A stretch of DNA of 62,916 nt, the filler included, from Folioceros fuciformis (lineage: Eukaryota), in NCBI GenBank assembly GCA_049999805.1. It is 11 parts of 11 records of this genome, joined end to end, with 100 filler letters (N's around TTAATTAATTAA, not from the genome) between each part and the next. Parts side by side here need not be neighbours in the genome. Positions count along the whole stretch, not along the records: positions 22,307 to 26,475 come from JBNGIO010006430.1; 10 more parts are not named here. One strand, written 5' to 3'. Made by a program: the position numbers and the translations under genes. This document shows, piece by piece, positions 1-62,916 of this stretch. A model generated the notes under the pieces. The model made no database searches. It had not been told where the DNA came from and saw only the letters and a list, made by a program, of their open reading frames with translations. The first letter of the stretch is position 1, and the number at the start of each line of letters is the position of its first letter.

Positions 1-1
1 G

Positions 2-221
2 TGTTAAAATAGGGTTATCTTAATAAACCCTAATTACAGAATATTAGTTACTACGCCATTAAGTTAATTAATAGTTACCCTAATAGGTAAGATACCTAGG
101 GGTAAGACGTTTAGCAAACAACAACATAAAAACAATTTTGTACTCAACATTTTATCTTCTCTTTCAAGTTTAAGTTTACGTTCTTATATTTCCGCCTAAG
201 ATGATATTCTAAACCCAAACA
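2..221 (+). repeat. 5' LTR (~220 bp) of Ty1/copia element A
   Basis: Starts TGTT and ends AACA, immediately before a canonical PBS. AT-rich; contains AAACCCTAA at 25-33. Confidence 0.85.
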
Positions 222-234
222 TGGTATCAGAGCC
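222..234 (+). promoter_or_regulatory. Primer binding site (initiator tRNA-Met)
   Basis: TGGTATCAGAGCC directly after the LTR-terminal CA. Confidence 0.95.
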
Positions 235-434
235 TGAAGATCTTATAGGGCTAGATAGAGAATTTTATTCTCTTTAATCCCATCTAAAAAATTTTAGAAT
301 CTAATGTCTAGAAAAATAGATACAAAGTTCTTTAAATCTTAGACTTATTTTATTAAAGAAACCATCTAAACATAGAAAATTCTATGGGTTTCTTTAACAC
401 AAAATCATATATAGAATTAAGATAGGCAGCAAGA

Positions 435-923
435 ATGCCTAGAAAAAGGTTTAATGCTTGTAGAACTTGCCAGCCAGATGATTATTTAATCTCTAAACGT
501 CCTATTGTTATTAATTGTATTAATGACAAATTAGAACATTTAAGACTTATTAGGTCTTCTAGGAGGCAGTTTTTCTCAGCAGTTGCTGAGCATAATGAGA
601 AGATAGGGAGGCAAGCTTCATCACAAAGAAATATTAAACCTACAAGTACTAAGAAAGAATTAGATTATTTTAGATTCTTTAATCAAGTCAATTCTGAAAT
701 TCTTGATATTAACACTAAAATCGATAAGTTATGGTGTTTAGTTTCTGATATTCAAAGATCAATTACAATCCAAAATTCCAGGAATAATGCAGCAGATGAT
801 AGAAGAACTGCCTTAATTATTCAGACAATTTTATCAATAAAACATCAGACATCAATTATGAGTCCTCCATTTATAAATAAGGACTCAGAAAATTCACATT
901 TAAATTTTTTTATTTGGAAATGA
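435..923 (+). CDS. Extra ORF upstream of gag (ORF0), 162 aa, CxxC plus predicted coiled coil, function unknown
   Basis: ATG-initiated and open for 162 codons in AT-rich DNA. Has NACRTC and the heptad-like VNSEILDINTKIDKLWCLVSDIQRSI. Similar segments lie upstream of gag in other copia copies in this window. Confidence 0.65.
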   Translation: MPRKRFNACRTCQPDDYLISKRPIVINCINDKLEHLRLIRSSRRQFFSAVAEHNEKIGRQASSQRNIKPTSTKKELDYFRFFNQVNSEILDINTKIDKLWCLVSDIQRSITIQNSRNNAADDRRTALIIQTILSIKHQTSIMSPPFINKDSENSHLNFFIWK

Positions 924-968
924 GCAGCTTGAATAGCTAGCTCAGAAGCATATATCGATTCTCTCAAG

Positions 969-3900
969 ATGTCTTCTGTACATTTATTAAAAGAGAAAGA
1001 CCGCTTTGACGGGAGAGAGTTTGATATATGGCATTTTAGGATTAATTGTATCCTGAAAGAATTCCATTTAATGGCAATTGCAGATGGTTCAGAACCGAAA
1101 CCAGTAGTCGGAAGTAATAGACCTCCTACACCAGGAGGAACTATAAATAAGGCTACACAAAAAGATATATATGAATGGGAAACCAAAGATATGCAAGCAT
1201 TGCAAGTGTTGGTATCTGGCCTTACATCCGACATGATAAATCATATCAGGTTATGCAAGACTTCAAAAGAAGCTATTGAATTACTATCCGACACATATCA
1301 ATGCACGGATATGATGTCGGAGGTCGCAGCCGAACAGGCTCTTCATGGCCTAAAAATGCGAGAAGGTGACTCTATAGAAAATCACCTAAACAGATTCAGA
1401 AAACTTCGAGCTAATCTTGCAGCAGTAGGGACTACATTAACGGAGCATAAGGCTTCTATTACATTACTTGCTTCATTACCTCCCAGCTATACTCAATTCA
1501 GCACCGGACTACAGCAATCTGTAACTCTTACCCCTGCCTCGGCTGGGGTAGCACAATCCTCTAATCTCACTGTCCAGCGTGTAACAGCTGCACTCCAACA
1601 ATATGAACAAACGAAGAAGTCAGCAGGTTCTTCGGGCTCTAGATCAACGTCGAGAGCTATGTATGCTAACCAAGGCTTCTCACCCGGAGGCAAATTCACA
1701 CCTGGACGTGGTCGAGGAGGTAGATTCGGTGCTGGTAGGGGTAAGAGGCCTGATTCAAATCACAGCAGCAGTTCGAATCAGTCCACGAGAAAACCAGGTA
1801 CATGCAATTATTGCAAAAAACCTGGACATTGGGCTAAGGATTGTAGGAAAAGAAAATTCGATGAGGATAATGGCAAACTAAAAACTGAGGCTAACGTAGT
1901 AAGGAGCTCAACCCCTGGTATGCTTGCTGTTTGTTTAACATCCTCAGCTGCAGATAGATACAGCTGGTTCTGGGACAGCGGGGCATCAAATCATATGTGT
2001 TCAGAGAAATTAGTCTTTCAAGACTATGTGTCATCTCCACTTGGAAGAAAAGTTTACCTTGGCGACGATACATCCACAGACATTGTTGGATCTGGCACAG
2101 TACCTATGCGAATGGCAGATGGTAGCATTCTCAATTTGATAAACACCCTTCATGTTCCTGCTATAGCCAAAAACTTGGTTAGCAGCATGTGCTTAGGCAG
2201 AACTAAGCTCTACAGAACTATGCTCGAAGATGAGGCATGTTATATTTATAGGAAATCAAATATGCAAATTCCTGTTGCTATAGGTTTTGCACATAATGAC
2301 CTATATAAATTGAATATAACTCCACTGCTATGTGAGAATGATAGTATACCTGCAGCTCATAATTATGCAGTTTCCTCTCTGAATCCCAATTCATCTTCAG
2401 TCTTCACATGGCACTGCCATTTAGGGCATCCATGAACTGCAATCATGACCAGGATAGTGAAGGAACAGCTGGTCAGTGGTATGGAATCTATTAAGCACAT
2501 TCCAGAAAATTTTTGTGAAGCCTGCATCCATGGAAAACAAAGGAAACAGCATTTCGGTAGTGGAAAGGACAAGCCCAAAACTGAGCTATTGTCTCTTGTC
2601 CACTCAGATGTTTGTGGTCCTATGTCAGTACCCTCCATAGGAGGTGGCAGATATTTTATAGTCTATATGGATGATTATTCACATTTTACAGTTTTGTATA
2701 TCCTGAAGGCAAAGAGTGAGGTTTTCCAGACTTTTCAGGACTACTTAGCCTATGCAGAGCGCCATACTGGCAAGTTGTTGAAGTCTCTTCGCTCGGATAA
2801 TGGTGGCGAATACCTTTCCAATGAGTTTGAAGATTTCTGCAGACAGAGGGGAATCACTCGTTAATTGACAATCCCCTATAATTCAGAGATGAATGGGAGA
2901 GCAGAGCGTAAGCATAGATCGCTGCAAGAATCAGCCCTAAGTATGCTTCATCAAGCAGGATTACCTCTAAAATTTTGGGCCGAAGCTATTGCTACAGCAG
3001 CCTGCCTACAGAACATCCTCCCTACTGCTGCACTTGCTAAGGTGACACCCTTTGAGGCTTGGCACAATAGGAAGCCGGATGTTTCTTCATTGCGTATATT
3101 TGGTAGCCCTGCATATGCACATGTACCTCAACAGTTACGCAGAAAATTGCACACCAAGACTACACCATGCATCTTCATTGGCTATACATCTGGGATTCAC
3201 GGCTACAAGCTATATGATCCCCTCAAGCACAAGGTGTTTCATGCAAGATCAGTCATTTTTAATGAGAAGAGAGCCCTTCAACTTAAGGTTACAAATTCCT
3301 TACCTCATGAGACTCTCACCTCCTTTGAGGAGTTTCCCTTGGAGGATGATCTTGCAGGTACTGTGGAGGACGAGGAGGATGATACCCTATTAGTATCAGC
3401 TCCAGCTGCAGTGGGAGCACCATTTCCAGCAGGTCAGCAACTTCCATTAGATCAGCCATTCCCAGCTAGTCCCCAAGTCAATCAGCCAATTAATCAAGGC
3501 CATACCTCAGATAGTGATCTAGGTAGTGACCTTGAGAAGGGAAATATACCTGCAGATTTCATTGATGACTTTGTTGTTGACCAGCCTGTCGAACCTCAAC
3601 CTTATCATCCTGTCCTCTCACCACCTCGTCATCCAAGAGACAACTTGCAGCCAGTGGGAGCCTTGAGACGCTCCACTAGAAATCGACCTCCTAGATCCCT
3701 ATGGTCAGAAAAGCCTTACACAGATGCTGAATGGCAGTCCTCTAAGATCACACACACCCCAGCTGATCCCTCCAACTCACATTCAGAAGAAGAAAATGAG
3801 TCTGGACCTAGTCTAGAAAATCTAGAAGACCCAAGAGTTGAAGCCTTTCTTGTGGCCAATGATGGCCTTGATCCCTTGACAATCGAGGCTGCTAGAACTG

Positions 3901-4423
3901 GCCCTGATAAAGAGAAATGGGAGCCTGCAATTCAGTCCGAGTATAACTCATTAATGGATAATAAAACATGGGTACTAGTGGACAGACCTAAACGCAGAAA
4001 AATCATAAGCTGTAAATGGGTCTTCAAGCGAAAATTGAAGGCAGATGGCAGTATCGAACGATACAAGGCTAGACTATGTGCCAGAGGGTTCACACAAGTA
4101 CCTGGTGTTGACTATTTTGACACTTTCTCACCTGTGGTAAAACTTCAATCACTAAGAGTTATATTCGCATTTGTGGCATTCTACTCCATGTTTATCCACC
4201 AGATGGATGTCAAGACTGCCTTCTTGCAAGGTAATCTTGAGGAGGATATTTATATGTCTCAACCACCTGGTTTTATCAAAAAGGGACAGGAGGACAAGGT
4301 GTGCAAGTTAGTTAAAGCCATCTACGGACTCAAGCAATCACCTAGAGCCTGGTACCAAAGGCTGGACATATTTCTCATTGCTATGGGATTCAAAAGAAGT
4401 GAATCGGACTCTAATGTGTATAT
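969..4423 (+). mobile_element. Ty1/copia gag-pol (Gag, zinc knuckle, PR, INT, start of RT), two in-frame stops, cut by contig end
   Basis: CNYCKKPGHWAKDC; WFWDSGASNHM; WHCHLGH...CEAC; VHSDVCGP, SDNGGEY, NGRAER; CKWVFK, YKARL, QMDVKTAFL, YGLKQSPRAW. INT precedes RT. One frame throughout, with stops at 2433-2435 and 2862-2864. Confidence 0.97.
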
Positions 4424-4523
4424 NNNNNNNNNNNNNNNNNNNNNNNNNNNNNNNNNNNNNNNNNNNNTTAATTAATTAANNNNNNNNNNNNNNNNNNNNN
4501 NNNNNNNNNNNNNNNNNNNNNNN
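4424..4523. other. Artificial contig linker N44-TTAATTAATTAA-N44 (first of ten)
   Basis: Identical 100-nt six-frame-stop linkers also at 11560-11659, 17646-17745, 22207-22306, 26476-26575, 32518-32617, 35243-35342, 43376-43475, 56650-56749 and 60741-60840. Confidence 0.98.
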
Positions 4524-5789
4524 CATCAAGTCTTCCAATGCGCGCTGAAAGAATTCCTATTCCCTACATGCTCGTTTGGACACTGATTTTGGAGATTGGC
4601 TGGCAAATTGCAGCACACAAGCCATGAAAGCCCTAGCAAATCAAATTCCGGTCCTGCTGTTTGTTTGCAACATTTCTAGTGGCGAACTAGAGTTCTAGAT
4701 GCAAGATGGGACCGAACACGCTAAGCAAGATGGTGTACACCCAAATCACAGCTCCCTGCCTAGAGCTCGCAAGTGCACAACCGGACAGCAAATTTGACGG
4801 CTCTTGGTCATAACCAATCACATCTCTTTGTCGCCAGCTGTCTTGGAGTCAGTGATCACACGTTCATGGAGCAACACGGTGATTCTGCCTAGCCCTAGCC
4901 CTAGCTAGCCCTTGTCTGGCTTACATACTTGACGAAACACATATTGCTAGCAAGCCATGTAGGCTAGGCTTGCAGATCAATAGATCTGCCTGAGGTCTGG
5001 GCAGGCATGAACTTCATCCCGACATCATGGTAGGCAATACAATGCGGACAGAAAAACGGCCTCTCAATGCTTCTTAAGATCGGTGGTGTGGGGCCACCTT
5101 CTCCTAGTTGGCCCCATTTCAAAATTGGTTCGAATAAACCGAGCAGATTGTTTTGCCTCACAGGTATAGTACGTTAGCCGACAGATGCCGCGCTTAACAT
5201 AGAGGAAAATGGAACACTCTCCAGAGTTCCCCAGTATGGGATAATTTGTGACATCCAAGGTTGCCTTCATAGCCACATACACTTATCTGTGGTGATACCT
5301 GGTGACCACACTCCACAAAGGTGTCTCTTGTTTAAGCCTCGGCAATTGTATTTATACTTGTTAGAAGAGGCCCCTTCACCTCTTGTATTTTGACTCGCGC
5401 GATGGCCTCTCGGAATTGTGTTTAGACTTGTTTGCTGGCAACTGCCTGGTGGACTGACAGGTGCACGCTGGGTGTTTCACAGCATGGCCTCAAAGAACGT
5501 GGTGACACGGAATTCCCTGACTCCTGGATGATGCTGACCAAGGGCTCCCACATGAGGCGCTAGCTTCTTGTGTGTGGACAAAATGGAGCAAGAGGGCGTC
5601 ATTCTCAGAAGGCTGTCTGCTTTTCCTTTTCTTGCCTTGTGACGGCCCGTGCAAGCACTGGTGGCTTACAAAATTGCAGGCAGCTGCACTCATTGATCGT
5701 TGAAACAAGACTTGTGGCGGACTAACGCACGGCCACAAAGGATGTGGTGAGTCAGACATGGAATGCCCTATCCTACTACTGTCTGGCCA

Positions 5790-5934
5790 TTCCAAATATG
5801 GTGAACTGCAAGACGCAAGCCAGCTTTTTGACATCATGAGCGCAAAGGAGGTGGTGACTTGGAACACCCTGATAGCTGGGTATGCCCAGCAAAGGTTTGA
5901 ACACGAGGCACTTGTTGTGTACGAACAAATGGAG
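5790..5934 (+). pseudogene. PLS-class pentatricopeptide repeat fragment
   Basis: HSKYGELQDASQLFDIMSAKEVVTWNTLIAGYAQQRFEHEALVVYEQME matches the S/P motif consensus; ends at a 10-N gap. Confidence 0.85.
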
Positions 5935-7105
5935 NNNNNNNNNNTGCGAGCTTGGGGCAGGGCGCTGTGACTGGGTGCACATCCTCTTGCTCAGCGCGTT
6001 CTGTTCCATCTTGCATCTACAACTCTGTTTACGCCTCTATAAATATAGCAACCAAAAGCAGGACCGGGAATTTGATTTGCTAGGGGTTCTATGGCCCGTG
6101 TGCTGTAATGTGCCTGCCAATCCACAAAATTAGGATCCGAACGTGCGTGCAGCGAATCGGAATCCCTTCAGCTGACATTGGAAGACTTGATGGGAGCTGC
6201 ATTCATCAGTGAAGAGGTGCTAGGATGGCGGAGCCATCACAAGAGCTATTCGTGCAGCAGGTGGAGGATCCTTCCGAGCAGGCGGAGATGAACTCTTGTG
6301 TGTGGAAAATTATCCCACATCGGGAAACTGAGCAGCGGAGACACAACCCGCTAATATCATGTAACTGGCATGTAGAATTGAGTTCTGTTCTGAAAGGCAA
6401 GCTGAATGATTTGAACTTCACAGTGGTTCAAGTTTGAAACGGGGCCACCTGTTCTCAGGTGGTCCCGCCCGATGGACCTTAGATAGCATTCGGATGCCGT
6501 ATGTTCCCTTTCTCCCACATCATCCTGGTGAGACTGATTGACACCCAAGGCACAGCACCCTGCCTCGGGCTCGCAAGTGCACAAGCGGACAGCAAATTTG
6601 ACAGCTCTAGGTCAAAATCAGTGACATCTCTTTGTCGCCAGCTGTCTTGGACTCAGTGATCACACGCTAATGGAGCACCGCGTTGATTCCACCTAGCCCT
6701 AGCCCTTGTCTAGCGTACGTACTTGATTTCCCTTCCTGATCAACACATTTTGCTAGCAGGCCATGTAGGCTAGGCTTGCAGATCCAGAAATGTGACAAAG
6801 GTCGAGGCAGGCATAATCTTCATCACATAACGTGGGAGGTAATGCAATACGGGCAGATAGATCTGTCTGAATGCTCCTCGACGTTGTTGGTGTGGGGCCA
6901 CCCATTGCTGGTCGACCCCATTCCAAAATGAAGAGAAATGTTCAGTCGACTGATTTACTTTGCCGTGTACGAGTAAAGCAAGATACTGCGTACAAGATAA
7001 TGGAATGTGTAACACACTCCTGAGTTCCCCAGTATGGGATAATTTGTGACATACAAGGTTCTCGTCACACCCACAACACTATTTGTGGTGATATCTCGTT
7101 CCAAA

Positions 7106-7234
7106 TAGGCAAGCACCTACACTCAAAGATTGTGGGAAGATGACTTCTGAGTAACGTTGTGATGGGCAGCTAGCTACCTGGTGGACGTGTATGCAAAATG
7201 TGGTGACTTGAAAGATGCGCCCCAGGTGTTTTAA
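7106..7234 (+). pseudogene. Degraded PLS-PPR fragment
   Basis: Manual translation IGKHLHSKIVGR*LLSNVVMGS, frameshift, LVDVYAKCGDLKDAPQVF*, matching an L/S motif junction. Confidence 0.75.
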
Positions 7235-9403
7235 CGAAAATGTGTCTTGATATCTGACTGTGCATCCTTGTTGAGGTAAGGATTCATGTCCATGTCTAAG
7301 CTTGGATTGGACAGGAACGGAGTTAAGTAAGCACATATGCGCCAAAGGAGAAGAAATGCTCAGGCGCGCACCCTTGGGAAGTGGACGGTTCCTCAATTTG
7401 TTCTCACAGTCGACCCCTGCAACTACAATAACCAAGTGCCTACAATCAATGCACACCATTTGACACTTGTTCAGCAATGGTGGTTATGGAAATTCTCAAT
7501 GAGGATGCAGTGCTCTGCTAAGACGGTAGGTAGATGTCCAGGTTGATACAAAACACGTGCCATGGCGTCCTAGCAGTAGGGCCATTCAAGCTTGCATGTT
7601 AGACTGCCTACTTGTTTCTTGCTGGTGGCCCTCGTTCCCTTTGTATGTATAAGGGACACATTTTTTAGTGCTCCAACACGACAAATGGTTTGTGTGAAAA
7701 GTTTGAGAAACTATGTTTGTTGCTTGAAGGATAAGGACAGGGATACATTATGTGACGAGCTATCCCATATTGGGGAACGCAGGAGTGTGACCACAATGCC
7801 TTAACATATACGCAGCATGTCCCGTGCTAAGTCTGGGCTGCAGCGAGCTCCGAAATTTAGAATTGAAGAATATCAAGTGATTTTGGAGCGGGGCCAACTA
7901 GGAATAGGTGGCCCCACACCATCAACATTAACCAGGATAGAGTGGCCGTATCAGGATGGTAGTGATTCAAAAGCTAGACAAGGGCCAGGTGGAACCAATG
8001 TACAGCTCAATCAACCCGCGGTGATCGACAAAGATATGTGCGTGATAAGTTTGTGCCAAAGAGCTTGAAATTTGCAGGGCAGGGTGCTGTAATGGTGTGC
8101 ACACCATCTTGCCGTGTTCTGTCCCATCTTGCATCTAGAACTCTGTTTACGCCTCTAGAAATGTAGAAAGCAAACAGGACCGGAATTTGCTTTGCTAGGG
8201 GTTCTATGGCCCGTGTGCTGTAAATTGCCAGCCAATCTACAAAATCAGGATCCGAACGCACGAGTAGCGAATCCAAATCTTTTCAGCGGACATTGGCATG
8301 TTTCCTTCATTTCATTTCTATCAGCAACAGGTGCCGGCATCAACAAACAGAACGTGTAAGGAAGAGATTAGAGGAAACAAAGGGCAGGACCATACCAATT
8401 CTTCCAGGTACATAGCATTCTCGAAGCGCAGCTGAGAGACAGGAGGGTGAACTTATTTGAGCAGCTGTACCGGTTCAGAATCAAGATGTTTTCGAAAGGT
8501 TTAAATGTAGCGGAATGGGCTCGGCTCTGCTACATCCCCTTGTTGGCACCCTTTCTGGATTAGTTCCCCGATAATTAGTTTTGGTGGTTTTAGGGTTGCA
8601 CCTAAAACAGACACCTGTGGTGATTAGATTACGGTCCATCAAGTTTTGGCTCCTCTTCCAGCGCACCAGGGTTGCAAATCATGGGAGGCCTGATATGTCA
8701 CCTCCGGACGCTTATACTCCTCTGGCTTCCTCACATGCGTCTTCCCGTCTTTCCCGAGAGGACTACTGTACATCGTTCCCCCTTCGGACATGGAACCACA
8801 TGAAAAATGAGCAATCCCCTAGTTCCACATCTTTGCAAACCAAGCAAGATTTGTCGAAGGCTACATTTCGGTTCAGCAGCCGAGGAGCTGGTACTTTGCA
8901 GCCGAGAAGCTAAGGTGGATACAAAGCAGCTAAAAGTGTGACGATGGATACACTGTAGCTAAACGCGTGAAGATGCAGACACAGCTCAAAGGGGGATGCA
9001 AAGCTTAAAGGGATGCACAACTCAAAATGTGAGCCTCAAAACAGGATCCAACAACCAGGTGTCAAGCAATCCATCCCTTCCATTATTCTTGACGCTTGTT
9101 TAGCCATCATAGTCATGGAAATTCTCACTGGAGGTGGGGTTCGAAGCCTCCTGGCAGAGATCCAGGTTGAGATAGACACAATCATGCCATGGCATCGTGG
9201 AGGTGAAGTAGGCCCAATCAACCTCGCACGTTAGACTGCCTACTGGTTTCCTGCCGGTGGCCCTCCCTGCTTGCGAATATCATCCCAGCCCCGAACCCAA
9301 GGCTGGCCAGGACTTGCCCTAGTTTCGTCTGGAGCATGAGCCTGCAAGTTGCCCGTCACCTGCTGCTTCAAAGCCCGGAAAACCTGTCACGANNNNNNNN
9401 NNT

Positions 9404-10312
9404 ATCCTGTCCGGCAAAAGCAGCCCTGATAGAGGTAGACAAAGCACAGACATCCCTGCAGTTCCTTGTAGCAAAGATAGCCCAGTTTTAGATAGTGAGG
9501 AGAGGAGAAATGGGAAAGGAGGGTGGACGGTACCGAGCGCTGCAGGCCCACTGGATCATGTGCAGCTGGAGATTGTGGAGGCGGAGGGGATTGAAGTGGG
9601 TCCTGTATTACCTGCGAAGCGGGCTCCCAGAGAAGCAGCTTCTCCCAAGCCTCTCCTTGCTGAGGAGACGGGAGGCAGATTGGCCAGGGTCAGAATTCTT
9701 CTGGTGGAGGATACTGTGGTGATGCAGAGAATAGCCAGTCAGTTGCTAAGGAAGGAGGGGGCCCTGGTCAACGTTGCTGGTAATGGTAAAGAGGCTGTGG
9801 AGATGGTAGCTGAGCTTGTGGCTAGTACTTCAGCAGCTGAGGTGCCCGGTGAGCCCAGTTGCCCCCAAAACGTCTTCGACCTGGTCCTAATGGATTGTCA
9901 GGTATGCGTCTCCTTGCTCCTGGGAAGGTGAAAAGAACTCATTGTGGTGATGAGGGAAGCAGGATGGTGTGTTGTGATGTGGCTAACCATTGATTGCAAC
10001 GTTCTTGGTAACGTTCAGATGCCTGTCATGGACGGCTACACAGCCACAGCGAGGATAAGGGAGATGGAAGGCAGCGGCCACCTCCCCATCATTGCACTCA
10101 CAGCACATGGAGGTATGGAAAGCGACCAACAGAAGTGCATGGACGCAGGGATGGACGCGTACATAAGCAAGCCCTTAAACATGGACACTCTCCTGGACGC
10201 CATGCACCAGCTCAACATTGTGACCAACAAGAGAGTCCTGAACCCATGCGCAGATTCCTCTGCATATGGGCTGCAAGCTTTCAGGGAAAGGCTGAGGTCA
10301 AAACCAAGCTAG
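9404..10312 (+). CDS. 3' part of a hybrid sensor histidine kinase (AHK/CKI1-like): linker plus receiver domain; exons 9404-9901 and 10019-10312
   Basis: RILLVEDT...FDLVLMDCQ|MPVMDGYTATARIRE...LPIIALTAH...CMDAGMDAYISKPL, with the conserved D-D-K residues. 117-nt GT-AG intron (9902-10018) with a CTAAC branch motif. Frame is open back to the gap at 9402. Confidence 0.9.
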
Positions 10313-11194
10313 TCTTAGGAAAAACATTTTTTGGCTCCGGTGACAAGGAGCTCTCGCAAGGCATAAGCGAAGTACAGCAACTACGATCAGCTCTTTTCGC
10401 TTATCTTCATTTCACAGGCAGCTGCGTCAAACAGCACGAGTTGGAAACGTCTCAGTCAGGAGTATCACTCACACATGAGCAACATCTCTGCAGGCTGGCT
10501 GTGCATTGTCTCTTCGTCGAAGACCACTGGACAGGAGATGATTGTCTTCACGGTCGAGTCGTGCGATTTACAACTGGCTACGTTTCATCCCTTATTTGCT
10601 TGTCCCTCACAAGACAAGACCTGATTTGGCCAGGCATGGTAGAAGGAGCTCGTCCATTGAAGCTTATTTGGTGAAACAAGAAACCAGAAAAAGTGTGAAA
10701 CGAGAAAAAGTATGTAAAGAATTTCGTTTGAGTATCAAATTATTAATAATTTTATCAATATATGCGATCTCACATAGTTTTATTCATTTCATTTGTAATT
10801 GAAACTAGTACTTGAATTCTACATGTAGTGAGATGGTGCACGTTTCTTTTTCTTGGTAATTAATTACTACTTTACCACTTTAATACTATAATAATAATTA
10901 TTAGATAAAGTATTATATTAAATATAAGTAATAAAATAACTTTCAATATTGAAAGCAATCCTAGAAAGTATCCTTTGTAAAGCATACTCTAATGCTATCA
11001 ATACTTGGTATGTAGTAAACATCTCTGAAGAAAGATAAGGAAGACAACGAGAGGCAATGATTCTATCAACAAATAACACAACTTACACATATATAGTTGA
11101 AATGAAAAATATGATCAAATAATTCCATTAACAAATAATGTAATCCACTCATATAAATAGTTGAAGTTATGTGTGAATCCCTTGGACCTTGGTT

Positions 11195-11559
11195 TTGAAA
11201 GCGAAACATGACGGACGGGGTCGTCCGTGGATGCTGTACAGGACGCACTTCAATCCCCTCCGCCTCCACAGTCCCCAGCTGCTGCACATATCCTGTTGGT
11301 CTCCAGCGCCCTGTACTTTCCGCCCTCCATTCCCATTCCTCCCACCTCACCGTCTACAACTAGCGGGAACCGATCATCGTGTTTTGAGAGAGTGGTCCTG
11401 CCCCACGGGAGGTGAGCGGCCAGAGCCAGCAGAATGGCTGACAGCCTCGCAGATGCTGCACTAAACGAACGTTTCTGGTGTGAAGACAGCCCTTCGACAC
11501 AGACCGCTAGACTGCCATACAATATCCCACGGCCATCCAAATTCATGGCTCGATCGCCC
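11195..11559 (-). pseudogene. Truncated, frameshifted paralogous fragment of the same kinase linker
   Basis: Encodes YVQQLGTVEAEGIEVRPV versus HVQLEIVEAEGIEVGPV at ~9560-9610. Similarity stops before the receiver domain. Confidence 0.7.
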
Positions 11560-11659
11560 NNNNNNNNNNNNNNNNNNNNNNNNNNNNNNNNNNNNNNNNN
11601 NNNTTAATTAATTAANNNNNNNNNNNNNNNNNNNNNNNNNNNNNNNNNNNNNNNNNNNN

Positions 11660-12580
11660 GAATTCCAGACCTTGCTCGACAGGAGTCTCATTGATCACAG
11701 GAGGACGTCGAGGGATCATCCACAGGCCGATGGCCTGGCAGAAAGGCTAGTGCAGACCTTCAAGGATGCACTAAGGAAATACTGCATTACTGTGGAGCCC
11801 AAGTGTTGGGATGAATTGCTCCCTTACATCGTGTTGGGGTACAGGGTCAATGTGCAGGCAGCTCTTGGAAGTTTCAGTCCATACTTTTTGTTATTCGGAC
11901 GCAACGCAGTGTTGCCGAATGTGGTGAAGGACACCTACTCCATCCCTGTTGACTGGAGCAAAGATGCAAATGTGTGCTTGGCACAGGTTCAAGCCAGAGC
12001 AGAAGTATTTCAAAGAATTCTTCCCATGGCTATGGATAATTTGGCTGTGGCCCAGCATCGGGACCAGCTGAGGTATGCTTATACGCGGGGGGGCTCGTGG
12101 AAGCCCAAAGGCCGCAAGTTTGCATCTGGAGATTACGTGTACTTGCAGCGCAGGCCTGCAAGCACGTTAGATGTCAGCATAGGAAGGCTTATCCTGCGAG
12201 TTGTCCAGGTTGGTGAGCAAGGTGTGGTTGAACTTGAAGGAAGAGATGGCAGAAGGTGCAAGGAACACATGAAGCACTTGGCTCCATGCCATTTGCCTGA
12301 TCTGGATACACGAACTGTGCCTCAGACCTGGACGCCACCAGCAGATTTGCCCTGTGAGGAGTGTGGACACACAACTGACGACGAATTCATGTTGCTATGT
12401 GACAGGTGTAACCGTGGTTACCATCTGTTTTGCCTCAAACCGGCACTGGACAGTGTTCCAGAAGAAGAATGGCTATGTGAGCACTGTAATGTGCTAAGTG
12501 TGAACGTGGCTCTTACAGAAGGTGATACTGAGGTTGTCTTAAATTCACATACGTTGGTACGTAGTTGTTTGTTTTCCTAG
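11660..12580 (+). mobile_element. Ty3/gypsy integrase C-terminal half fused to a PHD finger
   Basis: HPQADGLAERLVQT, WDELLP, SPYFLLFGR, FASGDYVYL, then CEECG...MLLCDRCNRGYHLFCLKPALDSVPEEEWLCEHC (C4HC3 with the conserved Trp). Confidence 0.93.
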
Positions 12581-12646
12581 GCCAAGTTGGTCTAAACAAT
12601 TTTGTGGGAAACCAGGTGGCTAGGCCTCCAAGTTTCCCAGGGGGGC

Positions 12647-12749
12647 TGTTGACGGGTCCCGGGTCTGCCTCTCTTAGGCAAACCTAGTCTCTNNNNNNNN
12701 NNGGTAGACAGGCTAGGTAGGCATGCAGCTATGCGGCTGCTGCGCGACA
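12647..12749 (+). repeat. 3' LTR of the PHD-gypsy element (middle collapsed into a 10-N gap)
   Basis: Preceded by the purine tract AGGGGGG. Runs TGTTGACGGG...GCGCGACA. Both visible halves match 13605-13810. Confidence 0.75.
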
Positions 12750-13604
12750 GCTGTCATGCTGTTGCTGTATGGGAAACAGAGCACCTAAGACTCTATGACT
12801 GGATACTGACTAGAGCATCCTGGGCATAAGCCCTGAATGCTGAAATGACTAGATACTGACTGGAGCATCTCGGGCATAAGCCCTGATGCTGAAGTGCTTG
12901 ATGATGTCATGTACATGGCCCATGGATGGCCTGCACATGACATGTATGCCATATATGCATGTGTGCCATGTATTATCAATTATCGGACATTGATATATGT
13001 ACGATGTGCAAACGAGAGCCTAATGAGCAAAGGCACGCGTCTTACCAAACAAACATGATTAATTAATTAGAAAAGTATCTCAAGTGTTTTTATACTAAAC
13101 CCTAATAATCAAAGGTCGTAAGATTAAAAGCGTATATCCGTAACCCCAAACGTGACTAACGTAAGCCGTCCAGGGTTAACTACTCACATGTATGCATGCA
13201 TATGGAGATGAAGGATGACATGTGATGTATGTGGACATGTGGCAGGTGATGTGTCATGGCGCATACAACCTATATGCATGGTTGTGCATGAAAGGCGCGG
13301 TGCTATGCCGCATATATAGATAGCAGATTTATATTAGAAGATATTAGAAAATACATAAAAATCATAAATCAAGGAAAGTAGGATTATAAAGTGCCCACCA
13401 TCGATACGGGTGGACACTTCATCGAGAACTCCTGGGGGTTTTTGCCTATATATGTAGGCACCCAGCCATGGATTCTCGGATTGTTGATGTTTGTCTTGTT
13501 CCAATAGACAGCCATACTTCGTCCCTGCTGTGTCTTTGTCTCCTAGAGGTTCTTGTGGTTCGTTGCATTGCCAGGTTGGGAGAATTTTCCAGCTTGATTT
13601 CACC

Positions 13605-13828
13605 TGTTGACGGGTCCCGGGTCTGCCTCTCTTAGGCAAACCTAGTCTCTTTTTGTAGCCTTGCTCTTGGCCATAGGCCAAGGACAAATTAAGGCTAGGA
13701 TTGTTGCTCTTGGGCCGAAGGCCAAGGAGATCGCAGGCAGGCGGAAGCTTAGTGACCTAGCTTGGTAGACAGGCTAGGTAGGCATGCAGCTATGCGGCTG
13801 CTGCGCGACATGGCTCCTGTGGAGGGAC
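13605..13828 (+). repeat. Second copy of the same ~206-bp LTR (13605-13810) followed by a PBS-like TGGCTCCTGTGGAGGGAC
   Basis: TGTTGA...CGACA. Identity with the 12647 copy ends exactly at the CA, where this copy continues with TGG. Confidence 0.7.
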
Positions 13829-13989
13829 TAGCCAAGGGAAGTTCGGGAGGTTGTGGGAAGCTTGATGGTGGATTGCAGAAGATTGAAGCAGATTGCAAGG
13901 ATTGTAGCTTATGGTTGTAGGAATGGAGCATTCCATCCTGTGATCCTACGGCTTGGGGAGAAGGAGTGGTCAATTTAAGAGGTGACCTG

Positions 13990-15020
13990 GAAGAAGGGTA
14001 GGTCCGAGAGGCACTGGTGATTGTTGGTAGGGGCAACTTAGTGTCCTAAGGGGTAGTGAGCAATTAGGGTTAGGATTAGGTCTGATTAAGGTTAGGTCAG
14101 AGTTAGGGTTAGGATTAGGTCAGAGTTAGGGGCAGCTTAGGGCTGGTGGACTGAGTCTAACCCTAGTAGACAGAGGTTCAGGCCAAGGTAGTGTAAGAGG
14201 CCAGGCCTGCCATTGAGGAGGGGGTAGTCTATGGTGCGATTTTCCTTAACCTTGTGTGCAGAACTCCCGGCCTAGGGTGTTGAGTTGGTTTGAGATTGAA
14301 TCGAGGTTGTGATTCCCCTTGCCATTAGGGGAACGTGGAGGATCCCAAGACTACCGAGATCCGTGTGGCCGGATCCGCAAGGGCTGAATGTTATGTAGGT
14401 TGGCTGAAGTGAAGTGACAGGACAGGACCGTGAGCCAAGAGGGCTATCCAGTCCTAGTATCCACACCATGCCTAAGACTGCAAGGGGTGAGGTTGTTGTG
14501 TCCCAATTTTCTGGGAATAGCTAAAGCAAAGAGAGGGAGAGCTGGAGTGAAGTGCAGTGAAGTGAAGAGTGGGTTGCTGAGGTGCAGGAGTGTGTACTGA
14601 AGAAGTTGCTGAGGTGTAGGAGTGTGTACTGAAGAAGTTGCTGAGGTGCAGGAGTGTGTACTGANNNNNNNNNNAGTGTGTACTGAAGAAGTTGCTGAGG
14701 TGCAGGAGTGTGTACTGAAGAGTGAAGGGTGAATGACTGAAGTGGAGGAGGAGGACTGCAGTGGGAATCATGAAGAGCTGAAGGACTGAAGAACTAGAGT
14801 GAGTTTTGTGGGTTGATATGAAGATAGGCTAGGATTTTGGCCTTTTTGCTGCTGTGTGTGGTCAGGCCTAGGGACCGTCTAATAGGTAGAAGTATGAGAA
14901 GATAGTCGTAGGAGTTTCTTGACGCTAGTTCACTCCCTTGGAGCGAATCATAAGGCTGCAACGACAATAAGGGAAAGTGTGGCCCTTTGATGGTTCTTGG
15001 ATGCAAGAAACCACTCCACA
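13990..15020 (-). mobile_element. Partial copy of the long TG...CA element family with telomere-like repeats
   Basis: Reverse complement from 15020 (TGTGGAGTGGTTTCTTGCATCCAAGAA) aligns with 37866 onward. TTAGGG/TTAGG-rich array at ~14065-14130; ~32-bp tandem unit GCTGAGGTGCAGGAGTGTGTACTGAAGAAGTT at ~14575-14720. Confidence 0.8.
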
Positions 15021-15990
15021 GCAGCATAAAATATGCAATGTACAAGCTGCACTATGTACTAATGCACCTAACATGGTATACCACAGTGTACCACACAAGG
15101 TAGCATAAAATATGCAATGTACAAGTTGCCCTACGTACTTATGCAGATGCTGAGTAGGGTGCATTTCGTCTTGGTGCTCTATTATTTCCACGTCTGGAGA
15201 CTCGCTCTCAGGATATTTGTTCCTTAGCAGGAGTTGCTTGTTTTTGTTCATTATAGTATTGACGAGCGCCACGTCTTACTTGCATTTTATTAAGCTTGAT
15301 CAAGTCGTCAAGACTTTGATCATTAACATTATTTTTATTAAGGTTGTTTCTTATTATATAGTTTGCTTGCTCTTTATTGAGCTTTGCTTTTATATTAGAT
15401 TTTCCCTACTTTTATTAAGCTTAATTAGTTTATCTAGACTTAAGGAGTTCATAGGCCTTTTTTCTTTTGGGCTGTGTAATTGTAGAGCACGTTCCTTTTC
15501 TTGTTTCTTTAGATTGATCAAGTGTCTCAAGTCATCCATACGAAGCATGTTTGCATGCCCTTTCGGGGCTTCTAACTTAGGGGGCTTGCATTTTCATGAA
15601 ATAAAATAGATTTGATTTATAGACTTCTCTCGTAATTGAATTATGGAAGGGATCTCCTTTTGAGTTTAATAATTTGATGTTCATAAAAGTTCAATTATAG
15701 ATCTATAAAGATAAAGACATAAAATAATAAGATAAATATTAATTCAAAGCATAGAACAAAATAAAACGCAGAAAACAAAATGAAAACAAAAACAAACAAT
15801 CAAGCACGAAATAGATTCACCATGAAGAACAAGAACAACATGAAGATTAAGATTAAGAATAAGACTAAGATTAGGATTACGATAAAAAAACAATGAAACC
15901 CTCAAAAGAAGGAGAGAAAGAATAGCTCAAAAAGAAAAAAGAAAAAAGAAAAAAAAACCAAAAAAACCAAAAAAACTCTAAGAGGAAACA
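15021..15990. repeat. ~1-kb AT-rich dispersed repeat, family B copy 1
   Basis: Close reverse complement of ~43975-45015 on another contig (e.g. AGCATAAAATATGCAATGTACAAG twice; TTTAGATTGATCAAGTGTCTCAAGTCATCCATAC). Confidence 0.9.
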
Positions 15991-16735
15991 TAATAGAAAC
16001 AATGGAAGAAGGAAAAAAAGCTCTTAGGTCAAACATATTAGAAAGAGAAGAGACAATAAAGAACCCTAAGAAAGTGAAGAAAACACACACAACAAGAGAA
16101 AAAGGGAACAATCCAAGAAACCAAATGTGGAGGCAAAACTCCGGGCACTGATTGCCAACGGGTTCCACCTTTAGTGGCCACACTTATCCCATTGTCGTTG
16201 AGACATTGGGTTTCGTTCCCACGAAGGAGCGATGAGGTTCCTTGCTGCTGTGGATGGAGGGTCGGACTTGATCAACTCGATGATGGATTCGAGGGCTCCC
16301 CTCCAGCTCCGATCAGGCGTAGGAGAGGCCTCGCTGTCCGGCGGTCAGCTGCGCCTCTCTCGGTGCCCACAAACTCACTCCAGTCACTACAACGACCCTA
16401 ACCTCTTATATCTGCGACTTCCCTCACTCACTTCACTCACTCTCTCACTCTAGCGCCAACACCAGCAACTAACAATGACACCACTACCTTCTACACTTCC
16501 CTACTAACTCCTCCTACCCGGCAAGAGTCACTAGACTAACCCCAAAGAAAAGAAAGAAGGGAACACAGTCCCCTCTTGGATATCTCCCCCTCACAACCTT
16601 ACCAGAGGCCATGAGACATGGCCGGCCTACAGCACTTGTCCAAGCAAGGAACAAGAGTGGACAGGTCGAGAGAAAGACACATCCTTTACAATCAAGAGCT
16701 AGGGGCAAGCCCCTTCAGCCTGTTCATTACACCTT

Positions 16736-16899
16736 GTGATCCTACCAGACACTATACAACCGGCAACACGCTGCCCGCGATCCTACCAGACACTGTACAG
16801 CCAGCAACACGCTACCTGCGATCCTACCAGACACTGTACAGCCGGCAACACGCGGCTTGCGATCCTACCAGACATTGCACAGCCGGCAACACACTGCAA
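16736..16899 (+). repeat. Minisatellite, 4 x 41 bp
   Basis: Unit ~GCGATCCTACCAGACACTGTACAGCCGGCAACACGCTGCCC starting at 16736, 16777, 16818 and 16859, with no spacers. Confidence 0.92.
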
Positions 16900-17745
16900 G
16901 TCCTAAACCAAGCAGGGACAGACCACAAGAGCTCATGAAGAGAGGACCTCCAAGAGCTCACGAAGAGATAGACTGACTCCCAAAGTGAATGACTCCCTCC
17001 TCCTACAGGCTCACCTAATCTTATAGGAGCCTCTCTCTCTCTCTGACTTCACCTCTCTCTAACTTTAGAAAAATTATTTTAATAGGACCACTAGCCTAGC
17101 CGGCTATCACCAGCCACTTATTTAGACTTCTAGCACATCCTGCCACCAATGAGCTCCTGGCCCTACCACCACAAGGATCTACCACCTCTTAGACTATCCT
17201 GAGACTTCGGAGGATGTCTGATCTTCAAAGATATGCGGACGCCGCCTCTTCTTTGTTGGATGGCTGCCCGCTAAGTCTTCCCCTGCAACTGTTCACCCTT
17301 GGTGGCTGAGCCAGCCTCGAGGGGAGGAGTATGAGAAGTGGGAAAGATAGAGAGGAGGTGGGAGGCAATGGGATCAGCAACTGGAACCTGGCCTGAAAAC
17401 GGTAGCTTATTCAGCGGGATCAGCTTCCAGCCGAAATGGTTCCTCGGCCATGGAAGATTGACCCCGAGGTGCTGGAATAGGCCCCGAACTAGGAGGAAAA
17501 GAAAGCAGGTGAAACAGAGTTGAATTGGAATCTCTGGAATTAAATCCAGAAAAATAGGGGTAAAAATAGAAAAGGGGAAATTAGGAAAATAAAAAGAAGG
17601 AATGCGGGTACACGTATCATTACGTATTAAATACGTATCTCAACANNNNNNNNNNNNNNNNNNNNNNNNNNNNNNNNNNNNNNNNNNNNTTAATTAATTA
17701 ANNNNNNNNNNNNNNNNNNNNNNNNNNNNNNNNNNNNNNNNNNNN

Positions 17746-20700
17746 ATGCCATGTTATTACAGTTGAGTTCCATTCATCCTTTCCTAACAGCAAGCAGTGT
17801 GTAGAGATAGACTTCCTACTGTCGGAATCAGAGGCCCAATCTACATCACAGAAGCGGCTAAGAAGTAGGCTTTCTGGTCTCTCTGTGTATAGCAGGCCAA
17901 GGTTAGGTGATCCTCCAAGGTAACGGAGGATCCTTTGTACTGTATGCGAGTGCGATGTGCCGTAATTTGACAGGAACTGGGATGTGACCCCAACTGAATG
18001 TGCCAGGTCGGGCCTTGTCCAATTCTTGAAATAAATGCATGCTCCCACTGCTGACCTATAAGGTACCTTCTCCATTTCTATCCGTTCTTGTTCAGTTGTT
18101 GGGCATTGTGCCAAGGTGAGCTTGTCACCAACTGCCATTGGAGTTACAGCTGGTTTTGCGTCTTGTAGCCTAAACCTGACTAGGACTTGATGTACAAATT
18201 GACCTTGATGTATGAAAATCGTGTGTCTAGACAGGTTTTGGATGATCTGAATCCCTAAGAAGAAGGTCAACTAACCCAGTCCGTCATGGAGAATTCAGCA
18301 GTTAGGAAACCTTTCACTTTCGACATGGATTGGGGACTGCTAGCAATGATAACTGCGTCATCTACATACAAAGCTAAGTAAACTACTCCATCCTTGTCAT
18401 GTAATATGTAGACATTGCTGTCTGCCTCACTCTGGACAAACCCGCAACTTTTTAAATATGTGTCAATTCGTTTGTACCATTCTGTTTTAACCCATATATT
18501 GTTTTTATTAACCTGCAGACTCTGTTGAGGTGCTTAGGGTCGACATACCCCTCTGGCTGCCGCATGAAGATAGTTTCTTCAAGGTTCCCGTTAAGGAACG
18601 CAGTCTTTACATCCATGTGTTGAAGGATGTAATCATGTTGCGCAGCTATGGCAAGTAAAGCTCTTATTGATGAAGCACGTACCACAGGTGAGAACGTCAC
18701 ATTGTAGTCAAGGCCCTTGACTTGGCTGTAGCCTCGTGCCACTAATCTTGCCTTAAATCGAGCCACAGCTCCTTCAGCATTAAGTTTACGCTTGGAGACC
18801 CATTTGCAGGTCACTGCTTTGCGTCCAGGTGGTAAGTCTTCCAGCACCCATGTTTTATTGTCCACAAGTGATTTGTATTCAAACTGAATTGCTTCCTTCC
18901 ACTTTTCTCCATTAGGTGAGTTGAGGGCAGCTTGGTAAGTGGGTGGATCTCCCATATCCAGAGGAGCACCATCATCCTGCACAAGGAAGGTTTGTGGTGA
19001 GTAGGGAGGCTGAATCCATTCGGATGGGGAAGTGGTGTGCCTCCTTGTTCCCAAATCCGTCCCTCTGCGCAATGTTACTGGTGGTGCACTGTGTATGAGA
19101 GGTTCCTCTATGACAGGGATCAAGTTGCCATGTGTGTCACCTTCGTGTCCAGCTGACCCCACCTCGTTTTGGCTTTCCGGGTCATCATCAGGAAACATGG
19201 TTGGTTTGTCACTTATCCCTGATGGTATTTGGGCTGACTGGTCAGGTGGTGACTGTACAGGTGTTGACTGGATAGGAGGGTATGAAAAAGATCTATAATC
19301 ATCTTCTTCATCTGTAGGTGGCTCGCTTGAGGAGGCTTCTTCTCTAAACCTATCTTCGGGTGCTGAGGTAAGAAGAAGCTTCTCATTAAATATGACACTA
19401 CGTGCATGTGTAGTGGTTCTTGTGTTGGGGTCAAAGAGCTTATAACCTTTTATCCCCTCTGTATACCCAATGAAGACGTACTTCCTTGCCTTATAGTCTA
19501 ATTTGACTTGCTGGTCTTCAGATAGATGTGCATAGGCAGGAGCTCCAAAAATTCGGAGATGATTAATACGTGGCTTGTGTGCTGTCCATCTTTCATATGA
19601 AGTGGCACCTTCAAACACACTAGTTGGCAGCCTATTGATAATATAGGCTGCTGTAGCCACAGCCTTGCCCCAATATCCTCTTGAAAGACCAGCTAGCTTG
19701 GGCATGGATTTGGCAGTCTCTTGGAGTCGGCGGTTGTTCAGCTCAGCAATCGGATTCTGCGATGATGTATACGGTACAGTAAGTTGGCGTGAGATCCCCA
19801 ACTCCTTGCAGTAATCTGAAAATGCGTCTGAACAATATTCGCCACCGTTGTCACTGCACAAGGTTTTTAGAAGAGCACCCGTCTGCCTTTGAGCAAAGCG
19901 GACATACTCTTGGAAGCAGCCAAGTGTCTGGCTTTTCAATTTGATGAGGTATACCACGACATACATGCTCCAGTCATCAATGAATGACAATATATATTTG
20001 GCGCCTCCAAAGGTGGATGTGGACATAGGCCCACAAAGGTCAGAATGAACAAGTTCTAATAACTTAGTTGCTCGTGTTGGGTTAGAATCTTTGTAGGGGA
20101 GCCTATGATGCTTCCCGAATACGCAGGCTTCGCAAAACTACTTGTCTGCAACTTGGAGCATAAATTTCTCTCGATAGAGGGTGTTGCTGGCCACCATAGC
20201 TTTCAGTTTGTCAAAGTTCACATGCCCCAGCCGGCAATGCCAGAGCATGGCATCATACTAATGTTGAGAGGCCTGGGTGACATGCACTTGGGGTGGCACA
20301 GCTTAGAAGAGAAATCTAACTTGTAGATGTCGTTGACTGGTGTCCTCGTAGCCCTAACTTTGCCCTTGAACTTGGGGTCTGAGATAACGCAAGTGGTGCC
20401 ACTAAAGGCTGTATCTAGGCCTGTCTCTATAGAGAATTTGAGCAGGGTAACTAAGTTTTTGACCATTGCAGGGACATGAAGTACATCTTGGAGGCAAAGG
20501 GTGGATTTGTTAGCTAATAGAAGAGGTACTGTCCCTATTCCTACAATAAGACTGCCTCTATCATCACCCATAAGCACAACCTTACCTGGTGGTATTTTTC
20601 TGTACTCAGAAAACGCTTGCCTGGAGTGACAGCAATGAGCAGAGGCTCCTGAATCGAGGAACCATGCATGCTGGTCTGCGGCTGTGGACACCAAATAGAC

Positions 20701-22034
20701 AGCTAACAACGTGTAGCCCTTTCGTTGTGCTAGGTGTGACTCAAGTGGAGGTGTTGACCTCCTAGGCTCATTAGCCTTTTTCTTTCGACACTCAGATTCA
20801 TAGTGTCCAGGCATGAGACACTAGTTACACGGCCCTTTTTTCTTTGGTGGTCCAGATGAAGGAAACTTCTTTTTGTAAGTGTTATTGCTGCTGTTGCTGT
20901 TGTTTGACTGCCAGGGCTATCTTGGTGGTGGTCTCCGAGGGCCCCTGTTAGTATAGAGCACCCTCTTGGAGGCCTCTCCTCTGTGGGAGTTGCCACCACG
21001 CCTGGTGGTATGTGTGGACTCCTCCTCGAGAAGAGCCCCAATTAGGTCAGAGAGAGTGATCCTTGCTGGTTGACCTGCAGTTGCAGCTGTAGATGCTACT
21101 CTCAAAGTAGAGCTATAATTACTTACAAATGTTCAGTAGCTGTCTGGCAATGACAGGGCCACTGAGGCTTGAAGCACGTCAATTTGGTGCCGCAGGATAC
21201 AAGTTTGGTTCGTAGTGCTCGAAACTTGATCACATGTTGTTCCACAGATTCATGTTCCTTCATTTGGTAGTTATAGAAGGCCCTTGTGGCCTGGACGATT
21301 GAACTTCCGTTTGTGACTTGGTAAACTTGAGTAAGTGAGTCCCATACCGCTTTTGTTGACTCAGCATCTTGTGTATGCTGCATCATTGAAGCATCCAGTG
21401 CTGACTGGATAACGCCAAGCGCCCTGAGGTCTAACTTGGCCCATGCCTCTTGGTCTGCAAGTGTTGCAGTTTGTGGTGGTTTGGGAGTTGCTCCGCTTAC
21501 AACACCCCACAAATCATTCTCTCGCAGTATGGTTTTGACTCTCATTGCCCAAATGTCAAACTGTGTGCCAGAAAATCTGTCTTTTTCTTTGAAATCTATC
21601 TTTAGATGGTGCACTGTTGTGTTATGAGTGACTGTATTTGGATGTGCCATTGTGGACACAACTTGTGCTGCATGTGCTGCCCTTGTGGCTTGTGCTAACC
21701 TGGCCGACCTAGTATTATATGCACTTGTAGCTGCTAGTGCCAATTGTGCAAGCTGAGCTAGTTGAAGTGCTGTTGGGGCAGGTACAGTTGTACTGGATTG
21801 TGCAGATGTCTGTTGTTCAGATGTATCTGACAGGTGCTGAGTATCTACAGTGAGGGGTTCGGACAAGTTTGTGCCCTCAGAGTCTTCCTCTGTGCCACGG
21901 CCAATACCTCTGCCAGTGCCGTGCCTTCTAGTGTTGCGGAAATTATTGTATCCATGATTGCCACGGTTTCCTCGTCCACCATGTGACATGCGCACTTTAG
22001 AAGGGATGAGCAGACTTCGGTGCAAGGGCTTCAA
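17746..22034 (-). mobile_element. Ty1/copia element B, degenerate gag-pol (Gag to start of RNase H)
   Basis: FKEKDRFSG (Gag), GHYESECRKKK, WFLDSGAS, SDNGGEY, CKWVSK/FKARL, HMDVKTAFL, YGLKQ, TRPDLAHSVG, FCDVDWAS; several stops and frameshifts. Confidence 0.96.
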
Positions 22035-22206
22035 GTTGTTCGAAGTCTCTATTGCACTCTTTCAAGGCTGTCATCATCTTCCGAACCACTGGAGCAATTG
22101 GTTCTTTCAATCCTTCGAAACCATAGCATTCAGGAGGTGATCTTTGTTGTTGTTGGGATTTAATGATCAAATTGTGCACCTTCAAGGTTAATGCATCAAT
22201 TTTGCT
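21997..22206 (-). CDS. ORF0 homolog upstream of gag in element B (5' end off contig)
   Basis: Frame open to the contig edge: SKIDALTLKVHNLIIKS...IAPVVRKMMTALKECNRDFEQLEAL, resembling TKIDKLWCLVSDI of ORF0 at 435-923. Confidence 0.5.
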   Translation of the reverse strand, partial: SKIDALTLKVHNLIIKSQQQQRSPPECYGFEGLKEPIAPVVRKMMTALKECNRDFEQLEALAPKSAHPF

Positions 22207-22306
22207 NNNNNNNNNNNNNNNNNNNNNNNNNNNNNNNNNNNNNNNNNNNNTTAATTAATTAANNNNNNNNNNNNNNNNNNNNNNNNNNNNNNNNNNNNNN
22301 NNNNNN

Positions 22307-22512
22307 GAGGACTTGGAAATCCTCTTCTTTCTAATCTTGCTCACATCCAATCTTGTTGCTATCCCAAGGCCTTCGCCGCAAGACCTAGCAATCGGGACCT
22401 GTGATTGAAGGAGGTTTTGTCCCGTTGCTTCATAGAACTTGGAGACGTTTCCAATCTCATCCCCCACTAGAGACCCTCCTGATTTCTCAGGTCGTTCGTT
22501 GGAGTTCGACAT
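22307..22512 (-). CDS. ThrRS: 5' end of the ThrRS ORF (joins 26475 through a 47-bp terminal overlap)
   Basis: 22307-22353 is identical to 26429-26475. MSNSNERPEK...IATRLDVSKIRKKRISKS reads in frame into the ThrRS ORF. An in-frame stop lies upstream of ATG 22512. Confidence 0.8.
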
Positions 22513-22738
22513 CTTCTTTCCAATCTTCTTCTTTTTTGCTAGGGGACTTGAGAAAGCACGTGAAGTGGTTTACCAACAATGAGGGGCCCAGTACCCTCGT
22601 TCGCCCTTGGAGACACAATTGAAGAAAGGTCCTTTCACTGCAACGCCGTTGGGAGCCACAGTTGGAGTGGCTCTATTCGAAGGAATGCACACCTAGGTCT
22701 ACCTGCAACTAAGATGCGGCTACCCTCATTAGGGTGCC

Positions 22739-22748
22739 TTTATATATA
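22739..22748 (-). promoter_or_regulatory. Candidate TATA box of the ThrRS gene
   Basis: TATATATAAA on the minus strand, ~230 nt upstream of ATG 22512. Confidence 0.5.
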
Positions 22749-23988
22749 GCCAAATCTTGTCAAAAGGTGGGCTGTCGATAAAGACTTGTGATAAGAATAG
22801 AAGGTACTTGTGATAAGAATAGAAGGTAGTTTTTAAGGAGCAAAGTAGGAGTGAAAAAAATACAAGGGAGTACTTGTCCTCTAGAAGCAATCTACCATGC
22901 GTGGGAAAATACATATTATTTGGTGGTTTAAAGATTTTTGTATTTAATATTTTAAAACCCTTTTATTTTAAAAGTTATTTTATTTTATTTTTTTAATTTC
23001 TCAAGACATTTTATACTTTAGTGAAGTGTCTTATAGACCCTTTCAGTCCAAATTTGAAGGCCTAACATTTTGTTTTTGTTTTGTTTTTCTTCAAATATTC
23101 CTTTTTTTCTTTTTCATTTTTTTTAGGGTTTGTTGATGTTTGTTGTGCCATTGCACCATCTCCTGCGAATTTTCTTTCCATATTGCCTCCAAATTTTATA
23201 CCAAAAAATCTTTGTGTTAGCATCTTGGGCCAAGTTGTCAAGGAAAAATTGCTTTCTTGCCTTCTAGACTAAGAAGGCGGGGGTATTTTCTATGATTGAA
23301 AAAGAGATGGAAAGTCCCATCCACTCCAAAGATTGGAGGAACAACCCCATTAGGGCCAAAGGCAAAAAGAGGTACTCTCCCCTGAAGAGGCTAGCCAATT
23401 GGATTAGCGGTTGATGGCTACTAGCCGAGAGCATGAGCGGGAGTTAAGAAGAGCACCTTAACGCCATGCCACCGCTGTAGGGCTTGTGTACGAGGAGTGC
23501 AAGGCGGAAGCGCTAAGGCGCAGTGCCACCAACACGCTACTGCACGACTCAACTTGTTGAGCTTGGTAAGCACGCTACGCAAACCAGGATGGATGTAGGA
23601 ATCGTTTCTACTTCATGTGAGACCTTGTTTCTTCGTCTTCTCTCTTCTCTCCCTCCCCCTCTAGGAGGAAAGCCCCGTGCAACTTGTGTCGTGTCGCCTT
23701 CACTTTGCCTTGGTTTGAAAATGAATCTCTCAAGTGAGAGGAGAGCTATGCAAATGTCGTGGTGCTAGCGAGAATGATCGTGCATGAGCAATGTAAGTTG
23801 CAAGGGCCTTTGTGAAGCCCTAAGCACACTAGAGCGAACGAGCAAGGCAAATGTAAAGCCATGGTCCGTTTGCTTTCACGCCTTGTGATTGGCGTGCAGC
23901 CCAATTTGTGTGGGGTGCGCACATAGCCTCGAGGGCTAGTACCTTTTCTTTCATAATGCTATTACAGCATGTGCAACAATTTGGTCCC

Positions 23989-24172
23989 ATGACGAAAATC
24001 CATGGTAGTGGACTAAATTAAAATGATTGTTGTGTTGCGTGTGTTGGATTGAATGGGCTAAGTTGTGGTAAAGGATCCATATGACGAAAATCCATGGTAG
24101 TGGGCTAAATTAAAATGATTGTTGTGTTGCGTGTGTTGGATTGAATGGGTTAAGTTGTGGTAAAGGATCCAT
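23989..24172 (+). repeat. 92-bp tandem duplication downstream of ThrRS
   Basis: ATGACGAAAATCCATGGTAGTGG...GGTAAAGGATCCAT at 23989 and 24081, two mismatches; followed by ATGAATGA-rich degenerate repeats to ~24370. Confidence 0.9.
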
Positions 24173-24399
24173 GTGAGCGTGGTGTGGTCATACCAAGCTG
24201 GGGATTTGGAAGTGAATGAATGACATTGAAAAAAATGAAATGGCATCATATATAAATGAATGGTATCATACATGAATGAATAAAATGGCATCCTAGATAA
24301 ATGCATAAAATAGCATCCTACATGAATGATGGCATCCTACATAAATGAATGGTAGTGAATAGAATCCAATGGCATTAACGTGCTTAGATGACGAGCACG

Positions 24400-26475
24400 T
24401 CAATGAAATGCCGCTGTTTCCGCTTTGAACTCCTCGAGCAATTCATGTAGGTTCTTCATACCATGCACCTTGTTATCACGGGTGCGAACATTGACCTGCT
24501 CAGTGCTTTCTTCCCTCTCACCGACCACTAGAATGTAGTTGAATTGGGCTAGTTGCGCTTCCCGCACCTTCTTATCAATAGACCGATATGAGATATCCAT
24601 TTCGACATAAAATCCTGCTTCGTGGATGTGGTTGCGGACTCTCCTCGCGTACTCCACGAACTTCCTTGATATAGAGCACACAATGGCCTGACGAGGGCTG
24701 ACCCAAAAAGGCCACTTGCCAACGTAGTTCTCAAGCAGAATTGCAAGCATTCGTTCCACAGATCCAAGAATTGCCCTATGGATCATGACGGGCCTTTCCT
24801 TTCTAGACTTGTCATCTGTGGAGTAGGTCAAGTTGAATCGCATGGGCAATTGAAAGTCTAGTTGAATTGTTGCACACTGAAATTTCCTTTTCAGCGCATC
24901 AAGCACTGTGATATCGATCTTGGGCCCATAGAATGCACCGTCCCCCTCATTCCTCTCCCATGGCTTGTTTAGACCGTTGAGGGCATCCGCCAAAGCCTTT
25001 TCTGCCCGCTCCCATACCGCAAGCTCTCCAAGGTATTTCTCGGGTCTTGTTGACAGTTGAAGTTCGAATGTGAAGCCGAAAATGTCGTAGGCATATTGCA
25101 AGAAGTCTAGAACTCCCTTCACTTCGTCGAGTATTTGGGACTCCATGCAAAAGATATGTGCATCGTCCTGCTGAAACCTCCTAACTCTTGTTAGACCTGT
25201 CAACGCTCCACTCTTCTCGTTGCGATGGAGCACTCCAAAGTCGGCTAGACGCAATGGCAACTCCCTATAAGATCGTACCCTATGGCCAAACATGAGGCAA
25301 TGACCTGGGCAATTCATTGGTTTCAACCCATATTCTTGCTTTTCGACCTCACAAAGAAACATGTTCTCCTTATAGTTGGCAGCATGGCCAGATGTTTCAA
25401 AGAGCTTCATATCAAACATATTTGGAGTTATGACCTCCTCGTAGCCACGCTTTCGGTACTCTGCGCGAATAAACTCCATGAGCTTATTGTATATCCTAGT
25501 TCCATGAGGCAAAAAGAAAGCACTACCTGGGCTTAGTTCATGGAAGTGGAACAATTCCTGCTTCACACCAAGGATTCTGTGATCCCGTTTCTTTGCCTCT
25601 TCGATGGCCTCAAGGTACTCCTTCAGCTTCTTTTGATCAGGATATGAGATCCCATAAACGCGTTGCAGCGTCTCTCGGTCTGCTCTACCTCTCCAGTAGG
25701 ATGCGGATGCCTTCGTTAGGGCAAAAGCCTTTGCAAATGCTGTGGTGGGCACGTGAGGCCCTCGGCAAAGGTCAACCAAAGGCCCGCACCTATACACCGT
25801 GATGGTCTTATCCTCTGGCAATTCTTGAATGATTTCAACCTTGAACGGGTTATTAAAGAAGATGTCGAGTGCTTGTTGTCTCGTCACTTCTATGCGCTCG
25901 AAAGCTTGCTTTTCTTGAACAGCTTTGTCTACTTGGGACTTGATCTCCTCAAAGCGCTCTTCGTTTAGGGTGACGTCCCCATAGAAGGCATCATAGTAGA
26001 AACCCTCGGTTCTTGTTGTGCAGGGTCCAATACATAATTTGCAGTCGTACACAATCTCCAATGCCTGCCCTAGGATGTGAGCACTAGAATGCCAAAACGT
26101 GTCTCGTCCTTCTTTGTCTTCGAAAGTAAATATTTTAAGCTGACAATCTCCCTCCAAGGGTCTTCCTAGGTCCCAAAGGACACCATCAACCTCCGAAATG
26201 AGAGCGGCCGTTGCCAATTGTTTGGAAATTTGCTTGGCAATGTCGAGGGGCGAAGTTCGCCATTTAACCCCATCTCTCACGGAACCATCACGAAGTGTGA
26301 TTTTGATCGGGTCCCCAGCAATTTCATTCAACCGTTCTTGGGCAATACGCTGAATCTCCTCAAATTTGGAGATCCTCTTCTTTTGACTTTCGGTTAACGC
26401 TCCTGCTGATTTACTAAACCCTAAACCCGAGGACTTGGAAATCCTCTTCTTTCTAATCTTGCTCACATCCAATCT
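24400..26475 (-). CDS. ThrRS: Cytosolic-type threonyl-tRNA synthetase, intronless and uninterrupted (~744 aa when joined to 22354-22512)
   Basis: TGS domain; editing HSSAH and DLCRGPH; catalytic KPMNCPGHC, RNEKSGALTGLTRVRRFQQDDAHIFC, GAFYGPKID, QLDFQLP, HRAILGSVERM; anticodon domain KKVREAQLAQFNYILVVG. Confidence 0.97.
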   Translation of the reverse strand, partial: RLDVSKIRKKRISKSSGLGFSKSAGALTESQKKRISKFEEIQRIAQERLNEIAGDPIKITLRDGSVRDGVKWRTSPLDIAKQISKQLATAALISEVDGVLWDLGRPLEGDCQLKIFTFEDKEGRDTFWHSSAHILGQALEIVYDCKLCIGPCTTRTEGFYYDAFYGDVTLNEERFEEIKSQVDKAVQEKQAFERIEVTRQQALDIFFNNPFKVEIIQELPEDKTITVYRCGPLVDLCRGPHVPTTAFAKAFALTKASASYWRGRADRETLQRVYGISYPDQKKLKEYLEAIEEAKKRDHRILGVKQELFHFHELSPGSAFFLPHGTRIYNKLMEFIRAEYRKRGYEEVITPNMFDMKLFETSGHAANYKENMFLCEVEKQEYGLKPMNCPGHCLMFGHRVRSYRELPLRLADFGVLHRNEKSGALTGLTRVRRFQQDDAHIFCMESQILDEVKGVLDFLQYAYDIFGFTFELQLSTRPEKYLGELAVWERAEKALADALNGLNKPWERNEGDGAFYGPKIDITVLDALKRKFQCATIQLDFQLPMRFNLTYSTDDKSRKERPVMIHRAILGSVERMLAILLENYVGKWPFWVSPRQAIVCSISRKFVEYARRVRNHIHEAGFYVEMDISYRSIDKKVREAQLAQFNYILVVGEREESTEQVNVRTRDNKVHGMKNLHELLEEFKAETAAFH

Positions 26476-26575
26476 NNNNNNNNNNNNNNNNNNNNNNNNN
26501 NNNNNNNNNNNNNNNNNNNTTAATTAATTAANNNNNNNNNNNNNNNNNNNNNNNNNNNNNNNNNNNNNNNNNNNN

Positions 26576-29500
26576 AAGTGTTCTTGGTGGATGTTGATTG
26601 TATGGTCTGCATGATTAAAATGGAATTGGACTCCTAATGAAAAAGAGAGTTCTCCTAAATCACTCATCTCGAACCTCGTAAGCAAGATCCTCTTAACCTT
26701 ATCCATCAAGGCAGCTGACGTACTAAACAGGAAATTGTCGTCCACATAGATAGAAAGTATTATGAAATCTCGAACTTCACATAGTATGTAGACACTATTG
26801 TCAGCATCAAGGCAAGTAAAACCTAGCTCAATGAGAACTTGGTGAAAACATTCATTCCATGCCCTGGAAGACTGTTTTAGACCATACAATGTTTATAGAA
26901 GTTTCAGAACCTTGTCTGGATTCTTTATGTAGCCTTCAGGCTGACACATGTAGATGTCCTCTTCTAGACGACCATGCAAAAAAGCAGTTTTAACATCTAA
27001 CTGGTGGACGGTAAGATTGAAATGGGCAGCTATAGCAAGGAGAATTCTGATAGAGGTGGATTTTACAACAGGCGCAAAAGTCTCAGTGTAGTCAAGGCCA
27101 GGTACCTCACTGTAGCCCTTGGCTACCAGTCTTGCTTTGTACCTACTTACACTCCCGTCAGTGTTCAACTTTTTCCTGAATACCCACTTGCAAGCAACAG
27201 GCTTGCGACCAGGAGGTAAATCAACTTCTTCCCAAGTATGATTCTGTAGGAGGGAAGAATGTTCTGAGTCTATAGCCTGCTTCCAATGTTCGGCCTCAGG
27301 GCCTTCAACTACCTCTCGATAGGTAGCAGGTTCACTAAGAGAAGCAGCTGCATTGAGAGCAAAGTCTGAGGAGGAGGGTTCTGTAGTGACCATATCGACA
27401 ACATAGTCTGGCTTCCATTCATCTATTGGACGACGAGCTCTTGTTGAGCGATGAAGAGGAGGGTCGACGGGCTCATCTTCTTCAATGGCAAGACCAGCAA
27501 GAGTGGGTGAGAGCATTGGTTCAGCAACTTCATCATCAACAAATGCAGGAACTTCAATGGGATGAGTAGCTTCTGGAACAATTGAATCTTCGGATGGGTG
27601 GTTGTGCACAACAGATGAAGGTGGCTGTGCAGACTGTGCTGGTGCTGGCTCGGGCTGCTGGATGGAGCTCCCCCTTGAACCCAGAGGCTCCTCATCGTCG
27701 TCATAGGTGGTCAAGGAAAGAGAATCAAGGGGCTCATCAATTTGAACACCATAAATCGAGGAAGAACCCTCAGTAGGTGTATGCACCAGTTGCAGGTGGC
27801 GTTGAAGAAGGGCATTCTCGTTAAAAACTACACTTCGTGAAATAGTCAGTGAGCGAGGATCAGGATCAAAAAGCGTATAGCCCTTCACATCATCGGAATA
27901 GCCAACAAAGATACGTCGATGTGCCTTGGGATCTAGCTTGGTACACAACTTAGAGGGAATAAAAGCATATGCAGGTGAGCCAAACACACATAGGTGAGAA
28001 ATGCGAGGTTTCCTGCCTGTCCATCTTTCATATGGTGTGATTGATCCCAACTCCTTCGTAGGTAGCCGATTCTAGATGTAGTTGGTAGCCATGAGGGCCT
28101 CCGCCCAGTAACCACGAATGAGGCCAGCAAAAAGTAAACTTGCCAAGGTGGCCTCCTGCAGTGTTCTATTCTTCCGCTCAGCAAAGGAGTTTTGTGTTGG
28201 AGCGTAGGGCACAGTGAATTGATGATGAATCCCTTCATCTTCACAAAAATCCTGGAAAGCTGGGCTGGTATACTCACCACTATTGTCTGTACGGAGAATC
28301 TTCACACGGGCACCAGTCTACCTTTGTGCATACCTCACAAGAGATTGGAAGCACTCAAGGGCTTCACTCTTGTGCTTGAGCAAATATACGGTGCAATACC
28401 GGCTCCACTCGTCTACAAATGTGATAAAATATGATGCACCTCCAAAAGAAGCCGTCGATATGGGGCCGCAGATGTCACTGTGAATTGTTTCAAGGACTGC
28501 CCTTGCACGGGTAAGGTGCTTGTCCCGGTAAGGCAAGGAATGTGCCTTGCTCATTGCACATGAGTCACAGAAAGGGCTGGACTCTGGGATGAAGTTGAGG
28601 GTATCTCTAAAACTACCACTATGAGCTAGAGACAACAATTTTTGAAAATTAACATGGCCAAGGCGACAGTGCCAGAGATGCATGGTGGGTTTCGCCTGGA
28701 GGGCATGTGCAGATGGAATGGTAGGAGGTTCCAAAGTTAAGACATCAAGCATGTACAAGTCATTATACGGGTGGCCAGAAAACAACTTATGATTGGAGTT
28801 GGGGCTAAATATATGACAACCTGTGTGGTCGAAGCAAAAACTTGACACAAGTGTTCTTGGGTGAGTTTGTAAACAGACATGAGGTTCTTCATCATAGCTG
28901 GGACATAGAGTACTCCTGATAGGGTGAGACTCCCATGCCCAGGTAGTTGTATCATGACACAACCTGTGCCCTTTATTGATAAACCACTATCATCACCTAA
29001 CAGCACAAATCGCTTATCATTCTTAGAGGGAACAAAAGATGAGAAGGCACGCCTGTCTAGACATATGTGACTTGTAGCACCTGAATCTAGAAACCACTTA
29101 TCTTGCTAGACAGTGACAGAAGTCACACAAACAGCAAGTATTGAAGGCAGCTTGGCTCTGCCCACGGCTACATTGGACTCTGGAAGAGCTCACTCCTTTC
29201 TTGGTTCACCATTGCTCTTCTTTCTGCAGTCCCTCTCATAATGCCCTGGTATTTTACACTAGTTGCATCTAAAAGTTTTCTTCTGCAAGTTGGGCAGCCT
29301 TGATGAAGGTGGATTGAACGAGCCTCTTCCACGACCTTGTCCACGATATCCTCCACGCCCACATGAGGCAGACAACACCCGATTGCTGTTGTTGCTTGTA
29401 GAGCCTCTATTCTTGTAAAGAGTCCTTGACCTTTCTTCCGCCAAGAGTGCTCCAAGGACTTCCACCAAGGTAACATTAGGCGTGCTCCCAGCTGTTGCTG

Positions 29501-30660
29501 CCTGAACTGCTGCTTGAATAGTTAGTTGCATTTTGTGAACTCACCAACTGTCCGCAGGCGTCTGGCAGAGAAGTAAGAAGGCTTTTAGCAGCCTAAACTT
29601 CTGTTAAAACAGTGCCACAGCAAGCCAAGTTAGCCCTCAAGGTCCTAAACTTGTGTATATAGCCCTCGATGGGCTCATAGTCCTTCATCCACAAGTTGAA
29701 AAAATCACGGTATGTATGCACCATCGAGGCTGAGCTTTTGTCTTCATAGATGAGTTTGAATGCCTTCCACACAGCATTAGAGGTGGCTGCACCTATTGTA
29801 TGAGGCATCACCAGGGAGGCAATCAGTATTGATCGAGCCCTCCTATCCTTCCGCTGCCAAGCTAGGACATTTTCTAGTGGGGATGCAGGACAGGCTTCTG
29901 AGCCGTCTACAACGCCCATCAACTCATGCTCATCAAAGATCTGCGTTACCCTCATGGACCAGATAGCATAATCGGTCCCATTAAACCTGTCTTTGTCCCT
30001 GAACTCTATTTTGAGAGGAACGACACTAGGAGTTGCTGTGAGGATAGGGGCAAGAGTGCCACTTGATATATTTGCTAAGATAGTGTTACTCACCAACCTG
30101 AACTGCGACCTATGCTCAAGAAGCAACCTAGACTGCACTGCTTGAGGAGAGAAATCAAAAGGTGAGTAATCCACAAACTCGATGTCAGAATCGTGAAAAA
30201 GAAAAGGCAAATCAGCAGTGTTGTCCCCCTTAGGTTGCATATGACATGGATTCTCAGAGTATCGAAGAACAATGCCCAGACATTGAGACCTGTTTGTCAA
30301 GACTCAAAGCAGAAAGATGATCCTGAAAAATCTCATGAACAATCTAGATAGATTCAGAAAGGCAGTCAATCAACTCCTTTTGAGCGTGCAGGCGTTGCAG
30401 ATTGGTGACAGGGAGGTGGACCAAAGATCTGGCAGTGACGCGGGTTGAAGATAGTGTTCTTCGCGTTCTCGCAAAGGGGCTAGCAATTAGGTCGAATCTC
30501 AAACGGTTGTGCGCTCGTAGAACAACTAGCTCTCAGGCCATGGCGCTGAACAATGGAAGGCGGTGTTGGGCGTGATGTGCACTTTTCCTCCTCTCTGCAC
30601 TCGGGGCAAAGCAGGCCGGAAACGGCAACTGGACGAGGCGGGATTAAGGTCAACAGACGA
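26576..30660 (-). mobile_element. Ty1/copia element C, degenerate gag-pol with leader remnant
   Basis: FRDKDRFNG (Gag), WHCRLGH...CDSC, HSDICGP, TDNSGEY, CKWVFR/YKARL, HQLDVKTAFL, YGLKQ, IYVDD; many stops and frameshifts. Confidence 0.95.
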
Positions 30661-30664
30661 CTAT

Positions 30665-31905
30665 ACAATGCATGCAAATTATTGAAAGCGCTTTATGGAC
30701 TCAAACAAAGCGCTATGGAGTGGTACTCTAAGTTAGATGAAGCCTTAGAGGCCTTAGGGTTACCAAACTAGACTCCAATAGCAATATCTATATTAGAAAA
30801 TAAGATGGTTGTTTTATTCTACTTGCTGTATATGTAGACGATATTGTTCTAATGTCTAACTCCAAAGCCATGGTAAAAGAGACTAGGTCAATGCTTTCGA
30901 AGCATTTTGCTATGACCACTTGCAGGGATTTATCTTATTGTTTACGCATTCAAATAGTTAGACACAGAGAGTCTAGAAATATATTTATACATCAATCCAA
31001 ATATATTCAAGAAGTTTTAACTAAGTACAAGATGCAAGACTCTAATCCTATATCCACACTAATGGAAGTTAACCTTAAGCTGATTAAGGCAGATCGAGAC
31101 TCAACTCCATATCTTGACACGAATGGGGTACCCTACTCTTTAGCAACTGTTGAAAGCCTTATGTACTTAATGGTCTGCACTAGACCAGACCTTGTATTTC
31201 CAGTGGGAGCACTCTCTCAGTTTTTATCATCTCCCACACAAGAACATTGGAAGGCTATTAAGCGCATATTTAGATATCTTAGATCTACTTCGGATATGGG
31301 ACTCCTATACCAGTCCTCTACTAAGCAAGATGAGCACCTTCAGCTTCAAGGATATAGTGGTGCTGATTGGGTAGGGGACAAGGACGTTAGAAAGAGCATA
31401 AGCAGCTATGTGTATTTGGTCGAAGGCACAGCCACGAGTTGGAGCAGCAAGCGGTAACAGATGATTGCTCTAAGCTCCACGGAAGCAGAATATTGCTCCT
31501 TGACACATGCTTGCAAAGAAGGACTATGGCAACTCCTACAACTATCGGAATTAGCAGAAGCTCAACATCTTCCAAGATCCCTCTACTGTGACAACCAGGG
31601 AGCTATCTCGCTTACCTATGGTGCTAAGTACCATGCGCGTACCAAACACATAGAGGTACAATTTCATTTTATCCAGAAAGTAGTTTAGGACGGAAAATTT
31701 GGAGTCCTATATTGGCCGACAAAACTAATGACAGTTGATATCCTTACCAAAGCCCTCAGCTCGGCTAAATAAACACCAGCAGCACTGCGCATCAATGGGC
31801 TTAAGAAGACTATCTCAAGCTTTCTTTAGCAACAATTAATACTCATGTATTCTAAATATAAATCCTAAGTCTAATATTAAGTCACTAAGTGAGAGTGTTA
31901 CAATA
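30665..31905 (+). mobile_element. Copia RT/RNase H 3' fragment with PPT and start of 3' LTR
   Basis: LYGLKQSAMEW, YVDD, CTRPDL, GYSGADWVG, ALSSTEAEY, YCDNQGAI, HARTKHIEV; purine-rich AAGTGAGAG followed by TGTTAC at 31896. Confidence 0.9.
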
Positions 31906-34449
31906 ATAGTATCCGTAGCATTAGTTAGGGCACGGTTCACTTATACTAAGCGGTTGCGTTCGAAGGCACCGCTTTATCATAACACATAACCTATACAGAC
32001 CACGAAAGTAATCGATTCTCTTGCTTGCACGCTGATCGGTCAGGGATGCATTGAACGTTTTCATATAAATGCAGTGACTACTCCTGCGAGGAAATCGCGG
32101 GGCAACACCAACTTACGTCTCCTGCTACATACTAAAGACAGCCGCAAAACGTAGATTGAAGATCGATCTTGTGCCGTGTGTGACGTATGCCGGGAGGCGC
32201 AGAGCATATTGCTCTGCTGTCGGCTGCAGTTTTGCTACTGAATTGGGCGACGGCAAGGAGGAGGCGAGACACACTAAATTTCACGTCCAATGTATAAATG
32301 ATCTGCCAAACAAACAAACACGGACGAGGCCGAGGCCGAATGGGCACACAGCAGTCGCAGGTTCTAGACAGGGATACAAACAGTCTCAGACTGTCGGTGC
32401 GCGGGTGCGTGGAGGTGTGGCAGTCGGACTCCCATCCACCGGAGCAACGCCAGCGAGAGACAATTCACAAGTGTCACGGCATAGCAAGGAAAGGCAAGGC
32501 AAGGCAATGCGACGCAGNNNNNNNNNNNNNNNNNNNNNNNNNNNNNNNNNNNNNNNNNNNNTTAATTAATTAANNNNNNNNNNNNNNNNNNNNNNNNNNN
32601 NNNNNNNNNNNNNNNNNCTCCACCACCCTCCCTCAAGGCGCCCTCCAGCCCGGCCACTGCAGCCACAGCCTCGAGAGCGCCCCTCCCACGGCAGCCACAG
32701 CCACAGCAAGATCCCGGACTAAGGCGCCCCCACCTCGGCCTCGGCCAGCGACAGAAGATGCAAATTCGGCCCTGCCGGACCCCAATTTGCCCCAGCCCCT
32801 GCGTCCAACATAGTCGCAGCTCACGGAAGCCCTCCCTGGCATACATAACCCGGATTCAAGATGTCTCTACATATCTCCACCATGGCCAATTCTGGCATGC
32901 GCTATTCGCCATTCTGCCATCACAATTATGCGCGGCTCGCTGTTGCTACTCGCCCGCCTTTCATCGCCCTGCACGCCACCAGAATGCAATGTCACCTTTC
33001 ACAACGCCGCAGCATCGCATCCCTCGCATCCCCGCCAGCCCCACCCCAAAGTGACGCTACCAGCGACTGAGCTCGAAAGATCGCAATACTAATAGGGCTA
33101 CCAACCAGGGCACACATACAAAACCTCACTGCACTTATGCGACCCCGCCTCCTAAACGAATTCTACCTAATTAACATAATAACACCATCCATAGTACCCT
33201 TTTTTCGTTTACCATAGAATATCTTATATAGACAACATGTTTTAACTTTATTTAAAGGAAGAGATGGAAAGACCCAATCTGCCTATCCCGAATCAAAGAA
33301 GAGCAAAGGGCCAAGAACCGGAGGCTCTTATGCAAATTACAACATAGCCTATTACACTAAGAGTGTCATAGTTGGAGACGATCAAGGGCCTACTCCAAGC
33401 CAATTCTCACCATACAAATCACACTAGGCAACACTCTACATGGGATGATGGAAACCCACTATCTCGAACCAAGACAATCATAGAGGAAAGAGGGAGACAC
33501 ACCCTATTTGAGCCATGGTATAGGCATTAGCAATCTTAATAAACCTTTAGCACACTTCTTAATAAGCCTTGAAAAATCCTTTCCATGAGTCTCTAAGCCT
33601 TAATGGCAAGGCCAATAGAGGTATATTCCTTCTACAAAGATGAGTACTTATGCACCTTGCTAGTCATGCATCCCTCAACCACCCGTTCTCGAGAGTTGAT
33701 GGAGACATGCCTATGGACCAATCGCCAAGTAGGATCCTAATAGCCTATACATAGGGTTGTCGAGCAACATGTGTTCATGCAAGGTAGTCGGAAAGCAAAA
33801 TCAAGAAACATGTTCTACAACATGTGCTCCTAGAGGGTAGTAAGGAAGCAAAATCAAATGTAAGGTATTAGACATAAACACTGCTCAACAACATTAACAA
33901 GAGGGTAACAAGTCTGTAAAGTTGCACTTTCCTTCTAATAACAGACACGTAACCCTATTAAGCAGCATGTATAAGAGAGCTGTAGCTGGAAGCTAGCAAG
34001 AAAGGTAAATTGGATATGAGGCAATAGGCACACAACACTAATCAATTGTAATAAGAGAGTAGGCAACATCAAACTTGCTTACCAACAGCAACAAGAAGAC
34101 AACATGAAAGCAAAATTGGATGCAAGGTTGCAAACGGATAATGGTGCCCAACATCATGGCCAAAGGAAAGCAAAATTAGATCTAAAGCGACAAGCACGCA
34201 ACGTTACCTATCACCATGGCAACAAGGAAGCAAAAATAGACTTGCCTACCAGTAGCAAGATAAAGAAAAATATATACTTTATTATAAAAAAAGGTGGAAA
34301 AACTTATCTATCTTAAAAGAGGAAAACAAAACCACAAAAGCAACGTAGCTCAAGAGACTATTCCTCAACACCACCTTACATTAAGCTACCAACCAAGCTA
34401 GAAGTTGAAAGGGTCTACTTAGTATCATGATTACTATCACTAATGCTAT

Positions 34450-35242
34450 ATCATTGCACTTGTTGTCATTATGCTCAAAGTACTCGTTGTCTGCACTTGC
34501 TGTCGTTATGCTCAAAGTAGTCGATGTCAGCACTTGTTGTTGTTATGCTCAAAGTACTCGATGTTTCCACTTGTTGTCGTTATGCTTAAAGTACTCGCTA
34601 TCCTTATGCTCCCAGCACTCGCACTTGTTGTCTTTATGCTCAAAGTACTTGTTGTCTTTATGCTCTCAGCACTCACTATTGTTGTGATCCTAGCACACTC
34701 ACTATTGTTATGCTCCTAGCATACATTATCGTTATGTTTCCTACATTACAATCGTTATGCTCCCTGCACCATTGCTATTGTTATGTTCCTTGCATTATTG
34801 TTGTTATGCTCCCAGCTATTTGAAAAATAGGGAGCCATCTCTTCCTTTGGTATATATTGTCTTCAAGCTCACCTGCATAAACTCTTTTGAGAACGAATTT
34901 GCTCCTCAACGAACTATAGTAGCTCCTCTTTTTCAATCTTTTTTGAAAATTTTGTTCCTTTATAAATTTTGTAAGCAAATCAAAGTCCACCTTTTGGATG
35001 GACTCGTCGCCATATGTTTGGAGGATCTTTTATTCCTTCTGTAACGATTGTAACGTAGGAAACATAACGATTGTAATGTAGGATAATGATCGTCAGTACA
35101 TAACGATTGTAATGTAGGATAATGATCGTCACTACATGCTCCTTCTTTCCCTTAAGCAATTGGTTGTAATATAGTTAAATGTGGAGTAGCAAAGACTTCT
35201 TTCCCTTAAGCAATTGGTTGTAATATAGTTAAATGTGGAGTA
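34450..35242. repeat. Degenerate short tandem repeats
   Basis: Recurrent CACTTGTTGTCGTTATGCTCAAAGTACT-like units at ~34450-34810; duplicated CATAACGATTGTAATGTAGGATAATGATCGTC and TCTTTCCCTTAAGCAATTGGTTGTAATATAGTTAAATGTGGAGTA at ~35060-35242. Confidence 0.8.
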
Positions 35243-37865
35243 NNNNNNNNNNNNNNNNNNNNNNNNNNNNNNNNNNNNNNNNNNNNTTAATTAATTAANN
35301 NNNNNNNNNNNNNNNNNNNNNNNNNNNNNNNNNNNNNNNNNNTGTATTTTGTGCGATATGCCTGCATGGTCGTGTTTACAAAATTTACAGTTCAAGACTT
35401 CCATACAGACTCGGGAAAACATTCCCAATTTCTCAGACCTGATTTCTATGTTGATCATAGAGGAGAAAAACCTAGGCGAGGAATCATCCTCTAAGCCTAA
35501 GGAAAACTCTGAGCAGGCCTTCTACTCTGGCAGAGGCAGAGGTAGAGCCCAAGGTGGCAGAGGGCAAAGAGGTGGCAGAGGTCGGAATCCCTACCAAAAT
35601 CAACAACAGAATCAGGAGTCCCAGTACAAGAGTACACGTGGAAGAGGAGAAAATTCTCGAGGCTGGGGGAGTCAAAGAGGACGTGGAAATCAACAACAAA
35701 ATGATGCAAATGCAGACAATAGTGGTTGCTGGACTTGTGGTAGGTTAGACCACTTCGAAAGAGACTGTCCAAGGAGAAATCAAGGCAACAGGAGGCAGCA
35801 GAACAATTATGCCTCTAGCAGCAGTCAGAATGACTCAGAAAACTTGTTTGTCATGCAGCATATGCTTAACTCTGTGTCTGCTAATGGATCCAACAATGGT
35901 GAGATTGTGTGGTATGTGGACTCAGGAGCTTCGAACCACATGACATGCCATGGGGAGTGGTTCAAAGAAATGCAAGTGCTTGACAAACCTGGATATGTAG
36001 AAACTGGAGATGACACAACACATGCAATTGTGCATACAGGAACTGTACCTCTGAAGATGCAGGATGGCAAAGTGAAGTGCCTGGTAGATGTTCTTCACGT
36101 ACCCAACATCACAAAGAACTTGGTGTCAGTTGGGCAGATGGTTGAGCAAGGACTGCAGGTTAGATTTACACCTGCAGGACTCTTTGTTGAAGAGTGCAAG
36201 AAAGGCGGTCGCCTGATTGCTCAAGGACAGAAGGTTGGACGGATGTTCACCTTGAACGTGGAGGTTCCTAAGCTGAAGTCAGCCATGTTTGCGAAGGGTA
36301 CAAGGGTAGTGACAGACCTAGAGATGTGGCACAAACGCATTGGACATGTAAATGTGCAGAAGTTGAAGTCCATGCAGCATCAGAAGGTTGTCACAGGCAT
36401 ACCCAAGCTTACAGAAAATGGACTGCAAGGTATATGTGAAGCATGTCAACTTGGGAAACAGCCTAGGAATGCGTTCCCCCATGACAAACATGTCAGCAGA
36501 TGTGTGTTGGATGTTGTGCATTCAGATGTATGGGGTCCTACACAGACTGCATCAATCGGAGGCTGCAAGTACTATGTGACCTTCATTGACGACCACACAA
36601 GGAAGGTGTGGGTCTATTTCATGAAAGAAAAAAGTGAAGTGATCACTCATTTTCATACTTTCAAGGCGATGGTTGAGAAGCAGACAGGTAGGCACATCAA
36701 ATGCCTAAGATCTGATGGAGGGGGAGAGTACTTCTCCAGAGAGTTCAGCAAATTCTTATCAGAACAGGGCATTCAACGGCAATACTCATGTCGTTATACG
36801 CCACAACAAAATGGAGTTGCAGAGCGCAAGAACAGGCACATAGAAGAAGTGGCGAGAGCCTTGATGACAGAGAAGAAGATGCCTCACTACTATTGGGCTG
36901 AAGCTGTAAGCACAGCAGTGTACATCATGAACAGAACTTCCACAGCAGCGGTGCACAGTGTAACACCGGAGGAGAAGTTCACAGGGAAGAAACCTGACTT
37001 GTCACACTTAAAGGTATTTGGTTGCATTGCTTATGTCCATATTCCGGATGAGTTGCGGACTAAGCTTGATCCAAAAGCAGAAAAGTGTGTCTTCATTGGG
37101 TATTATGTTACACAGAAAGGATACAGGTGCTACAATCCCAGTACACGGACTATGAGAGTAAGCAGAGACGTAGTCTTTGATGAAATGGGTAGCTGGTACT
37201 TTGAAGTACAAGGAAGTAGTGTAGCTGATGTGCTTGAAACTGAGGTAACAAGCAATGCAGGTCAACAATCACAAGTGTTGAGTGGACCGCAAGCGTCATC
37301 AAACTCGACAAATGTTCAGAATCCATGGAGTGGCAGGTTGCGAGGTAGTGTGAGTCCTACGAGCTCCACAGCTGTGTCTCGCAAAGGGAAGGAAAAAGTC
37401 CAGGATTCAAAGATACCAGACCTAAGTGCAGGTGCGGATGATTCAAGCGACTCTGAGCAGAGCTTGGATGAGGAATTCGGTGTACCGAAAATCGAAACAC
37501 CTAGTGCAAAAGAGGTTCAATCAGCCCCTGGAAATGGTTCAATCCCACGGAGATCTGGAAGGCAGAAGGTTCCAATACAGCGGTTGACCTATGATAGCTA
37601 TGTAGCTAGGCACCATGCCTATATGGCAAAGGTTGTACAGGATGTGGAACCAAGAAGCTTTGAAGAAGCTATTGGAGACACAAAGTGGGAACATGCTATG
37701 GATGAAGAAATGAATGCGTTAAATCAGAATGCAACATGGGACCTAGTACAACTACCTGAAGGCAAGAAACCAATAGGTTGCAAATGGGTGTACAAGGTCA
37801 AACACAACGCAGATGGTAGTATCAACAGGTACAAGGCAAGGCTTGTGGCCAAGGGATATGCCCAG

Positions 37866-40800
37866 TATGGAGTGATTTCTTGCACCCAAGAATCACCCAA
37901 GGGGCCACACATTCCCCTATTGTCGTTGAAGTCCTATGGTTCGCTCCCAAGGGAGTGAACTAGTGCCAAGGAACGCTAGCTACCGCACTTCTACCTATCA
38001 GCCGGTCTATAGGTCTGTCCATACACTCCAAACAAAAGGACTAGAAGCCTAGCCTACCTCCTAAGTCAGCTCACCCAACTCACACTCTTGTACTTCAGTC
38101 CTCCAGCCCTTCTTGATTCCCACTTCAGCCACTTTCTCCTTGACCTCAGCGCTTCAAGATTCCCACTTTAGTCCCTTCCTCTTCACTTCAGTCCTCCAAG
38201 ATCCCCACTTCAACTCTTCCTCTCTTTTCTTCAGCTCCCCCCCCTGGAAATTAGACACAATGGCTTCACTTCTTGCAGTCTTCAAGCATAGTGGGGATCT
38301 AGGACGGGATAGCCCCCTTCACTTCAGCCAACCTGCGAATCATGTAGCCCTTGCGGATCCGGCCACACGGATCTTGACAGCCCCGGGATCCCCACGCTCC
38401 CCTAGTGGCAAGGGAATCAGGACTTTGGGTCGACCTCAACCGACTCAGCGCCCTAAGCCAGGAGTTCTACCCACAAAACCCGGGGACCTCACACCATAGA
38501 CCGCCCACTCTCAATGGCAGGCCTCTCCTCTTATACCCCTAACCCTCATCTCTCTCTCTGACTTAAACCATCCTACATCCGGTTCTGACCTAAACCTAAC
38601 CTAGGTCTGACCTAACCCTAACCTAGGTCTACATCCGGTTCTGACCTAAACCTAACCTAGGTCTGACCTAACCCTAACCTAGGTCTGACATAAACCTTAC
38701 CTAGGTCTGACCTAAACCTGACCTAGGTATGACCTCAACCTGACCTAGGTCTGACCTCAACCTGACCTAGGTCTGACCTCAACCTAATCTAGGCCTGACC
38801 TAGACCTAATCCCAACCAAGAACCCTAACTTTAACCTACCCCTGCTTCTAATTGCCCCTTGACACCGTTAGCTGCCCTTTCATCAAAATCCCCAAAATCA
38901 TCAACCCCTCACAATTACCACACATCAGGGGTGCTTCTCTTTCCCCCTTCTTCCCTCCCGGGTTAGATCATCTCCCCTCTTCTGATTACCCTGCCTCCTT
39001 CCCCAGAGTCTCCCACCTTCAGGTCCTTCCCTCCTGGCTACGGCTGGCCAAGATTCCTGGCCCTAGGCTAGGCCTTCGGCCTACAAGCAACCAGGGTTGC
39101 TACTCATGGATGGAAAGCCGAGTGTCAATTATGTCCTTGGCGGACCACCCTCCAAGCTGCTGGACTGATGCCCTTGAGCGGATAGCCCAGGGCGTCGCGT
39201 CCTGGCATGGCACACACCATCCATCATCGCCGCAAGTAGCATCCGGCCCTCCGCCTGCGGTAGCGAGTCAGTTCCAACCATCTAACCGCGGATGGCAAGC
39301 CGTATGCAAATTACGGCCCCTGGCTGGCATGGTGCCTTCGATGCCTGGGTGGGGCAGCCTACGCCCTAAAATTCCCTGGCAGTAGTCTACAACCAGTGTT
39401 CCAGTGTCAGGCTGTCATCCTTGGAGTGTCCCTCGGGACACTCCCTTGTCTTTCCCCTAGGCAGCCGCCTATGGGCTATTAGGCCTACCGGCTATCCAAC
39501 CAGCCATTTGGCCAGTCTTCGGCTGCTAGATCCGGTCGAGACCATTCTGTCCAACTTGAAGGAACGACCATGCAGAATCGTCGATGGGGTTAGTTGATCT
39601 GCACTGCACCTGGTTTGACCGGGATTTGGGACAAGCCACTATCCTTGGTTTGCAGTGCACTAAGTGCAAGTCCGTCCGCACCTGGTGCTCTCGGATCCAA
39701 CCGCTTATCCTCAGCCATCGTCTGGATTCAGCCATCACGCCGTGACTCCCCTAGCCCTGCTTCCAGCCAAACTGCAACTATCCCAGCTGCTCAGTCTCCG
39801 GCTGATCGGGACTGGATCCAGTCAGCTCGCCTGGTTGCCGAGTCGCCTGCCGTTTTCCTGATTCAGCTAGCTGGCCAGCCGACCAGACTTGACTGGCCAG
39901 CCTGCCTTTGCCTAGATCTGGCCAGGCGACCAGCCTGTAGGCCGCCTACTCCTCGCTTGCACTTGGAACGGGCTGGGTTGCTGACCAGACTCCTCACCGC
40001 CAACTCCTCACCGCCATCTCCAACCAGCAACCCCCTTGTTCGGCTAGCCGTCACGGCTCATCTCGGTTGCTCACGGCCGAGCATTCGCCTAGCTAAGACA
40101 GCTAGCCAGGAAGATAGCCCAACCCCCCTTAGATCCACTTTGTCCCGCTTGCCCAGCCAGCTAGCCAGAGACCCCTAGCTGCTAGGTCGTCGCCGGCTGG
40201 ATACTCCTGCAGCTTGTCTTGGCTGCTCCAGCCTCCAGACGTCCCTGGCCCAGCAGTCCTCCGACGGGGGATGCTTGCCAAGCCTCAAGGGTCTCCCCTA
40301 CAATCCCGATTTCGGGCTCGCCTCCTTGTTGCCGGTCGTCGGCCGGGCCGTCTGCTGAGACCTGGCTAGGCGACCATTCCCCCCCGCGTCCGGTCTGCTC
40401 GGCTCGCCTACCTTCATCCTAATCTACTCCTGTGGTTCGGCCTGGCTTCTAAATCATCTGACCCCAGCCGGCCACCATTCCGGCCCCTCCTGGCTGTTTC
40501 TGGGCCGGGCGTTCGACTACCTAAGGCAGCCAACCAGGCCACTATGCTCAGCCGAGACCAGCCACGCCGCCTAGCATTTTGCCGTGAACCTACCCTGACC
40601 AGTTCCTACCAGCCAGATGGCATGCTTGCTCCTCTAGCTGCCGGGCCGCCCCAGCCAGCGGATCCGCACCCCGATCGGCCCCTGACTGCCTGGCTGCCGC
40701 TCAGCAGCTGGTCACTGCTAAGCCAGCCCCCCTGCTACTCGCCTTGCCGATCCAACTCGGCGCCCGCCCGCTCGGAGCGTCGGTCACTTGGAGGCCACCG

Positions 40801-42662
40801 CTCCCCTCTATCCGCCTGGCCGACTGAATCCGACTACTTGCCATGATCCCACCCAACCAGGCGCTGCATGGGATCCTGCTGCTGAAACGCTTTCCAGCCT
40901 TCGGTTCCAGCCCTGGTCCTAATCAGCTTAGATCCACCCCGCCTGCTGCTTGGCCGCAATCCGATTGCACGCTATCCACGGCCGCTGCTGTCCGTGGCCT
41001 GGTCAGCCTGCTGGCTGGCTAGATCCAGCTCGCAAGCCAGCCGGATTTAGTAGGCCCCCTACCAACCGGCTCGCGTGCCTGGACTCGCCCGCTGGCCAGC
41101 CCGGCCTGGAACTGGCCAGGCAGCCTGCCTGCTTCCCATAAGCCGACCCGGCTGGGCTGCTACCTAAGCTCTTCAGTAGCTCGCCACCCGCCAAGATCCC
41201 TCCTGGCCCGAACTCCCCCTCAGCCAGGATCTACCTGGCCCACTGGCCACACCTTGATCTGCCTCAAACTCACCTGCAAGCCATTACCGCTTTGATCAAC
41301 CCAAGGCCCGTCTGGCCTGGATCCAGCGCCACCTCGGGCTGCAGCCACCAGCGGCCGCATGGCGAGCCCGCCGACCGGCCAGGCTCAGCCAGTCGGCCTG
41401 AATCCACCTTGGCCAGCCGCATACACTCCTCCCCCTGGGCTAGGCACTGCTAGCTACCCTTCTAGCTAGCAGCCACCTCCAGCCACGACCAGTTGGTTTC
41501 CACCCCCGGCCTGGCTGACTTGGGTCCATCCCGGCTGCCCACCTCCTGCAGGCGGGTCACCGCCCGGCTTCCAACTTCGGCCTCGGCCTGCCATGCTCGG
41601 AGTGTCCTGCCGATCAGGATCTGGCCAAGCCTAGCTCAACCCGCCAAGCCTACCGATCAATCTTGCCCGCCATCCGATCGCACGCTATCCACGGCCGCTG
41701 CTGTCCGTGGCCTGGTCAGCCTGCTGGCTGGCTAGATCCAGCTCGCAAGCCAGCCGGATTTAGTAGGCCCCCTACCAACCGGCTCGCGTGCCTGGACTCG
41801 CCCACTGGCCAGCCCGGCCTGGAACTGGCCAGGCAGCCTGCCTGCTAGCTGGTTGGCGATCCGGCCAGCACCTGTCTGGCCCCATCGCAACCAGTCGCCA
41901 TGACCAGACCCTTGCCCAGCCGATCAACTAGTTGCTTGGTTGGATTTGCCCTGGCTAGACCCCATACCACCCTGTCCCTGCTGCTGCTACGAGGCCGCCT
42001 TGCTACAGCGGCTGGTGGCCTGCAACCAGGCCAAGCTGCTTGCTAGCGCCGCGGCTTGCCGTGGCCAACTGGCCAGTGCCACTTGCCGACCCCCGGCCTC
42101 CATATCCAGCCCGGGAGCCAGCCACCAGCCTTGGCCTCCCAGATTCCCTGCCGTCCAACCGGGCCGTCCAGGTTGTCTGGCTGGATCCCCTGCAGCCGAT
42201 CCGCCAGCCAACCCTCCTACTAGCCTACTGCCAGCCGCTTGCCCAGAGGTCGCAAGCTGGCTCCTGCCTTCTAAATCCGGCCAGATCCAAGCCACCGCCC
42301 TGGATGCCGCCGGTCTGCTAATCTGGCCACCTGTGCTCTGGTGATCCCTCTCCACCCGATGCACCAAAGCAGCGTCCCGACACGTCCATCTCCGTCCCCA
42401 GCTTCCACTAGCAATAGCCAGAGGACACCCTAGCTCACTTTCCACGACGTCCCCGGTTTCCTATTCCTCCGTTACCTTACCCCGAGGAACCAGAGCCCGT
42501 GTCCTATCTACCACACAACCTACCTACCTTATCGACTCACCATCAACCTAACTATTATTCTAACCTAACCTTCCAACCTTTCCTCTACAACACTCACCCA
42601 CAAATCCAAAAAAAAGAAAACCTATCATTTCCCAGGGGTCTGTTCAGCATGTGGAGTCCACA
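37866..42662. mobile_element. 4797-bp non-coding insertion with LTR-type ends and 5-bp TSD (giant solo LTR or non-autonomous element)
   Basis: CCCAG duplicated at 37861-37865 and 42663-42667. Ends are T(A/G)TGGAG...TCCACA. Removing it restores GYAQ-TYGIDFEETF in frame. Confidence 0.92.
38575..38830 (+). repeat. Telomere-like ~22-bp tandem array (CTGACCTAACCCTAACCTAGGT)
   Basis: About ten degenerate units; related arrays at ~14065-14130 (minus strand) and ~46375-46520. Confidence 0.9.
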
Positions 42663-43519
42663 CCCAGACATATGGAATAGATTTTGAGGAGACGTTCAGT
42701 CCAGTTGCCAAAATGGCAACAATTCGAACCGTGATCGCACTAGCGGCATCGAAAGGTTGGGTCCTACATCATATGGATGTGAAGAATGCGTTTTTACATG
42801 GAGAATTGCTGGAAGAAGTATACATGGACCAGCCACCAGGATATGAGGATTTGGATCATCCAAATCATGTGTGCAAGCTGAAAAAAACGTTGTACGGACT
42901 GAAGCAAGCCCCGAGGGCTTGGCATGAGTGTCTTGCTCAGCATCTGATTCACATCGGATTCAACATGGCAGATGCGGATCATTCGTTGTATGTGTGCAAA
43001 AGTACAAAACGACTGGTCTTTGTGACCATTTATGTGGATGATCTAATCATTGGAGGTAATCAGTTGGATCAAGTGGAGCAGATCAAGGAACTTCTACAAC
43101 AAGAGTTCAAGATGGCGGACCTAGGTGAACTGAGGTTCTTTTTGGGCATTGAAATTATACGAACCAACACAGACGAGTAGATAGCCGATATATTTACTAA
43201 GCCAATGGGAGCAGAGAAGCTGAAGAAATTCCGAGCTATGTTAGGCGTACAGATGCTATGTTGAGCTCGAGGGGGAGTGTTGAGTTATCGAGCTCTATAT
43301 GAGCTAAACCCATGTGGTGTTAGTTATGCCAGTTGGGTTCATACTAGACTAGTTCTAGTTATTAGTGAACTTAGGNNNNNNNNNNNNNNNNNNNNNNNNN
43401 NNNNNNNNNNNNNNNNNNNTTAATTAATTAANNNNNNNNNNNNNNNNNNNNNNNNNNNNNNNNNNNNNNNNNNNNTGCCTAGGCATTTTGCATGGATAAT
43501 GCTGAGATACAGAGCACAA

Positions 43520-43740
43520 GCTCTGATACCATGTAAATTATAGATGTATAAGCATTGGATTGGATTGACTAGAGCCTGAAGGCTTAGACATATATATCAC
43601 TTGTATATTCAAAAGAATGAATAAAATGAATGGAATACAAAAAGATCTCACTTGTGTTCATTAAATATCAAATAAACCCTAAATGAAAAGGTACGAAAAT
43701 AATAACTAGGCTAAGCGAATAACAGCTTAACCCGCTAACA
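43520..43740 (-). repeat. 5' LTR (43532-43740) plus tRNA-Met PBS (43520-43531) of a minus-strand copia
   Basis: GCTCTGATACCA (reverse complement of TGGTATCAGAGC) abuts TGTAA; the far end CGCTAACA reads TGTTAGCG on the minus strand. Confidence 0.85.
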
Positions 43741-43960
43741 AACGTCGGCTAAGAGGGCTCGCTCCCACTCAGCTTCCTTGGAGGCATATGTGAGTGACTT
43801 GTACTCAACCTCTGTGGAAGAGAGCGCTATGGAGGTCTGCTTCTTGCAGCTCCAGTTCACCGCAGCAGAGGATAACAGGAAACAGTGGGCGCTCAAGCTC
43901 TTCCTTGAATCTAGGTCGGATGCCCAGTCTGCATCTGTATAGCCGTTGAGGAGGAGCTTG
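43741..43960 (-). pseudogene. Copia RNase H fragment interrupted by the neighbouring LTR
   Basis: Manual translation LLLNGYTDADWASDLDSRKSLSAHCFLLSSAAVNWSCKKQTSIALSSTEVEYKSL. Confidence 0.88.
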
Positions 43961-43974
43961 CCGGTCCTCTTAGA

Positions 43975-45015
43975 CTATGTCCTCTTAGAGTTCTTTTGGT
44001 TTTGGTTTTTTTGATTCTTTTCGAGCTATTCTTTCTCTCCTTCTTTTGAGGGTTTCATTGTTTTTGTCGTAATCCTAATCTTAGTCTTAGTCTTAGTCTT
44101 AGTCTTAGTCTTAATCTTAATCTTCATCTTCATCTTCATCTTCATCTTCATCTTCATGTTGTTCTTGTTCTTGTTCTTCATGGTGAATCTATTTCGTGCT
44201 TGATTGTTTGTTTTTGTTTTCTGCTTTTTATTTTATTCTATGCTTTGAATTAATCTTTATCTTATTTTTTTATGTCTTTATCTTTATAGATCTATAATTG
44301 AACTTTTATGAACATCAAATTTTTAAACTCAAAAGGAGATCCCTTCAATAATTCAATTACAAGAGAAGTCTATAAATCAAATCTATTCCATCTCATGAAA
44401 TTGCAAGCCCTTAAGTCAGAAGGGCCCAAAAGGGCATGCAAACATGTTTTGTATGGATGACTTGAGACACTTGATCAATCTAAAGAAACAAGAAAAGGAA
44501 CGCGCTCCTCTACAATTACACAGCCCAAAAGAAAAAGGGCCTATGAACTCCTTAAGTTTGGATGAACTAATTAAGCTCAATAAAAAAGCAGGAAAAATCC
44601 AATATAAAAGCAAAGCTCAATAAAGAGCAAGCAAACTATATAATAAGAAACAACCTTAATAAAAATAATATTAATGATCTAAGTCTTGACGACTTGATCA
44701 AGCTTAATAAAATGCAAGTAAGATGCGGCGCTCGTCAATACTATAGTGAACAAAAACAAGCAAATCCTACTAAGGAACAAATATCCTTAGAGCGAGTCTC
44801 CAAACATGGAAATAATAGAGCAGCAAGACAAAATGCACCCTACTCAGCATCCAAGGTTCGTAACTAGCCACTTTCCTATGTCATGTTAGGTGCATAAGTA
44901 TGTAGGGCAACTTGTACATTGCATATTTTATGCTACCTTGTGTGGCACACTGTGGTATACTATGTTAGGTGCATAAGAACGTAGTGCAGCTTGTACATTG
45001 CATATTTTATGCTAC
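43975..45015. repeat. ~1-kb dispersed repeat, family B copy 2
   Basis: Inverted homolog of 15021-15990; here the TTAGTC/TTCATC hexamer runs are expanded (~44075-44180). Confidence 0.9.
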
Positions 45016-46359
45016 CTTGCACTGTGATGTGTCATGTTGTGTGCTTGCAGATGCACATACACGTGATTGACATGTTTGCACTTCAAAGTTCACTCTTGGA
45101 TTTTGTAATATATATATTCATATTCTTGTCTCATAGTGCAAGTTCAAGTTTGTGGCAATACGGTTATGTGCATAAGCAGCGCTCACCTCCACTTTGTTGC
45201 AACTGGCTATCGCGCTTCTTTTCTTACAGGATAAAATAAAAGAAAATAATTATAACAAAATCGATCTAAATGAGAGTGTGACACCACACAAAAAACAAAA
45301 AGAGGAGCCTTATGGCATTTTACGGGGTTGCCGCGACGATTGGCGTATGCGTGAAATCATAAATGCAAAGAAAAGAAAATTAAATGATATGGACTTCATC
45401 GATGAAGGGCACTACGGTAGGAAGGCAAGATGCGATGCCGTCGACCTGCAACGTCATGATATAATAGCAAGTCGTGCAGTTGAGGACTTCATTTCAAAAT
45501 TCGGATCCATGCAAATTTAAAACTAAAACAATATCTTATAAGATCCAATTCCTTTCTTTCTCTCTCTTATGGAAGGACTCTCTTTTCTTTTCTCTTCTAT
45601 GAGTTCTTTTATCTAAAATATTTTTAATGTACAATTAATCTTCATTTATTTTAATCTTAAAATACTTTTATTTAATTATTTATTTATTTATAAGTACTAA
45701 GAGTTTTCCAAGTTTTCAAAATCATGCAAATTACTTCCAAAAAAAATTAGTTGCCTAAAAATAGCCCAAACATACCATCGATTACGGTTATTTAGATCCA
45801 ATTCATAAAGTTTTCTCAATCTTCTACGTCTTCTTCTTTCGATTAGCATCCTTCGAACATGTATGGGTTGTCATGCTTGCATGAAATTGATATTATAATC
45901 AAAATTTATCATCCATGCTTGATAATATCAATACCATGTCGGGCACTGCCCTCGTATGTTATGTGGCTATTCTCGGGAGATCACAAGACACTACTAGTAC
46001 TAGACTAGCTACTCGTTTTGGGGGGATGTTATTCAGCCCGATGCATGCTACGTTTGTTTGTTTGCCTTGGAGTAGCATGCGATCACGAGGGACTGGTGCA
46101 TGAGTTTAGGGTTGCCCTATATATATACCCTAAACCCTATATATATATATGAAAGGTTTAAAGAAAACACTTCAAAGTATTTGAAAAATAAATTAAAAAA
46201 TGAATGCCCTAAATGAATTTGAAACCCTAATTGATAGACATACGAAGTAGTACATGACCATGACCATTATAAATTAGCATGAGCTGAGCACTCTTGGCTA
46301 AGCTACTATGCTGAGGTACGTTTTCACTTTTGCTCTCTTCCCCTTTGGTCCCCAAGGGA

Positions 46360-46990
46360 ACCAATCCCAAACTAACTCTGACCTAAACCTAGCCTAAGTT
46401 TGACCTAAACCTAGCCTAAGTCTGACCTAAACCTATCCTAAGTCTGACCTACACCTAACCCTAAGTCTGACCTACACCTAACCCTAAGTCTGACCTAACT
46501 CTAACCTAACCCTGGACCTAATCGCCTGTTACCCCCTTGGACACCGCTGGTTGCCCCCTACCAAAAATCACCAGCCTCTCACAATTACCAAAACTCATCA
46601 GTGCTTCTCAACACTCTCCACTCCTCTCTCGGGTTAGATCATCCCTTCCCCTCAGACCATCCTGCAACCCTTCAGAGACCCCCTTCGCCTTCAAGTCCCT
46701 CCCTCCATTCTGCTAGCCAAGACCCCTGACCCGGCAAAACTACCCCTCTAGTGCCCTTGAATGAGCACCTTGTAGGCTTGGCACCAGAAGCGACAACCTG
46801 CCATCTCTGCCAACATAACCATCACTGGGCTTCCCACCCACTAGGGGCACGCTTGTACTAAGGGCTTTCCATCTTCAAACAACCAGGCGTGCTGCTTGCA
46901 GATGGCAAGCCGAATGCCACTTATGTCCTCTGGTTGGGGTGGTATCCCTCAGCTTCATCTGCACTCATTCTCTTGGCAGCCCACTTAGTG
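46360..46990 (+). repeat. Third partial copy of the telomere-like-array element
   Basis: CTGACCTAAACCTAGCCTAAGT array followed by CTCTCACAATTACCA, GGGTTAGATCATC and GATGGCAAGCCG, as in ~38900-39310. Confidence 0.8.
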
Positions 46991-47978
46991 ATTTTGAGTT
47001 TATCGAAGCGACAACACTCTTGCCTGGAACTATCGTCTGGTAGTAGATGAGTGTGGAGGAAAATATAGCACCCGGGGGTGCTGCGAGGTCCACACAAACC
47101 CTCTTTGTCGTTATAGCACTAGGATTCGATACCAAGGGAATGATTTGTGTCAAATAACACAGGTTTCTTCTAAAAGTCAGTTACTACCTAGGTCAGCCTT
47201 CTGCTCACCTACCACCTATTCGGCTACCTCAACCTCATCACGACTCGACTACTACCGTTGCCCCCTCAACTACCTTAACCCTAGGCTACTCGACGGCCTA
47301 CTCAGTCACCGAGGTACGTACCTACGTCCACCGACTACTTCGTCATCCCTACGGCTACCGTAGCACTTGGCTACTTCCGTTGCCCCTTCCACGAAGGTCG
47401 CCCAACCGGCTAACCTGGTGGGTCCACTCTCTCTTTCTTCACCTCCTCTCTCTCTACTCTCTCTCTCTCATTCACCCTGCGACTTATGCCTTCTGACAGG
47501 CGGGACGTGCTTCAGTCCTCCCTCTCCCTTTCGCGATCACTCCTCTCACACGGTTCACACCTTCACTCTCATTCATGATTGCTCACTGCTTTTCTCAGGA
47601 CTTGAGGGCGCTTGGTTCATACACACCTACAGTTACTAACGCTCGGCCTGCGTCAGGCCCTAGCTCCTTTCGTTTCCTCTAGGAATCCCTTATGCTTACT
47701 GCGCACAACGGTGCCCCCACACACGTGCACACATACACGGCTTCTCCATTAGCCAACACACTCTCACTCGCTGTCACACCCTACTCCCAACCTCAAGCCA
47801 GACTCTCACAACTACTCACGTGTCCTTGTGCCTCAGGCTCATGCACATACAGTCATCTCTCCCTTCACGGCATTCCATCTCTGAACATAGTCACGTCCAG
47901 CTTTCGCCACACTCATCACTCCGATTACTCTCTGGTCAGCCACGATCACCTCGCTACAACACCACACACCCACCATTC

Positions 47979-50900
47979 TGTTGAAATAGCACCACAGGCA
48001 CAGAAGGACTCCACAGTTCCTTACTTATGGTGTACAGGATGCTACATATATAGCCTTCAGGCGGGGCAACCCTCGATAAGGTAAGCCTTAGTCTCGAGGG
48101 TGCAATATCCTAGTATATCCTGATATATCCTGATAACACTTAGGTGATAGATAACTACGAGTTCAATATGGGATAATCTACACTATCCTAAGTGTTGTAT
48201 GCTCTTAATAACAATTCAGTTAGAGCTTGATTTCTAACACTCCCCCTCAAGCTCAGACTATTTGTAACACTCCAAGTAGTTCACGAAAGTGTAAGAACTT
48301 ATCTCTACCTAGCGACTTAGTAAAGATATCTGCTACCTGGTCTTCGGTCTTCACGTGACGAAGATCTATCTTCTCAGATAATACCGCTTCCCTGATGAAA
48401 TGATAATGTACTTCTATGTGCTTCGAACGAGCATGAAACACAGGATTAGTAGCCAACCTCATGCTACTCATGTTGTTACAGTAGATTGTAACCTTGCTGT
48501 TCACTATATTTCCAAGATCATGTAGCAAATTCTGCAACCAAGCTGCTTCATAGGCTGCCATTGCAGCTCCTTGATACTCTGCTTCTGTGCTTGACAAAGC
48601 AACTGTCGGTTGTTTCTTGCTTTGCTAGCTGATCATACTACTTCCCAGACTGAATGCATATCCACTGGTTGATCTTCTGTCATACGCACAACCAGCCCAA
48701 TCAGCATATGTATATCCTATCAGTTCAAGATGCTTCCTATGCTCATAGAGCAATCTAAACTTAGTAGTTCCTTTCACATATCTCATAATTCTTCTAACTG
48801 CATCCAAGTGCGGTTTCCTTGGCTTCTGCATAAATTGACTAATCAGTCCCACTGCATAACTTAAGTCAGGACGTGTGATAGTCAAGTAGATCAAACTTCC
48901 GACCATCTGTCGATACATAGTCACATTTTCCAGCTCAGCTCCTACATCCATTTGCAGCTTGACGTTCTGCTCCAATGGTGTATCCATCGCTTTGCAATCT
49001 CCTATGCCATACTTCTGCAACATATCCTTAGCATATTGTTTTTGGAATAGCCAGATTCCATGAGGTGTAGACACAACCTCAATTCCTAAGAAGTATCTGA
49101 GTTCACCAAGATCCTTCACCTTGAACTCTTTTTGCAGATTCGCCTTGACATCTACAATACCATCTGCAATACCATCTGCATCATCTCCTGTGATGATCAA
49201 GTCGTCAACATAAACGACAAGACACACTTGTCCTACCTTGGTCTGTTTTACAAACAGACTATGATCTGCGTCTCCAATCACAAATCCTCGCTCCTTCAAA
49301 TAGCTTGTGATACGAGCATTCTATGCTCTAGGTGCCTGTTTGAGCCCATACAATGCCTTCTTCAGTTTGCAGACGTATGTTGGAAACTTAGGATGAACAT
49401 AGCCTTCAGGCTGTTCCACGTACACTTCCTCCTATAACTCACCATTCAAGAAGGCATTCTTGACATCCATTTGCCATAACTTCCATCCTTTAGCTGCTGC
49501 TAATGCTATGACTGTCCTTACAATTGTCATCTTGGCTACTGGACTAAAGGTTTCCTCATAATCAAGACCATACTGTTGTGCATATCCCTTTGCAACCAAC
49601 CTGGCCTTGTAACGCTCCAACGTTCCATCTAACTTGAACTTCAACTTGTACACCCACTTAGAACCAATAGGAACCTTGCTATCAGGCAGTTGAACCAAAT
49701 CCCACGTTCCATTCTCAACTAATGCTGAGTATTCTTCATCCATGGCTTAACACCACTTATCATCTGTCACTGCCTCAGCAAACTTGGTTGGCTCCTTACA
49801 AGCTGTGACCCTTATCATATACGCATAATGTTGCGCATTGTAGCTTGTATAGGTGTACCTGTCAATGGGTTTCCTAACCCTCTTAGATCTCCTTGGTCTT
49901 GGTTCATTTTGAACCTGCCTTGCATATTGTTGCTCCTTAGCACCTAGCGTTTCCACAGACGGAATGCCAAACTCACTGTCAATGCTCTCACTACTTGAGG
50001 ATTCATATCCCTCATTTCCAGTTTTGCTGCTTTCTACTCTCCTCCTCACTGACATATCCGGGTCAGTGGTCTTCGGTTTACCATTCCGCAATCTTCCAGA
50101 CCATGGATTCACCGTTGGTGATCCACCATTGGTCACATCCTCACTCTTTGCTGGAGTACTCTTAACAGTACTCTCCCCTGTGGGTTCGTCATAGGGTAGT
50201 GCAGCTGAGTTGCTATACCAGGAGGCTAACTCATCAAATACCACATCCCTACTTATCAGGATCTCATGTGTGGATGGCACATAACACTTATATGCCTTCC
50301 TATCTAGTGCATACCCCAGAAAAACACTCTTCACTGCTGCTTTAGGATCCAGTTTCCTACGCTTCTCATCAGGTACATGCACATATGCAATGCACCCAAA
50401 CACTTTCAAGTACCTAATATCCGGCTTATAGCCATACAGTCTCTCAATTGGTGTAGCATCATGAATTCCTGCCGTAGGAGTTCGATCTAGTACATACACT
50501 ACTGTCATCACTGCTTCTGCCCAATAATCATTAGGTAAGCACTTCTCATTCAGCATTGCCCTTGCTGTTTCCATGACTACCCTGTTCTTCCTCTCTGCAA
50601 CACCATTCTGCTGTGGTGTGTATCTGCAAGTCATTTGTCTTCGTATACCATGATCTGCAAGATACCTGTCAAACTCATTTGAGACATATTCTCCCCCTCC
50701 ATCTGATCTTAGACAAGAGATGGAGCAGCTAAATTCATTTTCAGCATGCTTTTTGAAGTCCTTGAAAGACTTGAACACTTCATCCTTATGCTTCAGTATG
50801 TACAGCCACGTGTACCTGCTGAAATCATCAATGAAGGAGACATAGTAGTGGGCTCCTCCAAACGATGCATTCTGTGAAGGACCCCATATATCAGAGTGTA

Positions 50901-52560
50901 TCAATTGCAAAGGTCTCGAGCTGTTCTGCACGTGTCGCACAAATGGAAACCTTGACTGTTTTCCAAATTGACATGCAGAACACACATGACCAAGATCAGC
51001 ATACTTGAACTTGGGCAATCCTTCCACCACGCTTTTCTGTTGCATAGATTTCAGCTTCGCTATGTTCACATGCCCAATCCTCTTATGCCATATTTCAACA
51101 TCACGTATGGCACCTGCATCATTTGCAAACATTGCTGCATTTAGCTCTGGAATGGATGCATCCAGAGTGAACATCCGTCCATTCCTACTACCTTTAGCAA
51201 TCAGTTTGCGCCCTCTGTTATATTCTTCAATAAAGCATCCATCTTTATTCAGTCGAACCTACAGATTTTGTTCAGCCATTTGTCCAACAGACAACAGGTT
51301 CTTCGTAATGGTTGGAACATGCAACACATCTTGCAGACTCTTCTGCTAACCATTCGGCATCCTAAGAGGAACAATTCCTCTGTGCTTTATGTCATGTTGT
51401 GTGTCATCTCTTGAACACACATGGCCATGGGGACCTACATCTATCTTGTTAAACCACTCGCCATGCGGAGTCATGTGGTTTGATGCTCCTGAATCAATGT
51501 ACCATCTCTCATCATTATGCCCATCCTGTTCAGAGAGATGTTGCATGACAAACAACCTATCCTGGTCATTTCCAGCATTACTAGAGGAGGCATAGTTCCC
51601 ATGCTGCCTTCCTTTTCCTCTCATGTCTGCTTGCTGCTTATAGCAGTCCTTAGCAATATGACCAACCTTACCACAGTAGTAACACTCCTTGTCTCTATTG
51701 GAATGGTCATGAGATTGAAAAGAACCATCTCTTCCTCTTGTGGCTCTACCTGCGCCTCTAAAACTTCCAGATTCTCTCTGGCCTTGTGCATTTCCTCCAC
51801 ACCAATTGTCTTGCTGATTTTGCGTGTTCCAAGCATCACCCCGTCCTCGGAATGAACCACGACCTCTGTGGCCTCTCCCAAGCTGGTTAGAAAATAAAAC
51901 AGTGTCTCTCCCTTGAGATATACCTGAACCTGTGTTCAGACCAAGCTTAACTTCCTCATGCAGCAACAAAGCAACCAATTCATCCCAACTTGGGAACTCA
52001 ACTCTCACAGAGATTGATGTGTCAAAGGACTTGTACTCCTTGCCAAGTCCGTTCAGAGTAACTGCAACCATGTCATCTTCTGTCACACTGCACCAATTGT
52101 AGCAAGCTGATCAGCTATGGTCTTCACCTCTGTCGTATACACGAGTATGGATCTGCTACCTCGTGACAAGTTGTTGAACTGCTGCTTCAACTGGATTTTC
52201 CTAGCATGTGTGACATTTCCATAGTTCCTCATGAGTATGTCCGATGCATCCTTCGGAGACTCACATCCCGTGATCTATATGACCATAGCATCTAAAATGC
52301 TTGAGGAGAGCCAGTGTAACACTTTACATGCTCTCTCAATCCAATGCTTGTGAGCAGTCTTTTGCTCCTGTGATGGAGTACGATCCATCTCTGGTTCACT
52401 CTCATCACCTGAGCAGAGGTCCAAATAGCCTCTACCTACGAAGAAGTTCTTCATCCTGAACTTCCACAAAGCAAAATTCTTATTATCCAACTTCTCTCCC
52501 ACCACCTGAGAGATATTGTCTGATCCCTGCACATTAGCCATGATTCATGCTCCTTTAGTG
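47979..52560 (-). mobile_element. Near full-length Ty1/copia element E (same family as D): gag-pol with several stops, PPT, 3' LTR 47979-48239
   Basis: Gag from 52541, CYYCGKVGHIAKDC, WYIDSGASNH, INT, RT (YVDD), RNase H (ADIFTK); PPT GAGGGGGAG then TGTTAG...TTCAACA. Shares NYASSS, LFVMQH and NPWSGRLR with D. Confidence 0.96.
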
Positions 52561-52612
52561 GCAGGGCTAACTTATTTTGCTCCATTTGTGGTGAGCAAGG
52601 CCACACCAAGAC

Positions 52613-55600
52613 TATGAAAAATATACGTTTTAGTATATATGTTTAACCTAGGCGTATTAGGTTTAGACTATATAAATTACACTTTTGTTTATTTCAATAA
52701 CTGAATCCATTTTATGATTTTAAGCTTGCTGGCTCTCACACACACATAATGTCAAGCTGCCTTGACACTTTTCTAGCATTTCTTATTTTTCTTATGGTAT
52801 CAGAGCAAAAATGCTGCTGATGATGCTATAGGTCGCAATGCCGAGAAACAAATCAAATTGTGGACTTGGTGGCTGAGGAGGATTTTCTAAGACCTTCTCT
52901 AGACCAGCCTTCTTCAATCTACACTCGGGCATTCCAACCAGCATCCCTTAGACCGGTGCAGAAACCAAGTCAGAGCGCGACTTTCTAATTCTTGAAAATT
53001 ATCGGCGCAACAAAGGCCGTGATAATTTATATTACAGACATGCTACAATTGGCACTACTCTCTCCCATGCTGCAATTGTGAACGTTTGTTTAAAAAGGCT
53101 CCATGCTCAAATAAGCCATTTGTTAAGAGGCCAACTTCTGCACCGTCACCATGTACTGAGCCTGCAAGCACATCTGCAATTGATCCTTCACATTCTGAAT
53201 CAGAGGTACAAGTTCTAGAAGGTACTCTGAATGCCGTTGTTCATCGACAAGAGACATTCTCTAAACGTCTGGATTGCGCAGATTTTAAAATTCATAAAAT
53301 TATTTCTCAATTTTCATTTGAAATTAGTAAAATCTCTAGACAATTACAGATTTTAAACATGATCCTGCGGCCCTCTGATGAGGGGCGATCAGATTGAACT
53401 AACATTTGTGATCTTTTCTAGTGTAGGCATCATTGCATTCAGATGCCCTGTGAATTCTATGGCCTTCTGGCCCTTTTGCTTCCGCTGACGTTTCACAGGC
53501 AGTTATTAACCGCTTCACCTGACTCCAATCGTGCCCTAGAAAAGAAGCCAGTAGTTTAAGTTAGACTTTTTCTGCTGAAAGTTCAATCAAACCCTAAACA
53601 TGCTTTCTCAACCTTAACTGCCTTTATCAGCCTTATTTTTGTATGTCTACAAGAGACCTGTTGAATTTCCCCTTGTCTCCTTACCTTCGTCGTCAACGTA
53701 AGTTGGGTAGTCCTTCCTCTAGCCCACCATCTCTTCTTTCTCCACTTATACCCCCTGCACAGCATCAACAAATAGTCAGTATGTCTACAGCTCCATCATT
53801 TACAATAGATTTGAAAGGCCAAGACAAGTTTAACGGCACCAAGTTCGAAGTATGGAGAGTTTGAATGCAGACTACCTTGCGTGCACGAGGAGTGTGGACT
53901 GTTGTTGACGGTAGCTATAAGGAGCCTTTGCTCCCTGCTGCTGGAACGACATCTACAAGTGGAGCCCCACAAGTCACACAGGCTGATTTAGACAAATGGA
54001 ACACAATGAATGAGATTGCGGTTGCCATTTTGGTTACTGGCCTTGACGAAGTCTTGATTCCAGATGTGGAATATCTTACAAAGGCACACCAGATTTGGAA
54101 TCAGCTTGTCAACACATATGCTGTTAAGACAATGATGACTAAATGTACAGTTCAGCATGAATTTTATACCTTGAAAATGCGCGAAGGGGATAGTGTGGCT
54201 GCCCACACTAGCAAGTTTCGACAACTTCGATCTCGACTTGCTCAACTGAATTCAACTACTTCAGAGGAGGACGTTGTGGCTCACCTTTTGCTCACACTTC
54301 CTCCATCATATCAGACTTTTGTATCCCTACAAAATGGTCCTCTGGCCACTGCTGGTCAGACTGCTGGTACTGGTCAGGCTGGCCAATATTCCTTGGAAAC
54401 TGTGATTGCTGCACTTTACCAAGAGGAGCAGAGCCGACTTCGAATTACTTCAAGTGGCTCCAACAAGTTGCGCACTGACAGAGTCCTCTACACTTCACGA
54501 CAGCGTGGAGGCTTTGGAAGGGGGAGAGGCAGAGGAGGTGGACGACCCGCTCCTCGGCCACAAACCTCCACTCCTGGTACATCTTCTATAAAGAAACCAG
54601 GCAATTGTAATTGGTGCAATGTGCCAGGGCATTGGGAGAGGGACTGCCGCAAAAAGAAAGCTGGCGAGCCCCGTCGTCTCAAACCTGAAGTTAATTCAGT
54701 AGCTAAGGAAAGACCTCAATATGACAATGGCAAAGCACTGGTGAAGATTCTCACCATCTGTTTGTCTTCCTCATCGAGTGATCCTTGCAGCAGGTTCCTG
54801 GATTCTGGTGCGATAGCACATATCTGTAAAGATAAACAACTATTTAGCAGTTTTAAAGCACTCGTAGATTCCACACAATCTGTCCCATTGGGAGATGAGC
54901 AACGATCAACAAGTTTACCTATTCTGGGCTACGGTACTTGTCGATTTTTTATGACTGATAATTCAGTTCTAAATGTGCCAGGCATTCTGTATGTTCCTGG
55001 TATGGCCAAAAATCTTTTGTCAATAAGGCTTCTAGCAATTCACCATAATCTGGAGTTTCGTTTTCATGGCACCACATGTGAAGTTTTCAGACGTACCTCT
55101 ATTGAGCAGTGTATTGGCTGTGGTGTTCCTGATTTGGAGCTATATCGTTTGGATGCGATCTGTGAGTCTTCCTCTACAGCACCAATCATCACTTCTACTA
55201 CTCCAGCGCATCTACCTGCCAGTGAACAGGCCAAGTTATGGCATGCCCGCCTCGAACATGTAAATAAAAACTCTCTCATCAAGATGTCTACACAAGATTG
55301 TTATGTGGAACCTCTACCTTCCCTCTTCAAACATTTACCTATATGTGAAGCTTGTCTGTTGGCTAAACAAAAGGAGAAGCCTTTTCCAAAACATGCTTAC
55401 AGAACTTCAGGGCTGTTAGATCTTGTGCATGCCGACATCTCTGGTAAACTGCAAGTACAATCTTTAGGAGGAGCCCTATATTATCTTACAATAACAGATG
55501 ATTATAGCAGGTTTACCTGGGACGTATACCATGTCTCGAAAGAATGAGACTTTTCACTTCTTTAAGGAGTGGTTTTTCATGGCTCAAAGACAGTCTGGCT

Positions 55601-56205
55601 GCTTACTCAAATGTTTACGTTTAGATAATGGAACTGAATTTTGTAACAATACTTTTGATGCCTTTCTTAAGGATCATGGTGTGCTACGCCAACTTACCGT
55701 TTCTTATACTCCAGAGCAGAATGGGGTTGCCGAGAGAAAGAATCAAACCCTCATGGGGATGACCCGCAGTATGCTTAGCTGGGCATCCCTCCCTGCAGAG
55801 TATTGGGCAGAGGCTCTCACCACAGCTACTTACATTCTTAACTGCTTCATTACGACTTCACTTCAAGATGAGACACCTTTTGAGATGTTCTGGGGTTGCA
55901 AGCCTAGCATCTTACACCTTCGAGTGTTTGGTTCACCTGCATACGCTTACATTCCACCTGAGAAGTGTCAGAAACTTGACAATAGATCACGAGCTTTGAT
56001 CTTTGTAGGCTATGGGGATGAAGCTAAGGCTTATAAGTTAATTGACCCCTCTGATCTTACCCCTGTCCTTGCACGAAGTGTTGTTTTTAAAGAGCTGTTG
56101 CATTCTGCTTCTCCAGATGTTGGTGTTCATCCTTCCTCCGATTCTGATTCTTCTGATGATGACTCTTCAGTTACGGATGTCTTCGCCACACCTCCTACTA
56201 CCTTC
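52613..56205 (+). mobile_element. Ty1/copia element F: probable 5' LTR (~52613-52794), PBS 52795-52806, ORF0, Gag-PR-INT; abuts and truncates the leader of E
   Basis: TGGTATCAGAGC; LKGQDKFNG, CNWCNVPGHWERDC, FLDSGA, WHARLEH, DNGTEF, NGVAER. LTR ends are mutated, so its limits are approximate. Confidence 0.93.
53026..53397 (+). CDS. ORF0 homolog upstream of gag in element F (start lost)
   Basis: Frame extends upstream of the ORF track: FILQTCYNWHYSLPCCNCERLFKK...KRP...EVQVLEGTLNAVVHRQETFSKRLDCADFKIHKII...ISKISRQLQIL (CxxC plus heptads). Confidence 0.55.
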   Translation, partial: FILQTCYNWHYSLPCCNCERLFKKAPCSNKPFVKRPTSAPSPCTEPASTSAIDPSHSESEVQVLEGTLNAVVHRQETFSKRLDCADFKIHKIISQFSFEISKISRQLQILNMILRPSDEGRSD

Positions 56206-56398
56206 TGTTGGAAGTAACCCCGTTAGGGTTAGCTTCTTATAAACGTTGCAGCTATTAGGTGGTTTAATAGCTAATTATGAAAGGTCATGACTCTTGGAGA
56301 GTTTTTTGTATATAAGCACTTTATTATTCATAAATAAAATAACATGAGAACAACTTTGAGTATGTTAGATCCTCAAATGTTTCACATGGTATCAGAGC
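56206..56398 (+). repeat. 5' LTR (56206-56386, 181 bp) plus tRNA-Met PBS of another copia nested in element F
   Basis: TGTTGG...TTCACA then TGGTATCAGAGC; interrupts the post-integrase region of F. Confidence 0.9.
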
Positions 56399-56749
56399 TC
56401 TTAAGGTCTTGATATCTATGTCTGCAAGAATCTTATCTATGTCTGCAAGAATCTTAGTCTAGTACTGTATATGCATGGTCGAAGGAAAAATGAGGACACA
56501 AAATCCATTAGTTACAGCTAGTGGCTCCTGGACCTTATGTCACCATTCTTCCTCCCACCCTGCGGTACAACATCAATACTGGGCTACGATTCACAACTTG
56601 TATGACAATAATTAAAGCGAAAAATTCCGCTGTGCAAATCTGCTTGCAANNNNNNNNNNNNNNNNNNNNNNNNNNNNNNNNNNNNNNNNNNNNTTAATTA
56701 ATTAANNNNNNNNNNNNNNNNNNNNNNNNNNNNNNNNNNNNNNNNNNNN

Positions 56750-58564
56750 CAGTCTCACTGTCAAATACTATCGGGGCACTACTAGAAGAGGAGGCTTCAA
56801 TGAACTTAGGCAGGCCACAAGCACAAACCTCGCATGGCCGCATACTCTATGTTGGGAGAGGAGTAAGAGGCGGCAAAGGAGGTAGATTCCCAAATTGGAC
56901 AAGTTGGCAAAGCAGGTCAACAGCTGTGGGAACACGTCTTCCCTCTAATCCTAATCACAAGAAGTTAACATGTAACTGGTGCAGATACATGGGCCATATT
57001 GAGGCAAACTGTCGTAAGAAACGTGCAGGCGAGCCACGAAAGACAGGCTCACCAAAAGCAAATGTGATCACTAAGTCAAAGACATCAAGTTCGAACATTA
57101 TCTTGACAGTATTTCTTGCACACACCAAGTCCGATGAACATTCCTGGTTCATAGACTCGGGGGCATCTGCCCATACATGGTATAACAAAAGTAGCTTTAA
57201 TGATTATCAGGAGTATTCACCTGGACAATTTGTCCTGCTGGGCGATGAGAGTGGGCTGAATATTGCTGGAGTTGGAACCGTGAAGATTCAACTGAATGAT
57301 GGTTCCACCAGATGTTTGAAGCAGGTCCTGCATGTACCTCAGATGGTTAAGAATCTATTATCTGTTAGACATGTCTGTCAGGAGTGGAATGTGATAGTAA
57401 GTTTTGATCAAACATGTGCAACCTTATTGACGTCAAGACAGAAATGGTAGTTGCCTTGGGAGCTCTTGACTCTGATCTATACAGGCTTGACTGCCACGCC
57501 CATTTTGGAAATGACTTGGACAAATTGCATGCTCGAGCACACTTAGCAAAACGTTTGGATGAAGATAGTACTCAGCTACTATGGCACTGTCGGTTGGGGC
57601 ACCCAAATTATAACAAAATGAAAGACATGGTTGGAAAGGAGCTGTACCAAGATGACGTGCCCTGGACAATTCAAGATGTAGATGTGCTCTGTGAGGCTTG
57701 TCTGCATGCAAAACTCCCTAAACAGAATGTTAAGAAGCCACATGAACAAAATACAGCATCAAAAACTCTAGCTGTTGTACGTACTGATCTTTGCGGGCCC
57801 ATGTCTGTTAAATCTCTGGGAGGAGCCTTATATTTCATGGTGCTGGTGGACGATTACAGTTGTTTCACAATTACATACTTTCTGCATCACAAGTCAAAGG
57901 CCTTGGAGAGATTTGTTGACTATGTTAACTATTTGCAAAGACAAACTGGAAATAAGGTCAAGGTTTTGCGAAGCGATGGAGGTGGAGAGTGTACTGGCCG
58001 TGGGTTTCAAGAGTACTGTAGGTTGTCTGGAATTGGCAGACAGATCACGGTTCCATATACCTCTAGTCAGAATCTGCTTGCAAAGTCTAAAAATTGGTAC
58101 CTGCAAGAAGCAGCTAAGACCATGCTATATCAATCTGGCTTGTCTAGGAGATATTGGGCTGAGGCAGTACACAAGTACACACTGCCACTTATCTTCTAAA
58201 TCGACTTCCTACTGCAACCTTCAAGAATTCCATGCCTTTCTAGCACTGGATTGGCAGAAAGCCGACGATTTCACATCTTAGAATCTTTGGATGCAAAGCA
58301 TTCAACAAACCTTGGATTCAATAGCAGCTCAGCCACGAAGATCGTCACGTAGGCACACCACATCACCTCTTCAGTGGAATGAGGTACCTTATGCCATGGA
58401 GGGACACCAGCTGCATTCAGCCCTGTTAGTCCAAGCCTTTATGGCAACATCTGACTTAGGGGAGCCGCAGTCATACCAAGAAGCAATCATGTCAGTGGAC
58501 AGAGAAAAATGGCTAGAAGCCATAAATTCATAATTCAACTCGTTGATTGAAAATGAGGCATGGG
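56750..58564 (+). mobile_element. Ty1/copia element G fragment (end of Gag, PR, INT, deletion, start of RT)
   Basis: CNWCRYMGHIEANC, WFIDSGAS, WHCRLGH...CEAC, SDGGGE, EPQSYQEA...KWLEAI. Confidence 0.93.
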
Positions 58565-60740
58565 TGTCGGAGGATTTTCATAAACTAAAGCATTTAGTGC
58601 AGGTTAATTAGATAATAAACTATTAAATAATTACATCTTGTCAAGAAACTTCAAGTACAATTACTATATATGTTCAGGTAAGTCCAACTTAGACTAATAT
58701 AAAAAGGTATGTCTATTCGCCAAAAGACGTAACCCTAATGAAACGGTAAGCTGACTTAACATAATTAATTATATTTCTTAATAAATTATATTTCTTAATA
58801 TGCTGATAACACTCTTCACCTAACCACCCTTAGGTTTCATCACTCCCACTTGTTGACGCATGTTAAGAACGGACAGTCCTTTGAATCTCTTCTAGTGACA
58901 GTCTTTTCAGCTCCCCTCTTGAAGGCGGCGCACATGCCACACTCGACTACGCCCCATAGCATTACACTCCACTCTGGCCCTTAATAAGCTATGGAACTTG
59001 ATGGCATGGAGCCGTTTCCAATGAGGTGCGCCCCTCTCATAGGCATCGCATATGCCGTTTTTCTCATAGCAAGCCTGAAGCTTGAATCCAAGTTGCTGGA
59101 GCTCACCATGTCGGCTTCCACAGATGAGGATTTTCCCAGGCTGCGGCTCCGATCCTATGTCCGGGATGAGTGCGGGTGATTCAGCAAGAAGGCTCAGACA
59201 CCTGTCAGGGATACAAGAAGTTTGATTGTGCAGGCGGCTGCGGCGTGCGGTGCTGGATCAGTGAGGCACCCGAGAGGTCGGCCTCTAAGCAGAGGGAGAA
59301 ACCCGGCGCGGGGAAGGGGCAGAGCACTTGCGCTGTTTGCCCCGGCTGCCCCGACCATGCCTGGCCCTTCTCGCCCTATTGTGCCAAGTCAGAAAATCAC
59401 CTGCGCCCAGTAAAACAAAAGCAAGATTGCGAGTACCAAGACCATGAGGCTCAGCCCAGGAAACCCTCGACATTTCCTGGCACTAAAAATTATCTAGAGG
59501 AGACCAAGGTTGTCACACTTGGCAACATCACTAATCCTGGATCACCTGTGTGGTACAGATGCAAGAAAAGTGGTTTTGTGATGAAGAGGGTGTGTGTTCG
59601 GCTGTGTGAGGTGTATCCAGGCCACGTTGTCAGCCACTACCGTAAGTTCTGCTCATTTTGTGTATGTGTCTACCACGTTGTGTAGCAGAGTTTTGCCTAA
59701 GCTCCCACTGATTGTTGGAATTTGCTAATCATCCTTGTTGTTGTTGCAAAGTCTGAAATAAGGTTGCGTGAAGAAGAGAGGTTGAGAACAGAGGCATATA
59801 TAAGGGAGGAGGACCAGCTGTCTTATGAAGAAAGGAAGAAGAGGAACAGCTCTTGCTCCTCCGAAGATGCCTTCTACTCACAGACTCCCGAATCCAGACT
59901 GCTGGGTTCTGACAGCGAGGGAGCGTCCTCCCAGGGGTCAGAATTTCAGCATGAAGATTCTGAAAGTAGTGAAATGAACTCTCCAAAGTCACCCAATGAA
60001 ATAGAGTACCCGAACAGCAACCATTCATATTCCAACTGTAGCTGGGACTAGGCTTAGCTTGAATTTTTGCTTTAATGTGACTGTAGGAAGTCTTGAGACT
60101 TTCCCATGCCAAGACTTTTAACATGTCTTGTGTGCAGATCCCTTCCAAGGGCTTTAGTAAGTATATCAGCTGGATTATCAGCTGTGGGTATATATTGCAG
60201 TGTGATTTTTCCTGCTTGCACCAGTTCTCTTATAAAGTGGTCTTCCACTTCAACATGTTTTGTTCTTGAGTGAAATACATGGTTCTTAGCTAGTGCAATT
60301 GAGCCTTGGTTGTCTGTATGAATGACTATACAACTTGGTAAGCTTATTCCCATTTCCTTGAATAGCAGCTTAAGCCATACCACTTCTTTAGCAGCAGATG
60401 TTAGGACTCGATATTCTGCCTCTGTGCCGGACAGGGCCACTGTTGGCTGCTTCTTACTGCTCCAACAAATAGGGCCTCCAGCAAAACATATCACATACCC
60501 TGAGACTGACTTCCTTGTGTCTATGTCTCCTGCATAGTCAGAGTCAGTGTAGACCTCTAGGTCTAGGGCTTCCTTGTGATGCTGATACTTAAGTCCTAAG
60601 TCTGTTGTCCCCTTTAAGTATCTAAAAACTCTTTTCAGACTTTGCCAATGTTCTAAGCCAGGGTTTTCTAAATACTGAGATAGCACACTTGTAGCATAGG
60701 CAACTTCAAGCCTAGTAGTATTTGAGGCATAGATTAATTT
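58565..60740 (-). mobile_element. 3' end of Ty1/copia element H: RT/RNase H, ~1.25-kb 3' region, PPT, 3' LTR (58565-58811); abuts the RT start of G
   Basis: YTDSDYAGD, WSSKKQ, TEAEY, DNQGSI, ADILTK (60072-60686). On the minus strand GGTGGTTAGGTGAAGAG precedes TGTTATC, and the LTR ends CCGACA. Confidence 0.9.
59108..60051 (+). pseudogene. Putative two-exon antisense gene in the 3' region of element H: Cys/His-rich domain, charged helix, acidic Ser-rich tail; two inferred lesions
   Basis: CACCATG at 59108; ORFs 59170-59685 and 59722-60051; donor C|GTAAGT at 59642, GCTAAT branch motif and T-rich tract before 59750. Confidence 0.5.
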
Positions 60741-60840
60741 NNNNNNNNNNNNNNNNNNNNNNNNNNNNNNNNNNNNNNNNNNNNTTAATTAATTAANNNN
60801 NNNNNNNNNNNNNNNNNNNNNNNNNNNNNNNNNNNNNNNN

Positions 60841-62742
60841 CCGCGAGGGGTCAAATGTCCAAGGATCAGGGTACACTTCTGGGTCGACATGGAAGTAGCG
60901 GTACCAGGCAATGACCGACCAGTTTTTGGGGATGAATACACCTGCAGTAGATATGTGGAACAGCCAAAGTCGTCAGATATGTGGAACCCAACTAGGGCAG
61001 ATTTGCATGCGCAGGGAGCTGGTCAGGCATCGTTACCATCCACTACGGCGTCTTCTCTGGCCTTTCTGGGGCTGAAATTTGCCACGTTTGCTAGCCTGAG
61101 AGTCTCTTGCAGAAACTGGAGCCACATAATGTTTACACGCCAGGTGCACCCCTGGTGTTAGCTGAAACGCAGGACAACATATTCCATGCTGCATGTACTT
61201 TTGCTCTCTTGACAGTGTCGGCCCATAACTAAGCTCAAGTCAGGAACCAGATAGGAAATGAACAGCAGCTAGCGTACCCGAGAGGAGTGAGGAAGAGAAG
61301 CACTGATTTCCTCCCATGTTATCGGCTCATCTGGAGATCGCTTCCTCGCAAGTTCTTCATGTTCATCCTGTAATTGCGGGGCGTCAACTCAGTCATGGCG
61401 ATGACATATGAAGACAGAAGAAAACACGTACGAGCATGATGTGAGCAGGGTGATTCATAACCTTGACTTTCTGTGCATGCGCAGGGTATAGACACATGTT
61501 GTGCAGAACCCACAGGATTGCACATGCGGTCGTATCATGGGCTGCAAACAAAACCGCGAAAATGTTCTCCCTGATCTGTTTGTCAGTCAGCAATGATCCA
61601 CTTTTGAGCATTTCATCCAGCAGATCATGATGGTCGACCACACCGGATGCAGCACGTCTCTTATTCAAGACGCGTTGCAGAAATCCCATGGCTTTCACAG
61701 ATCCCTGAACAAGGGCAATCCAATCACAAGGATGTCAGTGCTCCAGCTTTGATACTCATGATGTTTTTCACGGTGTACGTGCAAGATGCACAAGAAGTGA
61801 AAAGTGCCAAGCAGCAGGCACCTGGACAGCCTTGGCCCAAGCACTTCCGGGAATCCTGACCGGAATCACCATGAGGGCACGTTCCAGCAGAGCTGCGTTC
61901 GCTCGGAATTCATCCAACTCCTGACTGGGTTCCAAGTCCTCGCACATGAACCGGATGGCCACGTTGAAGGTGAACTGCATAGATATCAATCCCAGCTCTT
62001 AGACACATGCTCATGAATCCCCGCAAGGCGCAACGCCGGCCCTGCACCACTTACTTCTTTCAGCGCTTTGGCAGTTTCGATCTCCTTTCGTCCTGACAAG
62101 CCAGCAACCCACATCCTGGCAGCTTCATCGACATGAGCCGCGAAGTACTTTAGCCCATTCGTGGTGAGCCGCGATCGGATAAACTTGCGGTACAAGGTGT
62201 GCATATTCCCGTCTACCTGGCTGATGGCATCCGAGCCCATGACCTCGTGCTGAGACGCCGGGTAATTGGGTCCGAACAGTTCGGGATGCTGCAGCACGAA
62301 CCTGGTTGCCTCCACCGTGGTGACGCACACCGCAGGACGCCCAAACAGATGTGTTCGGAAATTCTTCCCGTACCTGCACACCACATCCCAACACCGGCAA
62401 CAGCTCGTGTCACAAACAGCAATGCCGGCCTACAACAGAACTGAGTATCTATCCACCCCACGTCTAGGACCAGAATGGACGAAGGAGAACGCACTTGCGG
62501 ATCCGAGGGAACATGAAACTGTCGGGATGACCACTCAGGAATTCCACGGTTTCGCCAAAGATGGGTATCTGCCAGAACCTGCCGGCAGGAAGCTGCGCCC
62601 GGCCTTCGTCGTGCGCTCTCTTCGCCCGAAGGGAGCGGGAGTAGAAAAAGACTCCCGCAAACAGTAGCATCGGTAGACCCAGGAGCAGTGTGACCCCCGT
62701 CCCGATCCCCAGGCACAGCGTCGCAACGAAACCGCAAACCAT
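60841..62742 (-). CDS. Cytochrome P450, CYP85 clan (CYP707-like I-helix), 3' end off contig. Exons 62742-62495, 62373-62055, 61974-61822, 61704-61462, 61367-61278, 61115-61037, 60941-60841
   Basis: N-terminal anchor, PIFGET, YGKNFRTHLFGRP, ENIFAVLFAAHDTTA, ETLR, FDPSR. All six introns are GT-AG and phase-compatible. The 90- and 79-nt exons are typical of CYP85-clan genes. Start codon is inferred; the heme-Cys exon is not in the window. Confidence 0.93.
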
Positions 62743-62916
62743 GGTCGAAGCTGCACAGGTCAGCTGAACAGGACAGAGGACTGGGCTGCTTGAAAGCTGG
62801 AATGCAGTGCACTGGCGCTTCTCCAGCACCGCGATTGCTGAAGCACAACTCAAACCATGGTGTGTGCGGAATGGGAATCAACCCGACACATCATGTTTCT
62901 TCCCGCTCGGCTAACG

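Follow-up and report, generated by a model that had tools for sequence, protein, structure and literature searches.

Extra open reading frames (eORFs) are frequent in plant LTR retrotransposons, where they are heterogeneous and mostly orphan (PMC6317226, PMC7264820). In the survey of Neumann et al. 2019 (PMC6317226), eORFs were reported in 582 Ty1/copia elements, distributed over 45 unrelated groups, and were described as evolving fast or as having been acquired independently, with a doubtful function. In the available text of this survey, the only eORF named as a feature of a copia lineage is the 3′ ORF of SIRE. Among copia elements, this env-like ORF (eORF-3′F) is the one extra ORF to have been well described, and its sequence is heterogeneous (PMC6317226, PMC4093653, PMC7264820). 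ORFs located upstream of gag have been described in other elements. In rice, the ORF0 of Retrosat2 keeps its position among homologues while its sequence diverges far more than gag-pol (Gao et al. 2012, PMC3485330), and the Medicago Ogre element Mtr70 carries a 1527-bp ORF1 upstream of GAG, a 5′ ORF which is a hallmark of the Ogre lineage (PMC2533021). In full-text searches, no described copia 5′ ORF or "ORF0" was found, the supplements of PMC6317226 that hold the eORF positions lying outside this search.

The window, i.e., the whole stretch of Folioceros fuciformis DNA that was analysed, comprises 62,916 bases and consists of 11 separate contigs, with N44-TTAATTAATTAA-N44 linkers between them. 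Its first contig (1-4423) contains an LTR retrotransposon, hereafter element A, with an ORF of 162 codons in the leader, hereafter ORF0. Similar to the eORF-5′F class of PMC6317226, ORF0 is a sense-strand orphan located between the 5′ LTR and gag, outside the polyprotein, and it is free of the tandem repeats (at least 3 monomers spanning more than 150 bp) that this class excludes. In contrast, its 162 codons fall short of the class threshold of at least 250 codons; because shorter ORFs were not counted in PMC6317226, an ORF of this size would have been missed. ORF0 fits the 5′ forward kind of extra ORF, of which it is a short and orphan representative, hosted by a superfamily that is unusual for this kind.

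Like the ORF0 of Retrosat2, for which no function is assigned in the available text (PMC3485330), the ORF0 of element A lies between the 5′ LTR and gag-pol. However, Retrosat2 groups with RIRE3 and RIRE8 (of gypsy type according to a cited title) and occurs in many copies, with LTRs exceeding 3 kb (PMC3485330), and no similarity between the two ORFs was found, a phmmer search with ORF0 giving no match at all. The Ogre ORF1 is likewise a sense ORF located 5′ of gag, but it belongs to giant Ty3/gypsy elements of the Tat/Ogre type, which are primed by tRNA-Arg, is about three times longer and has no similarity to ORF0 that could be found (PMC2533021). The env-like ORF of SIRE differs by its position between pol and the 3′ LTR and by its much greater length.

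Element A and the organization of its leader

Of the two LTRs, the contig of element A includes the 5′ one alone, and it ends within the reverse transcriptase (RT). The LTR (2-221, plus strand) is an A+T-rich sequence of 220 bp with TG...CA ends, starting with TGTTAAAAT, and its terminal CA abuts the primer binding site (PBS). Two different flanks precede position 2, the start of the LTR. The PBS (222-233, plus strand) is an exact match to TGGTATCAGAGC, of the initiator tRNA-Met type, a 12-mer complementary to the 3′ terminus of tRNA-iMet. When one mismatch is allowed, this sequence occurs 4 times in the whole stretch, compared with 0.34 expected. The 3′ terminus of the full-length tRNA-Met is used by most Ty1/copia lineages (PMC6317226).

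Downstream of the leader, gag, protease, integrase and RT are encoded in one frame (969-4423, plus strand), which runs to the contig end within RT. Pfam searches with 969-2435 returned PF14223 (E 9.8e-27), PF22936 (E 6.5e-20), PF00098 (zf-CCHC, E 3.2e-05) and PF13976, hence gag and protease domains of copia type. An integrase-like stretch at about 2445-3400 precedes RT motifs near 4000-4423 in the translated frame, and the RT of a sister fragment matches PF07727. Judged from its sequence, i.e., from these domains, the order of integrase before RT, and the TG..CA LTR with a tRNA-Met PBS, element A is a Ty1/copia LTR retrotransposon. It is a defective copy, since the gag-pol frame is interrupted by stops at 2433-2435 and 2862-2864.

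The leader (234-968) is 735 nt long and contains 29% G+C (71% A+T). Its part upstream of ORF0 (234-434, plus strand) contains two short uORFs, starting with the ATGs at 304 (12 codons) and 384 (13 codons); together with the ATGs at 201 and 221, the ATGs upstream of ORF0 open just 3 to 18 codons. The ATG at 304 lies in a sequence identical to the start of ORF0 at 13 of 14 nt (repeat D13). ORF0 itself extends from 435 to 923 (plus strand), from an ATG in the context gcaagaATGc, with an A at -3, to a TGA at 921-923. It is separated from gag by a spacer of 45 nt (924-968, plus strand), in which a second in-frame TGA is found at 930-932. The gag ATG at 969 (ctcaagATGt) also has an A at -3 and is located eight codons ahead of the conserved Gag start. 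An earlier note had claimed an intact ORF of 162 aa in this leader, ending 45 nt before the gag ATG, and this is borne out. ORF0 shares its frame with gag, from which two TGA codons separate it, and 14 ATGs precede the gag ATG. When spacer and pol are taken together, three of the four in-frame stops of element A are TGA. The possibility that TGA is read as a sense codon, fusing ORF0, gag and pol, was rejected because TAA also breaks pol and because the position of the pol TGA varies in relatives.

Coding potential and predicted product of ORF0

In dinucleotide shuffles of the leader (234-968), an ATG-initiated ORF of at least 162 aa was never obtained (0 of 5000, the largest being 118), and a stop-to-stop frame of at least 165 was found in only 1 of 5000. 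A repeat of the test restricted to the sense strand gave the same picture, with 0 of 2000 shuffles reaching the length of ORF0. No tandem repeat explaining the open frame underlies ORF0, the only arrays detected being two with a 21-nt unit, each present in about 2 copies. The dependence of base composition on codon position was also strong, with a chi-square of 28.7 for ORF0, exceeding the 21.6 of gag and the 5.8 of the leader upstream of ORF0; stop-free random codons of the same composition have a mean of 10.3, and 0.17% of 3000 such sequences reach the value of ORF0. In addition, the 11 codons of ORF0 that are one transition away from a stop (2 TGG, 5 CAA and 4 CAG) are all intact. The third codon position nevertheless differs between the two ORFs, with 46% T and 7% C in ORF0 vs 34% T and 18% C in gag. 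Taken together, the length, the periodicity, the A at -3 and the tandem in-frame stops make ORF0 of element A look protein-coding.

Relatives of ORF0 were searched for in several libraries. Pfam gave no match with E up to 1, and phmmer against 1.84 billion representatives returned nothing at E up to 0.001. No relative was found in a library of 5.8 billion clusters (covering "near" lengths only), among PDB sequences, or in metagenome and viral contigs. In the ESM Atlas, the best score of 0.87, with a recognition of 1760, is below the useful range, and syntaxin-like rows are leads only. A reading of ORF0 as an accessory ORF specific to the family of element A is reasonable, since a coding-like ORF is combined with the lack of a relative in any library searched. 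The Gag of element A has 24 relatives outside at E up to 1e-10, of which the top-ranked are 28-30% identical over most of the query. An alignment of Gag had no match in metagenome and viral contigs. No ORF0-like sequence was present in the seven of these 24 Gag relatives whose sequences were inspected. However, the low identity of the top Gag relatives implies that the lineage is poorly sampled, hence less weight attaches to the lack of ORF0 relatives than would seem at first.

The predicted product is a 19-kDa basic protein (pI 9.9), with 27 K+R compared with 16 D+E. It was described in the earlier note as a CxxC plus a coiled coil, which is a possible but weakly supported description: a single CxxC is present at residues 9-12, and AlphaFold2, run without alignment, predicts helices at 19-63, 73-113 and 119-142, although at low confidence (pLDDT 52). 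The best heptad signal, at residues 79-106, is equalled by 3% of 2000 shuffles, and a prediction of a two-copy complex, with a score of 0.02, is uninformative on self-association either way. The remaining cysteines and histidine (C28, H35 and C101) are scattered, so that no full set of four Cys/His ligands of a zinc finger is found, and no zinc-finger family of Pfam matches at E up to 1.

The leader was also considered at the RNA level. Its predicted fold has a z-score of -4.0 (20 shuffles); taken in pieces, the leader gives -2.5, -2.4 and -0.4, and gag gives -2.4, -4.7, -1.0 and -0.6. RNA structure was rejected as a special reason for the leader, because the gag pieces fold equally well and the measure does not discriminate. 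Rfam searches returned just two sub-threshold snoRNA-like matches, both on the opposite strand.

Other copies and the leaders of related elements

Other copies of element A were read from the contigs of two DNA runs (X1/X2) of one sample. Contigs identical or nearly identical to element A have a depth of 33-36 in the internal part, while the contig over the LTR (2-209) has a depth of 58, about twofold higher; a few others, covered at lower depth, are 80-92% alike. Apart from the near-identical sequence, the contigs represent just fragments of diverged and broken copies, 2 to 3 in number. Among the differences listed for the near-identical X1/X2 copy, 7 are fixed in gag (5 synonymous and 2 nonsynonymous) and 1 in the LTR, and none is fixed in ORF0 (435-923). 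This pattern suggests that selection for gag function was recently acting on the family. Among the differences listed between copies, C>T and G>A predominate. One further run, X4, possibly of RNA, contributed no contig for this stretch, which is uninformative on expression. In the diverged copies, ORF0 is affected by a 1-nt deletion at 905 and by a 136-nt deletion (646-781); these copies also carry at least 6 frameshifts in gag, hence they are dead copies which do not discriminate between readings of ORF0. The 136-nt segment has GT..AG ends, but an intron was rejected, since its removal would truncate ORF0 after 70 codons and bring gag no nearer to the 5′ end.

The window contains further divergent elements, of which B, C and F are real relatives of element A, with Gag N-termini 30-40% identical to its own. 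The earlier observation that A, B, C and F share a Gag start of the type K(E/D/G)xD(R/K)FxG, with a different start in E, is confirmed. It had also been claimed that B, C and F have a segment similar to ORF0 at the same position, and this part was not confirmed. In element B (minus strand), 69 codons of an upstream open frame are visible at 21997-22206; the segment is truncated by the linker at the contig end, to which the frame is open, and the stop of this frame is followed after 7 nt by an ATG at 21989. The length of this frame is marginal (p 0.054, 2000 shuffles) and its periodicity is not significant (p 0.55). The ATG at 21989 opens an R/G-rich extension of about 130 codons (21594-21989, minus strand), in the gag frame and ahead of the conserved Gag start; the open frame of 156 codons up to this start is equalled by 0.8% of 2000 shuffles. 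In element F, the PBS is at 52795-52806 and the leader frame (53026-53397, plus strand) covers 123 codons from stop to stop. It contains CCNC...KRP, has no ATG near its start and ends at least 245 nt before any gag-frame ATG. Its length is again marginal (p 0.053, 2000 shuffles), its periodicity is not significant (p 0.10), and homologue searches with it, Pfam included, were empty. The gag of element F has an in-frame stop. In element C (minus strand), decayed leader pieces at 30344-30692 fall into two frames, 30480-30692 (with CPEC...SRP) and 30344-30532 (ending in a stop). This leader is interrupted at about 30700 by the RT of another element, and its longest sense frame is not above chance (p 0.27, 2000 shuffles).

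None of the comparisons among leaders exceeds chance. With tblastn, ORF0 matched only itself in the whole stretch, the next match (E 0.075) lying outside any leader. Smith-Waterman alignments of leader segments (10 pairs, 2000 shuffles each) gave p of at least 0.12 throughout. The best tblastx match among five leaders (E 0.056) is in a stop-containing frame of A other than that of ORF0, and in 24 tests by global alignment p never fell below 0.016, a value without correction. The core alignment previously made by eye is thus no better than shuffled controls, and homology among the ORFs of A, B, C and F, the mark of a lineage-wide accessory gene, was not detectable. The previously reported motifs do exist. 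In the six-frame translation of the whole stretch (125,828 residues), CxxC-x(0-16)-[KS]RP has 3 matches, which fall in the sense leaders of A, F and C; it begins 226 nt (A) and 262 nt (F) after the PBS. A second motif, (K/R/L)(I/L)D-x5-(V/I), follows 66 to 86 residues after the first in A, F and C; it is also found in B, and is located 54 to 56 residues before the stop in A and B. A second pattern, written from A, B and F, also has three matches overall. However, the motifs and patterns were all written after the sequences had been seen, hence their counts are suggestive only and do not constitute a test.

It is thus doubtful that ORF0 represents a conserved accessory gene of the copia lineage of A, B, C and F, with a CxxC-basic N-terminus and an amphipathic helix, which has diverged beyond ordinary alignment. 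The shared Gag start, the long leaders of all four elements, the marginally long sense frames of B and F, the placement of both motifs and the upstream frames stopping 45 nt (A) and 7 nt (B) before a gag-frame ATG are in its favour, and fast divergence is known for extra ORFs (PMC6317226, PMC3485330). Against it stand the chance-level comparisons, the post hoc motifs, the lack of significant periodicity in F and B, the distance of the F frame from gag, and the state of the leaders, as F lacks an ATG, C is disrupted and the N-terminus of B lies beyond the contig end. Of the lineage-specific accessory protein proposed in the earlier note, a coding-like and family-specific ORF0 in element A is retained, while conservation over A, B, C and F is not above shuffles.

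Candidate roles of ORF0

The reading we favour, with confidence about evenly balanced between belief and doubt, is that ORF0 is a genuine family-specific extra protein-coding ORF in the leader of element A, functional at least until recently. Several observations count against a functional ORF0. A single intact copy is available and this copy is itself defective; conservation lacks support, as no relative was found in the libraries searched; a first cistron of 162 codons should hamper translation of gag; and the third-position composition is unlike that of gag, with ORF0 deletions in other copies. The same orphan status, a base composition resembling the non-coding LTR and leader and not gag, a leader RNA that folds better than its shuffles and a frame broken in diverged copies would all be expected if ORF0 were functionless, the open frame persisting neutrally or by accident in a leader with a cis-acting RNA job (priming, packaging or translation control). 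This is nevertheless unlikely, since a frame of this kind has a chance of about 1 in 5000 or less at this composition, its periodicity equals that of gag in strength, and the fold of the leader is no stronger than that of gag pieces; length and periodicity together appear to disfavour it.

It is very unlikely that ORF0 is open solely as a translated regulatory uORF, tuning gag expression or RNA fate through a peptide of irrelevant sequence. Such a role would agree with a 5′-proximal ORF ending near the gag ATG in A and B, with the 14 ATGs before gag and with the missing sequence conservation between elements, but regulatory uORFs are usually short, 162 open codons at 71% A+T need strong selection against stops at every codon, and the periodic composition points to constraint on more than the avoidance of stops. 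A further reading, in which ORF0 is the former N-terminal part of Gag severed by two nonsense codons in a decayed copy, is highly improbable. The shared frame of ORF0 and gag, the in-frame extension of about 130 codons in element B, the two further stops in pol, and the predominance of TGA among the stops and of C>T and G>A among the differences listed are compatible with it. However, frame sharing is a 1-in-3 coincidence, and 2 stops in 16 spacer codons compared with 2 in about 1150 gag-pol codons are very unlikely at a uniform rate of decay. Moreover, gag owns an ATG with an A at -3, eight codons before its conserved start, and, as a weak argument, no change at 921-932 is among the differences listed for the X1/X2 copy.

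Under the favoured reading of ORF0 as a family-specific coding ORF, it would have been intact when this copy of element A inserted. The genomic RNA would be functionally bicistronic, with ORF0 as the first long cistron after 2 to 4 very short uORFs. Because ORF0 and 14 ATGs precede gag, gag needs something besides plain scanning, and could be made by termination-reinitiation over the short spacer, by shunting or internal entry, or from a shorter RNA. A bicistronic RNA is found in LINE-1, in which ORF1, encoding a small basic coiled-coil RNA-binding protein, is followed by a short spacer with in-frame stops and by ORF2, translated by unconventional termination-reinitiation. The likeness to element A would be in the mode of working, i.e., a basic first cistron, a stop-bearing spacer and a second cistron inaccessible to scanning, whereas LINE-1 is a non-LTR element without homology to element A. 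The weakest step concerns the protein itself, which may be a fast-evolving nucleic-acid-binding or particle-associated helper; this role is the preferred guess because the basic charge and the amphipathic helix fit it. Alternatively, ORF0 could counter host silencing, which fits its orphan status and apparent fast divergence.

As it stands, ORF0 is a lead rather than a result, consisting of one intact ORF in one defective copy. It is decidedly doubtful that a whole clade of copia elements carries a fast-evolving 5′ accessory gene with a CxxC-basic N-terminus and an amphipathic helix, placed as the first cistron of a bicistronic RNA from which gag is translated by termination-reinitiation or shunting, and possibly encoding an RNA-binding or anti-silencing factor; if true, it would give Ty1/copia its first 5′ accessory gene. 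A real ORF0 raises the problem of how gag is translated behind a cistron of 162 codons and 14 ATGs, and such genes would escape surveys in which extra ORFs are counted only from 250 codons upwards. The usual description of Ty1/copia elements confines them to gag-pol, the known exception being the env-like 3′ ORF of SIRE; if the 5′ gene is real, the superfamily would gain an accessory function.

Composition of the window

The window is made up of 11 contigs joined by N44-TTAATTAATTAA-N44 linkers and is no single stretch of the genome. These linkers lie at 4424-4523, 11560-11659, 17646-17745, 22207-22306, 26476-26575, 32518-32617, 35243-35342, 43376-43475, 56650-56749 and 60741-60840, and the joins truncate elements A, B and D as well as the element at 56750. 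Because the contigs are separate and elements are cut at the joins, adjacency across a linker is meaningless. Pieces of host genes sit between the retrotransposon elements, at 24403-25479 on the minus strand and at 12026-12577, 9950-10309 and 5758-5970 on the plus strand: a domain scan identified the core and the anticodon-binding domain of a class II aminoacyl-tRNA synthetase, a PHD finger and a response-regulator receiver domain, and a frame resembling a pentatricopeptide repeat was recognized by eye.

Leaders and open frames ahead of gag

A further short-LTR element lies within the pol of the copia element F at ~56150-56649. Its primer binding site (PBS, 56387-56398) has the same sequence as that of element A, the copy carrying ORF0, and its leader is cut after 250 nt by the contig end. 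An additional PBS is found on the minus strand at 43520-43531, 44 nt from the start of its contig. Element E, which is arranged head to head with element F, has a Gag start (52275-52544, minus strand) with an N-terminus unlike the conserved Gag start; since almost none of its leader remains, E is uninformative on leader ORFs.

In the copia element B, the gag frame is extended at 21594-21989 on the minus strand and opens ~130 codons ahead of the conserved Gag start; the extension contains a region rich in R and G and, after it, one rich in A, Q and L. The whole 156-codon open frame to the conserved Gag start was equalled or exceeded in length in 0.8% of shuffles. Elements C and F also contain in-frame open stretches before the conserved Gag start, which are shorter than in B.

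The start of ORF0 and its shorter form

The start of ORF0, the 162-codon leader ORF of element A (435-923, plus strand), resembles that of a 12-codon upstream ORF (304), with 13 of 14 nt identical between 303-316 and 434-447 (AATGYCTAGAAAAA). Judging from this near-repeat, the start region may have undergone a small duplication.

DNA contigs from the sequencing runs X1 and X2 contain a form of element A lacking 136 nt inside ORF0 (646-781), and contigs of X3, a run of the same sample, skip 137 nt at the same place. The loss of 646-781 leaves ORF0 truncated after 70 codons. The missing piece is bounded by GT..AG, such ends being present at one of the two joints seen. The shorter form may reflect a simple loss of sequence from a dead copy, or it may derive from a reverse-transcribed spliced RNA.

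Element A in the sequencing runs

Among the differences listed between the X1/X2 copy and the window copy, seven are fixed in gag (969-2435), five synonymous and two not, one is fixed in the LTR (at 215) and none in ORF0. The X1/X2 copy may be a sister copy or come from another individual.

Over 1-2435, nearly all differences between X3 and the window are C>T (186) or G>A (191) changes, as would be expected of a bisulfite- or enzyme-converted library. Where X3 contigs cover the LTR, leader and ORF0, ~77-89% of cytosines (or guanines) differ from the window, whereas only ~42-53% do so over gag 1471-1811; because of this higher proportion, the LTR and leader of element A may be little methylated.

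Follow-up and report, generated by a model that had tools for sequence, protein, structure and literature searches.

What does a contig represent whose two ends coincide and which carries a single gene, for threonyl-tRNA synthetase (ThrRS): a circle, a tandem array or a product of the assembly? ThrRS is an essential housekeeping gene, usually present in a single copy or nearly so. The contig, from Folioceros fuciformis (C6430, JBNGIO010006430.1), occupies positions 22307 to 26475 of the window, the whole stretch of 62,916 nt that was analysed; the window is a string of separate contigs with N-linkers between them, and adjacency in it does not mean genomic adjacency. The ends share an exact 47-nt identity at a spacing of 4122, as an earlier note on this DNA had claimed, and this is the only one of 15 sequence blocks between N runs (nine twelve-base linkers excluded) with a terminal overlap.

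Positions 22307..22353, minus strand: left copy of the 47-nt assembler overlap, falling in the coding frame at codons 54-69 of the joined protein, identical to the first 47 nt of the pseudogene contig C4181.
Positions 26429..26475, minus strand: right copy of the overlap, exactly identical to the left copy.

Exactly 47 terminal bases are common to two contig pairs, C3048/C4378 and C6430/C4181, which indicates that 47 is the overlap length (word size) of the assembler. Contig C4181 is a broken ThrRS copy, 96% identical, and since it starts with the same 47-mer, the ThrRS contig is a loop at a branch point and no clean circle. In the assembly the 47-mer has one entry versus two exits, so that one contig, the upstream part of one copy, is missing, and the pairing of upstream parts with gene bodies is not readable from the assembly. 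No second assembled upstream part was found in DNA, pattern and protein searches of the assembly. The lesson for genome scans is that a terminal overlap of word size in a short-read assembly marks a graph loop, not a circle.

Joining the ends brings the ATG at 22512 in frame with 24400-26475 on the minus strand and yields a protein of 744 aa with zero internal stops, which bears out the fusion (about 744 aa) proposed earlier. The protein has the TGS, tRNA_SAD, tRNA-synt_2b and HGTP_anticodon domains, and its reading frame is made up of two parts:

Positions 22354..22512, minus strand: 5' coding part of the retrocopy, 53 codons; where the ATG at 22512 stands, the parent gene has an internal Ile codon (codon 50).
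Positions 24400..26475, minus strand: body of the retrocopy, an intronless ThrRS of the cytosolic/mitochondrial type, lacking all 19 parent introns; 620 of 658 core residues equal the parent (dN 0.028, dS 0.329).

The join is colinear with exon 1 of the parent and with the parent's mRNA-like contig (record 24 of run X5, which crosses the join), and it thus appears to restore the natural gene order. DNA run X1, too, has a contig across it, 1083 nt long and reaching 72 letters past the join on its shorter side, although this is an assembled contig and no single molecule. The four runs compared all consist of assembled contigs; as near-identical variants have been merged there, a crossing contig is not single-molecule proof, and X1 possibly comes from the same sample as the source of the window. 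ThrRS is the sole frame in the contig: there is no other frame with a start codon of at least 100 aa, stop-to-stop frames outside the coding part reach 92 aa at most, and the frame search gave no transposon coding remnant and no replication or tethering gene, so the absence of a replication gene noted before holds. An Rfam search of the unit gave no match at E 0.1.

The gene has a parent elsewhere. On contig C6289 lies a ThrRS gene of 792 aa with 19 introns, all 19 of which have GT-AG borders and are missing from the copy with exact exon joins. The 30 kb around the parent (L025-L027) match the gene sequence of the contig only and none of its spacer; the copy is therefore at another locus. At the 5' side homology ends at parent place L025 8461, and so within the parent's mRNA-like contig, which extends to about 8490 if intron-free there, and at the 3' side it ends 62 nt past the stop codon, 257 nt inside the same mRNA-like contig. 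Homology is thus confined to transcribed sequence, both of its ends being inside the extent of the mRNA-like contig. The ThrRS gene on C6430 is an intronless retrocopy of the 19-intron parent, a status that the earlier note missed.

Positions 24234..24399, minus strand: 3' UTR of the parent, 62 nt (24338-24399), with no poly(A), followed by a minisatellite of five units of about 20-25 bp.

At its 3' end the homology runs into the minisatellite with no poly(A) or other A-run, and no target-site duplication that would mark a retro-insertion is among the repeats found flanking the copy. A poly(A) and a target duplication may have decayed in a copy of this age (dS 0.33).

The best database matches are land-plant ThrRS proteins, at most 76% identical among the matches listed. 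In a tree of 18 proteins (16 of the rows chosen from at least 120 matches listed) parent and retrocopy are sisters with 100/100 support. The pair stands on a long branch, outside the sampled moss, liverwort, lycophyte, alga and seed-plant rows of that tree. A horizontal or contaminant origin of the retrocopy was rejected on this sister relationship. Contig C1401, which has an intronless PF00587 match and was considered as an extra ThrRS copy, is another synthetase with no DNA match.

How did a copy without the parent's start come to have an open frame with a start codon? The copy lacks the first 49 codons of the parent and the open leader upstream of them. What remains of that region lies upstream of the new ATG:

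Positions 22513..22874, minus strand: parental 5' leader and codons 1-49 in decayed form, with the parent ATG deleted and the frame broken; now the leader and putative promoter of the copy.
Positions 22738..22751, minus strand: TATA-like box inside the homologue of the parent's transcribed leader, with six of eight positions changed.

The TATA-like box had been pointed out earlier and is present; what escaped notice then is that it and the ATG are new. Comparison with the parent indicates that both arose by mutation of parental coding and 5'-leader sequence. The N-terminal 86 codons are near neutral (dN/dS 0.68-0.94), so that selection on the copy is visible in the core and the new ATG itself is best called a candidate start.

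Copy and parent show 209 differences in their coding sequence. In the core, dN/dS of copy versus parent is 0.085. Since the copy split from its relative on C3966, a pseudogene, the copy has acquired 8 nonsynonymous and 12 synonymous changes versus 30 and 13 in C3966 (Fisher p 0.03 for the comparison of the two branches; p 0.0002 for the copy versus neutrality). Simulated neutral frames were still open in 2 of 500 cases at 8% change and in 0 of 500 at 16%. These values show that the intact 744-codon frame of the retrocopy is under purifying selection.

Is the unit present once or several times, and where? Decayed partial copies are found in four other contigs, in C4181 and C3966 and, as parts of the spacer, in C3048 and C4378. 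They run into other DNA, including transposons, in contigs of up to 22.8 kb, and all are arcs of the same circle map. In C3966 the gene is followed by the spacer and this by part of the repeat located ahead of the gene's 5' end, which suggests that the head-to-tail arrangement is old. Depth of X1 contigs is 21.9-38.8 for eight listed on the unit versus 7.55-12.1 for eight with the parent's letters. The unit/parent ratio is 2.0-3.9-fold after allowing for shared words, contig depth not being a copy number, and the value of 38.8 is at 25357-25663, where the fraction of words common to relatives is 0. The depths weakly hint at about 2-4 near-identical units per genome. In run X3, from another study and under a second species label (organism B), the unit is found at about 98% identity, with 8 differences in 500 letters of the 5' part and 24 in 1754 of the body. 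This run of 8.8 million letters reaches 29 of the unit's 30 bins and has no listed parent-type piece, which would fit a higher copy number in organism B; as missing cover proves nothing, it was discarded as evidence.

On balance we think it probable that the 4122-bp unit consists of a ThrRS retrogene and its flanks in some two to four near-identical head-to-tail copies, located in transposon-rich chromosomal DNA and collapsed by an assembler of word size 47. Spliced mRNA of the 19-intron parent on C6289 was copied into DNA, probably by a LINE-type enzyme. The copy lost the parental start codon together with codons 1 to 49, acquired a new ATG where the parent has codon 50 and, in former leader sequence, a TATA-like box, and has retained its 744-codon frame under purifying selection. 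The unit would next have been duplicated head-to-tail, with homogeneity maintained by unequal crossing-over or conversion and with end copies decaying and being cut by transposon insertions. The loop would come from the collapsed copies, cut where the path branches into the broken copy C4181.

Another arrangement deserves to be taken seriously, even if we regard it as unlikely: a segment with one complete gene, in which an unassembled upstream part, the intact body, the spacer, the 5' part and then C4181 follow each other. The loop would then be an artefact of two tandem copies with a common 47-mer, and the 744-aa join a chimera; the segment may be duplicated elsewhere, and the gene would still be a selected retrogene. 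The branch at the 47-mer with C4181 fits this arrangement, one upstream contig is missing under any model, the link of about 0.9 kb from C3048 or C4378 to the 47-mer would be smaller than the shortest contig examined (2580 bp), and the join is crossed by assembled contigs, not by a single molecule. However, the depth of the intact body is about twice that of the parent or more, even where words of the relatives are absent (38.8 at 25357-25663). The 5' part also has its 53 codons open and none of the private decay of C4181, which has 16 private changes in 418 nt (3.8%), and it is as near to the version of organism B as is the body (8/500 vs 24/1754). The 5' part therefore most likely belongs with the intact body, as the collapsed array has it.

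The location of the array is indicated by the relatives, which continue into other DNA, together with a methylation pattern like that of transposons; both point to the chromosome. Of 274 positions changed in run X4, 270 are G>A or C>T, and in eight listed records 287 changes stand against 292 CHH, 54 CHG and 87 CG cytosines. With X4 taken as bisulfite data this suggests CG+CHG (transposon-type) methylation across the unit, gene body included, in a reading that covers 8 of 104 X4 records, with the strand chosen after the fact and with a likeness filter of 85%, under which molecules with less methylation would be lost (CG-only methylation would give 17% change). That X4 leaves gaps over the 5' part and the spacer was rejected as a sign of low methylation: fully methylated DNA there would also be near or below the 85% filter. 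CG+CHG methylation is normally tied to silence, and the array is probably quiet in the sampled material. Selection would then act on expression limited to a certain stage or cell type, where the copy may provide extra cytosolic Thr-tRNA charging; to know where it is expressed would tell how selection holds on to the retrocopy of an essential gene despite methylation. No run listed as RNA contains the contig. Run X5, from another sample and guessed to be RNA, has the spliced form of the parent and no long piece with the letters of the copy. Runs X5-X7 contain 2-3% of the words of the unit, about the share that the parent alone would give (3.5%), and they were set aside as evidence on expression or presence of the copy.

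A bolder version of the array, which we put forward as unlikely, makes it heterochromatic and ampliconic: a retrogene with a TATA box and start codon self-built from parent sequence, silenced by transposon-type methylation in ordinary tissue and selected for one stage, e.g. male gametes or sporophyte, possibly on a sex or accessory chromosome and with copy number differing between species. If true, it would be a parallel in a seed-free plant to the ampliconic germline retrogenes of animals.

Could the retrocopy instead be carried in a mobile element, with the loop as the element's unit? The spacer is where such an element should be visible:

Positions 22975..23256, plus strand: remnant of a dispersed non-coding repeat family of about 1.3 kb with short inverted ends, internally deleted, in three pieces 77-80% identical.
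Positions 23279..23385, no strand assigned: end fragment, about 107 bp, of a very abundant repeat; its copies coincide at this end but differ in how far they extend at the other, a pattern that makes the repeat LINE-like.
Positions 23388..24233, no strand assigned: spacer DNA whose other occurrences all adjoin decayed relatives of the unit (C3048 94%, C3966 88-95%).

Candidates are LTR elements whose terminal repeats have been collapsed and elements of the rolling-circle type, with copies dispersed or in tandem. That the spacer is a mosaic of repeat remnants with a purine tract at 23632-23667, that partial copies occur in four other contigs and that LTR-borne plant retrogenes are described in the available text of PMC8764390 would suit this proposal, which is nevertheless improbable. 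Both ends of the remnant of the 1.3-kb family, whose fuller versions are at the ends of C3048 and C4378, are inside the spacer, and the gene is enclosed neither by it nor by any other dispersed family. The remaining spacer DNA has matches in relatives of the unit only and in no dispersed family, the primer-binding-site pattern from the copia element in C3048 is at chance level (3 matches at 3 mismatches versus 2.82 expected), and transposon coding remnants in the contig are zero. Carriage by the spacer repeat, whether rolling-circle or LTR, was rejected accordingly. The 107-bp fragment has an imperfect target duplication of about 8 bp and an empty site in C3048. A 92-bp tandem duplication at 23989-24172 of the spacer is single in run X3.

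The earlier note had offered amplification head-to-tail or on circular DNA. The first part fares well, the natural join and the depth hint making it likely; the second does not. A free circle of 4.1 kb, inherited outside the chromosomes and leaving the broken copies behind by old re-insertions into them, would explain the closed loop in natural gene order and why the relatives are all arcs of one circle, and gene-bearing circles exist in plants (bioRxiv 2020.04.09.032896, in the part available), but it is very improbable given the absence of a replication or tethering gene, an apparent copy number of just a few-fold, the TE-like methylation, the decayed chromosomal relatives and the roughly 98% identity of the unit under a second species label, a persistence more readily achieved by chromosomal DNA. 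The array could still give off small circles as by-products.

The same note had suggested dosage selection by a ThrRS inhibitor, which is compatible with any structure. On this view the copies would be kept for the protection that more, or a modified, ThrRS might give against a microbial inhibitor, borrelidin being an example. According to the accessible text of PMC4389257, borrelidin has herbicidal activity, and E. coli and CHO cells become resistant to it when their ThrRS level goes up; the copy is under purifying selection and seemingly multi-copy. The idea is nevertheless very improbable: borrelidin-contact residues are equal in copy and parent at all 14 positions checked (18 contacts exist), none of the 38 core differences is in the named pocket loops and one (human-numbered 609) is in motif 3, amplification is few-fold, the apparent CG+CHG methylation of the gene body speaks against constitutive over-expression, and nothing connects the plant with an inhibitor producer.

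Comparable systems are known, here compared from the parts of the reports that were available. Among plant retrogenes later tandem-duplicated are SKP1 and others of Thlaspi arvense (PMC8764390), which like the ThrRS copy lost introns relative to a parent at another locus and then underwent younger tandem duplication. Unlike these, the ThrRS copy is a normally single-copy housekeeping synthetase, with 19 introns gone, near-identical units and a new start codon and TATA box. The class, a retrogene followed by tandem duplication, is thus already known in plants; a literature search, with most subscription papers outside it, found no report of a ThrRS retrocopy or of this gene. The ThrRS case is a clean one, a selected, intronless second form of a usually single gene, with a new start codon, a new TATA-like box, apparently several copies and dated broken relatives. 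In Mimulus guttatus, copy-number variants of the RLG1a tRNA ligase (trip+ with 3 copies, high+ with 250-300; bioRxiv 392183) also concern a housekeeping gene with a role in tRNA handling, amplified in a chromosomal tandem array that is not linked to the single-copy locus; for ThrRS such an array is probable. RLG1a differs in being an RNA ligase, and 'retro' is absent from the available text of bioRxiv 392183; its fitness effects and segregation were measured, whereas the ThrRS unit is known from sequence alone. Expression of high+ is not proportional to copy number (bioRxiv 392183). The EPSPS replicon of Amaranthus palmeri, an expressed eccDNA of about 400 kb with 59 genes including replication and tethering functions (bioRxiv 2020.04.09.032896), is likewise an amplified gene for the target enzyme of an inhibitor, but the ThrRS unit has 4.1 kb, one gene, no such functions and few copies. 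In Arabidopsis, ThrRS of the At5g26830 cytosolic/mitochondrial type is represented by one full gene and two fragments (PMC8770321, PMC7564348); it is of the same enzyme family with the same four Pfam domains, and the copy described here differs in being intronless and full-length in its catalytic part.

The window strings together separate contigs with N-linkers between them; 22307-26475 is a single contig (C6430) whose terminal 47 bases are identical at both ends at a spacing of 4122, as the earlier note had described; a comparison of all blocks in the window found no other terminal overlap of this kind. Joining the ends does bring ATG 22512 in frame with ThrRS, as had been claimed, giving 744 codons on the minus strand. 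Four ThrRS domains were found in the joined product by domain search, and the highest identity among the best 120 listed relatives is to land-plant ThrRS (76%). The gene is a retrocopy of a parent on contig C6289, whose 792 codons are spread over 20 exons separated by 19 GT-AG introns. All 19 introns are missing from the copy, and homology extends from ~235 nt 5' of the parent ATG to 62 nt beyond the stop, both limits falling within reach of the parent's mRNA-like contig. The copy combines intron loss, homology confined to transcribed sequence, another locus and selection. Neither poly(A) nor a target duplication marking the retro-insertion was found in C6430. In a tree, parent and copy pair as sisters with 100/100 support; the long branch that bears them falls outside the plant rows sampled.

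The 47 bases represent the assembler's overlap, because two contig pairs have exactly 47 terminal bases in common: C3048 and C4378, which carry relatives of the spacer, and C6430 and C4181, the latter a broken relative of the gene. Within the 87-Mb assembly, a 34-nt core of the 47-mer is found at three places, namely both C6430 ends and the C4181 start. One assembled path enters the 47-mer and two leave it; because this branch point also opens C4181, C6430 is a loop cut there. One upstream contig is absent from the assembly under every model; it was sought there by DNA, pattern and protein and not found. The leading rival, unlikely in our judgment, has a single intact gene and, behind it, the beginning of the C4181 pseudogene; the 744-codon join would then be chimeric. 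Over the 370 bases of the gene that follow the 47-mer, C4181 is 96% identical to it and carries 16 private changes and two stops, whereas the C6430 copy has zero private changes across that stretch. The joined ends give the natural gene order: both C6430 ends adjoin each other when mapped on exon 1 of the parent. In sequencing run X5 the join lies within a 2962-nt contig that has no introns and bears the parent's letters; in run X1 (DNA) a 1083-nt contig reaches across it, 72 of its letters falling on the shorter side. Neither spanning sequence is a single molecule, both being assembled contigs, and X1 could be the sample that the window itself came from. The distance to the version in organism B (run X3) is 8/500 for the 5' part and 24/1754 for the gene body; being as close as the body, the 5' part is linked by this to the intact body rather than to C4181.

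On the reading that we hold to be rather probable, the retrogene would have gained a new start and promoter and given rise, by head-to-tail duplication, to a small array that lies on a chromosome in transposon-rich DNA. The array would shed end copies that decay and would be methylated in the sampled material, selection acting through its use in some other stage. The parent ATG is deleted in the copy, the copy's frame is broken upstream of 22512, and ATG 22512 itself corresponds to Ile codon 50 of the parent. At the TATA-like box the parent has unrelated leader bases, with 6/8 positions changed against a background of ~24% (p 0.003, in a test picked after seeing the site). Since the sole upstream ATG between 22513 and 22800 lies at 22729, 22512 would be the first ATG if the start is 30 nt 3' of the box, which the copy presumably uses.

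The copy is under selection. Over 658 core codons, dN and dS between copy and parent are 0.028 and 0.329, and the first 86 codons of the copy are close to neutral. After the split from C3966, an older, broken relative, the copy gained 8 nonsynonymous and 12 synonymous changes versus 30 and 13 in C3966 (p 0.03 for the contrast; p 0.0002 for the copy against neutrality). Only 2 of 500 simulated neutral frames were still open at 8% change. X3, from another study under another species label, covers 29/30 bins of the unit (gene plus spacer) at ~98% identity, with 37 differing letters in 2634 in the best 7 of 11 records; its indels among the records listed all lie outside the coding frame.

The spacer contains the following:
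The remains of a dispersed 1.3-kb repeat, with internal deletions.
23279-23385: the terminal 107 bp of a repeat that is abundant and truncated to varying lengths; a short target duplication accompanies it, and C3048 has the empty site.
DNA seen elsewhere only beside relatives of the unit.
The family of the 23279-23385 repeat (seen also at L014-L019 and L022) is very abundant; seven copies compared are 88-98% identical, with one end fixed and the other variably truncated. The pattern is LINE-like, and the family may have supplied reverse transcriptase. The non-coding ~1.3-kb repeat (for example L067, G000:C6294:344380-345790) gave 59 matches among 40 scored candidates; its ends are inverted over 7 bp, and the 3' end resembles a hairpin. 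Carriage of the retrocopy by a mobile element is improbable: the spacer repeat leaves the gene outside its ends, and a search of the contig with one primer-site pattern was at chance level. In C4378 (L024 542-2171), the 107-bp repeat end of a unit relative is interrupted by an element whose inverted repeats are 330 bp long (96.7%). In C3966 the order is gene, spacer, then a fragment of the repeat found ahead of the gene's 5' end; the head-to-tail arrangement therefore predates the C3966 copy. C3966 begins (L022 1-120) in a satellite holding TTTAGGG words, which we take to be a telomere-like motif, and its broken copy may be subtelomeric. At 25118-25150, a low-depth X5 contig (4.47) has two indels also found in C3966, and may represent transcription of that copy or DNA in the run.

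The X1 depth is 21.9-38.8 on the unit (8 contigs listed) versus 7.55-12.1 on 8 contigs with the parent's letters, a ratio of 2.0-3.9 with words common to relatives allowed for, contig depth not being copy number. This hints at more than one unit per genome, far below the copy level of the abundant spacer repeat (summed depth >5000). The earlier proposal of an amplified ThrRS stands in part: depth and the join-spanning contigs favour head-to-tail units, whereas a free heritable circle is very improbable. Where tested, the features of the Amaranthus circle are lacking in the unit. Thlaspi (PMC8764390) followed the same route, retrogene then tandem duplication, and a three-copy variant of Mimulus RLG1a (bioRxiv 392183) resembles the unit. 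The ThrRS feature is real and belongs to a known class, differing partly from the circle or amplification reading. A literature search, with subscription papers mostly beyond reach, found no published report of this retrocopy. Inhibitor-driven dosage, also proposed earlier as the reason the copies are kept, is very improbable: raised ThrRS gives borrelidin resistance in other organisms (PMC4389257), but 14/14 checked borrelidin contact residues are identical in copy and parent, and nothing points to over-expression of the copy.

Run X4 comes from the same sample as X1. In it 270/274 changed places are G>A or C>T, the pattern expected of bisulfite data. The best 8 of 104 records have 287 changes versus 292 CHH, 54 CHG and 87 CG cytosines, and a 1250-nt intronless record has 172 changes versus 177 CHH. 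These counts fit CG and CHG methylation over the gene body, a transposon-type pattern; the 85% filter on X4 would miss molecules with less methylation.

Upstream of the parent ATG, 70 codons are open in frame from a CTG (L025 8226-8435, minus strand); the stretch is Ser/Arg-rich and falls within the mRNA-like contig's reach. Arabidopsis ThrRS has two starts that give dual location (PMC8770321), and speculatively the 70 codons could be a non-ATG mitochondrial leader, whose loss would confine the retrocopy's product to the cytosol. Just upstream of the parent gene, on the opposite strand, a repeat-containing frame (L025 8700-10000 and L026 1-590) looks by eye like a pentatricopeptide-repeat gene. 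Contig C1401 (L087 2039-3835, minus strand) encodes, in a gene free of introns, a class II synthetase of 598 aa that begins with a long leader and looks like an organellar seryl-tRNA synthetase. Most other window contigs are copia-type retrotransposon pieces (969-4421, 18452-22034, 26893-31457, 35349-37958 and 49747-58199); Pfam matches were found in 13 of the 14 other window frames scanned, 12 of them to retrotransposon domains. A 302-aa frame at 11672-12580 (plus strand), on a short gapped contig, has a PHD finger.

Follow-up and report, generated by a model that had tools for sequence, protein, structure and literature searches.

Additional open reading frames (ORFs) located between pol and the 3' LTR and antisense to gag-pol are recognised and unexplained in Ty3/gypsy elements of the Tat/Retand type. 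In the available text of the reports cited here, they are described for maize Grande (gene23), rice RIRE2 and Silene Retand (TRP28 ORFs), with ORF2 of bean pvRetro13 as a further case of this type (PMC7264820, PMC4093653, PMC11963269). The segment of Folioceros fuciformis DNA analysed here shares with these aORF-3R the position between pol and LTR, the orientation antisense to gag-pol, an apparent occurrence across family copies and a product that is an orphan or, as far as those texts go, poorly understood. Unlike them it resides in a Ty1/copia element, contains neither a TRP28 nor an SMC domain and has a frame that is broken in this copy. The segment measures 1.26 kb compared to 2.9-6.6 kb given for Retand in the text available. 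It includes an intron-like stretch; a count of the term "intron" gave 0 for the main text of both PMC7264820 and PMC11963269.

For Ty1/copia, the accessible part of PMC4093653 describes sense env-like third ORFs in SIRE-type elements (SIRE1, ToRTL1, pvRetro3/4). These also are extra ORFs of copia elements between pol and the 3' LTR. As described there, they lie on the pol strand and are similar to each other, whereas the better frame of our segment is on the opposite strand and without relatives. In the same survey of bean, extra ORFs were lacking in 63 of 65 copia families, and those of the two others were sense env-like ORFs (PMC4093653). The layout found here is unusual for copia. In the literature found, antisense extra ORFs are described neither for Ty1/copia nor, in any element, with an intron, and full-text searches for antisense ORFs of copia led to unrelated papers only; copia cases may be contained in the supplementary lists of elements accompanying PMC11963269 and PMC4093653.

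Transduction of genes by an LTR retrotransposon is documented for maize Bs1, and transduced pieces occur in one or few copies according to the part of the source available (PMC7264820). In contrast, our segment is common to diverged siblings. Similar to Bs1 is the presence of presumably foreign, host-like sequence in the internal region, here with a third-position GC content (GC3) as in P450 exons of the host.

The antisense gene of HTLV-1 is expressed as a spliced mRNA. An antisense promoter in the 3' LTR is described for it in the text at hand (PMC7264820). By analogy, the segment may represent an antisense gene of a retroelement's 3' terminal part, with a promoter in the 3' LTR and possibly a spliced message. 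HTLV-1 is, however, an animal retrovirus with proven protein and transcripts; the segment is known from DNA alone and has no sequence likeness to it.

The copia element and its extra segment

The window, i.e. the whole joined stretch of 62,916 nucleotides that was analysed, consists of 11 separate pieces with joints of the form N44-TTAATTAATTAA-N44. The segment belongs to the piece 56750-60740 (3,991 bp), and its true context is no wider. The first-pass annotation had placed it in the 3' region of a copia element. The features of this context are present; of the minus-strand copia itself, the 3,991-bp piece holds the RNase H end only. The piece contains a second copia fragment in facing orientation, which stops where the LTR remnant starts (58605/58606). 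All features are collected in Table 1. A second copy of 58534-60071 was detected in the whole window neither by blastn nor by tblastx, and Rfam gave 0 matches for the whole window.

Table 1. Coordinates of the features in and around the extra segment (positions in the window)
Feature	Position	Strand	Remarks
Second copia (gag knuckle, protease, integrase, first RT residues)	56750-58605	+	Pfam PF22936, PF13976, PF00665; translation
Putative 3' LTR remnant	58606-58811	-	start TGTTATCAGC at 58811; at most 206 nt
PPT-like purine run AAGGGTGGTTAGGTGAAGAG	58812-58831	-	directly precedes LTR start
63-codon open frame	58988-59179	+	ATGs at 58991 and 59108; frame differs from long ORFs
Frame break	59170-59176	+	sole bases open in both 58988-59179 frame and 171-codon frame
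Cys/His-rich 171-codon frame	59170-59685	+	157 codons (59170-59641) before GTAAGT
Intron-like stretch	59642-59751	+	GTAAGT 59642-59647, two stops, CTAAT, T-rich tract; 110 nt
116-codon frame	59701-60051	+	stop 60049-60051
Gap between convergent stops (60049-60051 and 60072-60074)	60052-60071	.	20 nt
Ty1/copia pol, C-terminal RNase H part	60072-60740	-	ORF; runs off piece at 60740

The pol ORF, with its stop codon at 60072-60074 on the minus strand, ends in a copia-type RNase H and is assigned to Ty1/copia. The corresponding ends of two further copia pol genes of the window are 44-46% identical to this RNase H end (tblastn). It matched 2257 database proteins at E <= 1e-20, many of them with PF07727, and 37 copia loci in metagenome contigs with 33-48% identity. 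The best protein match, P0003, is 71% identical and its pol ends at the same place.

On the minus strand, AAGGGTGGTTAGGTGAAGAG followed by TGTTATCAGC at 58831-58802 has the form of a polypurine tract and a putative LTR starting with TG. Behind their pol ends, two further copia elements of the window have the junction GAG|TGTTA, too (5 matches vs 1.9 expected). There the spacer from the pol stop to GAG|TGTTA comprises 13 and 123 nt, here 1,260 nt. Extra DNA is therefore present in this minus-strand copia from the pol stop (60072) to the PPT/LTR start (58811), as claimed by the first-pass annotation. The LTR remnant carries a 17-nt tandem duplication (58762-58800) and, on the plus strand, TATAAAAA (58698-58705). 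No direct repeat of at least 60 nt, as a second LTR, was found in the 3,991-bp piece. Delimiting the outer end of the LTR by TGTCA at 58639 was tried and dropped, since a contig start at 58641 does not coincide with it.

Open reading frames on the strand opposite to pol

In the 1,260-bp segment, ORFs of 63, 171 and 116 codons on the strand opposite to pol leave little space unoccupied (58988-60051). The two long ORFs share one frame. Within the 63-codon frame, ATG 59108-59110 gives MSASTDEDFPRLRLRSYVRDE; many earlier ATGs lie upstream of it. Among the first 157 residues of the 171-codon frame 13 are Cys. The 116-codon frame encodes a charged helix-like SEIRLREEERLRTEAYIREE, followed by an acidic Ser-rich tail (59752-60051). 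All sequence features named by the first-pass annotation were recovered at their positions, and the phase arithmetic of its one-protein model is correct. The frames are antisense to gag-pol and occupy the interval from pol to the 3' LTR, as is typical of aORF-3R. They do not form an uninterrupted ORF: besides the frame break at 59170-59176, there are either two stops or an intron without the in-phase AG assumed earlier.

We tentatively favour the reading that the frames are the remnant of an orphan antisense gene, which was acquired and now rides as a passenger in the tail of the copia element. Instead, the segment might be a long untranslated 3' region of this copia family, whatever its origin, i.e. 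a non-coding spacer, whose open frames result from a GC-rich, stop-poor composition and whose GTAAGT and T-rich tract occur by chance. This is possible, if unlikely. In 2000 dinucleotide-preserving shuffles of 58812-60071, the longest ORF had a mean length of 118 codons and ORFs of at least 171 codons arose in 5.25%, as would suit a spacer. In contrast, a 171- and a 116-codon ORF in one frame were obtained in just 4 of the 2000 shuffles (0.2%). With 11 stops per 419 codons in one minus frame vs 12 in the plus frame, both are equally stop-poor, which again fits a spacer; less easily explained is that the ORFs fill the available space to within 20 nt of the pol stop.

Each of the three open stretches had a codon score above 0 in the frame proposed for it and in no other frame. 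It was below 0 in all six frames of 59642-59751 and of 58812-58990, so that it falls exactly between GTAAGT and the T-rich tract, as would not be expected for non-coding DNA. After removal of stops from the model, scores of 0.016-0.018 remained. These are intermediate between chunks of true ORFs (0.060 +/- 0.054) and spurious overlapping ORFs (-0.085 +/- 0.095) and thus compatible with a spacer. In the plus-strand open stretches G1 is 0.29-0.32 and R1 0.55-0.57, matching known genes; this purine and G bias at position 1 fits plus-strand genes only and argues against a spacer. GC3 and G1 of 59170-59641 are 0.62 and 0.32, and GC3 of 59752-60051 is 0.53. Over the open stretches GC3 amounts to 0.53-0.62, with 0.49-0.64 in P450 exons of the host and 0.35-0.43 in six copia ORFs. 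The total GC content is 0.515 in the segment and 0.39-0.41 in the flanks. Regarding shuffles, codon score, position-1 bias and GC3, the better coding signal lies on the strand opposite to pol, in agreement with the first-pass annotation.

According to the reading as a gene remnant, 58812-60071 would be extra DNA specific to one family of low-copy Ty1/copia elements, reaching from the pol stop to the PPT/3' LTR, and its plus strand would hold what is left of a single gene-like orphan frame with roughly 300 codons. The source of this frame was most likely outside the element, because its GC3 is like that of host P450 exons and unlike that of copia genes. The segment would have been acquired before the family copies diverged to about 82-86% identity. 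A copia family with such a module would show the spacer between pol and LTR to be a landing site of general use to acquired genes.

Intron-like stretch and search for relatives

The two long ORFs are parted by the in-frame stops TAG 59683-59685 and TAA 59698-59700. An in-phase GT-AG pair is present at 59642-59701 (60 nt), with 59700-59701 as the first in-phase AG. Behind the T-rich tract, the AG at 59750-59751 lies out of phase. At 59748-59749, where the first-pass annotation assumed its in-phase acceptor, this copy has no AG. Since both long ORFs share one frame, an intron is not required to link them, and judged by the reading frames the candidate intron appears not needed for joining the 171- and 116-codon ORFs. 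GTAAGT is not infrequent, with 18 occurrences in the window and three on the plus strand within 58678-60162, as a chance origin in non-coding DNA would predict. No RNA structure signal was obtained for the intron-like stretch or for the 105 nt conserved in a sibling (z-scores 0.20, 0.96 and -1.01). No RNA run was listed as containing the segment, and a possible one (X4) yielded no contig on 58626-60099, which is no evidence either way on transcription.

Any intron of the segment would be antisense to the genomic RNA of the element and so escape removal. From the replication of LTR elements it can be expected to be recopied in each round of retrotransposition. If true, it would be a natural marker of the copied strand.

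The antisense ORF translation was compared with Pfam, where 0 families reached E <= 1. Likeness to TRP28 (PF04195) or SMC-like proteins was absent both from Pfam (0 families) and from the protein searches, which gave no match. The best match in the PDB sequence search was an antibody chain with E = 1.8, nothing being significant. For the unaltered 171-aa and 116-aa translations no relative was found among 5.8 billion clusters. The only two HMMER matches among 1.84 billion representatives were rejected; both are tandem-repeat proteins with scores summed over 19 and 5 repeats. For the 171-aa ORF, metagenome contigs gave 98 pattern matches, of which 0 were confirmed. The 37 metagenome RNase H loci contained nothing like the segment (best tblastn E = 1.1, no blastn match).

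In the ESM Atlas neither long ORF had a usable match. Their recognition values were 1201 and 1232; 91 of 100 known-family proteins reach 2300. The structure of the Cys/His-rich ORF was predicted by AlphaFold2 from the single sequence without alignment, and with a mean pLDDT of 38.4 and a pTM of 0.19 the model is too poor to judge a compact fold. The description "Zn-finger-like" of the first-pass annotation is not borne out by these data (Pfam, 0 families; PDB, best E = 1.8; AlphaFold2, mean pLDDT 38.4): neither a profile nor a solved zinc-binding domain was matched. The lack of homologue, family and confident fold is in line with a non-coding spacer and also speaks against a working gene.

Sibling copies and the state of the frame

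Public DNA contigs of the same organism include near-identical and diverged copies (about 82-86%) with the same layout. In agreement with the first-pass annotation, the layout recurs in other contigs; these are short, some cover parts only, and full copies were not seen. A contig of run X1 (1,136 nt) spans 59393-60528 and so runs over the ORF end as far as RNase H; it differs at 18 positions and aligns without gaps. In a diverged contig the identity is about 82% in RNase H; a second aligned region is 59459-59563 (about 83%), and the distance between both regions is 516 letters vs 519 here. These 105 nt (59459-59563) are the only part of the segment at which a diverged sibling reaches at least 80% identity, as could be expected for a non-coding spacer. 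A third contig, about 86% identical, extends from RNase H as far as 60016. Accordingly, near-identical, about 86% and about 82% identical contigs, all of them short, have at least parts of the segment beside RNase H. A diverged sibling contig has 3 extra letters in the 20-nt stop gap, at 60061 and 60066.

It was further considered that the segment is, in intact siblings, a working accessory gene of the element, encoding by a spliced antisense mRNA a Cys-rich nuclear or nucleic-acid-binding protein of about 280-320 aa, and that this copy was broken recently. We regard this as improbable. The promoter of such a gene would be placed in or near the 3' LTR, and its product would modulate silencing or the life cycle of the element. 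Its anatomy would correspond to that of Tat/Retand elements of the Ty3/gypsy type, whose additional antisense ORFs are described in the text available (PMC7264820, PMC11963269). A working gene is also consistent with TATAAAAA on the plus strand of the LTR remnant, with the consensus donor, branch-like motif and pyrimidine tract, and with the layout kept in diverged siblings, where the length differs by 3 nt over 519. Contigs of run X2 break at 59748/59751, beside the acceptor of the first-pass annotation, which could weakly hint at copies differing at this site.

Several results argue against an intact function. That this copy alone lost the frame is not confirmed by the sibling contigs, as no indel at 59160-59180 occurs among the 12 of 14 indels listed. 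Among the 40 of 735 differences listed, the non-bisulfite ones inside the ORFs (59480, 59485, 59797 and 59798) are all at codon positions 1 or 2 (4/4), and all four change amino acids, in line with decay of the frame. P0003, the only close pol relative in the protein collection (on a contig of 2,509 nt), was not accompanied there by any protein recognisably related to the 171-aa ORF. The many ATGs preceding 59108 do not favour translation from this start either.

Since near-identical copies do not differ at the break among the indels listed, the protein is, judged from these contigs, probably not needed for copying the element. For the remnant of an acquired gene, as we prefer to interpret the segment, the frame of this copy would be disrupted by one break (59170-59176) and by two stops in the 110-nt intron-like stretch. 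The segment would now be a decaying passenger with a presumed former coding function. A role as chromatin or anti-silencing factor, proposed by the first-pass annotation, is pure conjecture. That a Ty1/copia family has domesticated, in the spacer between pol and LTR, an antisense gene with an intron, which intact siblings transcribe from the side of the 3' LTR into a spliced mRNA encoding a Cys-rich regulatory protein, seems quite doubtful to us. If true, deltaretroviruses with their antisense genes would have a plant-type counterpart, and the gene would be the first of this kind in copia. This copy is a broken orphan frame and no finding by itself; its value is that of a pointer to the full copy set of the organism.

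It is highly improbable that the segment is no part of copia, i.e. an assembly join, or DNA from the host or another source enclosed by two truncated copia fragments: the piece is just 3,991 bp long with two copia fragments facing each other, contains no LTR pair and at most 206 nt of an LTR, and GC and GC3 of the segment are host-like, but the PPT-like run and TGTTA are located exactly at the far end, as after two other copia pol ends, and independent contigs of two identity classes tie the segment or parts of it to RNase H with equal spacing. From rough multiples of about 10 in contig depths, about 4 near-identical copies were estimated; this estimate was discarded, as depth is no copy number. 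The 17-nt duplication of the LTR remnant is missing from all X1 and X2 contigs that cover it (one per run).

Position of the segment

The 62,916-base window is divided into 11 pieces by ten separators and is not one locus. Since the pieces are separate stretches of genome, its features are not readable across separators. The true context of the segment at 58812-60071 is the piece 56750-60740 (3,991 bp). The P450 exons at 60841-62916 lie on another piece and are neighbours of neither the segment nor the copia.

Features of the window and of the piece carrying the segment
Feature	Position	Strand	Basis
Separators	4424-4523, 11560-11659, 17646-17745, 22207-22306, 26476-26575, 32518-32617, 35243-35342, 43376-43475, 56650-56749, 60741-60840		44 N + TTAATTAATTAA + 44 N
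Second copia: gag knuckle, protease barrel (PF22936), pre-integrase (PF13976), integrase core (PF00665), first RT residues	56750 to about 58605	+	Pfam and translation
End of a different copia pol, last 222 residues	60740 down to 60072	minus	ORF and similarity
AT-rich stretch, putative LTR remnant	58606-58811	minus	at most 206 nt present
PPT-like run AAGGGTGGTTAGGTGAAGAG	58831-58812	minus	sequence
LTR start TGTTATCAGC, directly after PPT-like run	from 58811	minus	sequence
TATAAAAA in putative LTR remnant	58698-58705	+	sequence
63-codon open stretch, ATGs at 59108 and 58991	58988-59179	+	ORF listing
171-codon Cys/His-rich open stretch	59170-59685	+	ORF listing
GTAAGT	59642	+	sequence
CTAAT and T-rich tract	before AG at 59750-59751	+	sequence
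116-codon open stretch, charged helix-like part and acidic Ser-rich tail	59701-60051	+	ORF listing

The first-pass annotation described an extra segment between pol and the PPT/3' LTR, and this was confirmed. The PPT-like run and a GAG/TGTTA junction lie at the far end, and the spacer from the pol stop to the TG measures 1,260 nt, compared with 123 and 13 nt in two other copia elements of the window. The same junction was found after the pol ends of these two elements; five matches occur in the window against 1.9 expected, a number reached in 2 of 100 shuffles. The minus-strand pol end is 44-46% identical to both. With the best of 2257 database relatives (P0003) it shares 71% identity, and the C-terminus falls at the same place. 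A second LTR was not found on the 3,991-bp piece. The observation itself is real, and such an anatomy is unusual for a copia element.

The two other elements (31757-31900 and 48235-48272; RNase H identity 44-46%) are laid out tightly, as is usual, and both carry in-frame stops inside RNase H (31455, 48627). In the putative LTR remnant a 17-nt tandem duplication was detected at 58762-58800 (TRF score 71). It is missing from the contigs covering the site in the DNA runs X1 and X2 (one contig per run), and is therefore private to the window's copy or individual.

Open stretches and coding signal

All sequence features listed for a spliced antisense gene are present: the ATG at 59108, the Cys/His-rich frame, GTAAGT, CTAAT, the T-rich tract, the second ORF and TATAAAAA. 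The plus-strand ORF stop sits 20 nt short of the opposite-strand pol stop. The 171- and 116-codon stretches share one frame, with only TAG (59683-59685) and TAA (59698-59700) between them; an intron would be one way to link them and read-through with two nonsense codons another. With the donor at 59642, the AG after the T-rich tract is out of phase and leads to an immediate stop, and the in-phase acceptor position proposed earlier is not AG in this copy. An in-phase AG at 59700-59701 gives a candidate 60-nt intron that removes both stops. The GTAAGT is 41 nt short of the long ORF's end and may be called suggestive; with 18 occurrences in the window on both strands (25 expected) it is too common to carry the case. 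The upstream frame and the 171-codon frame are jointly open only in 59170-59176, hence the frame break lies there.

There is moderate support for the open stretches beyond chance. When the 1,260 bp were shuffled 2000 times with dinucleotides preserved, the longest ORF averaged 118 codons; an ORF of at least 171 codons occurred in 5.25% of shuffles, and two ORFs sharing a frame, of at least 171 and 116 codons, in 0.2%. One minus frame is as stop-poor as the plus frame (11 versus 12 stops per 419 codons). When 16 long ORFs of the window (5,076 codons) were used to train a codon model, the three open stretches received scores of +0.10, +0.03 and +0.10. The sole other positive scores came from one minus frame, in which two of the stretches reached +0.008 and +0.06, and the intron-like stretch and 58812-58990 were negative in all six frames. 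With stop codons taken out of the model the open stretches scored 0.016-0.018, lower than chunks of true ORFs (0.060 ± 0.054, n=26) and higher than spurious overlapping ORFs (-0.085 ± 0.095, n=18). The plus strand is favoured by codon-position composition: G at position 1 (0.29-0.32) and purines (0.55-0.57) resemble known genes, while position-1 purines of minus ORFs reach 0.41-0.52. The segment is also foreign in composition, with a GC of 0.515 versus 0.39-0.41 in the flanks. GC3 of the open stretches is 0.53-0.62, compared with 0.49-0.64 in the P450 exons and 0.35-0.43 in the six copia ORFs measured.

We tentatively prefer, at slightly less than even confidence, the reading that a module was acquired between pol and PPT, in antisense orientation, by an ancestor of the low-copy copia family. 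On that strand it would carry what is left of a single orphan gene, about 300 codons long. The segment would then formerly have been coding and, because its GC3 is host-like, may derive from host DNA. An intron, if any, would have been kept through retrotransposition, because the genomic RNA of the element is presumably the opposite strand. A non-coding spacer with chance ORFs, to which the stop-poor minus frame and the intermediate stop-free scores would be no obstacle, is a less probable alternative, with two long stretches sharing a frame and gene-like first codon positions speaking against it. Gene status, splicing, zinc binding and function are all putative, and this copy is broken.

Relatives and sibling copies

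The label Zn-finger-like did not gain from the searches: since no relatives of the translated ORFs were found, the Cys/His count is its sole basis. Pfam gave no family at E ≤ 1, the best E in a PDB sequence search was 1.8, and a collection of 5.8 billion protein clusters contained no scoring candidate for the 171-aa or 116-aa stretch. The ESM Atlas gave no usable match (recognition 1201 and 1232, versus 2300 reached by 91 of 100 known-family proteins). A single-sequence AlphaFold2 model had a mean pLDDT of 38.4 and a pTM of 0.19. None of 98 pattern matches for the ORF in metagenome contigs was confirmed, and nothing resembling the segment was present in any of the 37 metagenome loci that carry a copia RNase H (33-48% identity). 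An exhaustive HMMER search of 1.84 billion representatives returned two matches, both rejected because they are tandem-repeat proteins in which a short KSGF..C..C-like match recurs 19 and 5 times and adds up to the score. For siblings this lack of matches is hardly informative, because the copia family is barely represented in the protein collections; after P0003 the next-best pol matches are at 51-52%.

Three DNA runs from one sample of the same organism (X1, X2, X3) contain the stretch or part of it, two of them with 0.69 and 0.68 of sampled words and the third with 0.06. Their contigs were aligned to the whole piece 56750-60740 at a likeness of at least 80%. Near-identical contigs extend over the segment, among them a 1,136-letter contig (59393-60528) that passes from the Cys-rich ORF through both stops to RNase H, gap-free and with 18 differences. 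A diverged 1,669-letter contig aligns at 60083-60486 (72 of 404 positions differ) and 59459-59563 (18 of 105), with 516 letters between the blocks versus 519 in the window. This copy is below 80% identity outside the 105-nt island and has 82% in RNase H. A third contig, reaching from RNase H to 60016, differs at 99 of about 707 letters. A one-off capture missing from siblings, which had been considered earlier, is thus not borne out by these contigs. Diverged contigs carry parts of the segment beside RNase H, which indicates a family feature older than the split of the sibling copies.

The sibling data do not help the gene reading. A working spliced accessory gene, intact in other copies, is improbable. 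A frame loss confined to this copy is not backed: the sibling contigs cover 59160-59180 and show no indel there among the 12 of 14 rows listed. Among the 40 of 735 differences listed, the non-bisulfite ones inside the ORFs (59480, 59485, 59797, 59798) all fall at codon positions 1 or 2 and alter residues (Gly to Asp, Lys to Glu, Tyr to Arg). The protein was probably dispensable, since copies sharing this broken frame seem to have been propagated. That the segment is DNA outside the element altogether is very improbable beside its presence in diverged copies.

Two neighbouring X2 contigs are interrupted beside the acceptor proposed earlier, the first ending at 59748 and the second starting at 59751. 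An X1 contig is continuous here; the break may mark a site where copies differ. In X3, C>T (196) and G>A (143) changes are in large excess, as in a bisulfite-type library. Among its differences listed at 59193-59202, converted C's are at CHH sites and two CHG C's are absent, which is only a hint at TE-type methylation.

Known antisense ORFs and further observations

The available text of three papers (PMC7264820, PMC4093653, PMC11963269) describes plant Ty3/gypsy elements with an extra ORF on the antisense strand between pol and 3' LTR: Grande, RIRE2, Retand and pvRetro13. The encoded proteins are orphans or resemble TRP28 or SMC, and some of them are nuclear; gene23 of Grande has its own promoter. 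In the available part of a bean survey 63 of 65 copia families have no extra ORF, the other two have sense env-like ORFs, and all 15 antisense cases are gypsy (PMC4093653). The word intron is absent from the main text of the reviews PMC7264820 and PMC11963269. Full-text literature searches for antisense ORFs in copia, with or without an intron, brought up nothing but unrelated reviews on human TEs, and the plant LTR element survey PMC6317226 contains none of the terms looked for. The layout of the segment works in the same way as that of aORF-3R, the antisense additional ORF of Tat/Retand elements. In contrast, its frame is not open, its ORFs show no likeness to known aORF-3R proteins and its carrier is a copia. 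If real, the segment is a copia variant of this known arrangement.

A 388-letter contig of X4, a run presumed to be RNA, matches the window without differences at 57329-57220 and 56949-56829. The 270 nt skipped between start with GTGAAT and end with TTAG on the minus strand, and the match leaves the window at 56829, just before a further minus-strand GT (GTTTGT). The joint was found in none of the three DNA runs. On the segment itself X4 has no contig, and no RNA run was among those listed as containing the stretch, which speaks neither for nor against expression of the ORFs. The contig looks like a spliced antisense transcript through the gag/protease part of the plus-strand copia. It lies downstream of the 3' LTR of the minus-strand element, in the same direction, and could be LTR read-out or a host transcript. 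As a 270-nt GT...AG stretch is skipped, there appears to be spliced transcription on the piece 56750-60740, but on the other strand than the segment ORFs and in the neighbouring copia.

Elsewhere in the window, the region 38001-43000 (52-66% GC) has a strongly negative GC skew and several plus-strand ORFs of 144-203 codons. The cytochrome P450 exon-like pieces at 60841-62916 (PF00067, E = 1e-10 and 1e-3) are on the minus strand; their GC3 was determined for two exons, and a PERF-like region was read by eye at 60793-60972.
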